Source of the DNA: a virus
Lineage: Duplodnaviria; Caudoviricetes
Strand: one strand, 5' to 3'
Length of the DNA stretch: 64,000 nt
IMG/VR virus record: IMGVR_UViG_3300035670_000195
Location: 704-64,703 of that record
A program made the position numbers and the translations under genes. The notes below the pieces were generated by a model. It saw only the letters and a list, made by a program, of their open reading frames with translations. It made no database searches and had not been told where the DNA came from. Positions within the stretch are counted from its first letter, which is position 1. Each line of letters begins with the position of its first letter. This document shows positions 1 through 64,000 of the stretch, piece by piece.

Positions 1-121
1 TCTTTAAACAAGCAACTTGATGCTCTAATGCTAGAATTGTATCGTTTAGTGCGGTAAAATTTTCTGCTAGTTTTTTAGTAAAGTTAGTAATGCTGTCTGA
101 GTCTTCATATTCTGGAATCAT
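1..121 (-). CDS. hypothetical protein, truncated by window edge
   Basis: ATG at 121 overlaps the stop of the upstream ORF (ATGA); reads MIPEYEDSDSITNF... open to the window edge. Confidence 0.5.
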   Translation of the reverse strand, partial: MIPEYEDSDSITNFTKKLAENFTALNDTILALEHQVACLK

Positions 122-597
122 AGATACATCTTTCTTACCTCTTCTGCTTGTAGCCAATCTACATAGGCTTCATCGTTATTGCTTTGAAAGCAATCAAGCA
201 GTTCTGTCTTGGTTTGTCGACCAAACCATGCTTCTTCTGGAACAACGGGACTATCAGTATTTCCTTCGAACTGATATACATATGCCATCTCTATATGGTG
301 GTCTTCATAGACCTTTACGGTATACCTATCTTTGAAACTAGCTGGATTAATTTCCCATTTCTTATATGGCACAAATATCTGTCGCGCCGCTTTCTTGAGT
401 TCATAATGAACCCACTGTATGTCTTCAAATGGAAGCGGATTACCGTTGGTATACCATTTTCCGATATTAAATACTGGCGGTAATGCAACCTTAATATCGG
501 GATAATAGGTTGTATACGGCATTGTTTCACCGTTTTTAGGTCCGCCCTGAAACACAACAATACGAGGTTGCTTTGGAATCTCCTTTAAAATCACCAC
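118..597 (-). CDS. hypothetical protein
   Basis: 159 aa ORF tiled with its neighbours on the minus strand. Confidence 0.65.
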   Translation of the reverse strand: MVILKEIPKQPRIVVFQGGPKNGETMPYTTYYPDIKVALPPVFNIGKWYTNGNPLPFEDIQWVHYELKKAARQIFVPYKKWEINPASFKDRYTVKVYEDHHIEMAYVYQFEGNTDSPVVPEEAWFGRQTKTELLDCFQSNNDEAYVDWLQAEEVRKMYL

Positions 598-923
598 GAA
601 CCCCCAATATAGAAACCGTTATCAGCGCATACTCTAAACCATTTAGTCAAATCATTCAACTCCTGGCTATCCCGCTGATACTTCTTGTATTCCTCTAGGC
701 TATCTGCAATGTGCCGAATCACCGTGTTGTTAATGATCTCGGTATACAGAGAGACGTTGGCTACATCCAGCACAGTCCAATAGTACTGCTTACCTCTGAT
801 GCTATTGAGATCGTCGGTGTTTCTAATCAACGACTCAGTACCAACAAAGGCATCGTTATCTGCAAGAATGTTTTCACCATCCTTGTATTCCTTATATGCA
901 ACCAGGTCAAGCCCCATCGTCAA
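591..923 (-). CDS. hypothetical phage protein
   Basis: MGLDL... start and ...GGSW end, a pattern common in small phage proteins; overlaps neighbours. Confidence 0.65.
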   Translation of the reverse strand: MTMGLDLVAYKEYKDGENILADNDAFVGTESLIRNTDDLNSIRGKQYYWTVLDVANVSLYTEIINNTVIRHIADSLEEYKKYQRDSQELNDLTKWFRVCADNGFYIGGSW

Positions 924-1608
924 ACTCTCCGAATAGATCCTCTAGACTAATCTTCTCATCTCGGTAGAATGCTGCACATCCAGCGCAGTCACACTTATCT
1001 CCCCACTTGTGGGGTGATAGACCAAGCATGATTGGGAAGCGTTCATTAAGCTTTCTCTCGAAGGCTGCAGCAGATCCATCGTTATGGATTACCCACTCGA
1101 ACATGTCCTTGTAATCCTTCTCACCATTCTCATAGTTGTTTGCTACTGCCTCTGACTCATGGTTGCGCCACTCAGCATCGTGATCCTCAAGCTTTCTATC
1201 GCCAGCTGAGATGAACATGACCTCAGCACCAATTACTTTACCAAAGTTAATTTCGTTTAGATAACGACAGTCGTCTACAATTACGACCCGCTCCTTCCAA
1301 AAGATATCTGGATCGTTCATGTTATCCATGTCCTTCTTCTGAATATCAAGAAGCGAATTCATAAACATCTTTACCCAATGATCTGGATCTTCAGCTCGCT
1401 TTGATGCGCCAATCTCTTGACAGAAGTCTCGATACTTCTTTGGGTCTGCATCCTTGGATAGTCCAGCCATCTCAGCAGCATCCTTGATAGCCTTGGCAAA
1501 CGGAAGAATGATTGGGTTCATATCATTCTTCTTTGCAAACTTAGAGAGAAGATTTGCTGCTGTTGTCTTACCAACCCTAGCCTTTCCTGCAAAAAATACA
1601 ACGATCAT
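907..1608 (-). CDS. deoxynucleoside monophosphate kinase
   Basis: P-loop GKARVGKTT, FAKAIK, VIVDDCRYLNE, HESE motifs. Confidence 0.85.
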   Translation of the reverse strand: MIVVFFAGKARVGKTTAANLLSKFAKKNDMNPIILPFAKAIKDAAEMAGLSKDADPKKYRDFCQEIGASKRAEDPDHWVKMFMNSLLDIQKKDMDNMNDPDIFWKERVVIVDDCRYLNEINFGKVIGAEVMFISAGDRKLEDHDAEWRNHESEAVANNYENGEKDYKDMFEWVIHNDGSAAAFERKLNERFPIMLGLSPHKWGDKCDCAGCAAFYRDEKISLEDLFGEFDDGA

Positions 1609-2081
1609 ATAGATCCTTTCATGTGTTTATATAAATCAGCTGGGTGCCAGTGTTCTGGCAAACCTAGCAATGAACATACAAATGTAGTACAGTTGCGAGG
1701 TCGTGTAAGACCCAAGTATTTTCCAATGAAGTGGTAGAACACGGCATCCCATACAGTCGTATCAGCGTAATCGCTAGCTACATCTACCAACATATTCATA
1801 TCTATGTCCATATAGTGAAACGGAATTTCATCTACTAGACAATCATCGAATAACTTTAACTTGTGCAGCCTTGCTTTTTCATTTGGAATTAACGTTATTG
1901 TGGTGCGTGTCGTATAGTTAAAGATGGGAGCAACATGCGTTATCTTGCTACCACCAACAAGCTGAGTTAACTTTCCCCACCAACCTTGATGCTTTGAGAA
2001 ATCAAAGAAGCCAATGCTAATGAGTATCTGCCCAGCTTTTTCCGACGTTGAACTCGGCATTAATAGGCATCTTGATTCCAA
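1605..2081 (-). CDS. permuted papain-like (YiiX/NlpC-P60-type) protein; start uncertain
   Basis: N-terminal SKITHVA (His) and C-terminal NCTTFV...HPADL (Cys) in permuted order. Confidence 0.55.
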   Translation of the reverse strand: MESRCLLMPSSTSEKAGQILISIGFFDFSKHQGWWGKLTQLVGGSKITHVAPIFNYTTRTTITLIPNEKARLHKLKLFDDCLVDEIPFHYMDIDMNMLVDVASDYADTTVWDAVFYHFIGKYLGLTRPRNCTTFVCSLLGLPEHWHPADLYKHMKGSI

Positions 2082-3726
2082 GTCTAGTACCCGCTTCTAT
2101 TGCAGAATCAGTAATGATCTTGCCTGCCGCATCTGCAATGTCTGCGGGACAGGAGAACTGTAACTCGTCATGCACATACGCTAGTTGCTTGACCTTGTTA
2201 CCAAATGACTTACGAAGATTGATGTCTGCTAGGATCATCCAATACTTACTGACCACAGCACCAGAACCCTGCAACAGGGTATTTAGTGCAGCATGAGCAG
2301 ACCGTACAGGTGCCTTGCGTCCATCCACTAGAGTAACGGTAGAGGACTTGGCTACCTGAAACTCGACATCGGCCTTGACCTTGGCAAGTGCTGGCAACTC
2401 CTTAAGGAACTTGTCCTTCAAAGCCTTGCCCTGCTTTGCAGAGCCGTCGATGATCTTGCCAACCTTGGCATCGCCAGCCCCGTACAGGAAGCCGTAGATG
2501 AATGTCTTGGCGTTGCTACGGGTTGGCAGACCAGCCTTCTCCTGATTGTGCGTATGGATATCTCCGTTGAGAATGACATCGGCATACGCACCGTTGTCAT
2601 ACTTGTGCATATAGTGGGCAAGCATTCTCAACTCAAGACCGCTGAGGTCTGCGCCAAGAAGTACATCACCCTCGTGTGGAATCCACAACTCTCGTGCCTT
2701 GTGATCGCCAGATACCTGAGCGAGATTGGGCTGAGAGTGAGTACATCTACCAGTAGCAGCACCCTGCACATTGACAAAGCCATGCACCTTACCGTCTCGG
2801 CTATGAGATGCACGGGTAATCCAGTCATCTACCTGACCCATCAGCTTGATGGTATCGAAGTACAGTACAAGATGCTTTGCTTCTGGATAGTCAAGATCCT
2901 TGAGAACGGTGGCATCCACATTGGGATTGCCGTTGTCAGTCTCTGGCGCAACCCAGCCATACTTCTCATACAGGCGTTCGGCAATCTGCTTACGAGATCC
3001 AGGATTGAATACTTCGATCTTATCCTTGAGTCGCTTGCCAGTCTTCTCTGAGAATCTGACATGCACCTTGTCTGGAAAGATCTGGCGCATCTCGTCTTCG
3101 ATCTGCGCCTTGGTCGATAGCAGTTCGATACGAAGAGCATCGCCCTTGGATAGGTCGAAGCCAAAGCCGTTGGACTGCTGTCGCTTGATAATGTCACTAG
3201 CCATATGCTCGAGCTGAACAACACGCTCGTACTTGTTTGCCTTGATCCAAGTCTGCTGTGTATTATAGATCTGATGAGCAACATGGACATCCTGAATGCA
3301 GTAGTCGATCATCTCCTGCGTTAGCTCTGACCATGTACCCTGATAGTTTATCTTCTCACAGCCAAGGTACTTACCCCACATCTCCAGCGAGTTACCGCCA
3401 AGTGGATGATTGCGAAGGTCTGGGTACATAAGCTTGCTTACGATAAGCGAGTCATAGATCTTAGCCTTGCCAGTATACCCAAGCATTCTCTCCAAGCATT
3501 CAAGGTCAAACCCGTACAGGTTATGACCAATCAGTAGCTCAGCTTGGCCAAGGTAGGTAAGGAGTGAAGTCGACAGATCCGCGCCAGTCCACACTCGGAC
3601 ATCCTGAGTGTCGATGTTCTTCGTCACAACGACATGAACAACCGAACATTCCTTGGATGGCTGCCCCTTGTTGTCCAGCGTCAGTTCCATAAGGGCATCC
3701 GACTCGATATCCAACACCAGTTTCAT
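2017..3726 (-). CDS. polA: family A DNA polymerase (T7 gp5-like)
   Basis: ExoI LDIE, GHNLYGFD, motif A DLSGLELR, motif B AKTFIYGFLYGAG, motif C VHDE; SD AGGAG before ATG 3726. Confidence 0.97.
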   Translation of the reverse strand: MKLVLDIESDALMELTLDNKGQPSKECSVVHVVVTKNIDTQDVRVWTGADLSTSLLTYLGQAELLIGHNLYGFDLECLERMLGYTGKAKIYDSLIVSKLMYPDLRNHPLGGNSLEMWGKYLGCEKINYQGTWSELTQEMIDYCIQDVHVAHQIYNTQQTWIKANKYERVVQLEHMASDIIKRQQSNGFGFDLSKGDALRIELLSTKAQIEDEMRQIFPDKVHVRFSEKTGKRLKDKIEVFNPGSRKQIAERLYEKYGWVAPETDNGNPNVDATVLKDLDYPEAKHLVLYFDTIKLMGQVDDWITRASHSRDGKVHGFVNVQGAATGRCTHSQPNLAQVSGDHKARELWIPHEGDVLLGADLSGLELRMLAHYMHKYDNGAYADVILNGDIHTHNQEKAGLPTRSNAKTFIYGFLYGAGDAKVGKIIDGSAKQGKALKDKFLKELPALAKVKADVEFQVAKSSTVTLVDGRKAPVRSAHAALNTLLQGSGAVVSKYWMILADINLRKSFGNKVKQLAYVHDELQFSCPADIADAAGKIITDSAIEAGTRLGIKMPINAEFNVGKSWADTH

Positions 3727-3895
3727 TGAATCTCCTATCTGTTTGAGCCAACATCTGATCGGCAATGTTGGCAATCTCTTCGATGGTTAGCCTGATTGCA
3801 CCGTCTCTGGTAGTACCAGGATGATATGTCATCGCAAGTACTGATCCAGCATACTGCGCCCACATTAGATACCGCATGTCATTGTACTGGCTCAA
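3539..3895 (-). CDS. hypothetical protein whose 3' part overlaps the polA start
   Basis: Fills the primase-polA gap; N-terminal ~55 aa look protein-like; about 190 nt overlap with polA. Confidence 0.4.
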   Translation of the reverse strand: MSQYNDMRYLMWAQYAGSVLAMTYHPGTTRDGAIRLTIEEIANIADQMLAQTDRRFNETGVGYRVGCPYGTDAGQQGAAIQGMFGCSCRCDEEHRHSGCPSVDWRGSVDFTPYLPWPS

Positions 3896-5606
3896 AGACT
3901 ACCTCTCCTTCGTCGTTAGTAGCAAAGTCAATCTCACGCATACGACCACTGGTACGGTCATAGTAGATGGCGGTTGCCACACCAGCACGACCAGTCAGTC
4001 GATTCTTAAGCACACGAACGAGAGTTGTATTAGCCTTGATCGGATCTGTATTCTGTCGGTCACGCTCGAGCGCAATGACAGTATTGGGAACAGATGCAAG
4101 CGCACCTGAGCCGCGCAGATCCTGCAGGGTAATACGATCACCCTCTTCGTATGCCTTGTCTGTCTTCTTAAGTTGAGAGACGATGTCGACATGCACACCT
4201 GTACGGACAGCGAGTGAACGCAGTTCCTTCATCAGGGTGTCGATAATGATTCGCTCTGAACCACCGCCCTCAATGTCCTTATTATCCATACCCATCAGTC
4301 CCGCAGCAGCGGCAGTGATATGGTCTAGAACAATGACATCTACCTTAAGAGACACAGCCATGTACTCCATCCTAGCGAGTAGGTTAGCCATAGCGTTGTT
4401 GCCAAGGTGATCGTAGATATACAACGCTGTCTGCGATAAACGTCTCTTCGCATCTGCATACTCATCATCTGAGAACTGGTCGACAATGTCGATGTCGATG
4501 GGCTGCTTGCCCATACGAACACGCAGTTCATTCATCATTTGTGCCGCACGGATTGCCCGCACTGGCTTGTTAATCATCAGGCTAATCATATCATCCATAG
4601 TCTCCTGAGGTGATTCCTCAAGCATGATCGCACCGACAGACCGACCCTCTTCAAGGTGATGGTGCATCAGTTCGCGAAGGATGGTTGACTTACCTGATCC
4701 AGTACCGCTAGCCCACAGCGAGATCTCTCCACTACGCTGACCGATAAGAAACTCTGACAGCTTGTCGAACGGAAAGGGGAATACCTTTGCCTGTGAGACA
4801 TCAATGGTGTCGATGATTCTCGACACATGGAGGATCTCGTCTGGGCTATAGACTTGAGCCTCCCAGATAGCAGACACGACAGCCTTACCATTGGAGTTGA
4901 CAAGACACTCATTGGCATCCTTCATAGGAAGACGAGCAATCTTGCACTTACCTGGCGGCAGTAGTTCTGATACCTCACGCGCTGCCTGCTGTCCTGCATC
5001 GTCCATGTCGAAACACAGCACGACTTCCTGATAGGAAGACACGAATGACAGGTTGTCCTTGATTGACTTGGCAGCAGACTTGGCACCACTTGGTACAGAT
5101 ACCACTGGCCATGTGTTGCCAAGCAGCTGACATACAGTCATGCAGTCGATCTCACCCTCGGTAATGACAAGACGCTTGCCGCCTACCTTCCATTGATTCT
5201 GACCGAAGAGTTGAACACCCTTGGTGTTGCCCTTCCAGTAGAACTGCTTGTCAGGACCGCGAATATGCTGGGCACAGATCTCGCCATCCTGACTGTAGTA
5301 GTTGGCTATCTCACATTCCTTGCCATTAATGTTGGCTGACTCGTAACCATACTGGCGAACGGTCTTGTGATCAATGCGTCGGTGAGGAAGCGCATCACAT
5401 CTGCCATTGATCTTGTTGAACTCTGTCATCTTGACTGGCTCCTTTACAGTAGGTGCATCGCCATTACGATGATACCCGCAGCAAAAGCAGTGAGTATGAC
5501 CATCATCATAAACGGCGAGGTTGTCTCCTCTAGTGTCGTTTCCACTTGCCCGACAACGTGGGCAAGCATCTCTTGCAATAACCGTAGATTCATTCTGTGT
5601 TTCCAT
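3879..5606 (-). CDS. DNA primase-helicase (T7 gp4-like)
   Basis: Zn finger CPRC...CFCC, TOPRIM ITEGEIDC and FDMD, Walker A GTGSGKST, LDHIT, LRGSG, VLKNR. Confidence 0.97.
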   Translation of the reverse strand: METQNESTVIARDACPRCRASGNDTRGDNLAVYDDGHTHCFCCGYHRNGDAPTVKEPVKMTEFNKINGRCDALPHRRIDHKTVRQYGYESANINGKECEIANYYSQDGEICAQHIRGPDKQFYWKGNTKGVQLFGQNQWKVGGKRLVITEGEIDCMTVCQLLGNTWPVVSVPSGAKSAAKSIKDNLSFVSSYQEVVLCFDMDDAGQQAAREVSELLPPGKCKIARLPMKDANECLVNSNGKAVVSAIWEAQVYSPDEILHVSRIIDTIDVSQAKVFPFPFDKLSEFLIGQRSGEISLWASGTGSGKSTILRELMHHHLEEGRSVGAIMLEESPQETMDDMISLMINKPVRAIRAAQMMNELRVRMGKQPIDIDIVDQFSDDEYADAKRRLSQTALYIYDHLGNNAMANLLARMEYMAVSLKVDVIVLDHITAAAAGLMGMDNKDIEGGGSERIIIDTLMKELRSLAVRTGVHVDIVSQLKKTDKAYEEGDRITLQDLRGSGALASVPNTVIALERDRQNTDPIKANTTLVRVLKNRLTGRAGVATAIYYDRTSGRMREIDFATNDEGEVVFEPVQ

Positions 5607-5778
5607 TGAGTTCCTTGTAGAAGCAAACGATTCGTCCCTCTGCAATCTCCGTCAGAAGATTGAAGATACCTTCGACCGCTTCAGCGTCTTCGTCGTTTGG
5701 AATAACGACAGGTAGGTTGTCATTCAGGATGTCGATCTGTTCCGCAAGAAGTCTCACATCAATGGGCGCTCGCCTCAT
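5590..5778 (-). CDS. hypothetical protein
   Basis: 62 aa ORF translationally coupled to neighbours. Confidence 0.6.
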   Translation of the reverse strand: MRRAPIDVRLLAEQIDILNDNLPVVIPNDEDAEAVEGIFNLLTEIAEGRIVCFYKELNGNTE

Positions 5779-6134
5779 AGCCTTACCAGTACTCCGTTCT
5801 CATTTGTATACCATATGTCCTTGAATGTCTCGCAGCACCACCCAATGCAGTACTTGCAAGGGCGAGACATTCCAATGTTACCAGTGGGAGAGATCCTAAG
5901 ATTGACTAGCGTGCAATCTCGAGGATCAACATCCTTGTCGATATTGATTAGAGCCGACAACTCTGAGTGAATCGTCGGATACTTGTATCCCTTCTTGGCT
6001 GCAAGAGGATGGGTCTTTGCCCGATTCTCTTCGCCCACACTAACGACCCGACCTCGGTCAAGTAGAATACTATAGTGTGTCCTGATGCTAGGCTTGCAGA
6101 TTCTTGCAAACCTAAGCAGATCTTCCAGATCCAT
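5775..6134 (-). CDS. zinc-dependent cytidine/dCMP deaminase-fold protein
   Basis: HSE...SRPCKYC deaminase signature; SD GGAG before ATG 6134. Confidence 0.8.
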   Translation of the reverse strand: MDLEDLLRFARICKPSIRTHYSILLDRGRVVSVGEENRAKTHPLAAKKGYKYPTIHSELSALINIDKDVDPRDCTLVNLRISPTGNIGMSRPCKYCIGWCCETFKDIWYTNENGVLVRL

Positions 6135-6813
6135 TAGTAAGTTCTCTCCACGAAATAGGAAACAGCGCAGAACAGATAGCATCTACCCGTTCTGCATACA
6201 ACTGAACCTCACGCTGTGCGTGACTGTCTGCTCTTAATCCATACATTCTAGCCCAAGCATATAGGCTACCAGTCCAGATCCACTCAGTCATCATACTTTG
6301 GGGCAGCACCATTCGTGCCTGCTCGGCACAGATACCAGAAGCAATCATGTCCTTGTACAGTGTGTCAGCTTTACGGTAGGATTGAATGGTGTTCTCAACA
6401 AAGCCAGGGCTGTTGTCGTGCGCTACACTTGAACTTCCTTGCTTTACATTGTCTGCCTTTAGACGGTATGCGTCGGGATGCCAATAGGTTGGCGGTGCAT
6501 TTACATATCTACGAGACACCTCGTTCCAAGCAAAGCCTACTTGATGCTTCTGTAGTTGTCGTGCAATAAAGATTGGCGCAGAGAATCGAAGTTTAACAAT
6601 GCAATGTGAGAATGGACTCCAGTGATTATGCTCGGCAAGATAGCGAATAAGTCTTGCGTTCTGATCCACGGTAAATAGATCGGCTGATTTTGCCATGCTT
6701 ACTCTTGCTGCATCACACACAGCCTCATCATCTCCCATACGATCCACTAGTGAAACGATTTGCTGATGCTTAATTACATACGACTCTTGACTATCAAACT
6801 CGATGACCTTCAA
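6112..6813 (-). CDS. thyX: flavin-dependent thymidylate synthase
   Basis: AARVS, HWSPF, RQLQKH...NEVSRRY, EQARMVLP, HAQREV; SD AAAGGAG with TTG start. Confidence 0.95.
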   Translation of the reverse strand: MKVIEFDSQESYVIKHQQIVSLVDRMGDDEAVCDAARVSMAKSADLFTVDQNARLIRYLAEHNHWSPFSHCIVKLRFSAPIFIARQLQKHQVGFAWNEVSRRYVNAPPTYWHPDAYRLKADNVKQGSSSVAHDNSPGFVENTIQSYRKADTLYKDMIASGICAEQARMVLPQSMMTEWIWTGSLYAWARMYGLRADSHAQREVQLYAERVDAICSALFPISWRELTNGSGRSA

Positions 6814-6830
6814 TTAGATCTCCTTTCTAA

Positions 6831-6904
6831 CGTTCCTGAGTGGACTCGAACCACTGACCATTCGCTTAGAAGGCGAATGCTCTATCCAACTGAGCTACAG
6901 GAAC
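6831..6904 (-). tRNA. tRNA-Arg (UCU)
   Basis: Cloverleaf GTTCCTG acceptor, anticodon loop CTTCTAA, GGTTCGAGTCC T-arm. Confidence 0.95.
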
Positions 6905-6910
6905 ATACAA

Positions 6911-6982
6911 TGGTTCCGATGGGACTCGAACCCATAACCCTCGGATTAAAAGTCCGCTACTCTACCATTGAGTTACGGAACC
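6911..6982 (-). tRNA. tRNA-Lys (UUU)
   Basis: Acceptor GGTTCCG/CGGAACC, loop CTTTTAA, GGTTCGAGTCC. Confidence 0.95.
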
Positions 6983-6985
6983 GAA

Positions 6986-7058
6986 TGCCGCCCGTGGGAC
7001 TCGAACCCACACTGTACAGATTTTGAGGCTGTTGACTCTGCCATTGGTCTACGACGGC
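6986..7058 (-). tRNA. tRNA-Leu (CAA), short variable arm
   Basis: Loop CTCAAAA, T-arm GTGGGTTCGAGTCCCAC, C-U mismatch at 31-39. Confidence 0.85.
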
Positions 7059-7063
7059 GTGAA

Positions 7064-7141
7064 TAGTAGGGGTGGGAGTCGAACCCACATGAGCGCGATT
7101 ATAAGTCACGACCTTTTACCAAATCTATCAGGCACCCTACC
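7064..7141 (-). tRNA. tRNA-Ile (UAU)
   Basis: Anticodon arm CGTGA-CTTATAA-TCGCG, T-arm GTGGGTTCGACTCCCAC, enlarged D-loop. Confidence 0.85.
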
Positions 7142-7149
7142 GTGAATGA

Positions 7150-7180
7150 ATGAATGCCCCCGTGTTTCCACGGGGACACT
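7150..7180 (-). terminator. hairpin upstream of tRNA cluster (terminator or processing signal)
   Basis: TGTCCCCGTG-GAAA-CACGGGGGCA stem-loop with weak U tail. Confidence 0.5.
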
Positions 7181-7184
7181 CGCA

Positions 7185-7391
7185 TTACCAAGTGTAGTTA
7201 GTGGCAAAAGCCATAACAGACTCGGACGCGCACTTGAACGCGTTGACTGGGATAGTGAACTCATCACCAGTTGCGGTAATGAGGACTACATTCTCGGGCT
7301 TGTCGCTTCCCATGACGAACTGAAGTTCGCCATCAAGAAGTGCAACGCTAAACTCAACAATATCACTCGGAAGTTCCATGTTCTCGCTCAT
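7185..7391 (-). CDS. hypothetical protein
   Basis: 68 aa coupled ORF. Confidence 0.65.
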   Translation of the reverse strand: MSENMELPSDIVEFSVALLDGELQFVMGSDKPENVVLITATGDEFTIPVNAFKCASESVMAFATNYTW

Positions 7392-7750
7392 AGTTCATTA
7401 ACCTCTACAGTAAAGTAACCTTTGTCTGCCCATTCCTTATGAGCAGCAATCTTGACAATTTGATTATCGTCTAACCAGACGATACCGTTACATGAATCCA
7501 ACACAGCCTTGACATAGTTGTCAATATCTGGTCGTGGGTAATCCAACTTAGATGTCTTAGGTCTAGTGGGGTAGACCCCGATGGTGACATCAATAGGTCC
7601 ATCCATCGGGGTCCACTCGCCTAACACATCCACTATAATTGGTTGTACATCCTGACGAAAGGTCTTGTACGGACCTGAATAGTAGGATCCCCACTTGCTG
7701 ACTCTCGGGCGGGAAGCCGCGACAGGGCTAATGGGAAACACCCACTGCAT
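7388..7750 (-). CDS. rusA: RusA-family Holliday junction resolvase
   Basis: PVAASRPR and RPDIDNYVKAVLDSCNGIVWLDDNQI. Confidence 0.9.
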   Translation of the reverse strand: MQWVFPISPVAASRPRVSKWGSYYSGPYKTFRQDVQPIIVDVLGEWTPMDGPIDVTIGVYPTRPKTSKLDYPRPDIDNYVKAVLDSCNGIVWLDDNQIVKIAAHKEWADKGYFTVEVNEL

Positions 7751-8301
7751 CAGAATGGAACCTCGTCATCCGTAATGCCTACGGCAGGCTGAACCACAGT
7801 CGGCTCAGTCTTGCTTGGGGTAGGCGCAGCCTCACCCACAAACCCGCCGTCAACAGCATCGAACCCATTGGTGCGGGGGCTATAGTCATCGCTGTTCTTC
7901 TCAACGATCTGAACACCATTAAGGTAGAACGACATAGCCTTGCTTGGCTTGGTCACAACAACAGGAGCAAGCTTAAGACGAACAATGTCACCCTTGAACG
8001 GAACAGCCGTTGTGTACTGTGCCGATGCGTCCTGACAGGGGAATGCACCCTGCGAGACATAGGTCTTGCTCTTGAACTTGATGGTCTTAGGTGAGTCTTC
8101 ATCCTTCTGATAGATTCCATTGATCTTCTTGCATCCATTCTCCGTTGCAATACGCTTGAGTTCTGCCTCGAGTTCGGGGGTAAGTTCCACCGAAACATTG
8201 TGATTGGCAGACGCTTCACCAAACTGTGCGTCAGGCTTTGAAAGCGAAGACCAAGTCACGACAAGCTTACCAGTGATAATGTTCTTGATACGATCAGCCA
8301 T
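7750..8301 (-). CDS. single-stranded DNA-binding protein (T7 gp2.5-like)
   Basis: LNGVQIVE motif, acidic tail ending DDEVPF, position in replication block. Confidence 0.85.
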   Translation of the reverse strand: MADRIKNIITGKLVVTWSSLSKPDAQFGEASANHNVSVELTPELEAELKRIATENGCKKINGIYQKDEDSPKTIKFKSKTYVSQGAFPCQDASAQYTTAVPFKGDIVRLKLAPVVVTKPSKAMSFYLNGVQIVEKNSDDYSPRTNGFDAVDGGFVGEAAPTPSKTEPTVVQPAVGITDDEVPF

Positions 8302-8501
8302 TAGTCAGCTCCTTCCACATTTGTGGATTCGGGTTGTTCAAACTCTTGCTTCTTAGTCTGCAGTCCATGAAGAACCATCTCCATTTCCTGCGCCCACTTA
8401 GACATATAGGCGGCAACTTCATTGAACCTGTTGAGGTTCGACTCAAGATACTCCATCACCTCATCCGCCGTCACAATCAACTTCTTCTCTTCGGTTTCCA
8501 T
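8301..8501 (-). CDS. hypothetical protein
   Basis: 66 aa helical ORF, coupled. Confidence 0.6.
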   Translation of the reverse strand: METEEKKLIVTADEVMEYLESNLNRFNEVAAYMSKWAQEMEMVLHGLQTKKQEFEQPESTNVEGAD

Positions 8502-8844
8502 TTACCAGTAACTCAGACAGCTTGTTAAGTGTCTGCTCCATAGCAGTCTCCCATTGATCGGTAGGAGGCTTGATTGAAAAACCCGCTGCCGATTCCAGCG
8601 GGAACATGAAAAGGTGCATCAGTTCATGTACGATTGTTTCCTCGACATCACCATCCATGATGTCCTTCATAATCTTGATGGTGCTAGTCATGTGGTTTGG
8701 GTCGTACTCATTCAAGCCGTACACCTTACCGTCTGACTCATCCATATCCGAATAGTAGCCCCACTCAACCTTGATCTTCCAGTTGGTCAGACCAAGATCC
8801 TTCTGCCACTTACGGGTAATCTTTCTGACCTGTTGAAGATTCAT
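8461..8844 (-). CDS. zincin-like metallopeptidase-fold protein
   Basis: EETIVHELMH (HExxH). Confidence 0.7.
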   Translation of the reverse strand: MNLQQVRKITRKWQKDLGLTNWKIKVEWGYYSDMDESDGKVYGLNEYDPNHMTSTIKIMKDIMDGDVEETIVHELMHLFMFPLESAAGFSIKPPTDQWETAMEQTLNKLSELLVNGNRREEVDCDGG

Positions 8845-9500
8845 AGATCAAGCAACTCCAGATAGGGATGACCATCAATAACAACACCGCACGATAGGAT
8901 CGGCTTCTTCATGTAGGCAGATCCGTACTTCATTGCTGGATGGTCGCGGTCAACACCGCATCCAACACTCATGCCAAAGATTCGCGAGGTTGGTCCACAG
9001 ATCCAGTTGATACCAGCAACGCTGTGGAAGTGACCGACAACAACAGACTGAAGCCGCATCTTCGCTGCATTGAATGCGGGATACAAGCCACCAGAACCTA
9101 CGCCATGATAGTAGTGAACACCGTCGATGTCAATAGACGGAGTCCAATCCCAGCGCGTAGTGCCATAGACATCTTCGTATGTCCGAAGGTAGTGATCTGG
9201 AATACCAGCATCTGCAGCCAGTCTAGCAACACGCTCATCGTGATTGCCGATGGTTACAGTAGCCTCGGGAAAGTCCCTGATCCACTTCTTGAGTTCTGTC
9301 ATAGCCTGATAGTACTCATCCATAGCAGCAGGATTTTCGGGATGCTTCTTGTGAAAGGAGATGGACGCATGGTCCACGACATCACCGATGAACACCGTGC
9401 TGTCGGTCTTATACTTCTTCTGGATCTTCTTCACAAACTGCAAGTACTTAGGATGTACAGCAGGACAGTGAAGATCACCGATTACGAGAACTCTTGCCAT
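8841..9500 (-). CDS. calcineurin-like metallophosphoesterase
   Basis: GDLH, GDVVD, GNHD, HG, GHFH motifs. Confidence 0.92.
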   Translation of the reverse strand: MARVLVIGDLHCPAVHPKYLQFVKKIQKKYKTDSTVFIGDVVDHASISFHKKHPENPAAMDEYYQAMTELKKWIRDFPEATVTIGNHDERVARLAADAGIPDHYLRTYEDVYGTTRWDWTPSIDIDGVHYYHGVGSGGLYPAFNAAKMRLQSVVVGHFHSVAGINWICGPTSRIFGMSVGCGVDRDHPAMKYGSAYMKKPILSCGVVIDGHPYLELLDL

Positions 9501-9714
9501 ATCGTTTGGTCCAATCCTCTTTCCATTGATCGGCAAGAGACGGAAGAGGTTCACCGTCTGCCTGCTGTATGGGAGAGTACACATCAATCTCTCCACGCCT
9601 GTGTGCCTGTTGAATGGGAGACAGGTGAGATATATCGTCATACCTGTATACCTTGCCAGTCAGTTCAATCTTGGGTGTCTTCTTTTTCTTCGACGTAGAT
9701 GTCGACTTTGACAT
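9475..9714 (-). CDS. hypothetical basic protein
   Basis: 79 aa ORF filling the gap. Confidence 0.55.
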   Translation of the reverse strand: MSKSTSTSKKKKTPKIELTGKVYRYDDISHLSPIQQAHRRGEIDVYSPIQQADGEPLPSLADQWKEDWTKRYGKSSRNR

Positions 9715-9916
9715 GGTCTACCTTCTTTGCCTTTCGCTGCTGTAGATAATCCTTGAGATGAGAGAGGAACATGAGATTCATAAAGTTAGTTGTGCAGAAG
9801 TACACCAGATTCACTGGCGTCTTCTTCTTGTTTGACATAGCCTTATAGATCTGCTTGACTGCCTCCTCTACAGTACCTTCGTTACAGATGATAAAGATAG
9901 GGGTATCTTCTTTCAA
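9665..9916 (-). CDS. hypothetical protein
   Basis: 83 aa ORF coupled to the RNAP stop. Confidence 0.6.
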   Translation of the reverse strand: MKEDTPIFIICNEGTVEEAVKQIYKAMSNKKKTPVNLVYFCTTNFMNLMFLSHLKDYLQQRKAKKVDHVKVDIYVEEKEDTQD

Positions 9917-12345
9917 TGGAAGAAGTACTCGCTTTCCATTACCTGATTGATATCCAACTCACCAACTGGAGGAACTGGTGGAAGTTCGATGCCAAGATAT
10001 TCCTCGAGTTCTTCCTTCATTGCCTGCAACGGATTGCTTGCGTGTAAGGAAACGAACTCTCGTTTAGTTAATCGTCTCAGGTCATCCACTTCCGTAGCAT
10101 ATACTCCATAGGAATCGTGAATAAAAGAGAACGAAGACATGTTGCACTCCCGTGCGCCAGCATTGATCGTTCGATACATGTGGCTGGCATCAAGAGAGTG
10201 GATAGTATTTGGCGAGATGCCATTCATTGCCCGTAACTTATCTACTTCGTTTCGCTTGTACATGGCAAACACATACTTGCGTCTAGTAGAAGTTAGCGAA
10301 TCAATGTTTAATTCAATACGCTCGAATGGAGTGTACTCATGTGCGACAGTAAATCCACACGGGGTTGTCCACTTGAGATGCTTGTTACTTGAACAAGCAA
10401 GTTCACACACTGACTTCAGCCATTGCTTACCTTGATTTGGTATGGTAAGCAGAATGTTCATTGCCTGCTGAACATACTTGGCAAGTGCATTGGCTGCCTT
10501 TACCTTGTCTGCGGCAGGAACCCAGTCAAGATGTCCATCATCCAACAAACCGTCGATGATACCACGAAGGGTAACACCATATGGATCAGTCATGACGGCT
10601 CGCTTCACGACTGATCTACTTACCTTACCATCCCAAAAGGATAGGAAGACATCAGCCCAAGGATCGTTATAGACATTCTTCTCTAGTTCTACTGTAACCA
10701 TATTGGCTACATAGGCATAGGCATCCTGCGGTTCATCAGATGGAACAAGGTTCACAAGTTTACCAATGATAGGATCTCTAGAGATTGCAGCCCAGTGCTG
10801 AATACCGTTGCAAGATCCATCCATGTTCACTGGTAGTTGAGTCATACCATCGGTACGAAACAGCTCGAAGACAGCGGCAAGTCGTTGGAAGGATTGATTC
10901 TTCTTCTTCTTATCATCTGCCCACAGATGAAGAGTAGAGTATGGATCGTCATTGATTGAGCGAAGCATACCCATGTTATCATCTACCCACTTGACACGAT
11001 CAGAGAATGACTTCTTATCCTGATCGAACAAGTTGGCAACAGTTACCTTTAGCCAGTACAACCCACGCTCAGTCTGCTTGACTGGTTTGGCAAACAGGAT
11101 GAGACTGCGATCATGGTCGCCAGATTGTGGAGACAGTAGATCGGTTGTCGTATAGGCTCGAGATCTAAAGTCAACCGTATAGGCATGATAGAAGAAGCCA
11201 TACGATTGTAAGTCCCGTGCCAATGACAGACGCAACAGCATCCTGAATCTGTCGTTGGATCTTTTGTGCCACTCGTCCCAAAGCAATCTCTTTTCAGTTA
11301 GTGTTTCTTCAAGTACGCTTTCATCTGAAACTCTCGTTGACAGTAGATCATCCTTCTCATACGGTGGAAGGTTTGCCACCCGTGAGTTGGACTTGAAGAG
11401 TGTATCAATAACCTCAAGCACTCTACCGTTTACAGTCCACTCGGTAGACATGAGACGATTCAAACCATCGACAACTTCCTGAGATGGCTTTGAAAGTCTG
11501 AAGCGACTGGAGAACTCCTCACCTACCCAGAACATCATGTCACCAAGAACAAGAGACTTGCGAAGATATTCAGTATGCACACCACCAGTAACATCAACGG
11601 TGTGTGAGATAGGCGGAACAATCATAGGTCGATACAGAATCTTAGCCCATACTAGAAAGTCTGCGTGTGCCTTCTCTAATCCGCTAAGTACATCATCACT
11701 AAAGGTGATGTAGGTTCGTGTATCATTTCCAGCATACCTTACGGTACTGACTGTGATAAGACCCGATGCAGCAAGAATCTCTATCATATGAGCAGCAAAC
11801 TTGAGTGCATCACGCTGCTTGATCTTGCCACCCTTGTTACGATGATGCTTTATGAACTGGTCGATACGCTTCTTAGTCCAGTTATGTTTGACTGCACGGT
11901 CAGCAATAACCCAAGCACCTTTGTTATCCTTACGGATTGCTTTTAGTTCTGCGTGTTTCACCACATCAGAAGCAATCCGCCTAATGATATCTTGATACTC
12001 AACAAGACCATCAACATCGTTGAATAGGATAACTCGCACAAGACTGCCGACGATAACAACAGACAGCACATCGGGACCAAGATCATTGATGGGTTGCATC
12101 CAAGACATGGTTCTCTGTACCTTTGACAGATAGTCCATGATGGAGTCAGACAGAATGTCAGTTGTCTTGTAGATAAAGTTGGTTGCTGGAGTGTTGGCTT
12201 CTAGACACGCATCAAGTTTGTTCTCATATGAACACAGACTTCTAGTGAACATAGCCTCTTCTTCTACTGCGTTGAGCAGAAGTCGTTTAGACTTCTCATC
12301 AGAAGGTAGCGATTGCCATAGCGATCCACTACAAAGTGTTTGCAT
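9913..12345 (-). CDS. T7-like single-subunit DNA-directed RNA polymerase
   Basis: PMIVPP, DFRSRAY, motif A DGSCNGIQH, motif B RSVVKRAVMTDPYG, PNTIHSLDASH, motif C IHDS, C-terminal SEYFFH; SD GAAAGGAG. Confidence 0.97.
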   Translation of the reverse strand: MQTLCSGSLWQSLPSDEKSKRLLLNAVEEEAMFTRSLCSYENKLDACLEANTPATNFIYKTTDILSDSIMDYLSKVQRTMSWMQPINDLGPDVLSVVIVGSLVRVILFNDVDGLVEYQDIIRRIASDVVKHAELKAIRKDNKGAWVIADRAVKHNWTKKRIDQFIKHHRNKGGKIKQRDALKFAAHMIEILAASGLITVSTVRYAGNDTRTYITFSDDVLSGLEKAHADFLVWAKILYRPMIVPPISHTVDVTGGVHTEYLRKSLVLGDMMFWVGEEFSSRFRLSKPSQEVVDGLNRLMSTEWTVNGRVLEVIDTLFKSNSRVANLPPYEKDDLLSTRVSDESVLEETLTEKRLLWDEWHKRSNDRFRMLLRLSLARDLQSYGFFYHAYTVDFRSRAYTTTDLLSPQSGDHDRSLILFAKPVKQTERGLYWLKVTVANLFDQDKKSFSDRVKWVDDNMGMLRSINDDPYSTLHLWADDKKKKNQSFQRLAAVFELFRTDGMTQLPVNMDGSCNGIQHWAAISRDPIIGKLVNLVPSDEPQDAYAYVANMVTVELEKNVYNDPWADVFLSFWDGKVSRSVVKRAVMTDPYGVTLRGIIDGLLDDGHLDWVPAADKVKAANALAKYVQQAMNILLTIPNQGKQWLKSVCELACSSNKHLKWTTPCGFTVAHEYTPFERIELNIDSLTSTRRKYVFAMYKRNEVDKLRAMNGISPNTIHSLDASHMYRTINAGARECNMSSFSFIHDSYGVYATEVDDLRRLTKREFVSLHASNPLQAMKEELEEYLGIELPPVPPVGELDINQVMESEYFFH

Positions 12346-12428
12346 AATACTCCTTTCTGTTAGGGTTGTTGGGTTATTGTACCTAACAACACGAACCAAG
12401 GCAAGACACCAACGCAGTGTCTCTGTTG

Positions 12429-12449
12429 ATACGTCTCGCGTTCGTTGCT
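12429..12449 (-). promoter_or_regulatory. putative phage RNAP promoter (copy 1)
   Basis: AGCAACGAACGCGAGACGTAT, identical 21-mer at 62971-62991; 14-bp core also at 22410. Confidence 0.7.
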
Positions 12450-12469
12450 AACAAGTTATCCACAGCGCA

Positions 12470-12616
12470 TCAACGATCCTCCTCCTCATCATACCAGTCC
12501 TCATCATCGTCAGCATCATCGCCAACATACTCCCACCCATTGTTGTAGCCAGCCTCACACCGCTCCTCCCACAGAGCATCGACATCGGGGAAGTACTCGT
12601 CATCATCAATGAACAT
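12470..12616 (-). CDS. small highly acidic protein
   Basis: 48 aa with 22 D/E; SD AAGGAGG upstream. Confidence 0.6.
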   Translation of the reverse strand: MFIDDDEYFPDVDALWEERCEAGYNNGWEYVGDDADDDEDWYDEEEDR

Positions 12617-12827
12617 CGGAAACCTCCTTGTAAGTACCATTGGCATAGAGCATATAAAGTTTGTTATTGACAATGTTGGTAGCAAGGATTACATCAACAT
12701 CGAAACTGTCAATCACACCGTCATTCATTGCATCCTCAAGATACATACAAAGTTGTTCAAGATTGTTGTGGTCAATGAGTTCGACTCGAATGTTCACTAC
12801 CTTGTTTAAATCCATATCAATCGGCAT
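12606..12827 (-). CDS. early hypothetical protein
   Basis: SD AAGGAG, tiled ORF. Confidence 0.65.
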   Translation of the reverse strand: MPIDMDLNKVVNIRVELIDHNNLEQLCMYLEDAMNDGVIDSFDVDVILATNIVNNKLYMLYANGTYKEVSDVH

Positions 12828-12828
12828 A

Positions 12829-13074
12829 TCACCACTCCTTATTCATAGAGTCAACAACACGGTCAAGAAGTTCAGACTGACAGAAGTCATCAATGTCAAG
12901 ATGAACATTAGACTTTGCAGACTTGATATCCATAGCCTCGAAATCCTCCACTGACTCAGCGTCAATAAGCGGTCGACCAAGGTCTGGCATAGTATAGGTA
13001 ATCCTACCAGACACATAGTAACCCTGCTCATCCATTTCAATATAGGTGTTGGTAAAGTACTCGGTGCTTGTCAC
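12829..13074 (-). CDS. early hypothetical protein
   Basis: 81 aa acidic ORF, tiled. Confidence 0.65.
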   Translation of the reverse strand: MTSTEYFTNTYIEMDEQGYYVSGRITYTMPDLGRPLIDAESVEDFEAMDIKSAKSNVHLDIDDFCQSELLDRVVDSMNKEW

Positions 13075-13295
13075 TTATTGATATCCTTATGATAGGTGCT
13101 GGTAATCTTATACGGACCATTGAGTGAAACACCAGACCACACAACTTCAACACGACCATCAATGATAGCCTCGAGAAGTTCCATAAGATCATACAGTGCG
13201 TCCTTGATATCCTGATCCGTTTCCTTCAGGGTAACAAGAGAGACATACTCTGCCTGCTTCTCGAGCAGTGCAAGATTCACGATAGGAACACTCAC
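13071..13295 (-). CDS. early hypothetical protein
   Basis: SD AAGGAGG, tiled. Confidence 0.65.
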   Translation of the reverse strand: MSVPIVNLALLEKQAEYVSLVTLKETDQDIKDALYDLMELLEAIIDGRVEVVWSGVSLNGPYKITSTYHKDINK

Positions 13296-13627
13296 TGGAT
13301 AGCCTCCTTGATAGCGGTGATGATAGTCTTGCGGCCATCCTCGGTAGAGAAGAACTTGGTCAGTGCCCCCTCAATAATGTTGGCAGTCAGAACATCATCG
13401 ACAGCGTCGTGGATAACATCCCTATTGTCATCAATGTAATCCTTAGTTGCACGGCTGACAATCCAGTCACTGATATGCTCACTAGGATCAAAGTCATACG
13501 AGAAGTAGTTCGTTACTGCATCCGAAATCTCATCGGAAACCATACTGCGATCAATCTCAGGCTTCTCGTTGCTGATGAGATTCTTGATGTACTTCTCAAA
13601 CTCACTCACGATAGTTTCAGTATTCAT
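13292..13627 (-). CDS. early hypothetical protein
   Basis: 111 aa acidic ORF, SD AAGGAG. Confidence 0.7.
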   Translation of the reverse strand: MNTETIVSEFEKYIKNLISNEKPEIDRSMVSDEISDAVTNYFSYDFDPSEHISDWIVSRATKDYIDDNRDVIHDAVDDVLTANIIEGALTKFFSTEDGRKTIITAIKEAIQ

Positions 13628-13805
13628 TCTTCTGCATCTCCTTCCAAGTAAGATAGGTCACGAAACCAGCACCGACAGAACAGCACAACCAGAACAGAGA
13701 CTCACCTTCAAACGCATTCAGAACAGACACGGCAGTTGTCATACTCATGGCAAGAAGCATGAGCATATCGAAAGCAAACACCTTGAACTTAGCATCCATT
13801 GTCAA
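13617..13805 (-). CDS. small membrane protein
   Basis: Two hydrophobic segments. Confidence 0.6.
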   Translation of the reverse strand: MTMDAKFKVFAFDMLMLLAMSMTTAVSVLNAFEGESLFWLCCSVGAGFVTYLTWKEMQKNEY

Positions 13806-14334
13806 TACCGCCTTCCTTCAGATAGCCTGCGAACTCCATACCTGGCTCGTCAAAGAACCAAGTAATGTGGACATCGGGATACATCTCATACAACTTGTGA
13901 TAGATACCCTCGGGCGGACCCCAAGCAGTGTCGAAGGACAGTTCAACACGACCATCCTCGCCATCAATATCGACATACACATCATCAATCTTGCCGACAT
14001 CCCACTTGACACCCCAGTTATCACAGCACCAAGAGTACCAGTTGTCAGCACCATACTTATCCTTGAGATTGTCGAGATGCTTTTCCATCTCTTTAGTCAG
14101 GGCATTGTCGAGATGCCACTGAGTAGTCTCTGCATCCCACTCATACTGCTTAGAATCTGCAAGAACCTGTTCGGTAGTTCGGGGACGGGGACTGATAGTT
14201 CCAACCAGTTCCTGCGGCATAGGCATGATACTCTGAAAGAAAGGAGTATCGGTATTGATGTGGTTGTCCACGAACTTCTTGATAGTCTCGGCATCACCAC
14301 TAATCGTAACCTTATTGTAGCACCAGTTCGGCAT
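13789..14334 (-). CDS. DUF1281/YubB ferredoxin-like family protein
   Basis: MPNWCYN start, WYSWCCDNWGVKWD, FDTAWGPP, FDEPG motifs. Confidence 0.85.
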   Translation of the reverse strand: MPNWCYNKVTISGDAETIKKFVDNHINTDTPFFQSIMPMPQELVGTISPRPRTTEQVLADSKQYEWDAETTQWHLDNALTKEMEKHLDNLKDKYGADNWYSWCCDNWGVKWDVGKIDDVYVDIDGEDGRVELSFDTAWGPPEGIYHKLYEMYPDVHITWFFDEPGMEFAGYLKEGGIDNGC

Positions 14335-14336
14335 TG

Positions 14337-14534
14337 TCAAATCTCCTCTACTTCAATGACTTCGGAATCAACAGTCTCGAGTTTCTCCTCGTAGACACGC
14401 TCCCACATCATGTCATACTTGCGCCTATCGAACTCTGCAATAGCATCGTCCTCAGAGTTCACATCCTCCACAACGATTTCGTACACACGGTTCACAGTCT
14501 CAAGTTGTTCGACAGTAATCACATAGTTAGGCAT
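14337..14534 (-). CDS. small acidic early protein
   Basis: MPNYVITV...VEDVNSEDDA. Confidence 0.6.
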   Translation of the reverse strand: MPNYVITVEQLETVNRVYEIVVEDVNSEDDAIAEFDRRKYDMMWERVYEEKLETVDSEVIEVEEI

Positions 14535-14733
14535 TGCGTTCCCTCGTAGTTGTCTCATCAAACCTAAAGTCGGTAGTCTCACTGTCCCACACATAATGAT
14601 GATCGAAGTCGAAACGCCACGGATCTTTATTCCACTCCTCGATAGCCTCGTCAATAGAGTTGGCTTCGACATAGAAGCACATCGTACCCCACGAAGTTTC
14701 AGTATAGTCGCAGTAGATATCAAACTTAGGCAT
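14527..14733 (-). CDS. small acidic early protein
   Basis: MPKFDI...VEANSIDEA; SD AAAGGA. Confidence 0.65.
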   Translation of the reverse strand: MPKFDIYCDYTETSWGTMCFYVEANSIDEAIEEWNKDPWRFDFDHHYVWDSETTDFRFDETTTRERNA

Positions 14734-14872
14734 TGACAGATTCCTTTCTCATAAGATGGACAAGATACTGGCGAGCATCATCCTCGTCACGAAACCCATC
14801 GACAATCTGATTGTTGTGTACAACCAACCACCAACCACTGTCGTGATAGACACACCACATACCATTAGACAT
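14726..14872 (-). CDS. early hypothetical protein
   Basis: SD AAGGAG, MSNGMW start. Confidence 0.55.
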   Translation of the reverse strand: MSNGMWCVYHDSGWWLVVHNNQIVDGFRDEDDARQYLVHLMRKESVNA

Positions 14873-15332
14873 CAGTCTTCTCCTTGATACGATTAGCGAT
14901 ACCCTTGAAGGAACATCCACCATCATTCAGAATGGAGATGTCGATAAAGCGCATACCAATACCATCCAACTCATCGACAAACTTATCCCACTCGGCACTG
15001 GTAGTACAGAACTCATTCGGCATAAGAGTAGACGAACCATTCTCCATATCACTGAAGACAAACTCATACACCTTGTCACCAGGCTTCAGATAGATTGGCA
15101 GATCAGTATCCTCAAAGACATGGCGATACATGGGTCGACCCTCTGGATCTTCATGCTCACACATATCCTTGGTAACATGCAGTACACAGTTCATGGGAAC
15201 ATGATTGATGTAACACGCCAGACCAAGAGCGCAGAAGCACAGTTCCCCATCCACCTCGGCACACAGTCCACCACTAATCTGATTGAAACGCGGGTCATTC
15301 AGTGCATTGATATACTGGTCAATCTTAGACAT
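14865..15332 (-). CDS. early hypothetical protein
   Basis: FCALGLAC and LNDGGCSFKGIA motifs; SD GAGG. Confidence 0.7.
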   Translation of the reverse strand: MSKIDQYINALNDPRFNQISGGLCAEVDGELCFCALGLACYINHVPMNCVLHVTKDMCEHEDPEGRPMYRHVFEDTDLPIYLKPGDKVYEFVFSDMENGSSTLMPNEFCTTSAEWDKFVDELDGIGMRFIDISILNDGGCSFKGIANRIKEKTDV

Positions 15333-15666
15333 AGATAGCCTCACATTCGGTTGCGATAACGAAGATACACTTCTGCCACAGACTCTTGCGAAGTTGACTG
15401 CAGACATTCATCACGGCATCATGCTTGTCAGTCACCACCACATAGATGCGTGACTTCTCATAGACGATTCTTGGATTCGTAGAGTAACTGTAGGAACCAG
15501 CATCCTGATTCAGCCACGCACCATGAACATCGTTAAGACAGGTGAAGCACAGTCCAGCATCAATGAACGCTTCATCAACCTCTACAAAGATGGTTGGAAA
15601 GTCATGAACAGGAAACCCATTCTCGTCTGCATGATAGCACGGCACAACGATCTCATACTTCTTCAT
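15325..15666 (-). CDS. early hypothetical protein
   Basis: 113 aa, SD GGGAGG. Confidence 0.7.
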   Translation of the reverse strand: MKKYEIVVPCYHADENGFPVHDFPTIFVEVDEAFIDAGLCFTCLNDVHGAWLNQDAGSYSYSTNPRIVYEKSRIYVVVTDKHDAVMNVCSQLRKSLWQKCIFVIATECEAIYV

Positions 15667-15668
15667 GT

Positions 15669-15914
15669 TCAGCCTCCCTTCATCAGGTGGTACAGAGTCT
15701 CGGTATAGTCACGGATAACGACATTCATATTGTTGTGCAGGAAAGACTTGATGCGCTCATAGTCCTCCGCAGTAATGGCGAACTGACAACTCCGCTTCTC
15801 CTCATTACTCCACAGCCAGAGAGTATAGATAGGCTCGTCAACACCAGAGTGACAAGACACCGTGATAGCACCAAAGGTACTGTTGAAACTGTAGGACTTG
15901 TACTCACTGAGCAT
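15669..15914 (-). CDS. early hypothetical protein
   Basis: SD GGAG, tiled. Confidence 0.6.
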   Translation of the reverse strand: MLSEYKSYSFNSTFGAITVSCHSGVDEPIYTLWLWSNEEKRSCQFAITAEDYERIKSFLHNNMNVVIRDYTETLYHLMKGG

Positions 15915-16068
15915 TGTTCTCTCCATAGAGTCGGTTGCGAAGCATATCAATCTCCTCGTTCAGTTCGCGAATAGTTGCGGCAGCCTGACGCAGAATGCGA
16001 ACATTGTACTGCGTAGGATAGTCATTCTCAAGACGAAGCAACAGCAGATCAATCTCATACTCACTCAT
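15904..16068 (-). CDS. early hypothetical coiled-coil protein
   Basis: TAATG coupling; LRQAAATIRELNEEI. Confidence 0.6.
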   Translation of the reverse strand: MSEYEIDLLLLRLENDYPTQYNVRILRQAAATIRELNEEIDMLRNRLYGENNAQ

Positions 16069-16310
16069 TACGGACACCTCACAAGAAAGTTCAGATGGGT
16101 ATTCCCGATGGGCAGACCACCCATAGTAAGGGCAATAGTCCACGATCCATCACGCACATTATCCTTGGTCACGACAATCAGAAACCGCTTGGTCATTTCC
16201 TTCGCCACACACCTTGCTTCGGTCACAGCCTCAGCCTTAGTGTCGTGGCTATAGTGGTAGCCAATGCTGTCACCACCCTCAACGAAAGAGTACACGCTAT
16301 AGTTCGCCAT
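16068..16310 (-). CDS. early hypothetical protein
   Basis: Follows repeat A with SD AAGGTAGGTG. Confidence 0.65.
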   Translation of the reverse strand: MANYSVYSFVEGGDSIGYHYSHDTKAEAVTEARCVAKEMTKRFLIVVTKDNVRDGSWTIALTMGGLPIGNTHLNFLVRCP

Positions 16311-16315
16311 GTTAG

Positions 16316-16356
16316 CACCTACCTTTCATCCTCCCTCCCGTCGAGGGGGAGGGTAT
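16316..16356 (-). repeat. early intergenic repeat A copy 1 (hairpin plus SD)
   Basis: 41 bp identical to 18302-18342; partial copy at 21233-21264. Confidence 0.9.
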
Positions 16357-16381
16357 GCGGGGAATCCGATAGTTTTTTCTA

Positions 16382-16696
16382 TCAGATAGGATAGTCTCCG
16401 AACATTTCGATCACAAACTCTTCGTAAGTAGAGAGACACGCATCCTCACCACTCTCGATTTCATAGGCTACAACAATACCATCACCGAACACAGGGTATC
16501 CGACAATGCCCGTCATAGCCATGTTCATAAGTCGACCTCGATTGATTCCCTCATCATCCACCCACAGTGCGAAGATAATGTTGCCTTCACGATGAACTTC
16601 AATAGTTGTTCCATATTCCGCACCAATCAGTGCGTTGAAATCCTGCCAACCATTTGCCTCAACAAACTTCTGACGCTGAAGATCAAACACCTTCAT
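16382..16696 (-). CDS. DUF3846-like early protein
   Basis: LWVDDEG...N..MT...VFGDGIV pattern. Confidence 0.65.
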   Translation of the reverse strand: MKVFDLQRQKFVEANGWQDFNALIGAEYGTTIEVHREGNIIFALWVDDEGINRGRLMNMAMTGIVGYPVFGDGIVVAYEIESGEDACLSTYEEFVIEMFGDYPI

Positions 16697-17090
16697 AGTT
16701 CGCCTTCACTTTCTCGGCATAGCCGACAGTCGCAGACTTCTTGTAACCCTTGGGGCCACCATTGTGGATACGCGACACCGTGTCGATATTCCACATACCT
16801 CGCGGAACATAGCGGCTCAGGTACGACCGAACAATACGACGGGCATACTTCGGATTCTTACAGTCCGAATACTTGCCGCCGATACTGGGGTCATAGTCGA
16901 CCGCATCCTTCCAGTAGGCATAGTGAATCTGATAGGCTCCGATAGCCTTGCCGTTATCTCCCACGGCATTGTTGGGATCTTTACATCCTCCAGTTTCAAC
17001 GATGCGGATAGCGTCAAGCATACCATCCACATCAGTACCGACAGGAGGGGGAACACACAGCGTGAAACAAAGAAGGGCAGTACAGATCAT
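16683..17090 (-). CDS. secreted lysozyme-like (i-type/transglycosylase) protein
   Basis: Hydrophobic N-terminus, AIRIVETGG, GAYQIHYAYWKD, RIHNGGPKG. Confidence 0.85.
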   Translation of the reverse strand: MICTALLCFTLCVPPPVGTDVDGMLDAIRIVETGGCKDPNNAVGDNGKAIGAYQIHYAYWKDAVDYDPSIGGKYSDCKNPKYARRIVRSYLSRYVPRGMWNIDTVSRIHNGGPKGYKKSATVGYAEKVKANYEGV

Positions 17091-17100
17091 TTAGTTCTCC

Positions 17101-17484
17101 TTACTCATAGTGTCGAGGGCCATAGATAGCCTCGGGATACTCACGCTGAACATTCACCTTGTACTCAGACGATCCATCCACCTCGGGAAGATCCTCGCCA
17201 GACAGTCCACGCTCTTCAGCAGCGAGGATAGTCTCGAGGCAATAGTCATTGAACTCATCCTGTGCCTGCCTAGTCATCTCCTTAGCCTTGGCATACACTT
17301 GCTTTGCCATAGCATCGGCTCGAGACTTGGTGCTATACTCCGCGATAGCCACGGGCACAACATCTCGACCCCACCATCCGCCCTCTTCAGGCCCGCCATA
17401 GTATGTGCGATACTCCCACAGCACGACATACCAAGTCTCACACTTCTCGGCAGACGGACACACATTGAAGAAAGCATCGTACAT
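17101..17484 (-). CDS. early hypothetical protein
   Basis: YGGPEEGGWW motif. Confidence 0.7.
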   Translation of the reverse strand: MYDAFFNVCPSAEKCETWYVVLWEYRTYYGGPEEGGWWGRDVVPVAIAEYSTKSRADAMAKQVYAKAKEMTRQAQDEFNDYCLETILAAEERGLSGEDLPEVDGSSEYKVNVQREYPEAIYGPRHYE

Positions 17485-17488
17485 GTTG

Positions 17489-17785
17489 TCAGCCACAGTT
17501 GATATCCTCCATAGTTGGGACAATACAAGCCTCGTACACTTCAGTCCAGTCGATCTCGTCACATGAGATGAACACCCTGTCGGGAGTTCTTGCGTGGATA
17601 GTTGGGTCGACATTGAAGATGCCATGCACAATCTCGTACACAGTTTGCAAGTCACCCTCAATCAGTTCATCATAGTGCCTCCACACCTGACGACGAAGTC
17701 GCATATAGTTGTCCTCATCGTTAGACAACCACAGCACAACATTCCATGTCTCATAGTTGGCGTAGCCATTGTATCCGTCAGACAT
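17489..17785 (-). CDS. early conserved phage protein
   Basis: YNGYANYETWNVVLWLSNDE, a motif recurrent in phage early genes; SD GGAGG. Confidence 0.75.
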   Translation of the reverse strand: MSDGYNGYANYETWNVVLWLSNDEDNYMRLRRQVWRHYDELIEGDLQTVYEIVHGIFNVDPTIHARTPDRVFISCDEIDWTEVYEACIVPTMEDINCG

Positions 17786-17957
17786 TGTTCAGCACCTCCC
17801 GCAGAAAGTCAACCTCGGACTCCTCGAACCAATAGTGGTCACTACCCTCGACAACTTGCTCGGCAAAGAGCAGAAACCCTGAGGGGATTTCCTTGCCAGT
17901 CAGACACATCACAAAGATGTGCCCGATAGTGTCAGACATGTGGCACGACTCAATCAT
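17778..17957 (-). CDS. early hypothetical protein
   Basis: Tiled, SD AAGGAAGG. Confidence 0.55.
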   Translation of the reverse strand: MIESCHMSDTIGHIFVMCLTGKEIPSGFLLFAEQVVEGSDHYWFEESEVDFLREVLNNV

Positions 17958-18297
17958 TGAAGAAACCTTCCTTGTGATAGCCGTAGGTACAATCCAGCCG
18001 ACAGTCTCCGCTCGGCGTGGACACATAGTGATTCCACTTCTTGGTGAACACTCGCAGCGGGAAGTCAAGTCCCGACATCAGTGCATTCAGTCGAGACTGA
18101 GTGGTTCGACTGTGCCACCCACAGTTGTCGATATAGATCGACGGGAAAGTTCCGTCACGGTGGAGAACTTCCGCAATAAGATTGTTGTGCAGATAGATCC
18201 GCACCCAACCATCAATGCACACAACGCGGGTGTTAGACTTGCGATAGTTCGCATAGTTCTTGACAGCCTGAAGCATTTCGTGTTCGATCACTCGCAT
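17950..18297 (-). CDS. early conserved phage protein
   Basis: LHNNLIAE...GWHSRTTQSRLNAL; follows repeat A. Confidence 0.75.
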   Translation of the reverse strand: MRVIEHEMLQAVKNYANYRKSNTRVVCIDGWVRIYLHNNLIAEVLHRDGTFPSIYIDNCGWHSRTTQSRLNALMSGLDFPLRVFTKKWNHYVSTPSGDCRLDCTYGYHKEGFFND

Positions 18298-18301
18298 GAT
18301 T

Positions 18302-18342
18302 CACCTACCTTTCATCCTCCCTCCCGTCGAGGGGGAGGGTAT
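18302..18342 (-). repeat. early intergenic repeat A copy 2
   Basis: Identical to 16316-16356. Confidence 0.9.
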
Positions 18343-18365
18343 AACAGTTTGGTAGACAGTTTTTT

Positions 18366-18629
18366 TTACAGCTCAGCGACAGCCGCAAGATACTTCACGA
18401 CCTCATCGGCAGACAGATGTCCGACAACATCTCCGCTACTGTAGCCAGGGACAGTCACGGGATTACCCGTGGCATCATCCCACGCCCACACTTCGGCGGT
18501 GGTCACACCTTGGTCACAGTAGTTGAAAGTTCCGAACGCAACACTTGCTCGGACACCATTGGCGAACACCATCTGGAAACCCTGACGAACACAGTCATTG
18601 GTAGCGTGGTTGTTGTATGCGTGAAACAT
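18366..18629 (-). CDS. early hypothetical protein
   Basis: FANGVRASV, VVGHLSADEV; SD GGAGG. Confidence 0.7.
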   Translation of the reverse strand: MFHAYNNHATNDCVRQGFQMVFANGVRASVAFGTFNYCDQGVTTAEVWAWDDATGNPVTVPGYSSGDVVGHLSADEVVKYLAAVAEL

Positions 18630-18716
18630 TTCAGTCCTCCAGAAAGAGATTGACCAGACACATCACACCACACACGAGAAGACACAGTGCGCCACCCATA
18701 GCGCAGAGATAGATGG

Positions 18717-19022
18717 TCATTCCACCTCCTCCCCCCACATTTCCCGATAGTCGGGAGCGACATCGTGGGGCACAAGGTAGACATTGTCCGCACCGATAGT
18801 GTCGATGCACTTGATGTCCGCGAAAGACACCCCGAAACTGCGGGGGTCGACAGTGTGCGCCGACACTTGCTCGCCGACATCGCAGCGAACAAAGTATACC
18901 CGCTCAGTGCGTGTAACATAGTCGCCGCACGAACACACCTCACGACACACGGGCGGACACTCGTCCGACACTTCAATGACATTTCCCGTGCAAGACTTCG
19001 TGATGTAGACACACTCGAGCAT
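18717..19022 (-). CDS. early Cys-rich hypothetical protein
   Basis: SD GGAGG at the end of repeat B. Confidence 0.6.
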   Translation of the reverse strand: MLECVYITKSCTGNVIEVSDECPPVCREVCSCGDYVTRTERVYFVRCDVGEQVSAHTVDPRSFGVSFADIKCIDTIGADNVYLVPHDVAPDYREMWGEEVE

Positions 19023-19030
19023 TGCGTAGC

Positions 19031-19099
19031 CTCCGTTGGTTTGCGGACAGTCTGACACGAAAGGATTGTGTGGGATAGTTTCACCCACACACTCCGAGA
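19031..19099 (-). repeat. early intergenic repeat B copy 1
   Basis: 69 bp identical to 19716-19784; hairpin TGTGTGGG/CCCACACA. Confidence 0.92.
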
Positions 19100-19100
19100 T

Positions 19101-19415
19101 TCACCAGTCGTTGAACTCGACCACGATATCTCCCGCCCACAGTGCGGGATTGTTCCAATCCGTTTCCCAGAACTTTCGCGCCTGCTGTTCGCAGCGATAG
19201 TTCGTTCGCACAGTGTCGAGATACCGTGCGATACGCTCGACAGTATCGTGAAGGTTCTCGTCCGACACTCCGCACAACACATGCACCGACCTTTCGTTGT
19301 CGGTAATGATCCCGTCGACACACTTCAGGAAAGACACCTTCACCGACATTTCCCCGACAGCGTCGGGCAGAAGCGCGAAGATAGTGTCGACAATGTTGAG
19401 GTCGTTGTTCTTCAT
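19101..19415 (-). CDS. early hypothetical protein
   Basis: SD AAGGAG, MKNNDLN start. Confidence 0.65.
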   Translation of the reverse strand: MKNNDLNIVDTIFALLPDAVGEMSVKVSFLKCVDGIITDNERSVHVLCGVSDENLHDTVERIARYLDTVRTNYRCEQQARKFWETDWNNPALWAGDIVVEFNDW

Positions 19416-19446
19416 GGTACAGTTCTCCTTAGTTTCACCCGCACAC

Positions 19447-19707
19447 TTACAGATACATCGCGACGATGATAGTGTTATCATAGCCGCTGCCGATCTTCGT
19501 GATACGCATACCGTCGACCTCGACAGTATCGACAATCACTTCGGGATAGAAGTTCTTGAAGTGGACGGTCAACAGTTCGTTGATATTTCCGTCGATATGC
19601 CGTTCGGCAAAGGTTTCCCCACAGCCTCGGATAGCCGTCCGACAGTTTCCGACAGGCATCATCGACAGACTGCGGATAGCGGTGGCGAGAACATTCAGGG
19701 TCGACAT
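19447..19707 (-). CDS. early hypothetical protein
   Basis: SD GGAG at the end of repeat B. Confidence 0.65.
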   Translation of the reverse strand: MSTLNVLATAIRSLSMMPVGNCRTAIRGCGETFAERHIDGNINELLTVHFKNFYPEVIVDTVEVDGMRITKIGSGYDNTIIVAMYL

Positions 19708-19715
19708 AGTTCGAT

Positions 19716-19784
19716 CTCCGTTGGTTTGCGGACAGTCTGACACGAAAGGATTGTGTGGGATAGTTTCACCCACACACTCCGAGA
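19716..19784 (-). repeat. early intergenic repeat B copy 2
   Basis: Identical to 19031-19099. Confidence 0.92.
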
Positions 19785-19786
19785 GT

Positions 19787-20083
19787 TCACGGGAACATCT
19801 TCTCCAACACCTTGCGGACAGCGACCGTGTCGATACTGCGGAACACTTCCACACACTTCGCCTTCTTGCATGACAGATAGCCTACGCCATCACATCCCCA
19901 CCGATACCCTCGTCCTGGAAAGAACGCGACAGTGTTTCGGACAGTTGGCGCGACATTGTCGAACTCTTCATCCGTCTTAGTGTGGCGAGCCACAATGAGA
20001 GTTCCGTCGAGATAGTCCACCCAACAACCCATCTCGCGAAGATTGTCGATAGCCGCACGGACACTTTGTTCAGTCTTCGTCAT
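19787..20083 (-). CDS. early hypothetical protein
   Basis: 98 aa, SD-like GAAAGG. Confidence 0.65.
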   Translation of the reverse strand: MTKTEQSVRAAIDNLREMGCWVDYLDGTLIVARHTKTDEEFDNVAPTVRNTVAFFPGRGYRWGCDGVGYLSCKKAKCVEVFRSIDTVAVRKVLEKMFP

Positions 20084-20095
20084 ACTTGCCGCCTT

Positions 20096-20281
20096 TCAGT
20101 TAGAGAAAGTCTTCGCAAACTTCACACGGGCACAAAGGAACGCGACAGCCGCCTTCCGAGTGTATCCACACTTTCGGATAGCCTCGACAGCGGCATCATA
20201 GTTAGCCTTCACAGCGCATCCCGCAAAGTTAGCGATAGCACGGTTCGCACACTCAATCTGGAAAGCCGTAGGCTTTGGCAT
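20096..20281 (-). CDS. early small basic protein
   Basis: SD GGAG, MPKPTAFQ start. Confidence 0.6.
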   Translation of the reverse strand: MPKPTAFQIECANRAIANFAGCAVKANYDAAVEAIRKCGYTRKAAVAFLCARVKFAKTFSN

Positions 20282-20387
20282 GGATTGTCTCCGATAGACG
20301 ACGGATACCCTAGGCAACATACCTTTGGGCGAAAGGGGAGAATACCCGTTAGGGTATCCTCCCCGAGAGTTGGGGGGGGCGGACAGT

Positions 20388-20843
20388 TCAGGCGACAGTC
20401 GCGGGAACCTTGAACATATCGTCCATCGACAGATTGACAGACAGACGCTTTCCAGCCTTCGACTTCGACTGCGGGACAGTGCGAGCGGGGACAAGGTACG
20501 CGTAACCGTTCGCGTTCCACCAGTCGGTGACATGCGACGCGACAGTCTTCGCGTGACCACCACCCTTGCCTGCGAGTCCGATACCGTCGTTCTCGATAGC
20601 GGCGTAGATATCGAGGAGCGAGAACGCGGAACGACAGTGCGGATTGAACGGATCGGAGACGAGTCCGTTGACGGTCGACATAGACTTGAAAGTCGACGGA
20701 CGACCCGCAGAGTCGCGATTACGCTTCGAGAGATCGGCGGCATAGCCGTCCGAGAAAGTGCGCATGACCTTGCCGCCGATATCCGAGTCAAGGAAGTCAG
20801 CGAAAGTGGCGAACTGCGACGCGATCATAGCGAGAGTAGACAT
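20388..20843 (-). CDS. first early gene, hypothetical
   Basis: SD AAGGAG before MSTLAMI; first ORF after the non-coding end region. Confidence 0.7.
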   Translation of the reverse strand: MSTLAMIASQFATFADFLDSDIGGKVMRTFSDGYAADLSKRNRDSAGRPSTFKSMSTVNGLVSDPFNPHCRSAFSLLDIYAAIENDGIGLAGKGGGHAKTVASHVTDWWNANGYAYLVPARTVPQSKSKAGKRLSVNLSMDDMFKVPATVA

Positions 20844-21202
20844 AGTGCGAAACTCCTTGAAAGTGGCGAAACGAGGGAGGCTACAGTAGCCGCCCCACAA
20901 TGGAAACCGCAGGATAACCGTTAGGATACCCTGCGGGTTAGGGTTTATTTAGTGCGCCGCTCGCGTTCCCGTTATACCGTATGTCGGCAGTGCAGGTTCC
21001 TACCCCATCCGTTGGCACGGGAAACTTAGGCTCACCACCTAAGTTTGCAGGGTAGACTACGCGTCTAAGTGTTCCAGACCTCCGTTACTAGCGCCCAGGG
21101 TAGCCCCATCGTCCATCCGATGGTATTTCCCGACGACTTTCGACCCGTTAGGGTCTATCCTAATCCGCGAATCTTCGCGGAGGACAAGAGGAACACAGTT
21201 TA

Positions 21203-21226
21203 AGTTGTCAAAGAACCGCCGAAGCG
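21203..21226 (-). promoter_or_regulatory. boxB-like UUCG hairpin plus boxA-like antiterminator
   Basis: CGC-TTCG-GCG directly followed by GTTCTTTGACAACT. Confidence 0.55.
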
Positions 21227-21321
21227 ATACCTTCCTCCCTACGGCGGGGAGGGTATGCGGGGAAGTGGGGCAAGATTCCGCAAGATTCTTTGCGGCATAG
21301 TTTGCAAGGTTTCTTCGCGTT

Positions 21322-21367
21322 GGGGCGGGGGGGATCACAGGGGGGGATAGGGGGGGTTGATGGGGGG
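21322..21367 (+). repeat. five G-tracts (G-quadruplex-capable)
   Basis: G4-C-G7-ATCACA-G7-ATA-G7-TTGAT-G6. Confidence 0.75.
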
Positions 21368-21514
21368 CCGCTGCTTGGTAAGCCCCTCTTTACAAATTTC
21401 TGACACCTAAACGTTTTTAGAAACCCCAGCGATACCCTTTCGGGTACCGTGGGATAGATAGTAACCACTCCCTGCTGGACGGGGGTCAGCTGTTATGGGG
21501 TGGTGCGGTGACGA

Positions 21515-22159
21515 TTATCGTCTGCGTCTGCTGACTAGGCCAGCTAGACCAAGGAGTGCAACGACTCCAGGAGTTGGGGCAGAAAGTACAAATGAACCTC
21601 CTGCCGTGTTTCCGATGTTGTTTGGTAGTGGGGACCATACACCCCAGTTCTGACTTGTTTGCCAGAAGTTGTCTGCATCTACACCTTCAGCCCAAACAAA
21701 CTGATCTCCAGCGCTATCGTCTAGGATAGCTCCGATATTCATGGCAAAGGTTCCAGAGTCAAGCTGCAAGTCCGATAGTGGAATTGCAAACTCGTATACT
21801 GCTTCACCGTAAAGATTGTATGTATCGGTGTTTGCGATTTGAAGTTGATTGATTGAGAACTTATTATTGTAAAGTTGCTTGGTGAATGTTGCGTCCCATA
21901 CAATGATCTGAAAGGATGTAACGTTATCAAGACCCTGACCGTTAAACCCATTCATGGATCCCCACCATCTTAGCGAGCTAAAGTCATAGCTATCTTCCAA
22001 GCTAAACATCTGTGCCCCGCTAGAGGCATAGGTGTATTCTCCATTTGATACAAAAGCATCTGAATAGAATCCTACGCTGTCTGCTACTGGGTTGTTAACA
22101 ACGATAAAGTCTGCATGTGCTACGCCGCTTACCAAACAAATTACTAGTGCCGTCTTCAT
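21515..22159 (-). CDS. secreted protein with PEP-CTERM-like (PxPG-TM-RRRR) sorting signal
   Basis: Signal peptide MKTALVICLVSGVAHA; C-terminus APTPGVVALLGLAGLVSRRRR. Confidence 0.88.
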   Translation of the reverse strand: MKTALVICLVSGVAHADFIVVNNPVADSVGFYSDAFVSNGEYTYASSGAQMFSLEDSYDFSSLRWWGSMNGFNGQGLDNVTSFQIIVWDATFTKQLYNNKFSINQLQIANTDTYNLYGEAVYEFAIPLSDLQLDSGTFAMNIGAILDDSAGDQFVWAEGVDADNFWQTSQNWGVWSPLPNNIGNTAGGSFVLSAPTPGVVALLGLAGLVSRRRR

Positions 22160-22409
22160 AAAAGTTCCTGTTAAATGGTCGAGTGAAATGTCAAATCCAA
22201 ACGCTTGCTCAAACGGTCGAGTGAAAAGCTATCTAGGTTAACCCTAAGGTTATATCCTAAGATTTCTCCTCCCCCCACCCTAAGAATTTTTATTGTTGGA
22301 TTTTTAATTGGCTTATATAATTTACTTCAGCTTACCCCCTATAGGTAAGCTTGCTTTAATTTTAGGTCTTACCATCGACCAAGAAGAATTAAAAACTCTT
22401 TCTTCTTAT

Positions 22410-22423
22410 TACGTCTCGCGTTC
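22410..22423 (-). promoter_or_regulatory. putative phage RNAP promoter (copy 2)
   Basis: GAACGCGAGACGTA core followed by ATAAG. Confidence 0.65.
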
Positions 22424-22477
22424 ATTGGTGGGTTCAATTCCCCATATCAAAATACCCATCTAGAATCCCATTACAGC

Positions 22478-22524
22478 CATTCTAAGCCTAGGGGGTATGG
22501 AGATACCCCCCAAGCGTTAGAATG
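22478..22524 (-). terminator. long hairpin after the giant virion gene
   Basis: CATTCTAA/TTAGAATG outer and GGGGGTAT/ATACCCCC inner stems. Confidence 0.55.
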
Positions 22525-22538
22525 TCTTAGAAAGGATT

Positions 22539-25500
22539 CTAGAAGCCTTCCTTGAGAATATCCTGTAGGACTGTCATTCCCCAGCCAACTCCCTTCATAG
22601 CTCTCTTAGGAGCAGTATCAGCAGGAGCATCAATTAGACCAGGGACTCTAATCTGTTCTTCAAATGTATTGGTATCAGACCAGGTATTATAGGCAGCAAA
22701 GGCTGATTGACGTAATAGGGCTGCTAGGTATTGATATGAACCTAGCATAGGCATACCTGTAGCGATTCTAACAAATGCTTCTACATTGTTATCCTCATAG
22801 GGTTCTTCACCCCTGTACATCCTACCTAGGGCATACACCCCAGCCTCCATAGTCATCAGACCTACGATATGCTTACCGTAGTTGATTGTGCTATAGCGTC
22901 TTCTTCTACCAATTTCCTGAATTGAATGGGACAGCAAGAACTGCATGAAGATAGATAGAGCCTTGGAGTAAACGCTGTTATTTACTCTCTTGTCCAATAG
23001 GGTAGGCTCTGTGTTGGTGTGTCTAGTTGTCATGCCGACATACTGACCCAATGCTGCAATTGCATTATCTACATCATCTACATTGTACTTGGTTTGCTCT
23101 CTAGCCCACCTGTACATCTTAGAGATGTCCAACATCTCATCTGACTTTGTCTTTGGATCTGCTGCCATATCCACAAGGATATCAACAATCTTTGGATTTA
23201 GAATTCCAGCGGTAGAAAGATCCAAGGCTTCCTTTGAGGATAGACCAGCAGAATCTGCCAATCTTTCAAACTCTGCCATGTTTTTAATTGTTCTACCATC
23301 CATCAATTCTACTAGCTTCTTAAAATTCTTTGCGTTTCTTGTCAGATTCATCTGAGCATTATGTACATGGATTGCGGTTGTAACCATGTTAATCCAAGCT
23401 AGAGGAGCGCCAGCAATACTTGCTGGGAATCCAGCATAGTTCAATAGCTTTCTAAACTTGGAGGTTTCAACCTCGTTCACGCCACGAATGGCATTCCACT
23501 GATTGGTCCATGTAGAGAACCAGCCACGTCTTCCACCAAAGGCAACCCCGTGGAAGGGATTGTCTGGTAGGGCTTCGGTTCTAGCCAATAGGGTTTCAGC
23601 GGACATGTTTCTAATCCAGTGATAGGCGGAAGCCATCTGGTTTAGTTTTTCTCTATTACCTCCAAACCCATACCGCATTGCCAGCATAAGGTTAGGGAAG
23701 ATCTGACGAAGCTTTGACTTATTGTGATCGCTAGCTACAATTGCTCTAGACAACTCTGGGACTGAGGACAGGGCGGCTCTTACACCACCAGCCAACAGTA
23801 CGGTATAGCGAGAGTTCAACAGAGCGTCTCGATAGTATGGATCCATAGAGTCTGCGTCTCCGCGACTCATGCCTAGGAATTCCTCCCATACTGCCTTGAC
23901 TCTATCATAACCTTTGTTTACCTGAGCCATAACCTGAGGATCTACATCCCCACGTCTAACTCCCTCGCCAGCGTTCCTAAAGATTTCAATCATATCAAGA
24001 ACGGTAATTCTTACATTACCGCCGAAGAAGTCAGTCATCATCTTTGTAGACAATGCTTCAGTACCTTGACCTCTAAGTAGATCGTTGGTCAATCGCATGA
24101 TATTCTTATCAAAGAACTGAGCCAACTCCCTATCTCTAGCCAGATCATCGTGAGTAATGATTCTCTCCTCGGCATAGTCTCGTCCACCGCCAACAGATTC
24201 TGACCGTGGCTTGACCGACTTGGTGTCGCCCACATCGCCAAAGTTCATGTATCTGTTTCTGGCAATTTCCGCAGCCTGACGAATGACGCTGTAGGATGAA
24301 TCTCTACCAGCGTGAACAGACTTGTAGCTACTCTTATAGTCTTCAGAACTTTCCAAAGCCTTGAATAGTTTGTCTGATTCTTCCTTCGTCAGTTTTTCTA
24401 CGCCGTTCTTCAGAACCTTACGAGCCTCACTCCAAGCAATCTTTTGATCTACTTCCTTATCTGGAAATAGTTTTGCAAGTGGAGAGTTCTCGGTCAAGGA
24501 GATCGAGATAATCTCGTCGCTGCTGTCGGATCGCGTATAGTTAATCCAACCAAGCGCTTCTGATGCAACCGCAGATACTTCACCCTTTTCGTGGGCAAGC
24601 TTACTACGATTTAACATATGCTTATACAAAGCTTCTGCAAACTTCTTTGGATTCTGATAGGCCATCTTTCCAGCCCGACGAACAGTACCGTATTCCTCTG
24701 CTGAGGATGAGGATGATCGTAGACCACCGTACTTAACAAGAGACTCATGTAGCTCCTTGTTAAGATTGTTTACTGAGTCGATTACAGCTAGGATTTCATT
24801 TTTAAATCTAGTACCCTCTGGTAACTCGTCTCGTCTTGCGAGATAATCCCAGGCTGTATCGTTAATATAATTTAATGTCTCCTGATCTGGAGCAACCGCC
24901 TTGACCTTATCGTATGCTTCAATTAGTCCCGACTTCTGATACATTCCTTCAATGATTGAATTAAGCTTATCAATGCTTGGCATATTGAATGCAAGGTTGA
25001 GTTCGCCATCTCGAAGATCCATCATTGGATCGAAGAACTTGGAGATGAACTGAAGGAACATGGAATCGGAATCAGCGGTCTTGCTATAGTCTACAGCGCC
25101 ACCGATAAACTGATTAGCCTTCTTTCCTACTACGCTATCGGTAAACAACGAGAACACACCAGCCGTTTGATTTCTAGTTCCGATTGCCCGCTCTACAGCA
25201 GGCATCATGGTTTCAATCAAGAACAAGGTTCTCTCTTCGTTGTTCATATCGCGGTAGGCCATAGGCTTTTCAATCTTAGCAACGGCTCTAGAAGCTTCTA
25301 GTCTTCTCATGTATTCCAAAGTCTGCTTTACATCGGCAGTATAGAATGCACTGTTGCCGTTTACGATATTAGTCATAGCCTCAAGATCTCTTGGCTCTAG
25401 CTCTTCGTGAAGTCCCATACCCCTGAGGATACGCTGACGTTCATCCGCCGAAACAATAAGATCATCAAGTCTCTGCTCTAAAGCTGAAACATCCTTACCA

Positions 25501-28500
25501 GCCATACCTTCGGTTTCAATCTTTGCTCGCAAATCAAGCTCAGCTCTTCTTTGCTGATATACTTGTAGTGTATCAAGCATTCGTCCCTTTGCGGCTTTAA
25601 GATCTGATCTTGCCTTGCTATGCTCTGCGCTTGCTTCCATGTCTCCAAGGAACGCAGCAACCTCACCAAATTCATCAGGAATCATGTCTGTTGTAAGGAT
25701 TGTTTTCTGATCTGGAACATATCTAAACGGCATTGCGTCTTGATAAAACTCTCGCGTTGTTCCTATTGGCATACCTACAGAGTCAGCTGGATCTACCTTT
25801 TGAGTTAGAATTCTCATAGTAGATTGAGCAATCTTATAAAGCCCAGAACTCTTTAGAGAATCTTGAGTGTTGATGCCAAGACCTCTTTCAAAGTCTACCA
25901 TCAACTTCATGGTCTTTGTTTTTGTCCTTGGATTTGTTACCCTAGTGGACATTGACTCAAACGCTTCAGAGATCATTGAGTGCATATACTTATTGTTTGT
26001 TAGCGGATTTGTAATAAACTCCATAACATTGTAAACATGGTATAGTTTATTATCTGCCGCCGCATTACCATCACTAAGAATGTCATAGAATCTCTCTGTT
26101 AGCTGAGCATCAGATAGTTCTCCGCCTCTAAATTCATCAAGGTAAGCAGCCCTTTCTAATTCTACCGTTTCAAGATAGACTTGACAAAGTTCCTTAACTG
26201 TCTTTTCCATTGCGGATAGGTTATTTCCCCTAGCCGCAAGACGTTCAACAACCAAGCGCGCTTCATCAAATCCCTTTGTATCAGCAGAAATACCAAGCTC
26301 TCCAATTATTCTATCTATCTTACGAACCGTAACAGCGTGTAGTAACTCATGTAGTGCTGTCTCTCTAAAGATAGTTAATGGCTTTCCTTCTGTTTTGCCT
26401 TGACGCAAGATGTTTACAATGTCCAACTCAACCATGTTGACCAAATCATAATAAGTGCCAAGAGCTTTTCCAGAACCTGTAGCAAATACAGCTACCTGTT
26501 CAAGTTCGTCTTTACCTATCTTCTTAAGGTCTTCAATGATTGCGCTTTGAACTGTACCCTTACCCATCTTCGTTTCTAGTGCTAGAAGAAGTTGATACCC
26601 ATTATTGATCGTACCATCTAGAACATCCTTGATAATATTCTTATCAAGTTTATTATAGATGATTTCAATTGGAGCTAGATCAACGGAGTATTCTTCACCC
26701 TCTTCTGGAAATAGACGATGGACGGTTGCTTCAAAGTCAGCCAACTCTTCCATAGAGATGTTATCTAGTTTCTGCTGATATACAGTTACCTGATCTGCGG
26801 TTTCTGTTACAACAGTGTTTCCCTTTGAATCCTTATGATCGACCGAGAAGTTCTTTACCTGTTGGCTAATAGCTCCCTGCTTTTCTTTAGCTGTTCTGGC
26901 AGTAAGCAACCTTGTTCGAGTTAGTTCTATGGCAAAATTAGTATGCGTAATACCAACCATATTAACAACTTCGTCTACAATTTTCTGAAATTCAGATTGT
27001 AGGTTTTTAAATTGTTTTTGATCGTAAGCTGGTTTATTATTTCTTACTCTTACTTCGTTAACTTTTTCAATAGCTGTTCCTCGTACTTGAGCAACACCTT
27101 CCTCTTCCATTACTACAGTCTGACGTTCAGTAAAGAAATCGGCAAGATCTGTTCGGCCACGTCTTTGTAGTTCGTCAAAGACAAAGCCTGATAGAATTTT
27201 CTGGTGTTCAAGATAGGAATTTGTTAGTATAGCTTCTCTATTAGAGGCAACAAGACCTTCATCTGCAATGTCAAACCTACGACCAGTAGTAGCGTTTTCC
27301 GCATCAATATTGATTTGATTAGCTTCAAACCTATTTGGACCAGAACCAAGTCTTTCTTTTCTTTCCAGGTTCTTAAGAATTCCTCTTAATAAACCCCTAA
27401 AGGATTCTGGCAAATCATCTCCATCTCTTACAGCTGCTCTTAACAAACCTCTGTAATCGTCTGTGGACATTCTTGCCCATTCGCTAGTAAGATCTCCAGA
27501 CTTAATTGCAAGCTCTGTCTCTATTCTCAATAGCTTATTTATAGTTTCATCGTCTCCGATTTTGCGGAAGATTATATTTGAAAACTTTAAAAAGTCGAAC
27601 TCTTTACGGTTCATCAACACTTTAATTGTTGGATGCTGAAAGATTTGAGCAGTTGCATTTAGATCTACATTAAGTTCTAGCTTTGCGTTATTAAACCTAG
27701 AAGCTAAAAGCTCTACCGCTAGTGGTTCTAGAACAATAGAAGCTTTTTGCATTCTCTGCATTGCATAAGCAGTCATCAGATCTACTTTCTTACTGCTGCC
27801 ATAAGAATTCTGTAGTTCAGACTTGGCTTTTTCAAATCGCTTGTTAAGATTAGTTTCATTCATCATACCAACAAGCTTTAGCTCTGGTTCAATTGGTTTA
27901 CCTTCACGAATTGTATTTGCTAACAGTACAGCAATCTTATATTCAGTTGTGTTTCGATCAAATTTTGTTGTAAGCAGATCAGTCAATAGTGAAGCTGCCG
28001 CAGAATCAGATACATCTTGAGCAATATATCCATGCTCTTTTCCGTAAGCGACAACAACCATAGCAGCCTGTTTATTTAACTCGGCATCACTAAGCTGTGT
28101 AAATGCCTGTTCCTTTAGGGCTTGTTTTTCCTTTGCCGCATCAGCTGCCTTCTGAACCTGTTCGATATCGGATACGGTTTTCATCGGTCCAAGTTGAACT
28201 CGTTCTAGATGCTTTTCATATAGAGTAATAGTTGCCTTCTGCTGATCTGTTGGCTTTGAACTTGCCTTAGCTTCATTATATCTTTTTACGTTTGCTGCAT
28301 CAGAGATGTAAAGCTTTGATTCTTGATAGGTTACAACAGCAGCCGCTTCTCTCTGAGCGCGGTGGCCCTTACTTAGAATCTCAAGATTATCCTTTAGCGT
28401 TGCAGATGCAGGAAATATTCCAGATTCAATTACTTCATCTGGCATTCTTGTTCCAGCCATAATTGCTTCTAGAGCGCTTCGTTGTTCTACCTTAAATTTT

Positions 28501-31500
28501 CCTTGATCGATTGCTGTATCAATTCTTTCTGAAACTTCAGAGAACTTTAACTGCTCTTCCTCAGATAGTGTTGTGATCTTTAGCTTTTCTTCTGCTAGTT
28601 CTACGGCCTTTAAATTCATAAGAGCTGCAAGATACTGCTTAGAAAGTTCTGGAGCCTTAGAGTTAGTCGTAATTGAATCTAGTATTCTAGTTAAGTTTTC
28701 CTTACTAATGATTGAAGAATCTACCAGGCGTTCGACAATAGCTGCATCGGTTGGGCTTAGTGACTCCCTTGCAGTATTAACCCGTGTTTGTGCTGCATCC
28801 TTTGCTTTACGAACTCTACGTCTAGTGGGTTCATTAGTAGTAGGCGGTCCATTTACAACAACCACAGGAGATTGTTCTACTGGTTGTGGTGGAGTACTAA
28901 TTGCATTAGCAGCTTGTTCTGGTGTATCAAAACCAGCTATAAGAGCTTCAGCTTCTGCTGTAAGTTGCATGACACTATTGTCTTGCACATCTCTTGCCGC
29001 AGCTACTGCTACTTCGTTTGGAGTAGCGTCTGGAATAAGAATACCATTCTCATCCACAAGTGTATTTTTAGGTGCGGTTGCTGGAGCAACAACAGTAATA
29101 TTAGTATCAATAGATGATCTTGATTCCGCTAGTCTAGCGCCTTCACTTTGCTGTTCAACTTCTTTTTCAAGAGCAGCCTTTGCATCTGTCTCGGCCTTTT
29201 GAATTGCCTTTCTACGCACAACTTGACCAGCTCCTTGAACCTGTTCATTTACAGAATTGGTTCTTGCGTCTGCCTTTGACTTATCTTCAGCAGCCTTCTT
29301 AGCTTCAGCAGCAGCCTTCTTAGCTTCAGCCTCAGCCTTCTTCTTTTCAGCCTCAGCCTTCTTAGCTTCAGCCTCAGCCTTCTTCTTTTCAGCTGCCTCA
29401 GCAGTCTTTGCGGCCTTTTCTTCGGCAGCCTTTTTCTTAGCTTCAGCCTTCTTTGCCTTAGCTTCAGCAGCAGCTTCAGCCTTCTTAGCTCTGGCTTCTT
29501 CTCTGCTTGCCTTCTTAGCTTCAGCCTCAGCCGTTTTCTTTTCAGCAGCAAGTGTTTTCTCTGCTTCTTTTCTAGCCTTAGCTTCAGCCTTCTTAGTTTC
29601 TTCTTCTGCCTTGATTAGTTCCTTAAGCTTCTGTTCTTCAAGCTTACTAGTAACTAGTCTTTCTCTTCTAGCTAGTTCATCAAGAGCAGTATCAACTGTA
29701 ATATCAAAGCCTCTTGTTCTTACCACAACTCCCAAGCTTCCATCATCGTTTAGTCTGATCCCGATATCATCAATTGCAAGCGGTCTATACGCTACAGCAA
29801 ATGCGGGGTCGGTACTAGCCAAATCAATAAACGCCATAAGTTCTTTTGTGGCAACTGTCTTTAGCCTGTCTGGAGTGACATCAACTCTATTCTGTGCTGC
29901 ACGATCTCCACTAAATGTTAGATTTCCTCTATCAATTGCGGTTCGCTCAAGTTCAGAATTTCTAGCCAACTCCGATGCAAGAGTCTTTACAAGCTCTCTC
30001 TTTCTAAGTTTGAAAGCCTCATCGCTTTCTCCCTCGTTCTTATTAAGAGAGTTTAACCATTCTCTAACTCGTCTACGAGAGACAGATCTTCCAAGAGCAT
30101 TGTCTAGTTTTAGAGCAGCTTCTTCTGGAGAAATGTTTCTAACCGTACTGGATTTAACCAGTGGATCGATTGTAGATTTTTCTGCCGCAGCAAGTAACTC
30201 TTGTTTAGCCTTCCAGTCATTGAACCTGGCTTCACCAAGAATGTGAACACCGACTTGATCTCTAAGTTCTGGGCTTTGTGTCTTGAATACACCTTCCCAA
30301 GCGGCTGAGAAGATATCATCGATGTTTGCTTCCGAGCGAGCAAGAAGAATACCAAAGACTTCTTCTGCTTCTGCAGTCATGGTCAGCTTTGCCTCTTCGG
30401 TTTCGGCTGACTTTAGCTTCTCGCCTACACCACCAACAAAATCTCCAAGCTTATTGAAGAGACGCTTTACGGAAGAATCTCCCTTGGTAGCCTTGTTCAT
30501 TAGGACAGAACGCATATAGGCATTCCAACCGTTGGCAAGTCTTTCCTGTACTGTCACAGAATTAATGTCTGCTTCAATTTCGTCTGGTGTCTTTGGAGTT
30601 CCGTCTGCATTTTCAAACTTAACCCCAGCCCACTCTAGGAACTTTCGCTCCATAGTCTCTGTAATGCCAAGCTTACGAAGCGTATCGGCATTGTATAGAC
30701 CGCGACCAAAGACCGTGTTGATTGCAAAGTGTCCCATTTCGTGAACAAGCGAACCAAGATCGCTGGACTTTGTGGCACGAATCAATGCACGGTTTGCACC
30801 TTCAGTTGTAAAGAATGCAATCTCGGCTCGAGAGCTATCAAGGAAGCCAGCCTTACCAGCTGTACCGCTGGCAAATCTTAGCGTAGTTTCCATTGGTCCG
30901 AATCCAAGCGCTCTTACAACAGCATAGCCGACAACGGCCTGCTGCGGTGTAAGACCAAAGAGACGAGCAAGAAGCTTTGGATTTGGATGCTGGCCATTGT
31001 CCCATGCCTTCTTAAGCTGGGCAATATCTGCATCGACTGTCTCTGGAGCAGCGGAGCTTTTTCTTGCTTCCTCTGCCATTCTAGTCACAGCCTCATCGCT
31101 AAACAAAGCTCTGACTTTTTCATTTAACTTGTTAATTTCAAGAGCAACCTTTTCGGATGATACTACATCATCGCCAGATAGATCTCTTAGTTCAATCTTG
31201 GAACCGTCTGGTTGCTCGACAAAAATCTTAAACTTGTCATCGACAACTTCCAGTGTAGTCTTAAGCGGAGTTACAGAACCACTCTTCTTATTTACACGAA
31301 CGGCACTTGCGCCTGATACAACTGTAAACTCATCCTGTGGTGCCATCGCATCAAGAACACCTTGCTTGATTCCATTAGCTTCATCTACCTTAAGAGAGTA
31401 GGTGCTTAGCTTTGCTGGATCAAAGTCAAAGAGTTGCTTTAGAATCACAGAAGAAATAGCTTGATCGATTCTTCCATGCTCATAAGCAGCTGTGACTAGT

Positions 31501-33431
31501 ACACTATCCCAGTCTGCATCATCTATGATATCGACGGGACGAAGCTTTAGATCCTCTGCCTGTTTAACAATAGCTGAGAAGTTTAAACCTCTAGTCTCTA
31601 GCTGCTTAGAGATTGATAGGGCATTTAGTCCTCTACCAACAGCTCTGGTCATAATTCCATAGTCAAGCTTATCAAGCTTTGAAATACCATCAAGAGCCTG
31701 ACCAACACGCGTAGGCGCAGTTGGAACATCCTTAAGCTTTAGATTGATTTCATCTAAAAGACCAACGACATCGTCAGCGCTAAGACCCTTCTTTGAGAAG
31801 TTCTCAACATCGACCAATGCCTTGAAAATATCTGCGGCTTCTCCACCAGCAACGCCGCGCATTGCGGCTTCACCAGCAACGCCAGTAATCGATTCAAAGC
31901 GTTCGATGATTGGTGTTGCCTTCTCCATATCAATATTTAGCCGAGCGGCTACAATTGGATCTGCTGCCCCCCAGACTCGAGTACCGCCAGCAAGAACGTT
32001 GGTAAAGTTTCTACCATCAATATCTCGCCGTGCCATTCGATCAAGAGCATCGCCAAAGTAAATACCGCGACCGCCTGATAGGGTATTACCCCATACGGTC
32101 AAGCCCTGTGGTGAAGTAGCCCAGTTATCGAGAGAGCTTGTCCACTCTCTACCATAAGCCCTGAGCATGTCTCCAAAGGTTCCACCAGCCGACTTGACTC
32201 GACGCATTGCGGGAACATCGCCCAACGCACCTAGCGCAGTTCTTAGCGTTCCAAGCGCAAGGACTCCAAGACCAGCCGACATGATTGCCGTATCAAAAGC
32301 CTGTGAGTAATCTGCCTTGAATGGTAAGCCCTGCTTATCATTATAGAGAAGATCCTTAATAGCATAATCATTCTCTTGTGTCTTTAGGTTTGTAAGATAT
32401 CCAGCTGTGCCGCCTTCTACGGCAATGGCTGCGGCTCTTGCGCCGACTACACCAATTCGTGGAGCTGCTGCTCGTAGCGCAACAAATGCTGGGCCTTCAA
32501 CAAAACCAACCATTGGCCCAGTAAACTTAAGGGCTTGATGAGTTAGCTGTGCAACTCTTGTTCCTGCCTGAATGCCAGCTGCACCTAGACGGGCAGCGGC
32601 AAGTTCAACGGTTCCAAGACCAGCGGTAGCCGCTGTAGTTACTAGAAGATCTCTAGCAAAGTATGGATCTTGTACCATCTCTGCGGCATTCCAGCCAAGT
32701 CTACGATACCAACCTAGGTCAGCTGTTTCATAGATTCCATAACGCTTCTGTTGAATGCCGTCTTTAATCTTCTGCTGAATAGCAAACCTAAGTTGAATTT
32801 TATTTCTACTTGATAGTGCAAGGTTTACAAGATCGACTCCATATGCGGAAGCAAGCTCTCCAATCTCAGGATCTGCATCCATAAGTTTCTTAAGCTCTTC
32901 AAGCTTTCGCTCTGGAGTAAAGCTGTCATCTTGTGACTGCAGCAGCTTTGTGGTCATCTCGTTTAATTCTTCGGTGCTGTTTGCAGTAAAAGGCATTGCA
33001 TCAAGAAGACTGCTCCACCAGTCAGACATGTCACCGCTTTGTAGCGATTCCACCTCTGCGGCCTTTGCAAAGTCTCTATACTTTCCTTGAGTCAACTCTC
33101 TATAGAGTTCTCTCTGTGGCTGGGAGGTTGTCTCTCCCCAGCCAGATGCGCTTGCCGTTTCCATCATTCTCTCAAGACCAGCCGCTGCCTTCTGATATAC
33201 CGTAGAGTCATCTACAATAGTATCGAAGTCGCCAGCGTTTAGGGTTGGAATTCTAATTCCAGCTCTAATTTCGCTTAGTCTTTTTTCGCGTAGTATTCTT
33301 TCATAGGGATCTTCATCAAGTGGATGAAAGCCCTGATTGTAAACTTCCTGTCTGTACGCTGGTACAACGTTTGTTGGTTGTGTAAACCAGTCATATTGCT
33401 TAGGCGACCATTGAGTTGGTTTGTTTTCCAA
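22539..33431 (-). CDS. giant internal virion/ejection protein (gp16 position), about 3630 aa
   Basis: Last and largest of the internal-virion block; TTG start after SD AAAGGAG; HEMGH and HELLH motifs; AEAKK repeats. Confidence 0.8.
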   Translation of the reverse strand: MENKPTQWSPKQYDWFTQPTNVVPAYRQEVYNQGFHPLDEDPYERILREKRLSEIRAGIRIPTLNAGDFDTIVDDSTVYQKAAAGLERMMETASASGWGETTSQPQRELYRELTQGKYRDFAKAAEVESLQSGDMSDWWSSLLDAMPFTANSTEELNEMTTKLLQSQDDSFTPERKLEELKKLMDADPEIGELASAYGVDLVNLALSSRNKIQLRFAIQQKIKDGIQQKRYGIYETADLGWYRRLGWNAAEMVQDPYFARDLLVTTAATAGLGTVELAAARLGAAGIQAGTRVAQLTHQALKFTGPMVGFVEGPAFVALRAAAPRIGVVGARAAAIAVEGGTAGYLTNLKTQENDYAIKDLLYNDKQGLPFKADYSQAFDTAIMSAGLGVLALGTLRTALGALGDVPAMRRVKSAGGTFGDMLRAYGREWTSSLDNWATSPQGLTVWGNTLSGGRGIYFGDALDRMARRDIDGRNFTNVLAGGTRVWGAADPIVAARLNIDMEKATPIIERFESITGVAGEAAMRGVAGGEAADIFKALVDVENFSKKGLSADDVVGLLDEINLKLKDVPTAPTRVGQALDGISKLDKLDYGIMTRAVGRGLNALSISKQLETRGLNFSAIVKQAEDLKLRPVDIIDDADWDSVLVTAAYEHGRIDQAISSVILKQLFDFDPAKLSTYSLKVDEANGIKQGVLDAMAPQDEFTVVSGASAVRVNKKSGSVTPLKTTLEVVDDKFKIFVEQPDGSKIELRDLSGDDVVSSEKVALEINKLNEKVRALFSDEAVTRMAEEARKSSAAPETVDADIAQLKKAWDNGQHPNPKLLARLFGLTPQQAVVGYAVVRALGFGPMETTLRFASGTAGKAGFLDSSRAEIAFFTTEGANRALIRATKSSDLGSLVHEMGHFAINTVFGRGLYNADTLRKLGITETMERKFLEWAGVKFENADGTPKTPDEIEADINSVTVQERLANGWNAYMRSVLMNKATKGDSSVKRLFNKLGDFVGGVGEKLKSAETEEAKLTMTAEAEEVFGILLARSEANIDDIFSAAWEGVFKTQSPELRDQVGVHILGEARFNDWKAKQELLAAAEKSTIDPLVKSSTVRNISPEEAALKLDNALGRSVSRRRVREWLNSLNKNEGESDEAFKLRKRELVKTLASELARNSELERTAIDRGNLTFSGDRAAQNRVDVTPDRLKTVATKELMAFIDLASTDPAFAVAYRPLAIDDIGIRLNDDGSLGVVVRTRGFDITVDTALDELARRERLVTSKLEEQKLKELIKAEEETKKAEAKARKEAEKTLAAEKKTAEAEAKKASREEARAKKAEAAAEAKAKKAEAKKKAAEEKAAKTAEAAEKKKAEAEAKKAEAEKKKAEAEAKKAAAEAKKAAEDKSKADARTNSVNEQVQGAGQVVRRKAIQKAETDAKAALEKEVEQQSEGARLAESRSSIDTNITVVAPATAPKNTLVDENGILIPDATPNEVAVAAARDVQDNSVMQLTAEAEALIAGFDTPEQAANAISTPPQPVEQSPVVVVNGPPTTNEPTRRRVRKAKDAAQTRVNTARESLSPTDAAIVERLVDSSIISKENLTRILDSITTNSKAPELSKQYLAALMNLKAVELAEEKLKITTLSEEEQLKFSEVSERIDTAIDQGKFKVEQRSALEAIMAGTRMPDEVIESGIFPASATLKDNLEILSKGHRAQREAAAVVTYQESKLYISDAANVKRYNEAKASSKPTDQQKATITLYEKHLERVQLGPMKTVSDIEQVQKAADAAKEKQALKEQAFTQLSDAELNKQAAMVVVAYGKEHGYIAQDVSDSAAASLLTDLLTTKFDRNTTEYKIAVLLANTIREGKPIEPELKLVGMMNETNLNKRFEKAKSELQNSYGSSKKVDLMTAYAMQRMQKASIVLEPLAVELLASRFNNAKLELNVDLNATAQIFQHPTIKVLMNRKEFDFLKFSNIIFRKIGDDETINKLLRIETELAIKSGDLTSEWARMSTDDYRGLLRAAVRDGDDLPESFRGLLRGILKNLERKERLGSGPNRFEANQINIDAENATTGRRFDIADEGLVASNREAILTNSYLEHQKILSGFVFDELQRRGRTDLADFFTERQTVVMEEEGVAQVRGTAIEKVNEVRVRNNKPAYDQKQFKNLQSEFQKIVDEVVNMVGITHTNFAIELTRTRLLTARTAKEKQGAISQQVKNFSVDHKDSKGNTVVTETADQVTVYQQKLDNISMEELADFEATVHRLFPEEGEEYSVDLAPIEIIYNKLDKNIIKDVLDGTINNGYQLLLALETKMGKGTVQSAIIEDLKKIGKDELEQVAVFATGSGKALGTYYDLVNMVELDIVNILRQGKTEGKPLTIFRETALHELLHAVTVRKIDRIIGELGISADTKGFDEARLVVERLAARGNNLSAMEKTVKELCQVYLETVELERAAYLDEFRGGELSDAQLTERFYDILSDGNAAADNKLYHVYNVMEFITNPLTNNKYMHSMISEAFESMSTRVTNPRTKTKTMKLMVDFERGLGINTQDSLKSSGLYKIAQSTMRILTQKVDPADSVGMPIGTTREFYQDAMPFRYVPDQKTILTTDMIPDEFGEVAAFLGDMEASAEHSKARSDLKAAKGRMLDTLQVYQQRRAELDLRAKIETEGMAGKDVSALEQRLDDLIVSADERQRILRGMGLHEELEPRDLEAMTNIVNGNSAFYTADVKQTLEYMRRLEASRAVAKIEKPMAYRDMNNEERTLFLIETMMPAVERAIGTRNQTAGVFSLFTDSVVGKKANQFIGGAVDYSKTADSDSMFLQFISKFFDPMMDLRDGELNLAFNMPSIDKLNSIIEGMYQKSGLIEAYDKVKAVAPDQETLNYINDTAWDYLARRDELPEGTRFKNEILAVIDSVNNLNKELHESLVKYGGLRSSSSSAEEYGTVRRAGKMAYQNPKKFAEALYKHMLNRSKLAHEKGEVSAVASEALGWINYTRSDSSDEIISISLTENSPLAKLFPDKEVDQKIAWSEARKVLKNGVEKLTKEESDKLFKALESSEDYKSSYKSVHAGRDSSYSVIRQAAEIARNRYMNFGDVGDTKSVKPRSESVGGGRDYAEERIITHDDLARDRELAQFFDKNIMRLTNDLLRGQGTEALSTKMMTDFFGGNVRITVLDMIEIFRNAGEGVRRGDVDPQVMAQVNKGYDRVKAVWEEFLGMSRGDADSMDPYYRDALLNSRYTVLLAGGVRAALSSVPELSRAIVASDHNKSKLRQIFPNLMLAMRYGFGGNREKLNQMASAYHWIRNMSAETLLARTEALPDNPFHGVAFGGRRGWFSTWTNQWNAIRGVNEVETSKFRKLLNYAGFPASIAGAPLAWINMVTTAIHVHNAQMNLTRNAKNFKKLVELMDGRTIKNMAEFERLADSAGLSSKEALDLSTAGILNPKIVDILVDMAADPKTKSDEMLDISKMYRWAREQTKYNVDDVDNAIAALGQYVGMTTRHTNTEPTLLDKRVNNSVYSKALSIFMQFLLSHSIQEIGRRRRYSTINYGKHIVGLMTMEAGVYALGRMYRGEEPYEDNNVEAFVRIATGMPMLGSYQYLAALLRQSAFAAYNTWSDTNTFEEQIRVPGLIDAPADTAPKRAMKGVGWGMTVLQDILKEGF
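29260..29640 (-). repeat. Ala/Glu/Lys (AEAKK) coding repeat
   Basis: KKAEAEAKKAEAEKKKAEAEAKKAAAEAKK. Confidence 0.9.
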
Positions 33432-33455
33432 GATTGGTTCTCCTTTTGTTTGAGT

Positions 33456-33492
33456 AAAAAAAAATGATCGGTGGGCTGTTACACCCACCGAC
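33456..33492 (-). terminator. intrinsic terminator
   Basis: GGTCGGTGGG...CCCACCGATC stem followed by A and T9. Confidence 0.85.
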
Positions 33493-33498
33493 CTTATG

Positions 33499-33711
33499 TT
33501 ATGCCATTGATGGCCTATTGAAATCAGATACAGCAATTGTCTTAAGTAGACTGCGTATTACTTTTCCAAAGTTCTTTTGCTTTGTAGTTTGAATAAGCTG
33601 TGCTGCACCCTCTTCTCCGACACCGCCAAACGATGCTGTATCTAACCAATCGTAGAAGTCTTGTAGTTCTTCTTCAGTATGATATAGCATTTGAAGTTGG
33701 GACCATAGCAT
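33499..33711 (-). CDS. small ORF or frameshifted C-terminal extension of the upstream protein
   Basis: Fills the gap to the terminator; no clear SD. Confidence 0.4.
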   Translation of the reverse strand: MLWSQLQMLYHTEEELQDFYDWLDTASFGGVGEEGAAQLIQTTKQKNFGKVIRSLLKTIAVSDFNRPSMA

Positions 33712-36700
33712 TTGAAGTTGTTTCTTGTGGGCTTGCTACAACATCAACCTCAACTGGAACAGGCTCACTAATTAGATCGGTAGATAGTACGCGTCTAACT
33801 GTTTTACCCATCGTCACAGTATCTTCGATTACGGTACGGCTAATTGAATTGTCTTGGTTTCTATTGTACTGTATGAATGTTTTTCTTTCACCAGCACGCC
33901 CAAGACTCTCAACCTTAACAAGCTCATTGGTAGCATTAAGTGTTGGACGAGACTTTAGAATCTCAAGATTCTTAGTATCATAGCGACCAAAGCTTAACTC
34001 TCCAGCTAGTTCTGGGGCAGCCTCAATAGCCTCTGAGTTAATTACCCGTCTGCTTACTTCCTCGGTTTCAGTGTAAGGCGAACCAAGAAGAACTTTTCTA
34101 TTCTTCTGTAGCTTGGTTGCGACTAGAACACTATGGCCATCTTCGGTCTGCTCCACGGAATACTTCATTTGAGTTCCGTCGTTTAGGTTAATAGTTGTTG
34201 GTCCTCGTTCGGTAACAACTCGTCGCATTAGATATTCTGCAGCTGACGATCCAGCTTCATTCACACCATCTGCAACCATCTTAACTACTTCTTCCTGTGC
34301 CAGACCATTTTCCCAAGTAGGACTTGGCTTAACACCAACAACAGAAAGTGGAGTAATTCCAAGCTTGACTCTAGTCTTTCCAGTGGAATCGACAGCCCTA
34401 AACTCTAGACTATTCGATCCTGTCTGAATAATTTCACCAAGCTTTCCTGCTTGTATATCTCTCTTTGTCCTGTTATAGTTATCTCTTGTGACTGCTTGTC
34501 CAGTACTGACTACAAAGGATAGAGCGGCAATACTAAGATTATCTGAGTCTTCTCCAAGAACAGAAACAATTGAGTTTACCAAGTCTGTTCTATTTACTTT
34601 TGTTGCTGCTTCAGACCCACTGATCTGAGAGAGTACTGCGCCAACTGGAGTTAAATCTGCAGCAGGAACTGCAGCATTAAATCCATAGCCCCGTTTTGTA
34701 AAGTTTGTTCCAATGTCTGATCGATCAGAAACCATTGAAGCTTGTAAGAACATATCTCTAAGGACAACTTTATTATCAGTAGGATAGCTAGAGTTTTGAG
34801 AGAAGTCTTTAATTAGTTCGGAATCTGGCTCTACATTTTCCCAGACCTTAGTCTGCGCAACAATCTTAGTCTTTCCATTTTCTCCAGGAATGTTAACAAA
34901 ATCGTATTGGCTTAATTCCTGTCTGACTCTATTGCCCCAACGTTCCTTTGCATTTGAATCTAAAGCAAACAACGGAGTGTCTTGATCTGCAAGTTCAAGA
35001 AAGGCTGTTTGAACCGCCTTCTCAAAAATCATTTCAGTTGCTGGATCCATGTAGTAATTTGCTTCCATTTCAGAAGCATTAAACATCTCTAAACCAGGAA
35101 TCTCGTTTACTCTTGCAAATCTATCAACCATTTCTGGTAATGTTCTAGTAACTGCTCTTAGTCTTTCTGCAGTATACTTATCCATGTACTCTTTACGACT
35201 TTCGCTTCCCCCCGCTTTTTCGCGGAATCTAAATAGTACTGAAGTTACAAAGCTAGGTTCGAGAATCATCTCCAACGTATCAGCATGTTTAGCATACTGT
35301 GCTTGCAACTTAGCTAATGAATCGAAACTTATTGATCCGCCAGATTCAATTCCTTCATGTAGTGCAACATAGTTATCTACATTTCGTCTAAAAGCTGGAG
35401 AGATATTGTATCTATCATCCTTTTTTAAAGCAGTAATAATTGAATCTCTAGTTCTTTGTGGATACCCTAATGTTGGGTATACAGCAACTGGAGAAAACGT
35501 TTCCGCATCAAATGAATTTGCAAGAGCGCTGACCAAAGTCGTATTATACGGTATATCTATATTACGTCCAACCAATGCGTCTTGTGTTGGAGGAGACAAT
35601 GATCGTAGTATTGATTCAAGTTTAGCTAATTTATCTGCGTTTTGTTGAGAACTTGAATCCAGTCTTCCAAGCGATTGAATCTCTACGCCAAAGTGTTCCA
35701 TAACTAATGTAAATGGAATGTTACTTCTGTTTTCTTCTGGAATAGAATCATGCCAAGCTAAGAATCCAACTGGTTCTCCATTCTTAAATAGCGGAGAAAG
35801 CTTATTTAATTCTTGTCTTGTAGCATCGGCTATTCTATCTGATGTAAGCGTTGGGGTACCTGGGCGTAGATCTCCTGTTACCATAGCCTGTGCAACTAAA
35901 GAATTTTCTTGTGCTTTTTTAATTCGGCTTTCTCCATCGCCGCCTCCAGAGGGAACATACTTTCTTCTAAGTTCTTCAAAGTTTATGCGTCCTCGAGATA
36001 CTACACCAACCATTCCTGTGTTATATGCAGTTTCATCGACGGTAGCAGTTAGAAGATCAAATCCACTAACACTAGCCGTGTAGTCATCTTCAGAGATGTC
36101 TGCAGGAGATAGGCCACGACTTACTAAGAATGCTGAATACGCACCGTACAGTTCTCTTTGTTGTACCTTAGGAGAATACAGAGACTGTAGCATTCTTCCT
36201 GTTTGATTTAAAACCTGTTTAAGAAGATCATTCTTTTGATTTTCTGGAAGATCGCTTTGTTGTATTTGCTTAAGCTTTGTATCCTGTTGGGCAAGAATCT
36301 CATCTGTTCGTCTTGTTAAAGCTTCGTTTCTTTGTTTAAGATTAGCTTTATAATTATCTACAGCAGTTCCTCTTGCCGCAAACTGCAATTCTTCAAGCGA
36401 AGTAAAAACTCTATTGATATTGTCAAACTGTTCTTTTGGAATAAAGCCAGTTAGTTGCATCTGTAAAGTAGTTAGATCAAGTGTACCATCTTCTTTAATT
36501 GGAATCTCTAAGCCATACTTTTCGGCAATTTGAAAAAGAAGACTTGTTCCCTTTTGCATAGCTTCGTTAAACTTGGCTATATCTCTAGGGTCATCTTCCA
36601 TATTAAACTCTGTACGCTCTGATGCTAGTTTTAATTCTTTAACAGCAGCGTCTACATCGGCAGCTACAATAGCAGACAGATTGACAAACTGGTCAAGTTG

Positions 36701-37783
36701 ACCTTTCTCTCTTTGCTCAAGTTCCTTGGCAAAGGCTTCACTCATACCAGCCTTTGTCTTCTCTGCTAGTTCAACTAAGCCACCGATCTTTGGAAATGCT
36801 TTCTCGTATCTTGCTTTATCAAAGGGACTCATTGTCTTCCATGCTTCGGCAAACGATACTGATACTGGAACTACATCTACAGAGCCGACAAAATCTTTGG
36901 GCTGTTGTGTAGAGAACTGAGTAAATCCATCTGCAACCAACAGTTCACGAAGTTGTTCTTCTATGATTGAGTCTACTTCTTCTGGTGTTTGTGCCTTCTG
37001 AATATTCAACTCAACCTGTGCAAGACCAAATCCAAGAGCCTGCTGTCTATCCTCATACTGCATAAGACCAGCTTGAATCTCATCTTGAACGGCAGCTGTC
37101 TTGGTAATTAAACCAAATCGTCTATTAAAGACTCTCTGTCCTCGCTGCGATAGTTTTAATGACTCTCGTTGTAATGCTTTAAAGGCTTGATCTCTTTCGG
37201 TTTCTAGTGCCTTTACTGCAGCGGCATCATTAATCTTTTGTGCTGCACCAATTCTTGCATCATAAGATCTTGAAGTAAATTCAAGCTCATCAGCTAAGTC
37301 CTGTTCGTTATTTTCTCTAGCATACTTAGCATCTTCAATTGCTTGAGTCATACCGAAATCGGTATTAGTTGCTCTAGCTCTGAAGAAAAGATCTCTTTTA
37401 AATCGACTTTCTGGAATGTTTTCATCCGATGTAAAATCAGGTGTTTCGAGTAGTTGATTTACTTTAGCTTGGTATGCTGTAATTAAAGTAGGAACCTCAG
37501 CTTCCCGACCCTCCGCATACTTTAGCTTAATGGCATAGTCAGTATCTCGACTATACTCATCAAGCATATTTCGTAGCTTGTCTTGTTCGTTCTGAATCTT
37601 TTCTTCTTTGTAGCCAGAATAGATATCTCCAGCTACCTGTAGCGCTGTCTGTCCAATCTGTGTCCAGTCAACACCAGGATCATAGCCAATAGATACCTGA
37701 GGAAGAATTGTTCTTCCCTCCTGATAGACATCTACCTGAGGAGCTATCGCAAACTGCGGAGCTTCAAATGGCATTCTACTCAT
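33674..37783 (-). CDS. internal virion protein (gp15 position)
   Basis: 1369 aa, largely helical, position in the virion block. Confidence 0.7.
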   Translation of the reverse strand: MSRMPFEAPQFAIAPQVDVYQEGRTILPQVSIGYDPGVDWTQIGQTALQVAGDIYSGYKEEKIQNEQDKLRNMLDEYSRDTDYAIKLKYAEGREAEVPTLITAYQAKVNQLLETPDFTSDENIPESRFKRDLFFRARATNTDFGMTQAIEDAKYARENNEQDLADELEFTSRSYDARIGAAQKINDAAAVKALETERDQAFKALQRESLKLSQRGQRVFNRRFGLITKTAAVQDEIQAGLMQYEDRQQALGFGLAQVELNIQKAQTPEEVDSIIEEQLRELLVADGFTQFSTQQPKDFVGSVDVVPVSVSFAEAWKTMSPFDKARYEKAFPKIGGLVELAEKTKAGMSEAFAKELEQREKGQLDQFVNLSAIVAADVDAAVKELKLASERTEFNMEDDPRDIAKFNEAMQKGTSLLFQIAEKYGLEIPIKEDGTLDLTTLQMQLTGFIPKEQFDNINRVFTSLEELQFAARGTAVDNYKANLKQRNEALTRRTDEILAQQDTKLKQIQQSDLPENQKNDLLKQVLNQTGRMLQSLYSPKVQQRELYGAYSAFLVSRGLSPADISEDDYTASVSGFDLLTATVDETAYNTGMVGVVSRGRINFEELRRKYVPSGGGDGESRIKKAQENSLVAQAMVTGDLRPGTPTLTSDRIADATRQELNKLSPLFKNGEPVGFLAWHDSIPEENRSNIPFTLVMEHFGVEIQSLGRLDSSSQQNADKLAKLESILRSLSPPTQDALVGRNIDIPYNTTLVSALANSFDAETFSPVAVYPTLGYPQRTRDSIITALKKDDRYNISPAFRRNVDNYVALHEGIESGGSISFDSLAKLQAQYAKHADTLEMILEPSFVTSVLFRFREKAGGSESRKEYMDKYTAERLRAVTRTLPEMVDRFARVNEIPGLEMFNASEMEANYYMDPATEMIFEKAVQTAFLELADQDTPLFALDSNAKERWGNRVRQELSQYDFVNIPGENGKTKIVAQTKVWENVEPDSELIKDFSQNSSYPTDNKVVLRDMFLQASMVSDRSDIGTNFTKRGYGFNAAVPAADLTPVGAVLSQISGSEAATKVNRTDLVNSIVSVLGEDSDNLSIAALSFVVSTGQAVTRDNYNRTKRDIQAGKLGEIIQTGSNSLEFRAVDSTGKTRVKLGITPLSVVGVKPSPTWENGLAQEEVVKMVADGVNEAGSSAAEYLMRRVVTERGPTTINLNDGTQMKYSVEQTEDGHSVLVATKLQKNRKVLLGSPYTETEEVSRRVINSEAIEAAPELAGELSFGRYDTKNLEILKSRPTLNATNELVKVESLGRAGERKTFIQYNRNQDNSISRTVIEDTVTMGKTVRRVLSTDLISEPVPVEVDVVASPQETTSNAMVPTSNAISY

Positions 37784-38754
37784 TGCATACCTCCATACAT
37801 TGACCGTGACTCTGCGGTTAGTCTTGCGATATCCTGATAGTCATAGTCGTTATTTTCAATTAAACCCTGCATTCCAAGGTCTACATCATTCTGTCCAATA
37901 AGAGAGAAGGCATCTCCCCACTGATCCATTGGCATACCCTTCTTAAGCATCTGCAATGCAGCGCCGCTAGCGGCTCTATTGCCAACATCAGTCATATCTC
38001 GAATAGAAGTTAAAGCACCTTCGATTAGGGGAGTTGCGATTTCTGGAACAACATTTGTAAGGATGTCCATTTCAGATGGATCGACTGTTCCCATCTCCAC
38101 AATCTCACTTGGGTCTTCCAACATGAAGGCTGGTTTAACGGTTCCATCGGGTGAAGCCACGGCAAATCTGCCATTAACAATCCTTGCTACTTCGACTGAG
38201 CCTAGCAGTTCAAGCTTCAATAGATCATTGACATGCACCTCGGTTGGTACATCTGGATCTAGTTCCTGTAGTGGCAGCTTTGTTAGGTTCTTTTCAAAAA
38301 CCGAAGCGTAGATCTTTCTAGCTTTAACTAGATTCTGATTGCTTACCAAGGCACCAACCTGATTTAACTCTGGAATCTTTTCTTGTACAAGCCAGCTTGG
38401 ACTCTTTGTAAGCTGTTCTCGTAGAATAGATTCCCGCTTAGTGGGATTTCCGCCTACCTTGGTCTGTTCTCGTAGATAGTTTCTTGCCTCTTCTCTTCCG
38501 TTTGGATGATTCTCTTCGGCAAAAGACCACACATCATCTGCGTTGGACGAATCAATGTTGTTTTTCATATCTTCGTACCACCGTGTCCATGCCGTGATCG
38601 GATCGGTATATGATCCCTTGTATCCCTTGTAGGAAGACTTTGCCTTATCTGCCTTTTTTCTTGAGGCATTGTTTACATACTTCTTAACTTCCTCTTTAGC
38701 TTTACCTTTTCCTGTCGCAAGTTGAAACAGTTTATTTAGTTTTTCTTGGTTCAT
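37780..38754 (-). CDS. putative internal virion protein
   Basis: 324 aa between gp14-like and gp15-like genes. Confidence 0.6.
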   Translation of the reverse strand: MNQEKLNKLFQLATGKGKAKEEVKKYVNNASRKKADKAKSSYKGYKGSYTDPITAWTRWYEDMKNNIDSSNADDVWSFAEENHPNGREEARNYLREQTKVGGNPTKRESILREQLTKSPSWLVQEKIPELNQVGALVSNQNLVKARKIYASVFEKNLTKLPLQELDPDVPTEVHVNDLLKLELLGSVEVARIVNGRFAVASPDGTVKPAFMLEDPSEIVEMGTVDPSEMDILTNVVPEIATPLIEGALTSIRDMTDVGNRAASGAALQMLKKGMPMDQWGDAFSLIGQNDVDLGMQGLIENNDYDYQDIARLTAESRSMYGGMQ

Positions 38755-38763
38755 GGAATATCT

Positions 38764-39402
38764 TTACTTACCAGCGCGAACATCGGCACGATATGCGCCG
38801 TATCCAGCACTTACTGCGGATAGACCAGCCTGCATTAGACCAGTCATTAAAGCACCAGAAGAGGTATCTACAATACCCCCAGTTGTTGGAAGATAAACTT
38901 CCTGTTGTGCGCCACCAAGTCTACGCTGTGACAAGATCTGTTGTTCCTGTTGGGATAGACTTTCCTTGGCTGACGCATAACTAACGGCTGCAGCATATGA
39001 ATCAGACCGTGCCTGCTCCGCTGCTTGCCGTAGGATTGCCTTTGCCGACGCACTGTTGGAACTGATTCCTCTAGCAGAGACTGCTGAAAGAAATTCATCC
39101 GTTGTTTGTTTTGTCTGTCTTGAATATAGTGAAGCGGTATTCTGGTAATTCTTTCTAAGGAATACGCTTTGAGACGCATACTGTTGATTAGCAGCTTTTT
39201 CAAGCTGCATGTTTACTTGCTGCTGGGCTTGCCACTGTCTCAGAATGTTTCTATTTTGAGCCTCATTCTGCCACTTGTTTTGAAAGTTCTGCTGTTCTTG
39301 CTGAAGCTGCTGAGCTGCTGCTTGAGCTTTAGCTGCACTTGCAGAACCAAATGCCCCCAATACACCAGAGGCTAGCGCAAGGCCACCCATAACTGCTGGC
39401 AT
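38764..39402 (-). CDS. internal virion protein B (gp14-like)
   Basis: Gly/Ala-rich hydrophobic termini, Gln-rich helix, RGISSNS motif. Confidence 0.75.
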   Translation of the reverse strand: MPAVMGGLALASGVLGAFGSASAAKAQAAAQQLQQEQQNFQNKWQNEAQNRNILRQWQAQQQVNMQLEKAANQQYASQSVFLRKNYQNTASLYSRQTKQTTDEFLSAVSARGISSNSASAKAILRQAAEQARSDSYAAAVSYASAKESLSQQEQQILSQRRLGGAQQEVYLPTTGGIVDTSSGALMTGLMQAGLSAVSAGYGAYRADVRAGK

Positions 39403-39404
39403 AG

Positions 39405-41072
39405 TTATCTCCTGTAATGACGATCTAGAATAGACCGTGCTGTTTTATTCTTTTGTACTCCAGCTAAAGCACCAGACATTCGGTCTGGCAACAGCGTAAA
39501 GATACGCTCGTTGCTTAGCCAGTTCTTAACGGTTTCTCTGTGTTCTTTTTCCTTATTGCGTTCAATAAGTACATCTGGATTAATAATCATTTCATCAGCC
39601 CAGTTCTTTACAGCACTTGCAAGAATATCTACGCGGTCATCGTGCTTTAAAGCGCCGCGCTTATCCTGCATTCTAGTAAGCTGTATCTGGGTTTCCTTAT
39701 TATTTATTGCCGAGGTATCGAAGATAAGTCGATGCTGCGACATGACGGGTTCCAGAGTATCTAGAATTCGACGCTCCTTATTTCCCGATACCTTGAATTC
39801 CTCAATGGCAATTCGTCCAGCAACTCTGGCAACGACTGGCCGCAGCAGTGATGAGAACATACCATCACCATAGTTAGACTCGACTCTGATTATGTTTGCG
39901 TTGTATTGCATTGCAAGTCTTGCGATCTTTACTAAGGTCGATTCATCATAACCGCCGTCGATACCAGTCAGAGCATGGATTACGATATAGCCGTTGACAA
40001 AAGATGCAACACATACTGCCGTTTCATCTGCGCCTCTACCAGAGGGATCAACAAACAAAACGGTTTCGTTGTATTGCTTCATCGTTTCCGACTTCCACAT
40101 AGGACCATAGATCAGATCTCCGTTGATGCCATAGGATGGAATCTTTAATGGCTGACCTCTTCCCCATACAATCTTCTCTGGAAAGATCTCTGGGCTGCAA
40201 TCCATGACAATAAGATCCTCGAGCCGCAGTGGAAACTTAGCGAAGTCACTAAGAGTTGGATCTAACTTATAGTGTAAGTTAAACTGTCGCGGTCCAATCT
40301 TTGCCAGTCTTTCATCTAGAATGTGTTGGGGGAATCTAGTTGGATCTACGCTGTGACCAACCTCTGCCTCCAGTTCTAGAATATAGGGATGTACATTTGT
40401 AATCTCCGATTCAATTGATGGATCTGGCATTACTGCTGGAAACTTTACAATCGGATACGGAAGTCTAAGGTAGATAGAGTCTGTTGATTGGAAGGTTCCA
40501 AGCAACACAATACGACCCCAAGATACGGGGTTGCGAATCTGTTCCAGCTCAGCCAACTTATCAATAAGCTTGTTTCTAGCTGCTGGAGTGTCTGCGTTCT
40601 TTTCGATTTCAATATCATCTCCAAGAACATAATCAGCGTGGCTACCTGTAATCTGACCAGTAATGCCCTTGGCATAGCATGACATGTCCTGACCAATCTT
40701 ACTTCGTGTACCAACGTTGAAGCCAAAGGCATTATCCTTATCGAATTCCTTTGGCAGTAGATGTGCCATGTAAGGCACTAAGGTAAGGATCTGTCTTACC
40801 TGTGCAATGAACTTAATGGCTCTATCCTGCGTTGCAGACAGAACCATGATGGTCGTGTCTGGGTTGTTTAACAGCAGCCAACTGGCATATGAAGCTACGA
40901 TGGTAGACTTACCAGCGCCTCTGCCTGCCTGTAGCTGCATGTCTTTCTGTCCATTCTGAACCTCTTCCGCAATGGCGTATTGCAGTGGAGTCGGTTCTCC
41001 AAGACCTAGGTACTTCATGGTGAAGTACAGGTGGTTTCTGAAATCCTGATAGATTTCCTGTGGTACTTCCAT
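39405..41072 (-). CDS. terL: terminase large subunit
   Basis: QAGRGAGKST, GQITGSHAD, DDIE, VDPSGRGADE, HDDRVD (T7 gp19-like). Confidence 0.96.
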   Translation of the reverse strand: MEVPQEIYQDFRNHLYFTMKYLGLGEPTPLQYAIAEEVQNGQKDMQLQAGRGAGKSTIVASYASWLLLNNPDTTIMVLSATQDRAIKFIAQVRQILTLVPYMAHLLPKEFDKDNAFGFNVGTRSKIGQDMSCYAKGITGQITGSHADYVLGDDIEIEKNADTPAARNKLIDKLAELEQIRNPVSWGRIVLLGTFQSTDSIYLRLPYPIVKFPAVMPDPSIESEITNVHPYILELEAEVGHSVDPTRFPQHILDERLAKIGPRQFNLHYKLDPTLSDFAKFPLRLEDLIVMDCSPEIFPEKIVWGRGQPLKIPSYGINGDLIYGPMWKSETMKQYNETVLFVDPSGRGADETAVCVASFVNGYIVIHALTGIDGGYDESTLVKIARLAMQYNANIIRVESNYGDGMFSSLLRPVVARVAGRIAIEEFKVSGNKERRILDTLEPVMSQHRLIFDTSAINNKETQIQLTRMQDKRGALKHDDRVDILASAVKNWADEMIINPDVLIERNKEKEHRETVKNWLSNERIFTLLPDRMSGALAGVQKNKTARSILDRHYRR

Positions 41073-41087
41073 TGGTACCTCCTTTCA

Positions 41088-41249
41088 ATACCTCCCACAG
41101 CCGCTAAACTGTGGAAGGCGTAGCGAAATCCACGCATGGCCCAGTGGATTAGGGCGGCCATAAAACCTACCCCACTTAAGGGATAGGCGGCCAATAGCGT
41201 ACCCCGACCACCCCATTACAGGGTGCCTATGTTGTCGAGGGTTCGCGGT
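41088..41249 (-). ncRNA. candidate structured RNA (four hairpins) between terS and terL
   Basis: Four adjacent stems whose mismatches are G-U pairs on the transcribed strand. Confidence 0.6.
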
Positions 41250-41450
41250 TTAACTTGCCTTGAACTTGAAGGGTACAAGCTTTTCTAGAGTTTCAGCACC
41301 AACAGAAGGAAGCTGTGACTGCTGCTCCTTGTTGTCTGCGATGACTCTGGATGCTGCTTGATACAAACCAGGAGATCGTCTCTCTGGATCCATCAAATCT
41401 TCGATAAGGCAGTCGATCAACAAATCCTTAAGGGTGTCGATTCTAGACAT
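41250..41450 (-). CDS. terS: terminase small subunit (gp18-like)
   Basis: ERRSPGLYQAASRVI resembles T7 gp18; directly upstream of terL. Confidence 0.7.
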   Translation of the reverse strand: MSRIDTLKDLLIDCLIEDLMDPERRSPGLYQAASRVIADNKEQQSQLPSVGAETLEKLVPFKFKAS

Positions 41451-41788
41451 TACTTGCCTTTCTTCTTGGTGTTCTGATATCTCTCCAACAGGCGGCGACC
41501 CTTGGCGACGGCTGATGCCTTATCGCCCATGTGGTTCCAAGCCTCGAGGCTCTTCTTCAGACGGGTTGGTCTACCCTTCTCGTCCTTGAGTGGACCCTTG
41601 GCTGAACCCATGCGTACAAGGAATGAACCCTGTCTACGCATCTCCTCTGGAGTCTTGGGCGCTCTGCCAACTGGTGCCTGTAGTTTGGAACCAGTAGCCC
41701 TGTTGTACTTGTCACGACCAGCTTGGGTAAGACCTCCCTTGGGATTCTTATCCTTCTTAGTCATGCTTACCGATGGCTTCTTCTTCAT
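41450..41788 (-). CDS. small basic phage protein (DUF6321-like)
   Basis: KNPKGGLTQAGR...GRPTRLKKSLEAW. Confidence 0.7.
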   Translation of the reverse strand: MKKKPSVSMTKKDKNPKGGLTQAGRDKYNRATGSKLQAPVGRAPKTPEEMRRQGSFLVRMGSAKGPLKDEKGRPTRLKKSLEAWNHMGDKASAVAKGRRLLERYQNTKKKGK

Positions 41789-42174
41789 CTGTACTTCCTT
41801 GTCTTTTTGGCAATTGCTTTTGGTTGGGCTACAAACTGCTTTCCAGCCTTTGTTCCCTGACGTTTGGCGGCTGAAGTAGCCGCATACTCTGAAGATGATA
41901 GAGCCTTGATAGCCTTGGCTGGGAGATATCTCTCTCCAGTTTCCTTTGATGGCTTTCCAGACTTGGTTCTCCAGTCCTGCTTTGTCCACTTAGTAAGGCT
42001 ATTGGATGAAGACTTAGCACCACGATAACCACCACCAGACTCCTTGTATAGCTTGGTGGCAATCTGAGCCTTTCTAGCAGACCACTCACCAGCGTCTCCA
42101 CCCTTGGAGCCAGCCTTTACGGAAGACACGATCTTCTTCCATTTGGCTTCGTTAGTCCGCTTGGCAGAACTCAT
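41785..42174 (-). CDS. small basic phage protein (DUF5872-like)
   Basis: GEWSARKAQ, KWTKQDWRTKSG, ERYLP. Confidence 0.75.
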   Translation of the reverse strand: MSSAKRTNEAKWKKIVSSVKAGSKGGDAGEWSARKAQIATKLYKESGGGYRGAKSSSNSLTKWTKQDWRTKSGKPSKETGERYLPAKAIKALSSSEYAATSAAKRQGTKAGKQFVAQPKAIAKKTRKYR

Positions 42175-42332
42175 TACTTCATCTTCTTCTTGACTGCCAT
42201 AGCCTTCTTGCCGACAGTAGCCTTGGCTCCCTTGCCGACCTTCATTGCCTTACCAGTCTTCTTTGCTTCCATCTTTGCCATTGCCATCCCCTTTGCTGAA
42301 TATGGATATTCCTTCTTACCGACCTTTGGCAT
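42174..42332 (-). CDS. small Lys-rich protein (not in ORF track)
   Basis: MPKVGKKEYPYSAKG... 52 aa; TGATG and TAATG coupling. Confidence 0.75.
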   Translation of the reverse strand: MPKVGKKEYPYSAKGMAMAKMEAKKTGKAMKVGKGAKATVGKKAMAVKKKMK

Positions 42333-42466
42333 CAGTTGCCACCCTTCTTAAATAGATTTGAAATCTTGCTGATTGGGTAAACATGACCCACGACATACCC
42401 AACAAGGGCAGTCATACCAGCAAACCATAGTGAACCGAGAAAACTTTCAATAGATGCAATAAGCAT
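42332..42466 (-). CDS. small membrane protein (not in ORF track)
   Basis: MLIASIESFLGSLWFAGMTALVGYVVGH... 44 aa; SD AAGGA. Confidence 0.65.
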   Translation of the reverse strand: MLIASIESFLGSLWFAGMTALVGYVVGHVYPISKISNLFKKGGN

Positions 42467-42498
42467 TGTTTTATTTCCTTAAAAAATATTTAGTAAAA

Positions 42499-42732
42499 TT
42501 AACCACCCAATATTTCGTCTGCCCGTTCACGGGTTAACAGTCCGTTTAATACTAGATAGTCCATTCCAGCAATTGTAACTGGATCAGTGTTTATAATTTC
42601 TTGAGCCGCTCCAGCTAGTTGTGCAAAGTCTGCGACAATTACGTCGGTCTGTGCGGCTGCGCGAAACGCCGCTCGCTCAGTAGGCGTGAACCTCTGAAGG
42701 AACTCGAATGATGTGTATGCGATTTCAATCAT
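42499..42732 (-). CDS. tail-fibre-associated small protein
   Basis: [10 protein letters not shown]...[12 protein letters not shown]; follows fibre gene. Confidence 0.65.
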
Positions 42733-44471
42733 GGCGGATCTCCTGGCCCTTCCTCTTCACCACCGCCACCGCCACCGCCTGCGTTGGGATTGGTGACGGT
42801 TGCCTCGGTTCCAAAGTAAACCAACGGAAGCGGCTGGGTCCACTCGCCAACCGTTCCCGTCCATGTTGTCGGAATGTTAGAAGCTCCGACCACAAAGAGG
42901 GAATCGAACTGGAATCCTATGGTCGGCGCGGTCGTTGAGTTACTGACGCACAAGAACGCCATTGAAGAACTTGGAGATGCGCGCAAAGTGAATGACGAGT
43001 TTGCTTGCACACCTATCCAGTACTGCGTCCCTGCGGTGAAGGTATATGAGAAACCTGTATCTTCTTTGAATCCTGTTGTCGAGAAAGTAAGCGTTGCTGA
43101 GGAATACAGCGGATTTCCAGTAGGTCTTCCATCGCTTGCCGATGCGTAGATCGCAAATCGGATCGAACGACTCGCAGTAATAGAAGTGGCGACGATCCCG
43201 ATTCGAGTGGCAACGAGATCCCGTTTCGGAACGAAGGGAATTAGATAGTTCCTATTGCCTGAAAGCGTGAGCGTCGAAATACTTGATCCAAACAACTGCG
43301 TCGTTGTGTATGTAAGGTAGACTGGATCAATGTTCGGAATGGACGAAATAAATTGACCCCCTCCACCGCCTCCACCAGCAGGCGTTTCCCACGCTCCATC
43401 GCCGCGAAGGTAGGTAGAGGAACTAGGCGTACCAGTTGCGCTGATCTTTGCAACAGTTACAGCATTATTGTCGATGGTCCAAGTGGCACCACTATTACTG
43501 ACTGTGATGTCACCCTTATCTCCATCTGATATGCCAGCACCAGGTTCTCCTTGCGGACCCTGTGGTCCTACTGGACCTGTTGCACCAGTTTCTCCTTGGA
43601 TACCCTGTGGACCTTGTGGGCCAGTTGGTCCTGTTGGTCCAGTGTCACCAGTATCTCCCTTAAGTCCCTGTGGACCTTGAGGACCAGTTGGTCCTGCTGG
43701 ACCTGTCTCTCCTTGGATACCCTGTGGTCCTTGTGGACCCGTGGCACCAGTTAAGCCAGTCTCTCCTTGGATACCTTGTGGACCTTGGGGGCCTGTAGCA
43801 CCTGTTAAGCCTGTTTCTCCCTGAATACCCTGTGGTCCTTGTGGACCCGTGGCACCAGTTAAGCCTGTTTCCCCTTGGATACCCTGTGGTCCTTGGGGGC
43901 CAGTGTCACCAGTGTCTCCCTTAAGTCCTTGCGGACCCTGTGGACCAGTCTCTCCTTGGATACCCTGTGGTCCCTGAGGACCAGTAGCACCAGTTAAGCC
44001 TGTCTCTCCTTGGATGCCCTGTGGTCCCTGAGGACCAGTTGGTCCCGTGTCACCAGTATCACCTTTAAGTCCCTGTGGTCCTATGTCTCCCGTGTCTCCC
44101 TTAGGACCAACTGGACCCACATTACCCGTGTCTCCCTTGACACCCTGTGGACCCTGTAATCCAATGGGTCCAATCTCTCCAGTATCTCCCTTTGCTCCGC
44201 TTAATCCTTGCGGACCTTGAGGACCAGCTGGACCCTGTGGTCCCGTATCTCCCTTAAGACCAGTTGGGCCTTGAATACCCTGTGGACCAGTCTCTCCTTG
44301 CGGACCAGCGGGACCAGTTGCATAATCTAAAGTAGACCATGCACTAGACCCGTTTCCAATCTTAAATTTTTCAGTATCAGTTTCAATTCCAAGTTCGCCA
44401 ACAGCGAGGATTGGATTGGCTGATGTCCACTGCGCCGCTGTTCCACGGCGAAGTTGAATAACTACTGCCAT
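42729..44471 (-). CDS. collagen-like tail fibre with Mtd-like N-terminal domain
   Basis: [29 protein letters not shown] followed by a long Gly-X-Y tract. Confidence 0.88.
43540..44318 (-). repeat. collagen Gly-X-Y repeat
   Basis: Repeated [18 protein letters not shown] units. Confidence 0.95.
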
Positions 44472-45460
44472 TAAACTCCTCCTGCATCAAATGGGGCAAT
44501 ACCACCATAGTTTGTATCTGGTTCGCCACCATCAATATTGCCAGCGGCAAGTAACGATCCTCCACTAGGCTGCGCTGCTTCCCACCGTTGATTTGTTGTA
44601 TTGTAGGTTAATACATCTCCGTTTACTGGCGATGGAATATAAACGTCTGACAACTCTTCTAGTTCATTGTAGTTGTGAATCTTAACAAAGATACTTCCAG
44701 CTCCACCACCAGCTGATTTAACAACCCAACCTACGAATGTACCGTGATTGGGGGCGATTGGCAAAGATGTTTGCCAGCCTCCAGCAACCGTGCTACTTAA
44801 ATAGATTGGTTGACCAGCCGTATAATCATTGGTGTTTAACCCCTGAAGTAGTCCGTAAATTTGGATATAGCCATCGGCTCCATGCAAAAGTTCTTCACAT
44901 GCTATTCCAACGGTAGGAGCGGAAGTTGCTTCTGAAGTTGCAATAGCTTTAGTTACTTGTAAAGTATCCGTTCCTTGAGAACCAGATACATACACAATAT
45001 CACCTTTGCTAATAGTTACGCCAGACGCATTATGAACCCTTTGATAAAGTCCAGTACCTAGGTGAAACTCAACGCCATTGGTTGTTTTTAAAACAGCCGT
45101 ATGATAGTCTGTATCCCAGGATATTTCACCAGGGTCTAGAGTTGGATCTGTTACCGTTGTATCTAGTGTAAGCGAACCAGTGTTTACGCCAGTAACGGTA
45201 ATGTTATCGGTAAGACCAACAATGTAAGCAGAACCCGTAGATGTAACTTCAATTTCATTTACTGTTCCATTAACGGTAACGCCACCAGCACCAGCTGGAG
45301 CAGGAATCCAAGAAAGATCTGCATCATTCCATGTAAGTACCTGACCGTTTGTTGCCGTTCCTTGTCTAAGCGAAGATACATCGTGTGTATGTCTTTTTAA
45401 AGCCGACTCTAAATCTGCTATTCGCCTATTTGCAGGATCATTGCTGTTGTATCTTGTCAT
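44471..45460 (-). CDS. virion fibre/structural protein
   Basis: NGQVLTWN and NGDVLTYN repeats; GQPIYLS domain. Confidence 0.7.
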
Positions 45461-45986
45461 GTTTAATCTCTTTATAGGCTGCGTTTAGCTCTGGATCCTT
45501 GGCTCGCAAGTATGCTATTACTTCACGCAGTTCAGTTGGTGATTGCTTGTCTAAAGCTTCCGTCAACAACTTTGCCTGTTCTTTTTTGGCTTCAGGAATA
45601 AAACCAAAGATGCGTTTGGTAAGCGTACCAACGCCAAGATACCACAAACCAATAAAGATGACACAGGCTAGAACTGTCCACAGTCCCAACTCTAATGTCG
45701 ATACCCATTGGGGTACCGAATCTACTACCTCTGAGGTCTGTAGGATCGTGTCTTTGGTTTTCTCAATGATCTGGGTCTGTTGCGAAATCCCTTGATTGGA
45801 TCTTTCAACAATTTCGGAGACTCTTGCTGGGTGGGCTTTGGCTGCTTCGATGATTCCTTCATAGTTTTCTTTGGATGCTTGAGCTAGTGCGTGAATGTCA
45901 TTTGAGTTCTTTTGAATTCTTTGAACCTTATTACAACTGCATAAACCTAGTATCATCATCATCAGTAATATCAACTTTAGGAACAC
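45438..45986 (-). CDS. lipoprotein with C-proximal TM helix (spanin candidate)
   Basis: Lipobox-like LGLCSC, helical middle, TM LWTVLACVIFIGLWYLGV. Confidence 0.6.
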   Translation of the reverse strand: MFLKLILLMMMILGLCSCNKVQRIQKNSNDIHALAQASKENYEGIIEAAKAHPARVSEIVERSNQGISQQTQIIEKTKDTILQTSEVVDSVPQWVSTLELGLWTVLACVIFIGLWYLGVGTLTKRIFGFIPEAKKEQAKLLTEALDKQSPTELREVIAYLRAKDPELNAAYKEIKHDKIQQQ

Positions 45987-46224
45987 CGTAACCTCCTTTC
46001 ACCAAGAATAAAGATAAGGCTTGAAGATAGTTTCTAATATCGTGAACATGCTTTTCAAGCTTTAGGATTCTTTGATCAAGTGTTTTGTTTTCAATTTGAC
46101 CAAGTTGAGCAAGAGCTTTTATTTCTACTTCTAATCTTGATATCCGAGAAACAACATATACGGCAGCGCCTAACGATGGAATTAGAACAGCTGATACAAT
46201 AAGAAGCAGCTGCTCAAGTGTCAT
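45931..46224 (-). CDS. holin-like membrane protein
   Basis: N-terminal TM plus coiled coil; adjacent to the lipoprotein. Confidence 0.5.
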   Translation of the reverse strand: MTLEQLLLIVSAVLIPSLGAAVYVVSRISRLEVEIKALAQLGQIENKTLDQRILKLEKHVHDIRNYLQALSLFLVKGGYGVPKVDITDDDDTRFMQL

Positions 46225-47639
46225 GCTAGTGCTACCGTAATTAGTACAGGAATATCATCAGTAAGCGTTGTATTATTAACAGTACCATACCTACGCTCAT
46301 CAGAAACAGTTCCAGAAATTTGAGTTACGGTTCCAGAATCAGCAAATACCTTTGCAACTCCTCCACCTGAAATGGTTATTTTTCTAATTCCCATTGCTGT
46401 AATAAAAGTTGCCTGGTCTTGCATTCTACTGTAGTAAATGCTTGCCGTTTTTGTTGATGTATTTGTAATGGTCATTTCATTATCAGCATCTGTAAAGGCA
46501 AAAGTAAAAGGACCAATATTATCTGGAAGAATGTTTAGTATTTGTGGATCAACTGCACCAGCACCATTAGATCCAAACTGTCCATAAGATATAGTAGAGC
46601 CAACAACGGTACCAGTAAGATTTGCGCCAGCTGCAAGTGTAATATTATTTTCAAATAATACTTCACCAGTAATAGTCAAACGACCAGCATTGGATTCGTT
46701 AGTGGCTTTAATTTGAATTCCGTTTGTAGCTCCACCATTTGAGTTTTGATCAATTGTGATTCCACGGCTTGCTGCGTTCTTGCTTGCAGTAATTGCAATG
46801 GAGCCTGTAGCTGCAGCTGAAGTGCTTGATGTGGCAGCTATACTGCTTGTAATAATACCAGTTGTAAATGTCTTTACAGCAGTAAAGCTTTGAGCATCGC
46901 CAAGCGTAGCAACAACTGTCTTTGAACCAGCGGTCAAGCTGGTTAGCTCCACTGGCTGATGCAAAGTTACTTGAGAGGATGAAACTGTAATACCGTCTGT
47001 CTCTGTTGAACCAGAGTTGGTAGCTTTAATAACAATGTTCTTGCTAGCACCAGAGCCAACAAGCTCAGATGTTCCAGCCAGAATTAGATCGGCATTGTTA
47101 AATGTCTTTGATCCAGTAAAAGTTTCTGTACCGTTTAAAGTTACGTTACCAGCGGCAGTTACCCACGCCGTTCCACTCCACACTTTGAGAAAGACATCAT
47201 CAGAATCAAACCACAGAATTCCTGGGTCTGCTATATCTGGTACAGGATCTGGTGCAGAAGCTTGATAGTAGATTTTACCAGCGTGTTCAAGTACAGCTCT
47301 TTTATTAAAGCCGTTTAGAAATTCTCCGTTTCTATTCACCAACTCAAACATATTTTCAAGTTGGGTAGCTAGTGCTTTTACTTGTAATGTTCGATCTACT
47401 GGCGTATAAGTTAAACCAACAGCAGGTGTTTGTAGGTTTGTTGATGGTAAACCACCACCAGCAACACCAGCATTGTAAAGATAGATCAGTTCAAGGTGAT
47501 GGTCGTTATTATTATCTAATCCAGCTGGAACCAAGGTAAGAACAGTCCAGCTATTGTTGGCTAGACTGTATTCCCAAGTAATAGATCCCTCTGTGTAGGT
47601 AAATTCGTCACTAGGACTTGGAGGAAAGCTAATTGGCAT
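46221..47639 (-). CDS. tail fibre protein
   Basis: MPISFP start, GILWFDS...KVWSGTAW, ETFTGSKTF repeats. Confidence 0.75.
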   Translation of the reverse strand: MPISFPPSPSDEFTYTEGSITWEYSLANNSWTVLTLVPAGLDNNNDHHLELIYLYNAGVAGGGLPSTNLQTPAVGLTYTPVDRTLQVKALATQLENMFELVNRNGEFLNGFNKRAVLEHAGKIYYQASAPDPVPDIADPGILWFDSDDVFLKVWSGTAWVTAAGNVTLNGTETFTGSKTFNNADLILAGTSELVGSGASKNIVIKATNSGSTETDGITVSSSQVTLHQPVELTSLTAGSKTVVATLGDAQSFTAVKTFTTGIITSSIAATSSTSAAATGSIAITASKNAASRGITIDQNSNGGATNGIQIKATNESNAGRLTITGEVLFENNITLAAGANLTGTVVGSTISYGQFGSNGAGAVDPQILNILPDNIGPFTFAFTDADNEMTITNTSTKTASIYYSRMQDQATFITAMGIRKITISGGGVAKVFADSGTVTQISGTVSDERRYGTVNNTTLTDDIPVLITVALA

Positions 47640-48535
47640 TAAGCACCTATCCCAACTGGAGCAGAGACATCAACCCAAAAACCATCTCCAGTTGAAGATG
47701 ATGGAGTTTTGGGAACGAATACATAGACTCGTCCATTAGTTGTATTATACCAAAGAGAACCAAAATCAAAGTTATTGCTGCTGCTGTTCCATGCTGGTCC
47801 AGTTGGTCCAGAAAGAAAGGATCCTGGAAGCGAACCAGACGAAAAGTCTAGTTGACTTGCTGATAGTTTTCCGTCTGGACCAAGAGTTGCAATGCCGTTG
47901 GCAACACCAAGTTGCGTTGTAACATTCTCGTTGATTTCTCCATCAACGTAAAACTTATTGGCTGCTTCAAAATTAGCGGTTGGTGTTGCAAGATTAGTAA
48001 TCTTAAAGTTGTTGGCATTCAGCGTTTCTTGTAAAGGATTAACTACTGAATCTTGATCGTCTCTGCGAACAAAGAGATCAAGTGAATCATAGATTTCCTG
48101 AATAGAAGCAAGCAACTGTGCCGTATTAAGATTAAGTTGATCGGCTGTAATTCTACTTCCAGTAATCCAATCGACTAGTGCCTCTGAATATACTTGCTTT
48201 CGTTCTACTAATAGCGGTTCACTTTCTACCATTGCTGGAACGGATACGACTGTTCCGCTATCTAGAGTAACTGTAGCTCCAGTAGGAATAGTGATTGCAG
48301 CGATTGTATTGGTGGCTTCATTAATGGTAAGCCAGCTTGAAGGAATTCTACCTACTCTTCTGTAGTCTTTCGTTGTAAGCGTATAAGCTGATAGATGCTC
48401 TGCTATATCCTTACGGAAAACAGACAACTGATCTACGACAGATACGTTATCAATGAATGAAAGACCAGCATAAGAGATTGGCAGAGTATATGTTCTGTCT
48501 AATGACGTACTAACTGTTGTACTGTTTGTAGCCAT
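47639..48535 (-). CDS. tail fibre adaptor (gp17 N-terminal-like)
   Basis: GSRITADQLNLNTAQLLASIQE, KITNLATPT; follows tail tube B. Confidence 0.75.
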   Translation of the reverse strand: MATNSTTVSTSLDRTYTLPISYAGLSFIDNVSVVDQLSVFRKDIAEHLSAYTLTTKDYRRVGRIPSSWLTINEATNTIAAITIPTGATVTLDSGTVVSVPAMVESEPLLVERKQVYSEALVDWITGSRITADQLNLNTAQLLASIQEIYDSLDLFVRRDDQDSVVNPLQETLNANNFKITNLATPTANFEAANKFYVDGEINENVTTQLGVANGIATLGPDGKLSASQLDFSSGSLPGSFLSGPTGPAWNSSSNNFDFGSLWYNTTNGRVYVFVPKTPSSSTGDGFWVDVSAPVGIGA

Positions 48536-48536
48536 G

Positions 48537-51203
48537 TTACCTCTTAGATGAATTTTTTCTGTTAAAGATACACCTAAACTCAATTTGAGTAATGTTGCTT
48601 GGTGTTGGTGTATCGTTGATTATATCGATTGTGCAGTTTTCCGACACGGAAAATATCTTGGATACTAGAATTCCGTCTTCTGCTCTGTATGCCTCTGTTT
48701 CCAGATTGGTTGCAGAAAACTCTGTTACTAGTTTAGTGGGTCTACCGCGTCTTGTAACTTCAATGCGATAAGAACCAGTATCCGAGTGACGTGTTGTCAT
48801 TGTCTTGAGATTCAACACGCCTTCAATAATATTGTTCTGATCTGCCCTATAGTAGAGACGTGACAAACGAGCTAGCATGGTGTAGTTAACACCAACATAT
48901 ACATGTTTGCCATAGTGTTGAGTTAAGTCAATACCACTAATGGTTACTGAGCTGATACTACCAATATTGGTAACTTCCTCGACATTATAGATCTCTCCTT
49001 GATTATTTTCAAAGTCAGGTCCAAGCACAACTGATGCCACTCCTTCTGGAAGTTTGTACGGCAACTCAATCGTAAACTGTAAAGGCCCAACTGAAACTGT
49101 ATTGCTGGGTGAAAGCTCAATTACCGTTCTTGAATCAAGACGTGGAATGGTTACATCCTCCGAGTCTAGAATAGAACGCATTAGATACCAACCAAGTGAA
49201 GATCCAGTATCTCGCTTTACTACTACATACAGATAGTTATCCCACGCCTGTAGCGCAAAGATTTCATCTGATGGTGAAAGAATGTACTTCCAAAATGCAG
49301 ATTGAACTACCTGATTACCAGAAAATCTATTGCAATAGACATAGAGATTTGATTTGTCATCTCCATCTACTGCCATAACATAGTTCTGAGCAGCAGCCAC
49401 ACATGCCTCTGAAATATTTTCTGGAAGGTATCCAGTAATTGGCGATGAAACCTCAAAGGCGGTATTGAATTCTCGACTGTCTTCGTTTAGATAGATGAAT
49501 AGTCTTGACTTATCGAAGAAGTAAATCTGAGAACCAAGCGTTACTGGCTCTACGATATCCAATGTGGAATAGAAAGTTGTGCTTGAGATCTCTGCCGTAA
49601 GCGGAGAGATTAGATTACTATCTCCCTTAAGCTCAAACTGCACATTACCACGGCTGTTTAAAAACAGATATGTATTGAATGGAATCATTGCAGAAATTTC
49701 CGAATAGGAATTACTTGCTGCACGAATGTCAATAGGATCTGCTGTCGTAATGTTAGATGGATCTTTAATCCAGAGATTTTGAATATCTCCAAGTCTGGAT
49801 GAGAACACGACATCTTCGCAGGACATGAACAACCTGTCTCTAAAGTTACAGATAGACTTGATCTCGACATGTCTTGCATCTTGGTCAGCATCTAAGAATG
49901 GAGATGGACCTGGGTTTGTATTACGATCTCCTACTTCCCTGTGTTCCCAGTTAATGGGTTGGAATGTCCACTCTCCGTTTTCAAAGGAAAGCTTTTGTGG
50001 CATTCTCTTCTTATCTAGAACAGAACAATAGTCTGGTGTTCTAACCTTTTGAGTGTATGGTGGTCCTGCTCCAACCTCTGGAGAACCGCTTGGGTGTGAC
50101 GAAGTAAGACCTTCGGCAAACGATACGATTCTATAATAGCCAGCATCAAGATCCAAGTAAGGTCCAGCACAATAGTAGATCTTTCCACGCCCTCCGATTG
50201 TATCTGGATACTCAGTGAACTCATCATAGAGTTCAATAAGCATATCTCTTGCGCTGTAATCATCGGGAGTAAGATCTGGATTTCCATTGTTTACATACCA
50301 GTCATTTAAGTCTGGAGGAAATCTAAGTTCATTGAATCCAGCTACTGACTGACCTAGCCAAGGAGACTCAAAGTCGCCATAGATAAAGTCTTCAACTGGA
50401 ATAAACTGTGCGGTAAGGTTTGGATCCTTTGTTAGACCAGAGGGAAATGCTGCATCGTAATATAAGCGACCGTCATCCTCCACTCTACTTACTTCGGCTG
50501 AGGTATAGTATGTAATTTTAGCACCGCCGACATCATCTGTTTCGGTTTCGGTACCGTCTAGATTTACTGTCTTACCAGAAAGACCTGAAGTAAAGCCAGC
50601 CTTTACTCTTGTGTTTGCGTAGATGATGTTAACACCTACCTGAACTGTCTTTAGAATTTCTGTATTGTCTCCCAAGCCGTATGCAATGTATCTTCTTGTA
50701 TCCCTAGATACCATACCTCTTGATAGGATATCATTATATTCGGCAATAGTTGGAGGACTTAAAATTTCCTCTGCTTTTGTATAGATGGTATAGCGAGGAT
50801 CGTTTACAGTGATTGTATCCGTACCGTTCCAAACAAGATCTGGATCCTCTGCATCCCACTGATAGATGGGAGTTTGGTTGATCCAAGAATCTCCATCTAC
50901 AAACAGAATATAGAAAAGGTTTGATGTTGCGATTGTTGCGTTTCTATCAACGATAATTAAAAAGCGTTTTGTGCGGTCTACTTGATACCAAGTAAAATGA
51001 GGATTGACATTTATTGGAAGAAAGTTAAGATTGTATCCGCCAATTCCACTAAGAACTGTGAATCCTGGTCGCTTTTCCAAAGATCTCTCGAGGGAGATCA
51101 TGCAGTTGTCCAGCTCTTCCGCCTCGAATGGAGTGCGCTTGGAGTCTGGTTGTCTACTGACACCACCACTAAGGGTGTAGATAGGAATGTTTACTGGCTG
51201 CAT
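48537..51203 (-). CDS. tail tubular protein B (gp12-like)
   Basis: LSGGVSRQPD, LEKRPG, FRDRL, DPID, QSAFWKY. Confidence 0.92.
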   Translation of the reverse strand: MQPVNIPIYTLSGGVSRQPDSKRTPFEAEELDNCMISLERSLEKRPGFTVLSGIGGYNLNFLPINVNPHFTWYQVDRTKRFLIIVDRNATIATSNLFYILFVDGDSWINQTPIYQWDAEDPDLVWNGTDTITVNDPRYTIYTKAEEILSPPTIAEYNDILSRGMVSRDTRRYIAYGLGDNTEILKTVQVGVNIIYANTRVKAGFTSGLSGKTVNLDGTETETDDVGGAKITYYTSAEVSRVEDDGRLYYDAAFPSGLTKDPNLTAQFIPVEDFIYGDFESPWLGQSVAGFNELRFPPDLNDWYVNNGNPDLTPDDYSARDMLIELYDEFTEYPDTIGGRGKIYYCAGPYLDLDAGYYRIVSFAEGLTSSHPSGSPEVGAGPPYTQKVRTPDYCSVLDKKRMPQKLSFENGEWTFQPINWEHREVGDRNTNPGPSPFLDADQDARHVEIKSICNFRDRLFMSCEDVVFSSRLGDIQNLWIKDPSNITTADPIDIRAASNSYSEISAMIPFNTYLFLNSRGNVQFELKGDSNLISPLTAEISSTTFYSTLDIVEPVTLGSQIYFFDKSRLFIYLNEDSREFNTAFEVSSPITGYLPENISEACVAAAQNYVMAVDGDDKSNLYVYCNRFSGNQVVQSAFWKYILSPSDEIFALQAWDNYLYVVVKRDTGSSLGWYLMRSILDSEDVTIPRLDSRTVIELSPSNTVSVGPLQFTIELPYKLPEGVASVVLGPDFENNQGEIYNVEEVTNIGSISSVTISGIDLTQHYGKHVYVGVNYTMLARLSRLYYRADQNNIIEGVLNLKTMTTRHSDTGSYRIEVTRRGRPTKLVTEFSATNLETEAYRAEDGILVSKIFSVSENCTIDIINDTPTPSNITQIEFRCIFNRKNSSKR

Positions 51204-51850
51204 TACCAACTCCGTCTACGATCCCGATAAGGGTATCGGTATGTTGCGTTTCTTGCATCTGGATTGACATTAAAAATGTTTCGTCTCTTATCCGATGTGT
51301 CGTTTTGTCTAGCCTTGATCCGTGATGTAAACTGATCTTCGGCAAGAATACGGTCTGAGTCTCTGTCTCCCTGTACCATCATCTGATAGCGGCGCATGGC
51401 ATCCCCTAAGACGGCGCGCTGTGATGCTGTATCCAGTTGTTCCCAACGGAGGAACATAACGATATCAATAACGTACTCTTCTGTGGTATTCCACACATCG
51501 GTTGAGTCTGTCATATTAAAAAGCTTTGGTGGAGTTCCTTCCTCTACTCTGGCTTGAATTGGAATATCATCGTCATTCCAGTGATTCGATACCAAGGAAG
51601 CGGAGATTACACCAAGGTAATCATCCGATGGAAAGCTTAGAAGAATGCGACCGTTCGCATCTGGTTCGGCTGTTCTTCTAATTCTGTTTTCAACCTGTCC
51701 CTTTAGCTGGTATTCCAAGCTGGACTGGTCAAGAATAAACTCTGCAATGCCTGTGTCAATCCCCGATGCCTCTTCGAGGTCTGCCACTAGGCTCTCTCCT
51801 GCTGCCAACATCATCATGTTGACTGCGTCTAGTCTAGATAGATAACCCAT
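51203..51850 (-). CDS. tail tubular protein A (gp11-like)
   Basis: LDAVNMMMLAAGE N-terminus; follows capsid. Confidence 0.9.
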   Translation of the reverse strand: MGYLSRLDAVNMMMLAAGESLVADLEEASGIDTGIAEFILDQSSLEYQLKGQVENRIRRTAEPDANGRILLSFPSDDYLGVISASLVSNHWNDDDIPIQARVEEGTPPKLFNMTDSTDVWNTTEEYVIDIVMFLRWEQLDTASQRAVLGDAMRRYQMMVQGDRDSDRILAEDQFTSRIKARQNDTSDKRRNIFNVNPDARNATYRYPYRDRRRSW

Positions 51851-51875
51851 AATATTTCCTTTCAATAACGGGGAT

Positions 51876-51906
51876 GAAAACCACACTCCCCCTTTCGGGG
51901 GAGCAT
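51876..51906 (-). terminator. terminator after capsid gene (T-phi-like position)
   Basis: CTCCCCC-GAAA-GGGGGAG stem then TGTGGTTTT. Confidence 0.75.
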
Positions 51907-52033
51907 GGCTGTACGACGATACCGTGGGTATCGAAGAGATTTAGGATCACCTCCTTCAAAAGCGGACAACAAGCTGTGAAACAAACACGTTGTCTTGCCC
52001 TCCTTTCCTGTTGAGGTGAGGTTTGATCTAAGA

Positions 52034-53383
52034 TTATGCTGAGTATGGGAACCCAGTGGTTGCGGTGGTTGGTGCGGTTGGGATAAACTCGCGTGAGAAG
52101 TTTGCTCCGAGAAGCACACGAAGCTCGTTACGAGCTGCTGCTGCTTCTGAACCACCAACGTTTGCTGCATCGACTTCAGCGAAGGGTACGCCACCAGTGG
52201 TGTTGAATAGAGTACCAGTACCCTTGCTGAATGCGGCTGCATCGTTTGGAGTGGTCTGACCAACAAGAACAGCTGCGCACTCTGGACGAAGAACGCCAGT
52301 GCCGCTCATCATGCTTGCAACGGTGAAGGTTGTGTTGCGACGAACGTCATCAACGGTATCAACCTTAAGACCCTGAAGCTTGAGTGATGCGACTGCACTC
52401 TTCTGGAAGATAAGACCGACGATACCAGCATCACCGAATGAGAGGTTGTAACGAGCCTCACCAATTGCGCCAGCACCGTAGTTGCTGATTGGAAGGTGAT
52501 TGCTCTTGATGATGGTAACACCCATGTACTCAAGGCTGTCCATGAGGTTGTTCATGCCAGCGGTGAGTGCTGCACCAAGACCACCAGCCTCTGCTACGCC
52601 GCCGAAGAATGGACGCTCGACAAAGGTTGGAGTGCCTGAACGAGCAACGCCAAGAGCGCGAATGTCTTGGAATGCGCGTGGGGTTACAGCGAGGTATACG
52701 CCATCAACTGGAGCGTTGATGGTCTGAAGGTAGACAAGGAAGTCTTCGCAAGCCTTGAGGGCATCAAGTGCAGCATCGGTACGCTGTGCGGTGGTTGCTG
52801 CTGGGGTGATGTGAGCGCCAAGGTACTTGAAGTTAACACTGAGGAAGACTGGTGCAGTTGGAACGCCACGAACATCGGTTGCTGGGGTATATGTACCAGC
52901 TGTAGCATTGCCAACCCAGTTAAGATCCTCAACGCCTGCGCGGGCAATGTAAGCAGCGATCTGCTTATCGCGAGCATTGGCGAGGGTTAGACCAGCCTGA
53001 CGTGCAAGCTCTGAGCGGTACTCCCATTGAGTCTGCATGAGGTCGACATTGTCAAGCTCGAAGTGTGCAGCAATTGGGCGCTTATCAAGCTTGATGGCGA
53101 CGGTGGTGCTTGAAGAAGAGCCACCGTAAAGCTCTACACCAGCGTTCCATGCTGCCTCAAGAGCAACAGTGCCAGTGATTGGGAACTCCATTGAAACGCC
53201 GTTATTGATGGTGCGGCTATCAACGAGAGACTCGAACATGTTGTATGCGTCATAGGCGTGAATAGTCTCGCCTGACCAAATTGAGAGCCAGAGCTTGTTA
53301 GCGCCAGCGAGTGGACCTGAGATGCCTGCGGTGTTGTCTGCGCGTAGGGCAATCTCACCGTTTGCTAGATCTGGATATGCCAT
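52034..53383 (-). CDS. major capsid protein (gp10-like)
   Basis: LSIWSGE, RTINNGVSMEFP, RSELARQAGLTLANARD, GTGVLRPECA. Confidence 0.95.
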   Translation of the reverse strand: MAYPDLANGEIALRADNTAGISGPLAGANKLWLSIWSGETIHAYDAYNMFESLVDSRTINNGVSMEFPITGTVALEAAWNAGVELYGGSSSSTTVAIKLDKRPIAAHFELDNVDLMQTQWEYRSELARQAGLTLANARDKQIAAYIARAGVEDLNWVGNATAGTYTPATDVRGVPTAPVFLSVNFKYLGAHITPAATTAQRTDAALDALKACEDFLVYLQTINAPVDGVYLAVTPRAFQDIRALGVARSGTPTFVERPFFGGVAEAGGLGAALTAGMNNLMDSLEYMGVTIIKSNHLPISNYGAGAIGEARYNLSFGDAGIVGLIFQKSAVASLKLQGLKVDTVDDVRRNTTFTVASMMSGTGVLRPECAAVLVGQTTPNDAAAFSKGTGTLFNTTGGVPFAEVDAANVGGSEAAAARNELRVLLGANFSREFIPTAPTTATTGFPYSA

Positions 53384-53396
53384 TGTTGTTTATTCC

Positions 53397-54293
53397 TTAA
53401 CGTAGATTATTGAAGTTTGTTTGCGCCATTCTCTTTTCGACTTGGGCGCGGAACTTTGAATCCGTACTGAAGAGAGGATTGCTCCGCTCACTGAAGAACT
53501 CAGCCTTGCTGGAGTACGGACCAGATGCAAGTGCTGTTGCTGAAGAAGCCCCAACCTTCTGTCCACCAACCTTTGGTGGCTCATTGGCTGTAGGCTTCTT
53601 TGGAATAGAGGCATCATACTTGGCCTTAAGACCAAGCAATGCAACTTCCCACGAAGGCGAGGCTAGTGCGGCATTGACAGCCTTCTGATCTGTATCAGAA
53701 AGATTCTTACTTGCCCAGTCAAATACTCTGGCAAGTTGATCCTTCCCTCCAATCGTCTGTGCTGCCTTGTCGTAAGCCTGCGAGAGTCGAGCCTTCTGTC
53801 CCTCAAGATAATCGTTGATCACATAATCTGGAAGCTTTGTCTTCTGCTTGATTGCAGCAACAGATTCTTCTGAAAGAGAACCGTTTACTGCAAACTCAGT
53901 CGAGTATGCTGTCCATTCTTCCTGTGTCAACCCAACTTCTTGAGTCTCTCTAGTCGCAGTCTCGTCTACCTTTGGCTTGTCGGGAATGCGTAGTTCCTCT
54001 GGAATCACAGGAACTGGATCGTTCTGTGGTTGCTCCTGAGCTACGGCCTCGACTGGCTGTGGTGTTTCAAGCTGCTTCTTTAGGGTTGAAATCTCCTGTC
54101 GTGCCTTGGTGTATTCACCTTGCGCGCTCTTGAGTGCATTGAACCAATCTCCAACAGACTTGAAATTGTCTGGTACTTGGATGTTGTTCTGTGTTACATG
54201 AGTCTCAAAAGCAATCGCCTCTCGGTCGACTGGAGTTGAAACCGCTGATTGTTCAGCCATAGGCTGAGTCGTTGGTTCGATATTGTCTGACAT
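53397..54293 (-). CDS. capsid scaffolding protein (gp9-like)
   Basis: GSLSEES, IGGKDQ...WASKNL, C-terminal FRAQVEKRM. Confidence 0.9.
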   Translation of the reverse strand: MSDNIEPTTQPMAEQSAVSTPVDREAIAFETHVTQNNIQVPDNFKSVGDWFNALKSAQGEYTKARQEISTLKKQLETPQPVEAVAQEQPQNDPVPVIPEELRIPDKPKVDETATRETQEVGLTQEEWTAYSTEFAVNGSLSEESVAAIKQKTKLPDYVINDYLEGQKARLSQAYDKAAQTIGGKDQLARVFDWASKNLSDTDQKAVNAALASPSWEVALLGLKAKYDASIPKKPTANEPPKVGGQKVGASSATALASGPYSSKAEFFSERSNPLFSTDSKFRAQVEKRMAQTNFNNLR

Positions 54294-54302
54294 TTAAATA
54301 CC

Positions 54303-57300
54303 TTAAGTTATTGATAGATCGAATGTGTCGATTACGCTGCTATTATAGTAATCGGTAAGAGTAATGACTCCACTACCAACCTTGTTAGCTACTCTAACAA
54401 ATCCAACGTAATCGCCTGATGTTGCTGATATTACACTACCGTTTGAAACTGGCTTCCAATCAGTACCAAGTGATGCAAAGTCTCCAGTAGAGAATTCGTT
54501 ATTAGACACCTTCATATAAATGGTACCGAGATTACCAGACCAACTAATAGTAGCTAGGAATGGATATGGTGTGGTAGGAATACGCTCAACATTATTTAAC
54601 GGTGGTTGTCCGTTTGCACTAGCAACATCTGCAAAGTCAATTACCTTTGAGGTATACTTTGCAAATGTAGGGGCATAGAATTCAAAGCGGACTGGTTCTC
54701 CACCAACAAGACCAGAGAAAGTTTGACCTGGATTTGTAAGCGAATTAACCGTTCCGTCTAGATTAAACCCAGCAACCACAGAAGCTAGTACATAGTTTAC
54801 ATTTGATGGATATGGAGTAAGAGTTAAAAGATCTCTCTTTTGATTTACTGGATCTGATGGATCTCTGTAATAAGCTACTATATATCCACCAGGATAGGCA
54901 TCGATAAAGTTCTGTGCTTTTGACTTGCCGTTACTAAGGTTGAAGATTTCTCCTGGTTGGAATCGAATATTAAAACCAGAATCATCATTAGGAATAACAA
55001 CTAACTGATTTCCTAGGAGTGTTCCACCGCCAGCATTATTAACAATAATGTTATCTGTCTGTGTAACGGTAATTCCAGTTACTTGTTGCGTGTTTCCTAG
55101 TGATAATTCAAACCCTGTTGTGGCTGTTGTGCAGTCAATAGCAAACTCAAACCCAGAACCATAAGAGGTAAATTCTCTTTCTTCTGGAACATAGACTGCA
55201 GGATAGCGATCAGGTCCGCAGCCTAGTGTATATAGACCAGCAAAGGCACCAGCCCTTGTCGTTGTGATGCAGTAATCGCTAACGGTAAAGCCAAGTTCTT
55301 GTGCATAATCAGGTGCCAATCTTGGCCAACCACTAAACTTTGTTCCACCAGTTACACCAGATTCTCCCGAATACGGATTATCAACTACCAGTCCAGTATC
55401 AGATTCACTTTCGTAATTGGTGTATGTAAATTCCTTTGGGAACGAATTGATGCCAGCATAGTTAAAACCAGAAACGTTGTCTTTAACATCGACGCAGTTC
55501 ATTACTGACCAGTTACCAACTCTTGCTGGGGTTGGTGGAGCAAAGGTTTCTGACTTAATATACCAACGCTTAAATAGATTATTTCTAATTGAAATGTTTG
55601 TTCTAAGAATCTCTGTTGTTCCAGCATCTGAGTAGAACATATTACATCTACCGCCAGAAACGGTATTGTGCCAAACTAGAATATTATCTACAACCTGAAT
55701 ATTTCCGTCTCCCCACAAACGAACTGTGGCGTTTGTAGCTGTAGTTCCATCGTAATCGGAAGCATAAATCATGTTACAAATGTAAGCATAATTATTTCCG
55801 AAGTCTGATGTAATAATGTTTTGGTTGGCGTTAGTTGTTACTAGTTCATTGTAACAGCAGATTCCATTTCCAATATCACGAATAAGAGAAATTGAAGCAA
55901 GTTCGGTAGATGTAACACTAATCCAAAGCCCAGTCTGAGCAGACCAACATTGATTACCACAGGTAACATCTGCTGTTGTTACTTCAAAATTACCAAGATT
56001 TCCCTTGAATATGGAACAGGTAGAAGAACCAACACATCCACTCCATCCCTTTAGCTTTGGTAGCTGAACTTCCATACGACAGTTAATAACAAATCGTCGT
56101 CTTGCTGTTAAGAAGACAAAGTTTGATGAGGCTGTTGGTGTAGTATGTGCTGGATTAGATCTAAATTTACACCCATCAAAGATGACGCAAAGAATATTTG
56201 AACCTACTTGATTTACGGTTCGGTATCCTGGAGTTACTGTATCTCCAGCATCAGCATTTCTAGCGTTTTCATAATTAAAGTAGATATTCTTAAAACGTAG
56301 GCAATAGTTTCTTGCAAATCCGTTATGACTAACGGTACCGCTTAAATTTCCACCAAGAAAAATAACTTCACCAGTAGTATTTGGTGCTGGCTGAATAGTC
56401 AACATAGACTTAACGGTGTCTCGTCCTGTTGTTGATGTTTGCCTAAATTCCATATACGAATAAGTTCCTGGCATACAATAGATGTTGCCTTGAAACTTAT
56501 TGCTATTACTGGTGCTGAATTTTTCCATTGCCTTTACTACGGTAGCGTATGGATTTTCCTCTGTTCCATCACCAGTGGTATCGTTACCGTCTGGTGCAAT
56601 GTAAACATCTAGAAGATCTGTTTGTTGGAATACAAAACGAACATCTTGAAAATCGTTATATCTTGTATTCCAATCTGAAGAACCGTAATCTACTCTAACG
56701 GATGATTTTGCTGGCCCATAGTATGGCATTACTGTGGCTCGCACATATAGCTCATCATCATCAGATAGAACCGATCCAATTAAAATACCAGGATATACAA
56801 GACGATATACTGGTACCTTGTTTTCATCTTGAGTTGGAGATGATGTGGTAATTGAGGTAAACGGAGTTGCATCGTCGTTCTTATACAAGTCAAATCGAAC
56901 AGCTGCTATTCCGTTTGGTGCCGTGTTTGGGGTGCTTGCTGAAATGTGATAGGCAATTACATCTACTGTAAGTACATCATTACCAGTAATAGCATAGTCA
57001 CCGTAAACGGAGAAGTTACAAACTGGCGGTGGACAACTAAGTGTTGATGTGTTTGAAATCTGAGCTGAACCACTGGTAGTTACACCATCAGTAAAGCCAG
57101 GTTCAAATGTAAAGTTTAGCTGATCCCCGCTATAGACATGTGTTGGAAGCGCTAGTCTTGCCTCAACATTGTTTTCTGTGACAGCAAAGTCAAGCTCTAG
57201 TTCACCCAGTCCTCGATTGTTATTGATCAAATCTTGATCGGTATTATCTGGATATGGCTTTCTTACAACGTGAGTAAACTGTGTTGTAAGTTGTCTTGTT

Positions 57301-57680
57301 GTTGGTGTGCCAGAAAAGTCATACCCAGATCTTTCAATGACAAGTTGATTCTTGCTGAAATCAAATGTAGGATCTAAAGTCTTTGGAAATACAACATCAG
57401 CGTCCCATGCCTTCATCGTTGCAATGATGACATCTTCTGATACAGGTGTATAGTTAATGTTACTGGGAAGAGTTAATAGTCTTGCTTCAACATCGTTACA
57501 CCCAAGTTTTGTTAGGATTCCCTTAATCACTTCCTGTGCATCTTCGATTGTGGGATATCTTCCAACATAATATGTTTTATTAACTGTTAGAAGAACATCA
57601 CCACTAGAAGCTATAAAGTAATCGACTCTATATAGATGTCTTATAGGAAGGTTTCCTGCGATTCCTCGAAGAGAACTCAT
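54303..57680 (-). CDS. large beta-rich virion protein (DUF1565/beta-helix-like)
   Basis: VYIAPDGNDTTGDGTEENPYATV, PGTY and Asn-rich beta repeats. Confidence 0.65.
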   Translation of the reverse strand: MSSLRGIAGNLPIRHLYRVDYFIASSGDVLLTVNKTYYVGRYPTIEDAQEVIKGILTKLGCNDVEARLLTLPSNINYTPVSEDVIIATMKAWDADVVFPKTLDPTFDFSKNQLVIERSGYDFSGTPTTRQLTTQFTHVVRKPYPDNTDQDLINNNRGLGELELDFAVTENNVEARLALPTHVYSGDQLNFTFEPGFTDGVTTSGSAQISNTSTLSCPPPVCNFSVYGDYAITGNDVLTVDVIAYHISASTPNTAPNGIAAVRFDLYKNDDATPFTSITTSSPTQDENKVPVYRLVYPGILIGSVLSDDDELYVRATVMPYYGPAKSSVRVDYGSSDWNTRYNDFQDVRFVFQQTDLLDVYIAPDGNDTTGDGTEENPYATVVKAMEKFSTSNSNKFQGNIYCMPGTYSYMEFRQTSTTGRDTVKSMLTIQPAPNTTGEVIFLGGNLSGTVSHNGFARNYCLRFKNIYFNYENARNADAGDTVTPGYRTVNQVGSNILCVIFDGCKFRSNPAHTTPTASSNFVFLTARRRFVINCRMEVQLPKLKGWSGCVGSSTCSIFKGNLGNFEVTTADVTCGNQCWSAQTGLWISVTSTELASISLIRDIGNGICCYNELVTTNANQNIITSDFGNNYAYICNMIYASDYDGTTATNATVRLWGDGNIQVVDNILVWHNTVSGGRCNMFYSDAGTTEILRTNISIRNNLFKRWYIKSETFAPPTPARVGNWSVMNCVDVKDNVSGFNYAGINSFPKEFTYTNYESESDTGLVVDNPYSGESGVTGGTKFSGWPRLAPDYAQELGFTVSDYCITTTRAGAFAGLYTLGCGPDRYPAVYVPEEREFTSYGSGFEFAIDCTTATTGFELSLGNTQQVTGITVTQTDNIIVNNAGGGTLLGNQLVVIPNDDSGFNIRFQPGEIFNLSNGKSKAQNFIDAYPGGYIVAYYRDPSDPVNQKRDLLTLTPYPSNVNYVLASVVAGFNLDGTVNSLTNPGQTFSGLVGGEPVRFEFYAPTFAKYTSKVIDFADVASANGQPPLNNVERIPTTPYPFLATISWSGNLGTIYMKVSNNEFSTGDFASLGTDWKPVSNGSVISATSGDYVGFVRVANKVGSGVITLTDYYNSSVIDTFDLSIT

Positions 57681-59236
57681 TGTGGCATTCCTCCTAATTG
57701 CTGCATTAGTTGCTGCTGAATTGCAGGATCAGAAAGAGCCTGCTGTGCCGCGCCGCCTGCCGCCTGAGCAACACCTTGTCCCATTGATTGGGCAATGCCT
57801 TGCTGTGCCTGCATGTTCTGCGACTCCTGCATCTCAGCGCGTACCGTTTCTTCATCCTTGACCCAGATCCTAGGATCGAATCCAAGTGAGGAGATAAGCG
57901 CACCAGCATAGGCATCCCACCTAAAGGTGGCAATAGCTTCTGGCGGTAGGTTTCTAACCATTTCACCTAGCTGCATCAGCTTCTGAAGATCTGAATCTCT
58001 ACTTAGTGCCTGAAGACCCGTTACAATCTGTGTATTGAGAGTACCATCTTCATCGAAGAATTGCTCTGCCAGATTTGGATCAAGTAGATTTGTATCAATC
58101 ATCACCGCAATAGTACGCTTGACGATTGGTTCCATAAGTGTTCTAGCAATAGATGAGAACGCACCGCCAAGAACAGTCTCAAGTTCTGAGCCAATCATTC
58201 TAACGGCGGTGGCAGTTACTCTATCGCCTGATGGAATAGCCTGTGCTGCTGTTAGGAATGCCTGTCCAATTTCTCTACGCATTGTTTCAACAGCGGCAGA
58301 TGAAGCCTGAATCTGTGGATTCATGGTTGCTGCTGGTGTGATTGTAAAGACATCATTAGCTCTTGCTGATACAAATGTTCCGTTTCTGTACGGAGCAATG
58401 TCATCAACTTCGGTAACACCGCTTGGGTCTACACCAATCCAGAAAGTACTTGCGGCTGCAAGTCCATCGATCTGTGACTTGGTGTATGACTCTAGTGCTA
58501 CAAGATCTCCAAGAATATCTTCGCAATGCGAGCGTCCGTAGTTTTCACCAGGGAGTGCAAGCCATCTTAGAACGGCAAAGGGTGGAATGGTATACTCACC
58601 CTGTGTAATAACGTCTCCACTCTGATCTTCCTTACGATACTTCCACACACCACCTTCTTTAATGTATTGACAGAAGAGTGTACGGTATCCGTTACGGTAT
58701 TCGATTGAGCTTTGATCGTATCTAATTTCGTCGGGATCGATTACTTCATATTCAAGATGAATAACCTCGATAATCTCACCCATGATATTGCGCTGAACTA
58801 CATACTGATCCAATCTGTACAGCGCAAAGTACAGTGAATCGTCCATGATTAGAAGGCAATCTCCAGAAACGATTAGGTGCTGGAGTGCCTGATAAACTGT
58901 TTCTCTTAGGTTCGTGGAAACAAGCTTTCTATAGACCTGATACGACAGCGATTCAAGGTATGAACCAACTTCAGTTGGAGGTTCTGAACCATCGATCATT
59001 CCAAATCTAAAGAATGGCGTATCATTTAATGGCATCAGTGCCGAAAGAATTCTACTGGCAAGCGAGGTAACACCTCTACTGGCTACAGAAGAATATGGTT
59101 GAGGCAATGGAAGACCCTCATCCCAACCTTCTGGTGGCATTACCAATGGAATAGTTAATGCCGCACACTGACGCGCTCTGGTAATTTTGCTTTCACGATT
59201 CCCATCAAGAGTTTGGAATCGATTAGCTAGACTCAT
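57677..59236 (-). CDS. portal (head-tail connector, gp8-like)
   Basis: RGVTSLASRI, GENYGRS, DRVTATAVR, LGGAFS, TGLQALSR. Confidence 0.95.
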   Translation of the reverse strand: MSLANRFQTLDGNRESKITRARQCAALTIPLVMPPEGWDEGLPLPQPYSSVASRGVTSLASRILSALMPLNDTPFFRFGMIDGSEPPTEVGSYLESLSYQVYRKLVSTNLRETVYQALQHLIVSGDCLLIMDDSLYFALYRLDQYVVQRNIMGEIIEVIHLEYEVIDPDEIRYDQSSIEYRNGYRTLFCQYIKEGGVWKYRKEDQSGDVITQGEYTIPPFAVLRWLALPGENYGRSHCEDILGDLVALESYTKSQIDGLAAASTFWIGVDPSGVTEVDDIAPYRNGTFVSARANDVFTITPAATMNPQIQASSAAVETMRREIGQAFLTAAQAIPSGDRVTATAVRMIGSELETVLGGAFSSIARTLMEPIVKRTIAVMIDTNLLDPNLAEQFFDEDGTLNTQIVTGLQALSRDSDLQKLMQLGEMVRNLPPEAIATFRWDAYAGALISSLGFDPRIWVKDEETVRAEMQESQNMQAQQGIAQSMGQGVAQAAGGAAQQALSDPAIQQQLMQQLGGMPQ

Positions 59237-59568
59237 TGAGGCTTAACCTCTTTACCTGAACCAAGACCCTTTAGCAGTGCCTCGGTAAAGGATGTATCTA
59301 GCTTTGTCTTTTCCTTTTGCTTCTTTTGTCCTTCTGATTCGGCAATGACTGCCTCTTCTGCTGCGTTGATTTCCATCAAACGCCTTGCTTCTTCAGCAGC
59401 AAGTCTTTCCTTTTCTTCCTTAGCCCGTCGTTCACGGTCTAGTTCATCTTGGATTGCCTGTTGCCTACGCTTTTCTTCTTCTTGAGCTTGAAACTCTCGC
59501 TCTTCAGCAAGCAAAGCGCGCTGCTCATCGGCAGTCATACCGCCCTGAATAGTTGGTGCGCCTCCCAT
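59233..59568 (-). CDS. virion assembly protein (gp6.7/7.3 position)
   Basis: MGGAP start, charged helix, immediately before portal. Confidence 0.65.
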   Translation of the reverse strand: MGGAPTIQGGMTADEQRALLAEEREFQAQEEEKRRQQAIQDELDRERRAKEEKERLAAEEARRLMEINAAEEAVIAESEGQKKQKEKTKLDTSFTEALLKGLGSGKEVKPQ

Positions 59569-60233
59569 TATAGTGGCCTTTCTGTATATACGCGCTCTCT
59601 TGGTCCTGCGAGTTGTTCCGCAGATCCAAGAAGCTCTGTCTTTAGTTTTGTGAATCGTTCTTCGCCACGCTTTCTTTCCTGTTCAACGGTGGCGTTATAC
59701 TTTTGCAAGGCTTCTTCAGAACGTTTGCTATAGTCTTCATAGTCCATCTGAAGTGGAGCTAGATCATAGGCTAGCTGTCCAAACGGAGTAACAAGATTAC
59801 CTCTTCTGGATCTTGACTTGGCTACAACATCAGATAAAGATCGTTTTGTCGAGCCATCGTATAACACATCCTGAAAGAGAATTTCCTGAGCGTATTGTCT
59901 TTCAGCAGAGCGAAGCAAGTTTCGGGCTGTTTGAGGATTTGTTTCCATCAAGCTATTTGCATAGTTAACTGCTTGCTGATATTGAGAATATTTTTGCTGC
60001 TGCGTTGTGTACACTTCTTCCATCTGCTTGGAAAGCTGAAGTCTTTTCTGTTCGTCTTTCTTTGCTTTAGTAGATAGACTTTCAGATAGATTCTGGTAGT
60101 ACTTAGCCATTGGAGAATCTTCATAGCTATATGAAGCCTCTCTAAATCTTGAAACGGCGGATCTAAATTGATCCGTAGTTATCTTGCCTTGCGAATAAAG
60201 CGAAGAAATTCTGGAGAATTCAGCTGTGTCCAT
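59568..60233 (-). CDS. hypothetical protein
   Basis: 221 aa helical ORF, coupled. Confidence 0.65.
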   Translation of the reverse strand: MDTAEFSRISSLYSQGKITTDQFRSAVSRFREASYSYEDSPMAKYYQNLSESLSTKAKKDEQKRLQLSKQMEEVYTTQQQKYSQYQQAVNYANSLMETNPQTARNLLRSAERQYAQEILFQDVLYDGSTKRSLSDVVAKSRSRRGNLVTPFGQLAYDLAPLQMDYEDYSKRSEEALQKYNATVEQERKRGEERFTKLKTELLGSAEQLAGPRERVYTERPL

Positions 60234-60417
60234 GCTTCTTCTCCTGTAGTTTTACGATTGTTTCAAGCTTTGAAACAATATCCATACGACCAGCTAGATA
60301 CGCGAGCTGTCTTGCAAGAGCATCACTCGTCTGACTTTGGTCGTACATTACTGGACTTATCCATTCCCTTAGGATTGGAATCCAATCGGGATCTAGATAC
60401 GGATGCTTTGAGTTCAT
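60220..60417 (-). CDS. hypothetical protein
   Basis: LAYLAGRMDIVSKL; typical pre-portal small gene. Confidence 0.65.
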   Translation of the reverse strand: MNSKHPYLDPDWIPILREWISPVMYDQSQTSDALARQLAYLAGRMDIVSKLETIVKLQEKKHGHS

Positions 60418-60559
60418 CTAGCTCTCCCTGAATTGTAGTAAGTTTTGCGGTTAGTGCATTCAGCGCAGCAACAAGAACACGAACGGTTCTTCCGAATTCT
60501 GCGCTAGATAGTGGAAGACCCTTGTCGATCTTCAGGTTGATATTTGGTTCGATGTTCAC
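60323..60559 (-). CDS. hypothetical protein
   Basis: Coupled to the RNR stop (GTGA). Confidence 0.5.
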   Translation of the reverse strand: MNIEPNINLKIDKGLPLSSAEFGRTVRVLVAALNALTAKLTTIQGELDELKASVSRSRLDSNPKGMDKSSNVRPKSDE

Positions 60560-62442
60560 TTGATTTCACATCCCCCTGCTGTGCAGGCCATAGCGTGTGA
60601 TGATGCTGTGTTGTCTTCGATCTCATACATTGGAAGCTGACTGAAGTCAACGAGTACCTTTGGAAATGCCTCGTATTCCTCAGCTGTAATAGCCTCGAAT
60701 GGAGCTTGCTGGTAGGTGTGTTCACTCTTAGGTAGGAACGAAACCCCAGAGATATGATCGAATTCCTCGTATACCTTTGCACCAAGTCGAATAAACTCTG
60801 CATCGGTATAGTTGATAGTAACGGAAGGCTTATGCTCACAGTAATACTCGGCGTAGATTCTCCAGAGAATTAGATGAGTCTCTGCATCTAGATCCTGAGT
60901 AGTCTTAGCGTCATCGGGAGCCTTCATTGCAAAGGAGAATACGGCAGTTGAGTCTGGGTTATTTACCTCATCCTCACATGGTACTCCCTGATCCTTCATA
61001 AGCTTGTATAGTGGATCTTTCTTATCAATCCGTACACGTCGAATGTAGTGGGGGGCATACTGTGGATGAAGACCAGATGAACAACCAGCCAGACATGACG
61101 TGGTTCCCTCTGGCTTTACACAGGTAATAGCCTTGCTTGGCTCAACATTGATCTTGTCTGCCCACTTTAGGTTTACATCCTGAGCTACATCACGAAGATC
61201 CTGTAGGTACTGAATAAGCTCGAATGGAGATACGCGACCAGACATGAATAGGTTATCAAAGATACCAGTCATGCTTACGCCAAGTAGTCTCTCATCCTCG
61301 CAGTTCTGCTTCCACTGTGGACGCAGATATGGGAAGTGAGTAAACTTAGATTGAACAGTACCAATGATGGTAGCCATTTCAATCTTATCTCGAATTGACA
61401 TCTTGGTATCGTGTTCCTTGATGACGATAGTCGATAGATTGCAGAACTCCATTGGTCTTAGAATAATCTCTGAGCATGGGTTTGTTCCAAGCTTTAGACC
61501 CTCTGGTACAGATCGACCATGCTTTGAGCAAATCTTCTCAAGTGCCTCGCGGTTTAGAATACCACGCTCTCCACTATAGGAGTTGTACAGCGAGGTCCAC
61601 TCCTCTAGGAAGCGACCAAGGTTTGGCTTGCTATTGTAGACGGCTGAGTTGTTTGCAAGCGACCGATAGGAGTGAGACTCCCACCAGTTGCCAGACTTGG
61701 CATTGGCCATATCGTGATCGTCAAGATCCGACAGTGAGATCATTGCACTGCGACGAACACCGCCAACGATAACCGAATTGGCAATGACGCAGCAGATGTC
61801 GTGACACTCTAGGCTAGAAAGTCTACGACCCTTAGCCTTATTGAATGTCCCGACTAGGAACTTGAACACAGCCTCGAGAGGTGTAGGACCAGATGCTCTA
61901 CCACCAAAGGTCTTGAGTCTGGCACCAGCTGGTCTTACAAGGCTGCAGTCCCATGTGGGATGAATGCCGTTGTATAGATCATTAATCATCTCAAGTACAG
62001 CATCGCACCAGCCCTCGCGAGAATCCTGAACGACAATCTTCTTGTCTGTTCTCTTGATTTCAGAAGCGACGATTGGAAGCTTGTCAGTACAGCGGCGCTC
62101 GACTGAATAGCCAACACCTGTACCGCACATGAGGATGTACATGAGTTCTGAGAATGCCTTGGGATCATCGATCTCAAGATAGGAACAGTTGTACATGGCG
62201 GTATGATCGCGGTCTAGTGCGGGACCAGCAGTCATAAGAGCGCGCATTGATGGGAACACTTCCCGATTTAGCACAGCCTCACGAATGTCTGGTCGCTCAA
62301 GAAGCGCAGGCTCCTTGTCTGTCATGTAGTTCCACCAACGATCTACAGTTTCCTCCCAGCTCTCTCGTCGGTTCTCTGCATCGATCCAACGAGCATAGCG
62401 GGAAACTGCAATAAAGTTTTCAAATGTATTTAGAGGCTTCAT
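60556..62442 (-). CDS. nrdJ: class II (B12-dependent) ribonucleotide reductase
   Basis: PSMRAL, YNCSY, GGVRRSA, TNPCSEI, FCNL, TCVKPEGT, C-terminal CTAGGCEI. Confidence 0.95.
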   Translation of the reverse strand: MKPLNTFENFIAVSRYARWIDAENRRESWEETVDRWWNYMTDKEPALLERPDIREAVLNREVFPSMRALMTAGPALDRDHTAMYNCSYLEIDDPKAFSELMYILMCGTGVGYSVERRCTDKLPIVASEIKRTDKKIVVQDSREGWCDAVLEMINDLYNGIHPTWDCSLVRPAGARLKTFGGRASGPTPLEAVFKFLVGTFNKAKGRRLSSLECHDICCVIANSVIVGGVRRSAMISLSDLDDHDMANAKSGNWWESHSYRSLANNSAVYNSKPNLGRFLEEWTSLYNSYSGERGILNREALEKICSKHGRSVPEGLKLGTNPCSEIILRPMEFCNLSTIVIKEHDTKMSIRDKIEMATIIGTVQSKFTHFPYLRPQWKQNCEDERLLGVSMTGIFDNLFMSGRVSPFELIQYLQDLRDVAQDVNLKWADKINVEPSKAITCVKPEGTTSCLAGCSSGLHPQYAPHYIRRVRIDKKDPLYKLMKDQGVPCEDEVNNPDSTAVFSFAMKAPDDAKTTQDLDAETHLILWRIYAEYYCEHKPSVTINYTDAEFIRLGAKVYEEFDHISGVSFLPKSEHTYQQAPFEAITAEEYEAFPKVLVDFSQLPMYEIEDNTASSHAMACTAGGCEIK

Positions 62443-62955
62443 TTAACTCCGATCAGTCGAGCCAAAGCCATTAGCACCTCTATGGGTATAGCTTAGTTCC
62501 TCGACGCTTGAGAATGACGGTGCAATAAATGGTACAAAAAGGATCTGAGCAATACGATCACCGTCGTTAATCGTAAAGCTTTCTGTTCCTTCGTTACGAA
62601 GTAGAACCATGATTTCGCCGCGATAATCTGGATCGATTAATCCAGGTGTATTTGCGACTGTGATCATGTGCTTGTAAGCAAGGCCAGATCGTGGAAGAAC
62701 CAGCGCAGCAACATCTATGGGCAGCTCTAGGCTACAACCAGTTGCAATGCGCTTTGTAGTATTTGGTTCGATAGTAATTGAATCAATCAAATCAGCCTTA
62801 AGATCAAAGCCAGCTGAGCCAACTGTTGCCCTACTAGGGTAGCCATGCTTGCCTGCTTTAATTAAGATGTTGTTTGGATGATTGAAAGTTTTTGTGAAAG
62901 CCATTCCACTAGAGGGGTTGGCAAAGTTTTCGGTATAGAATGTATAGGTATTCAT
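62443..62955 (-). CDS. dut: dUTPase
   Basis: SAGFDL, PRSGLA, GLIDPDYRGEI, GDRIAQ, RGANGFGST. Confidence 0.96.
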   Translation of the reverse strand: MNTYTFYTENFANPSSGMAFTKTFNHPNNILIKAGKHGYPSRATVGSAGFDLKADLIDSITIEPNTTKRIATGCSLELPIDVAALVLPRSGLAYKHMITVANTPGLIDPDYRGEIMVLLRNEGTESFTINDGDRIAQILFVPFIAPSFSSVEELSYTHRGANGFGSTDRS

Positions 62956-63713
62956 TTCGGTTCTTCCTTAATACGTCTCGCGTTCGTTGCTTGGTCGCGC
63001 CAGTCATGGGGAATCCACCCCATAACACCCTCTCCATCCCTTAGAATTCGGACAGCCACGCCCATTGCAATGGCATCTTCTAGGGTATAGGGGGTTCCGT
63101 TCTTGTTTTGTTTCTGTTCATACTGGCTTAGACATAAAGCAAACCAGTTAACTGGACTGGTAGAGTCCAATAACTTATCTGCCTTTTTTGGTCCAAGCTT
63201 CCAGATTCCTGCCACATTGTCGGTTGAATCCCCAGTCAACCACTGTCTATAGAACCACCGATCAGCCTGTTCTAGTGTGGTTGCTTGGATGTCGATGGAA
63301 AAGTCTGAATCATCCAGCCGTGGTACCCACCAAAGTCCAGGAACTTGATGAAGATCCTTGTCGATTGTCACGCAAACCATTCGGCCTGCTGACTTTTCAA
63401 TACCCATAAGGTCATCTGCCTCGAGATTATCTGCCATTACGACAGGACTAATGTCCTTGAGAATATCCAAGGCATAGCCCATGCAGTCTGGCTTTGGTCT
63501 GGCGTTGCGATGTTCCTTGTACTCTGGTAGGTACTGCTTTCTAAAGTTATCGGATCTGTTGCACGACAGAGCAACGGCACCGATGGTACAGTGTGGAGGA
63601 GTCCAGCGAATCAGATCGTCCTGCAACCTATCCTCTAGGCAGTCAGCACCCTCGGCATCAGCCCAGAATGCAGCACGGTAGGCAATGATGTCTCCGTCTA
63701 GGATTGCTTTCAT
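62952..63713 (-). CDS. 5'-3' exonuclease (gp6-like)
   Basis: LDGDIIAY, NFRK...YK..R, LEADD, IDKDL, GDSTDN, GPKKA. Confidence 0.93.
   Translation of the reverse strand: MKAILDGDIIAYRAAFWADAEGADCLEDRLQDDLIRWTPPHCTIGAVALSCNRSDNFRKQYLPEYKEHRNARPKPDCMGYALDILKDISPVVMADNLEADDLMGIEKSAGRMVCVTIDKDLHQVPGLWWVPRLDDSDFSIDIQATTLEQADRWFYRQWLTGDSTDNVAGIWKLGPKKADKLLDSTSPVNWFALCLSQYEQKQNKNGTPYTLEDAIAMGVAVRILRDGEGVMGWIPHDWRDQATNARRIKEEPK
62971..62991 (-). promoter_or_regulatory. putative phage RNAP promoter (copy 3)
   Basis: 21-mer identical to 12429-12449, just upstream of dut. Confidence 0.7.
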
Positions 63714-63997
63714 GGTCCTATCTCCTCCTTGAAGCAGTCCCATGTGTGGATCCCTGCCCACCAACTAGCATCCCTGTCGCTCATGGCTGCCTTCTGTTCG
63801 CAGATCCACCGCCGCGCCTCGTCGCGCTCGGCGCGCAGCCGTTCGACCTCCTTCAACGCAAACTCAATCGCAAGATGACCATCCTTGAATGGAGTACCGA
63901 CGCTATCTGCTTCTGATTGATCTCCCCCGTAATCCATGATTTCCATGTAACGCTTTTCAAGTTCAGACGCGATCTGCTTGCATATTTCGATGGTCAC
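63710..63997 (-). CDS. hypothetical protein
   Basis: EVERLRAERDEARR coiled motif; coupled to exonuclease. Confidence 0.6.
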   Translation of the reverse strand: MTIEICKQIASELEKRYMEIMDYGGDQSEADSVGTPFKDGHLAIEFALKEVERLRAERDEARRWICEQKAAMSDRDASWWAGIHTWDCFKEEIGP

Positions 63998-64000
63998 TTG

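Follow-up and report, generated by a model that had tools for sequence, protein, structure and literature searches.

The window analysed in this study, 64,000 nucleotides comprising positions 704 to 64,703 of the metagenomic virus record IMGVR_UViG_3300035670_000195, represents a T7-like phage of 64.7 kb in which all genes are co-oriented. The late genes end with a gene at 21515-22159 (minus strand) that encodes a secreted protein with a PEP-CTERM-like tail. A non-coding junction (leader) follows at 20844-21514, containing G-runs and GGGTAT-type repeats, and the genome ends are presumed to lie here. The first eight early genes occupy 18366-20843 on the minus strand (20843-20388, 20281-20096, 20083-19787, 19707-19447, 19415-19101, 19022-18717, 18720-18631 and 18629-18366); seven of them have no match in any family library searched and one (18629-18366) matches a PHROG of unknown function. 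The remaining 21 early genes lie at 12470-18365 (minus strand), and the middle genes, among them RNA polymerase (9913-12399), primase-helicase and DNA polymerase, at 907-12399 (minus strand). An exact 69-bp intergenic repeat is found at 19031-19099 and again at 19716-19784; the first copy holds a 7-bp-stem hairpin. Scans for promoters and terminators gave nothing usable for an unknown host.

Written over the early genes, between the junction and the RNA polymerase gene, is a dense array of the word GAYAG, always pointing the same way. Between 18700 and 20640 there are 41 sites on the plus strand and none inverted, compared to 3.8 predicted from uniform composition, exactly confirming the count in a sequence-only reading of this DNA. 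Because the genes lie on the minus strand, the mRNA-sense word is CTRTC. No minus-strand site exists between 17577 and 21155, and the core of the array at 17597-20637 is thus a run of 52 consecutive co-oriented sites, in a stretch of 3.6 kb. Per-kb counts are 21 (19-20 kb), 11 (18-19 kb), 10 and 7, with a peak of 27 per kb at 19515-20514. A dinucleotide Markov model for the first 2.6 kb of early DNA expects 8.8 sense-strand sites against 45 observed. The earlier claim that most sites read SGAYAG also holds, in that 35 of 44 sites in 18366-20900 have S in this position; outside frame 1, however, the consensus beyond 5 nt extends only to 'not C' before CTRTC and to S after it in the GC-rich part. 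No period from 3 to 47 stands out and the spacings are spread evenly modulo 3, giving no indication of helical or codon phasing. Repeats are not the cause, for the 69-bp element, with two sites in each copy, is the only true duplication and adds only 2 non-independent sites; the other apparent repeat families are short motif-driven matches.

Codon-preserving controls show that the excess reflects selection at the nucleotide level. The first eight genes carry 38 sense-strand sites, compared to 17.4±2.7 in synonymous shuffles and 7.7±2.7 in codon-order shuffles, and none of 500 shuffles of either kind reached 38. The remaining 21 early genes hold 45 against 22.4 expected from synonymous shuffles, and the 29 early genes together hold 83 against 39.5±4.4. 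All three frames are enriched (7 against 2.9, 52 against 23.4 and 24 against 13.4), and seven more sites lie in 374 nt of intergenic DNA, those of the 69-bp repeat included. Codon choice is altered: in the first eight genes, Ala before ATC/GTC is encoded by GCT in 11 of 11 cases, but in 12 of 58 before other residues. The late genes under-use the same codon pair (4 of 25), which excludes a general codon-pair preference of the genome. Amino-acid order is altered as well, with 29 [AT][IV] dipeptides against 17.3±3.5 and no excess of the reversed dipeptide. One correction to the sequence-only reading is required, however, in that the lack of inverted sites is not an independent signal. The same shuffles expect only 0.4-1.0 inverted sites in the first eight genes, and across all 29 early genes 6 are seen against 6.2 expected, although a dinucleotide model for the early region gives 7 against 17.7.

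The possibility that no reader exists, and that the excess is a side effect of many simultaneous sequence constraints or of a context-dependent mutation bias in a heavily sculpted, relatively GC-rich early module, appears unlikely. The early DNA is indeed under strong multi-word constraints. It is purged of 4-bp palindromes (AATT 0 against about 35 expected, ACGT 1 against 32, AGCT 1 against 32), and one enriched word there (GAACT, 21 against 6.1) is simply the mirror of GAGCT avoidance. Top 5-mers in the early genes of relatives commonly reach z 4-6.5. Yet shuffles that keep the palindrome purge give only 18.9±3.0 sites, with a maximum of 25 in 60 replicates, against the 38 observed. The combined z of about 10 for all 29 genes is well above the survey range, and the presence of the excess in three frames, in spacers and in amino-acid order, together with the opposite codon pairing in late genes, likewise speaks against a mere side effect.

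Relatives were sought to examine how widely the array is shared. The RNA polymerase as a single query found nothing in viral or metagenome contigs, whereas an alignment-based search returned 80 loci from each. From the first set we analysed 51 of 80 loci, chosen for a near-full polymerase match with upstream DNA, and dropped the other 29 as truncated; from the second, only one locus (L082) was analysed for the upstream motif count and the DNA alignment. Searches with the first early protein and with a 28-nt leader word found nothing. The nearest relative (89.7% identical DNA) shares the bias, with 22 sense sites against 5 inverted in 3.9 kb, although contigs of the nearest relatives end at the equivalent of position 16474 in the window, so that the densest 4 kb has no comparison. 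Density is kept in this relative but individual sites are not: 19 of 30 window sites are retained, compared to 67.6% of all 5-nt windows, and motif positions are not better conserved than their surroundings (12.0% against 9.7% mismatches), an observation that could also fit the absence of a reader. More distant relatives mostly lack the bias. Of the 51 RNA-polymerase-anchored loci examined none exceeds 9 per kb, and none of the 8 loci anchored on the PEP-CTERM-like gene shows the array. Still, one distant relative (L002) has a weaker excess of the same word, CTGTC occurring 22 times against 11.3 (z 4.4) with 4 inverted, which fits a reader shared by related hosts or by the phages themselves. 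Another phage of the group (L162) has a different polar word, CCGAG, present 40 times against a synonymous expectation of 17.9 (z 7.2) with 0 inverted. TGATG-type arrays in relatives, used as a control for any dense polar 5-mer, are mostly explained by amino acids and codons (z from -0.1 to 3.8 in 11 loci). The outcome that the sequence-only reading had named as refuting, namely enrichment reproduced by codon-pair shuffles and absent in relatives, was therefore not obtained.

Position in the genome provides a further constraint. Mean density falls from early to middle to late genes (10.3, 3.7 and 1.9 per kb), with the peak located 1-2 kb from the presumed end. The middle genes show weaker enrichment (43 sense sites against 22.8±3.9, and 15 inverted against 14.1), and the late genes almost none (z 2.2), with 76 sites in one orientation against 77 in the other. 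Counts of 6, 27, 11, 11, 9, 8, 5, 8 and 8, however, yield a Spearman coefficient of -0.40 (p 0.29), and an exponential fit beats a three-class step model only moderately (SSE 373 against 454). The array lies next to the non-coding junction, where the ends of a T7-like genome are expected. That this DNA enters the cell first is inferred from T7-like gene order, the contig being a circular assembly with a 127-bp overlap in which the physical ends are not mapped.

Density that follows the expression classes could alternatively suggest that the word read is CURUC on the early and middle transcripts, used by a host or phage RNA-binding protein or endoribonuclease, or by the transcribing polymerase through the non-template strand, to control the stability, translation or elongation of early messages. 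The array starts about 210 nt inside the first gene, it is dense in spacers between co-transcribed genes but sparse in the leader (3 sites in 671 nt, and 1 inverted), and the word is always in the sense strand. This explanation is considered doubtful. A search of Rfam gave only one sub-threshold miRNA-like chance match, the enrichment continues into genes that a T7-like phage transcribes with its own polymerase, and a 5-mer every 50 nt would be an unusually dense RNA signal.

The purge of palindromes shows clearly that restriction shapes this DNA, and GAYAG might accordingly be the site of a host defence that cuts only between inverted pairs of an asymmetric site (Type III, Type ISP or MANTIS-like). 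The first-entering DNA would escape cleavage by keeping the site in a single orientation, and the many harmless copies may also tie up the enzyme before the late DNA arrives, where both orientations occur. An asymmetric 5-mer with one degenerate position, in a long co-oriented run, would be consistent with this idea, as would the different polar word in L162. Strand-specific depletion is reported in about 40% of virulent phages, together with 'single enrichment' of asymmetric sites (preprint 10.64898/2026.09.23.753747), and an intact site can sequester EcoP15 (PMC3874151). The idea remains rather weakly supported, however. Avoidance explains depletion, not a 2- to 5-fold excess that reshapes proteins, and the absence of inverted sites is already expected from codon usage. 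The early region as a whole is not orientation-pure, since six inverted sites lie in the early genes at 12.4-17.8 kb. Restriction specificities vary between strains, yet the distant relative L002 shows the same word enriched. A precedent for the enzyme-sink role was not found, nor did literature searches on restriction avoidance in first-entering DNA and on strand-biased primase sites return anything relevant.

On the collective evidence, the array is understood as a DNA-level, one-directional signal under selection for density, strongest in the DNA nearest the genome end that is inferred to enter first. We tentatively suggest (probability roughly 0.3) that its reader is a host helicase-nuclease loading on DNA ends, of the AddAB or RecBCD type. 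GAYAG, read on the strand that ends 3' at the nearby terminus, would act as a weak Chi-like word, each copy having a small chance of switching the enzyme from degradation to recombination or repair mode, so that many copies are needed. Of the four functions offered by the sequence-only reading without a choice among them, none could be shown, but the Chi-like one has the best precedent. Orientation itself is not a test of the proposal, since it is not known which of the two complementary words is read and any one-way array would 'fit' one end. The only lead to the host is the PEP-CTERM-like protein, for which NCBIfam found nothing, a protein atlas gave Planctomycetota and Acidobacteriota look-alikes, and 117 sequence homologues carry no organism names. 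A first scan of genome contigs was empty and a second gave a 44%-identical homologue in one Planctomycetota MAG; a Phycisphaerales host is not shown. This MAG has no RecC match but contains two adjacent ORFs of 1160 and 1430 aa, each with a PDDEXK_1 nuclease domain, which looks like AddAB, and known AddAB enzymes probably read short Chi words. In 400 kb of the same MAG, a host candidate at phylum level only, GAYAG is not over-represented (ratios of 0.93 and 1.16 to a third-order Markov model) and is barely polar (contig skews from -0.18 to +0.08, ranks 52 and 127 of 430 words). A point against the proposal is that the outermost roughly 0.9 kb, the leader plus the first 200 nt of gene 1, has only 3 sites, for DNA outside the first recognised site, including any early promoter, would be lost to a nuclease entering at the end.

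Few sequence signals are known that a phage adds to its DNA, rather than removes, in order to survive entry, and Chi is the only established case. Here, selection for a five-letter word is strong enough to change codon choice and amino-acid order in at least eight genes. Should the reader be a host nuclease, the array would reveal the Chi word of an uncultivated lineage, possibly planctomycete, and would show that T7-like phages use Chi arrays; should it be something else, the array points to an unknown step of genome entry or of early defence evasion. More speculatively, and with somewhat less support than the Chi-like reading, the array could belong to an undescribed class of polar 'entry-end' signals in virulent phages, short lineage-specific words written densely in one direction into the first-entering DNA. 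These would be read not by RecBCD but by another one-directional machine, such as an orientation-dependent defence that the array jams or soaks up, or a motor (ejected protein or polymerase) that pulls the genome in. The polar word of L162 would then be a member of the same class.

Among known systems, the pentamers recognised by the T7 gp4 primase provide one comparison, as CTRTC could be the site of the phage's own primase-helicase, which is of the same family (phrog_239, E 3e-163). The word has the length and the 3' (G/A)TC form that T7 sites appear to have and, if the T7 rule of a cryptic 3' C applies, the primer would start pppA-Y-A-G; the site would be enriched on the lagging-strand template for forks moving away from the left end. 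TGTC is the strongest 4-mer outlier (50 against 25.6, z 7.6), and some relatives with the same primase family show weak excess of CTGTC or CTATC. Nonetheless, this origin is improbable. The presumed primase sites of T7 are neither polar nor concentrated in its early DNA (161 on the top strand and 159 on the bottom, at about 4 per kb per strand throughout), Okazaki priming does not need a site every 50 nt, and the late genes, replicated in the same direction, show almost no excess. A second comparison is with one-orientation asymmetric restriction sites in virulent phages. T7 carries all 36 EcoP15 sites in one orientation and is resistant (PMC3874151), and our own count gives 36 against 0; as in the present array, a short asymmetric word occurs many times in one orientation and the retained orientation is above expectation. 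In T7 and in L162, however, the polarity is genome-wide and even, whereas here it is concentrated near one end and late DNA has both orientations equally; moreover, the known phenomenon is depletion of one strand, whereas the significant signal here is enrichment. The closest analogy exists with the terminally clustered, co-oriented Chi arrays of phages LLS (E. coli) and MD8 (P. aeruginosa) and with Chi-rich P1 (PMC12315714); Chi over-representation is also reported in some virulent phages (PMC3784561). LLS has 23 Chi sites, 20 in the active orientation and half in the end-proximal 22% of the genome, and MD8 has 32 sites against 0 inverted, concentrated at the same end; codon usage does not explain the accumulation, and the sites are said to 'come and go'. 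Those words are the known 8-mers of the hosts at about one per 1.9 kb in lambdoid or P1-type phages, and Chi-rich lambdoid phages mostly lack a Rec module, while the word here is a degenerate 5-mer of 9 bits, at up to 27 per kb, in a T7-like phage with its own gp2.5-like annealing protein (weak match, E 1.5e-5) and T7 gp6-like exonuclease (phrog_107).

The single-contig virus record, of whose 64,703 bases the window covers 64,000, has two ends that overlap by an exact 127 bp and is thus a circular assembly with unknown physical ends. All long ORFs lie on the minus strand, and PHROG matches reveal a T7-like layout that comprises a single-subunit RNA polymerase (9913-12399, phrog_414, E 2e-158), T7-type primase-helicase, DNA polymerase, ribonucleotide reductase, major head protein, tail proteins and large terminase, together with a gp2.5-like annealing protein, exonuclease, thymidylate synthase, dUTPase and head-tail adaptor. 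Read on the minus strand, the gene order begins with a 671-bp non-coding junction (20844-21514), followed by 29 small genes, most of them without a family match (20843-12470), and then by the polymerase, the DNA-metabolism genes and the structural genes. The last genes are a 3665-aa ORF and a small secreted protein with a PEP-CTERM-like tail. By analogy with T7, the ends would lie in the junction and the small-gene block would enter first. The junction holds four G-runs of 6-8 separated by short words, as well as several copies of a CCGTTAGGGT-like element, partly in inverted pairs (21320-21370 and 20300-20370, 20905-20945, 21140-21165). The left-most early genes appear to differ between strains: in a sequencing run from a second study, a 93-97% similar variant shows a joint going back from 19785 to 19447, at an exact 69-bp intergenic repeat, and a contig matching from 21223 rightwards continues leftwards into at least 255 letters unlike the window.

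The count given by the sequence-only reading, 41 GAYAG on the + strand in 18700-20640 and none in the opposite orientation (CTRTC), is reproduced exactly, and 52 co-oriented sites are found between the minus-strand sites at 17577 and 21155. Uniform composition predicts 3.8 sites, while a dinucleotide model predicts 8.8 for the first 2.6 kb of early DNA, against 45 seen. Because the genes are on the minus strand, the word in the mRNA sense is CTRTC. The asymmetry is already visible in the tetramer, with AYAG occurring 52 times against 1 for CTRT. Only one true duplication contributes, namely the 69-bp intergenic repeat, and it adds two sites.

The excess is not accounted for by codon usage. In the first eight genes we find 38 sense sites, compared to 17.4±2.7 in synonymous-codon shuffles within each gene and 7.7±2.7 in codon-order shuffles, and none of 500 shuffles of either kind reaches 38. 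For all 29 early genes, the corresponding figures are 83 against 39.5±4.4 and 22.8±4.5. The excess is present in each reading frame (7 against 2.9, 52 against 23.4 and 24 against 13.4), with 6, 0 and 0 of 500 shuffles reaching the observed values, and the spacers hold 7 sites in 374 nt. Codon choice depends on context: in the first eight genes, Ala before ATC/GTC is encoded by GCT in 11 of 11 cases but in 12 of 58 before other residues, and Val after NCT is encoded by GTC in 16 of 18 cases against 24 of 60. Late genes do the opposite (GCT in 4 of 25 and ACT in 4 of 37), and the pairing is therefore not a translational habit of the genome. Protein sequence is affected as well, in that [AT][IV] dipeptides number 29 against 17.3±3.5 in residue shuffles, while [IV][AT] is at expectation. 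An unbiased scan of all 4-6-mers in the first eight genes places TGTC (z 7.6), TGTCG (6.6) and CTGTC (5.9) on top. The absence of inverted sites, by contrast, is what codon usage predicts, with 0.4-1.0 expected.

Dense polar 5-mers are common in coding DNA. TGATG reaches 24 against 2 per 2 kb in relatives, yet there the synonymous expectation nearly matches, with z from -0.1 to 3.8 in 11 loci. The top word in those 11 early regions reaches z 3.7-6.5, compared to a combined z for the present array of about 7.6 for eight genes and about 10 for all 29. The early DNA is also purged of 4-bp palindromes: over 12400-20900, AATT is 0 against about 35 expected, ACGT 1 against 32, AGCT 1 against 32 and TTAA 2 against 35, while CTAG is 3 and GGCC 4, each against roughly 32-35 expected. 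Late DNA has these palindromes in plenty, whereas CCGG is absent from the whole 64 kb. TCGA is in excess (74 against 32), and GTCGAC occurs 7 times in 18366-20900. Such purges do create mirror enrichments, as seen from GAACT at 21 against 6.1, which is the mirror of GAGCT at 0 against 6.2. We therefore repeated the shuffles while forbidding any new purged word, and the expectation stays at 18.9±3.0, with a maximum of 25 in 60 replicates. No helical or other periodic spacing is found, and there is no consensus beyond the five letters. As a side effect of the skewed word usage, stop codons are so scarce in 18366-20900 that ORFs of 130-270 aa are open in several frames on both strands, which presents a trap for gene callers.

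Counted from the presumed end, sense sites per kb run 6, 27, 11, 11, 9, 8, 5, 8, 8, 5, 7, 4, 6, 3, 2, 2, and then about 2, giving class means of 10.3 (early), 3.7 (middle) and 1.9 (late). Middle genes still exceed their shuffles (43 against 22.8±3.9), while late genes barely do (76 against 61.9±6.5). An exponential with a length constant of 7.7±1.6 kb fits somewhat better than a three-class step model (SSE 373 against 454). The leader itself is poor in sites, with 3 in 671 nt. A possible reading of the word at the level of RNA fits both the sparse leader and the start of the array inside the first gene, but it has no candidate reader. Recognition by the phage primase appears unlikely: although this reading fits the form of the word, it fails the control provided by T7, where the presumed primase sites number 161 against 159 and show no concentration in the early DNA.

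The polymerase family is large in metagenomes, with many contigs of 60-70 kb. The nearest relatives (77% polymerase identity) share early DNA that is 90% identical to window 12828-16474, where their contigs end, and in that stretch they show the same bias, 22 against 5 and 17 against 3. In the relative's locus L082, the early DNA (L082:3-3656 against window 12828-16474) is 90% identical, while the adjacent RNA polymerase gene (L082:3660-6347 against window 9913-12616) is only 75% identical at the DNA level, suggesting a recent exchange of the early module. Individual sites are no better conserved than the background, since 19 of 30 are kept, against 67.6% of all 5-nt windows; the window has 11 private sites and the relative has 3. 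Of the 51 polymerase-anchored loci examined (of 80), none exceeds 9 per kb, and eight of eight loci anchored on the PEP-CTERM-like gene show no array. Weak excess of the same word does appear in L002, a distant relative (CTGTC 22 against 11.3, z 4.4, inverted 4), and in the locus L003 (CTATC z 3.0). Another phage of the group, L162, carries a different polar word: over L162:1-13873, CCGAG occurs 46 times and its complement never, with 40 occurrences within ORFs against a synonymous expectation of 17.9 (z 7.2), spread evenly in 13.9 kb. The locus also lacks CGCG, CCGG, ACGT, AGCT and CASTG entirely.

Based on the collective evidence, the feature is a selected, one-directional pentamer array overlaid on genes, and this conclusion is robust, whereas its function is unresolved. 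Two known kinds of oriented word array offer themselves for comparison. The one involves asymmetric restriction sites kept in one orientation, for which the 36 EcoP15 sites of T7 are the classic case (PMC3874151), confirmed by our own count of 36 against 0, and for which MANTIS and Type III sites provide the other (10.64898/2026.09.23.753747); the latter study also notes unexplained 'single enrichment'. A restriction reading explains the polarity and the parallels with L162 and T7, but it does not explain the excess or the concentration near the end, and it is regarded here as doubtful. The other kind involves end-clustered, co-oriented Chi arrays, and a Chi-like function of GAYAG is the reading that we rank first, if only tentatively. 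Its weaknesses are real. Orientation cannot be used as a test, since either complementary word could be the one that is read; the leader is nearly empty of sites; and the phage has its own recombination genes. The secreted protein encoded at 21515-22159, which ends in a PTPG motif, a hydrophobic helix and RRRR, has 117 homologues, mostly on phage-sized contigs, and one homologue at 44% identity lies on a genuinely bacterial contig of a Planctomycetota MAG. In 400 kb of this MAG, the only candidate-phylum genome analyzed, GAYAG is neither in excess nor clearly polar. The MAG (G001) does harbor two adjacent ORFs of 1430 and 1160 aa (G001:C8:52559-57315), each with a PDDEXK_1 domain, which look like AddAB, and no RecC match was found in this incomplete genome. 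Among phages with Chi arrays, LLS has 23 sites, 20 in the active orientation and half in the end-proximal 22% of the genome, MD8 has 32 sites against 0 inverted, and P1 has 50 sites; positive selection beyond codon usage has been argued for these arrays, whose sites are said to come and go (PMC12315714). Chi excess is also reported in some virulent phages (PMC3784561), and T7 itself (L161) has 7 copies of the E. coli Chi octamer, all on the top (coding) strand and none on the other. Chi represents the only established case in which adding an oriented word protects or helps incoming DNA, and its architecture matches that of the array described here.

Follow-up and report, generated by a model that had tools for sequence, protein, structure and literature searches.

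The terS-terL locus of an uncultured T7-like phage

The DNA analyzed here, a stretch of 64,000 nt referred to as the window, comprises nearly the whole of an IMG/VR virus record of 64,703 bp that carries direct terminal repeats and has an estimated completeness of 100%. According to the ORF list, the genes throughout the window are located on the minus strand. They encode a single-subunit RNA polymerase, a primase-helicase, a DNA polymerase, an exonuclease, and a ribonucleotide reductase, as well as a T7-type portal, a scaffold, a capsid protein, tail-tube proteins, and collagen-like tail fibres. Because this gene set is T7-like and the best cultured relatives of the large terminase, which belong to Autographiviridae-type phages, are at most 40% identical, we regard the phage as an uncultured large T7-like phage. 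The following features frame the locus:

41250..41450, minus strand: terS-like ORF of 66 aa, probable small terminase subunit, T7 gp18-like; stop codon TAA at 41252-41250
41078..41082, minus strand: Shine-Dalgarno motif of terL, GGAGG, inside UAUUGAAAGGAGG
39405..41072, minus strand: terL, T7-type large terminase subunit of 555 aa (PF22530, E 1.3e-34; phrog_38, E 1.1e-94)

In a PHROG search, the terS-like ORF weakly matched phrog_1351 ("terminase small subunit", E 4.4e-5), and a Pfam search gave no match. Its C-terminal sequence ...PFKFK... is kept in relatives, as is the N-terminus of TerL, the ATG of which is located at 41072-41070; by Pfam, TerL includes an RNase H-like nuclease domain. The ORFs downstream of terL have lengths of 212, 324, 1369, and 3665 aa. 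When a 2.8-kb region was compared with 50,697 phage records using blastn, only a DUF6321-like gene was matched, in two records.

The two terminase genes are separated by a spacer of 177 nt (41073-41249, minus strand), which is non-coding, since it extends from the terS-like stop codon to the terL ATG. A small ORF within it (41085-41216, 43 codons) was rejected as a gene; it is unconserved, and in one relative (L001) a stop follows after nine codons. The initial annotation had described the spacer as a gap in an otherwise tightly packed operon. This is broadly right, except that stable hairpins also occur in other spacers of the phage, including a cluster after the capsid gene (z -5.1) and a hairpin of about 35 bp that follows the 3665-aa ORF (z -5.1).

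The spacer encodes a conserved four-domain RNA

The minimum free energy (MFE) of the sense-strand spacer was -80.4 kcal/mol, compared with a mean of -63.8 kcal/mol (sd 4.7) for dinucleotide shuffles (z -3.54), and none of the 200 shuffles folded as well. For the antisense strand, z was -1.45, and 18 of 200 shuffles were equally stable. Four stems had been proposed in the initial annotation. The single-sequence MFE structure includes the first with its inner hairpin, the second, and the fourth (P1, P2, and P4 below), whereas the third, AATCCAC/GTGGATT, is replaced by GCCC/GGGC plus GCGUGG/CUACGC. The alignment of relatives nevertheless supports this third stem.

A terL-based scan of viral contigs yielded 80 loci, the closest of which have spacers of 174-256 nt with recognizably similar sequences. 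An RNAalifold consensus of seven sequences comprised 48 pairs, of which 18 showed compensatory changes, and formed the basis of a covariance model, R1. Full-length matches to R1 were obtained for 13 of the 81 sources (the window and 12 of the 80 viral terL loci), for five of 80 metagenome-contig terL loci, which added only two new sequences, and for five further viral contigs retrieved by DNA pattern scans. Altogether, the motif was found in 20 records, that is, the window and 19 viral or metagenomic contigs, with 16 distinct sequences. It is about 155 nt long and consists of four hairpin domains, P1 to P4, that are arranged in series and linked by near-invariant single-stranded junctions:

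41081..41244, minus strand: whole motif, match to R1 with 114.8 bits, the sole match in the 64.7-kb genome
41201..41242, minus strand: P1 domain, stem ACCCUCGAC/GUCGGGGU; 97 of 97 pair cells paired, 7 of 7 pairs changed on both sides
41193..41200, minus strand: junction J1/2, ACGCUAUU; contributes, together with the U before it, to the conserved block UACGCU
41156..41192, minus strand: P2 domain, outer stem GGCC(G)/(U)GGCC; 96 of 96 P2 cells paired
41151..41155, minus strand: junction J2/3, GCCCU; GCC is kept in all sequences, consensus (U)GCC
41127..41150, minus strand: P3 domain, AAUCCAC/GUGGAUU with the loop UGGGCCAUGC; 35 of 36 cells paired in P3 and 61 of 64 in P3a
41119..41126, minus strand: junction J3/4, UCGCUACG; with the preceding U it is the most conserved block, U-UCGCUAC
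41091..41118, minus strand: P4, a G+C-rich hairpin of 11-12 bp, CCUUCCACAGU-UUAG-(CG)GCUGUGGGAGG; 168 of 168 cells paired

The 5' internal loop of P1, AACAUAGG, bears a conserved CAUAG, and the loop presents CAUAG-N-C. The inner hairpin of this domain (CACCC-UGUAAU-GGGGUG) is optional and is missing from L008, L010, and L143. The outer stem of P2 is GCCG/CGGC or GGCC/GGCC, with GACC/GGUC instead in L003 and L211. In the window it encloses a variable hairpin, CCUAUCCC-UUAAGU-GGGGUAGG, and a 3' bulge, UUUUA; elsewhere one or two variable hairpins are present (two in L008, L010, and L200), several of them with GNRA loops. The inner part, P2a, is paired in 93 of 96 cells, and six of its eight pairs changed on both sides. 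The loop of P3 contains a conserved GGGC...AUGCG, which in relatives folds into an inner hairpin, GGGCAU-UY-AUGCGCC, from which one G is bulged out. By reading, the P3 stem differs in a compensatory manner between the window (CCAC/GUGG), L002 (CCAU/AUGG), L007 (CCAUCG/CGAUGG), and L008 (UACUGG/CCAGUA). P4 ends about 8 nt before the Shine-Dalgarno motif and is followed by UAUUGAAAGGAGG and then the ATG; nine of its 12 pairs changed on both sides, and its cells include 24 G-U pairs.

In J1/2, the 14 sequences that the model aligned in register (see below) all have the U, A, and C, UACGCU is present in 16 of 16 by reading, and the consensus across relatives is UACGCU(A/G). J3/4 is invariant in the same 14 sequences (consensus UUUCGCUAC), and among 59 distinct sequences upstream of terL, 14 contain TCGCTAC, the reduced forms of L013-L015 among them. 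The two junctions have U-N-CGCUA in common, in both cases followed by a hairpin that starts with GCC. J2/3 can pair with a downstream GGGC, a pairing that is used in the MFE structure of the window and also in L003 and L211, in which GCCC/GGGC closes an inserted hairpin.

Apart from this insertion, L003 and L211 keep the plan of the motif by reading, with P1 as CAUCUG/CAGAUG, the P2 stem given above, and other P4 stems. Differences are also seen between P4 and the Shine-Dalgarno motif, where a long irregular hairpin has been added in L008, L010, and L200, with compensatory differences in its stem, and L007 and L213 have a mini-ORF of 20 codons.

Covariation and selection

When all 16 sequences were fitted to the model, 97.2% of the cells were paired and 35 of the 48 pairs changed on both sides, the latter a value that none of 500 shuffles reached. 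In this alignment, L003 and L211 were out of register, with P2 placed on P1 by the model; both rows were therefore dropped and the count was repeated. For the 14 in-register sequences, 610 of 619 cells (98.5%) were paired, and 26 of the 48 pairs changed on both sides, compared with a mean of 16.9 and a maximum of 23 in 500 shuffles. Shuffle controls of this kind overstate the significance, because the sequences are related and belong to one clade. A stronger test is to slide the partners by one to three columns, which preserves the relatedness; the slid controls had only 34-47% of cells paired, with n=16 as well as with n=14. Most of the double changes are located in P1, P2a, and P4.

The 619 pair cells contain 48 G-U pairs and no A-C pair, in agreement with the initial annotation, which had noted that the mismatches are G-U on this strand. 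This bias assigns the fold to the sense strand and favours RNA. It also bears on a DNA-level origin of the conservation, that is, a phage promoter, a terminase site of the pac type, or a signal for replication or priming. In other phages, pac sites often lie in or near terS, and the hairpins could form in single-stranded DNA too. However, 48 G-U versus no A-C pairs agrees with an RNA of one strand, the direct terminal repeats, with which the record begins and ends, are some 20 kb or more away, and the conserved blocks do not recur through the genome in the fashion of promoters. A signal acting as DNA is thus very improbable. As to individual sequences, TACGCTA occurs six times (4.3 expected), and TTCGCTAC, tried as a candidate phage promoter, was rejected with a single occurrence in 64 kb.

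The conservation of the motif stands out against the divergence of its surroundings. At fourfold-degenerate sites in identical terL codons, the window is 37-44% identical to eight relatives, meaning that these sites are saturated. In comparisons of the window with L001, L004, L008, and L010, the unpaired columns of the RNA are 73-83% identical, and the paired columns are 55-60% identical yet still pair. The conserved unpaired blocks are CAUAG, UACGCU, GCC, GGGC, and UUCGCUAC. Among the 43 well-occupied unpaired columns, 19 are invariant (n=14); those of UAG.C (P1 loop), UAC (J1/2), and U.UCGCUAC (J3/4) belong to this set.

The spacer RNA is real, conserved, multi-domain, and selectively maintained. 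The central proposal of the initial annotation, a structured RNA that is formed by the transcribed strand in the terS-terL gap and ends just before the terL Shine-Dalgarno motif, has thus gained strong support from covariation. The outcome that would speak against it had been specified as an absence of covariation together with a folding energy no better than that of shuffled controls; both were examined, and the structured RNA passed.

Genomic position and transcription

In all 20 records, the motif is found on the coding strand, flanked by a terS-like ORF and terL. The distance from the terS stop codon to its start is 4-15 nt, except that in L143 and L160 this stop falls within the P1 loop, and the distance from the motif to the terL Shine-Dalgarno sequence is kept in the close group. 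The TerL proteins of the motif-bearing viral loci are 63-72% identical to that of the window. In each of the six records that were searched as a whole, a single copy of the motif is present.

This position is relevant to the idea that the late transcript gives rise to a stand-alone or trans-acting RNA, be it a packaging RNA, a protein sponge, or a small RNA with a CGCUA seed. The motif resembles a small RNA in its length of about 155 nt and at its 3' end, where 2-6 U come after the stable hairpin P4 in relatives, and the two CGCUA boxes and the CAUAG loop are possible recognition sites. Against this, no sigma-70-like promoter was found on the coding strand of the spacer, the motif starts within a few nucleotides of the terS stop codon or even overlaps it, as in L143, and the spacing to the terL Shine-Dalgarno motif is conserved in the close group. 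With regard to intrinsic termination, P4 is G+C-rich, and its tail is UAUU in the window and 3-6 U in relatives; however, a terminator scan of the coding strand of the window does not list it, and a conserved terminator tract was not apparent. The U-rich tail belongs to a translation-initiation context that recurs before another late gene, since the similar UAUUGAAAGGA is found before the gene that follows the capsid gene. The phi29 pRNA model was also unmatched, and T7-type TerL proteins, which have their own nuclease domain, are not known to need an RNA. We consider a free-standing RNA improbable.

The initial annotation had mentioned phi29 pRNA as a possible analogue. The pRNA (Rfam RF00044) is similar in length (about 170 nt) and is likewise connected with phage DNA packaging. 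It is, however, a separately promoted gene at the genome end, whereas the motif described here is located mid-operon and is coupled to the start of terL. The context is wrong for a pRNA, because the phage has a T7-type TerL with a nuclease domain and the motif is mid-operon, and the pRNA model matched neither the window nor ten homologous loci. A pRNA-like role is thus unlikely.

Among 14 listed sequencing runs, there was no RNA run that contains the phage.

Distribution among relatives and an evolutionary series

The motif has a narrow distribution. It is missing (E up to 1) from five relatives with short spacers and an estimated completeness of 98-100%, which indicates that it is dispensable for a T7-type terminase of this kind, since these relatives are complete or nearly so. 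A first pattern scan with 17 specified bases returned mostly noise, with four of 118 returned loci matching R1. Tighter patterns returned 13 and 11 stretches. L202 and L204 were chance matches. When one genome per prokaryote species was scanned, nine stretches were obtained and none matched R1 (one partial match of 23 nt, E 0.26), so that cellular genomes gave no indication of the motif at the stringency of the pattern used. Comparison of the spacer with 50,697 phage records using blastn gave no match.

More distant relatives have simpler arrangements at the same site. The loci L305-L319, with about 70% TerL identity to L010, have a single hairpin of 13 bp followed by UAUU and the Shine-Dalgarno motif, and L013-L015 and L315 have UUCGCUAC and one hairpin directly before the terL Shine-Dalgarno motif. 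Because the distant relatives keep just that hairpin, with or without UUCGCUAC, a hairpin abutting the terL initiation region is the common denominator, and P4 is thereby tied to the initiation region of terL. P1-P3 appear from these comparisons to be an elaboration that is restricted to one subclade and was set atop a simpler hairpin.

A further question is whether the RNA is a passive device, that is, a set of RNase III or RNase E entry sites and protective 3' or 5' hairpins that would split or insulate the late transcript without sensing anything. T7 offers precedents: the RNase III site R18.5 after gene 18 splits the late transcript, and the T-phi terminator hairpin follows gene 10. The position of the terS-terL spacer presumably corresponds to that of R18.5, and the phage has a T7-like genome organization with a structured RNA after the terS homologue and a hairpin before the next ribosome-binding site. 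The very stable hairpins in other spacers of the phage, after the capsid gene and after the 3665-aa ORF, fit a general processing scheme, as do the relatives with a single hairpin between terS and terL, the extra hairpin with compensatory stem differences between P4 and the Shine-Dalgarno motif in L008, L010, and L200, and the U-rich single strand next to hairpins with which J3/4 starts.

However, the T7 sites are single irregular hairpins, whereas the motif has four domains, invariant junctions, and a P4 of 11-12 bp, and no sequence similarity to the T7 signals was found (blastn versus phages). RNase III substrates usually contain about 20 bp of duplex; P4 is shorter, and the fold of the window spacer contains no helix of about 20 bp. 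Four domains and 19 invariant unpaired positions would not be needed for processing, in a lineage in which synonymous sites are saturated, and P1-P3 were added onto a simpler hairpin that is evidently sufficient in sister lineages. Mere processing or insulation is therefore a minority explanation, unlikely although with several observations on its side.

Comparison with known RNA families

The initial annotation had suggested a search of Rfam using Infernal, and no family was matched, with the ribozyme and pRNA models included and E up to 10. With Rfam 15 (4227 models, among them riboswitches and tRNA-like and Y-RNA-like families) at gathering thresholds, the whole window yielded only three tRNAs, all outside of the motif; the region 40950-41400 had no match at E up to 10, and in ten homologous loci six weak matches were found at this limit, none of them on the motif. 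ARAGORN reported no tRNA or tmRNA at the spacer.

These searches bear on the suggestion, also made in the initial annotation, that the RNA is a ribozyme, that is, a new self-cleaving class that would cut the late mRNA between terS and terL. Small ribozymes are common in phage-like contexts, and the motif would fit in that it is compact, has several covarying stems joined by invariant junctions, and lies within a phage operon. Yet neither the window nor the ten homologous loci matched an Rfam ribozyme model (E up to 10), the helices follow one another along the RNA, long-range or pseudoknot pairing lacks support, and there is no site that could be put forward for cleavage. Self-cleavage thus seems slightly less probable still than a free-standing RNA.

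Full-text literature searches retrieved no description of the motif. The kind of RNA, namely a phage packaging-gene leader, is already catalogued: 8495 candidate structured RNAs were predicted from IMG/VR, 14 of them upstream of a psiM2_ORF9-type large terminase and six upstream of Podovirus_gp16, and the set includes the GP20-a and GP20-b motifs, RF02991 and RF03003 (Fremin et al., 2023, PMC10690425). By these descriptions, the candidates and the terL motif are alike in that they are comparative predictions from viral metagenomes, located directly upstream of a packaging gene and presumed to be cis-regulatory; the terL motif differs from the Rfam GP20-a and GP20-b families in that no model matched it. 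That the motif is a new RNA family, absent from Rfam 15, is well supported, the comparison with the candidates of PMC10690425 being one of descriptions only.

Searches for a regulatory switch

The initial annotation had also raised the possibility of a translational switch for the terminase and had listed the alternative pairings AUAGGC/GCCUAU, GGCCAU/AUGGCC, and UCGCUA/UAGCGG. These pairings do exist in the window, but beyond L206 they are not conserved, and the homologues have neither a conserved mutually exclusive pairing nor a conserved anti-Shine-Dalgarno sequence, so that the switch in this form was not borne out. Across 13 leaders, the best anti-Shine-Dalgarno site is inconsistent and falls in P1, P4, J2/3, or elsewhere. 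When transcripts truncated before the 3' strand of P4 were folded, the 5' strand of P4 had no common alternative partner among the homologues. An all-against-all scan of column pairs revealed no extra helix of at least four pairs with real covariation, and no long-range or pseudoknot helix was supported. With a view to the complementary loops by which phi29-type pRNA forms intermolecular rings, the P4 loop was compared among the homologues; it is conserved within subgroups, and its upstream complement differs between them: CCAUCG(G) in the 5' strand of P3 in the close group (8 nt in L143), CGCUA in the window and L206, and UUUCGC in L008-type sequences.

Several features of riboswitches are present, namely covarying helices, invariant junction and loop nucleotides, and a 5' leader position on the same strand in 20 of 20 records. 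An expression platform, either a terminator/antiterminator or a Shine-Dalgarno/anti-Shine-Dalgarno arrangement with conserved exclusive pairings, was not found in the homologues.

As a search for a protein partner, the gene contents of three motif-bearing genomes (G000, G001, and G002) were compared with those of three motif-free genomes (G006, G008, and G009). ORFs of 78, 97, 159, 329, and 3665 aa are exclusive to the motif-bearing trio. Pfam searches with the four shorter ones gave nothing informative, the 3665-aa ORF had no PHROG match, and no RNA-binding candidate emerged by gene content, a result of low weight, as it compares three with three genomes and small proteins are weakly detected.

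A putative leader of the large terminase gene

The RNA probably controls the production of the DNA-packaging motor. The reading that we favour, at a probability of about one half, is a cis-acting leader of terL that would bind a protein or a ligand at its invariant junctions and in which P4 abuts the ribosome-binding site. A leader with a binding core is suggested because covarying stems and invariant junctions occur at a fixed position before one ribosome-binding site. In such a mechanism, the RNA would be transcribed within the late polycistronic mRNA of the 64.7-kb T7-like phage and would act in cis as the 5' leader of terL. The invariant nucleotides, namely CAUAG, the two U-N-CGCUA boxes with their GCC hairpins, and GGGC..AUGCG, may form a folded core or binding surface. 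The trans-acting factor could be an RNA-binding protein of the phage or the host, possibly a terminase subunit in a feedback loop, or a small ligand. The output would be conveyed by P4, which might either set translation initiation or, after processing of the terL mRNA, define and protect its 5' end. As a result, the level of the terminase would be uncoupled from that of the upstream structural genes.

Ribosomal-protein leaders are familiar examples of protein-binding mRNA leaders. Like these and like riboswitches, the terL motif has covarying helices around conserved unpaired nucleotides in a 5' leader on the same strand; it differs from them in that it matches no known aptamer family and has no conserved expression-platform switch. 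Among phages, the T4 gene 32 pseudoknot operator is an example mentioned in the candidate survey (PMC10690425).

A more far-reaching interpretation is that the motif constitutes the core, aptamer or catalytic, of a new RNA class that would gate the synthesis of the packaging motor, either as a self-cleaving ribozyme or as a sensor that, like a riboswitch, responds to a metabolite or nucleotide signal. The functional core would then consist of the two U-N-CGCUA-GCC boxes and the CAUAG loop, and the class would be confined to a clade of uncultured T7-like freshwater phages of 60-70 kb. This interpretation is doubtful, and we give it about the same weight as passive processing and clearly less than the protein- or ligand-binding leader.

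For the favoured leader, the interest lies in the fact that the level and timing of the terminase in tailed phages are poorly understood. Here, a complex RNA sits at the exact terS/terL boundary and has been kept by selection despite saturated synonymous sites, in a lineage that has no cultured member. With about 155 nt, it is small enough for direct biochemistry, and the natural series from a single hairpin via the UUCGCUAC box with a hairpin to the four-domain motif offers a guide for mutational analysis. If the RNA binds a ligand or cleaves itself, it would represent a new class of functional RNA; should it serve for processing or insulation only, it would still document T7-style partitioning of an operon at the RNA level in environmental phages.

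A minor observation concerns the architecture of the motif. P1-J-P2 resembles P3-J-P4, which may hint at an internal duplication; this resemblance and the GCC/GGGC helix are suggestive only.

Sequences flanking the RNA motif

In two of the related terL loci that bear the conserved four-hairpin RNA motif between terS and terL (L007 and L213), a mini-ORF of 20 codons, with its own SD and ATG, is located between the RNA motif and terL. With the SD and the ATG of the mini-ORF as the ancestral start context of terL, this arrangement looks like an insertion of about 75 nt directly 3' of the original start codon. In one subgroup of three further loci (L008, L010, and L200), a long and irregular extra hairpin domain is present between P4, the last hairpin of the motif, and the SD of terL. 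This domain is similar in size to RNase III substrates, and L010 and L200 exhibit compensatory differences in its stem.

Extra elements separating the RNA motif from terL
L007, about 2920-3000, and its counterpart in L213: mini-ORF
L008, 1044-1127: extra hairpin domain
L010, 2917-3000: extra hairpin domain
L200, about 4164-4247: extra hairpin domain

On the other side of the motif, an ORF with a DUF6321 match (41450-41989, minus strand; E 2.8e-27) lies directly upstream of terS. Within the 2.8-kb region, nucleotide similarity to cultured phages is confined to this ORF, which matches Pelagibacter phage HTVC033P (73%) and Roseobacter phage CRP-603 (68%).

Giant ORFs, intergenic hairpins, and candidate regulatory blocks

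Two giant ORFs are located downstream of terL, and neither of them had a match in the PHROG search at E 1e-5. In the longer one, an alanine/lysine-rich repeat with a period of 21 nt is present around 29266-29612. Relatives of this ORF were detectable, in the gene-content comparison, in only two genomes, G001 and G002, both of which bear the motif. The spacer that follows this ORF (396 nt) has a folding z of −5.1, and a very long, near-perfect hairpin of about 35 bp, directly 3' of the ORF, is likely to be an end-of-operon terminator or an RNase III target. The 147 nt spacer after the major capsid gene contains three hairpins (z −5.1), the final one of which, with 13 G+C-rich bp followed by UUUU, resembles T-phi of T7 in its position after the capsid gene.

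22539-33536, minus strand: 3665-aa ORF
33674-37783, minus strand: 1369-aa ORF
about 22455-22545, minus strand: hairpin of about 35 bp
51887-52033, minus strand: spacer after the major capsid gene

In addition, a conserved block of about 20 nt (..AAYGAACGCGAGACGTAW.. on the coding strand) occurs three times in the window. One copy lies upstream of the RNA polymerase gene, another follows the 3665-aa ORF, and the third heads the block of late genes. These blocks are candidate promoters or regulatory sites, which would split the genome into three transcription units. The copies are listed on the plus strand, while the genes are on the minus strand.

12425-12453: block copy
22405-22433: block copy
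62967-62995: block copy

Repeats and the tRNA cluster

A G+C-rich palindrome, CCTCCCTCCC..GGGGGAGGG, occurs three times in the early-gene region. Its flanks are conserved, and two of the three copies have 41 identical bases in common. Among the small early ORFs, there is also an exact direct repeat of 69 nt, with a spacing of 685 nt and a third, partial copy.

16316-16364, 18302-18350, 21230-21264: palindrome (repeat families D8 and D16)
19031-19099, 19716-19784: direct repeat (families D7 and D10)
19430-19457: partial copy of the direct repeat

Three tRNA genes (Arg-UCU, Lys-UUU, and Leu-CAA; 6830-7058) are adjoined by a fourth, sub-threshold tRNA-like sequence (7069-7137, minus strand), for which ARAGORN called no tRNA and which scored 25.7 bits (E 0.0036) with the Rfam tRNA model, below the gathering score of 29. 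The T-arm sequence of the neighboring tRNAs recurs in its 3' arm (repeat family D12).
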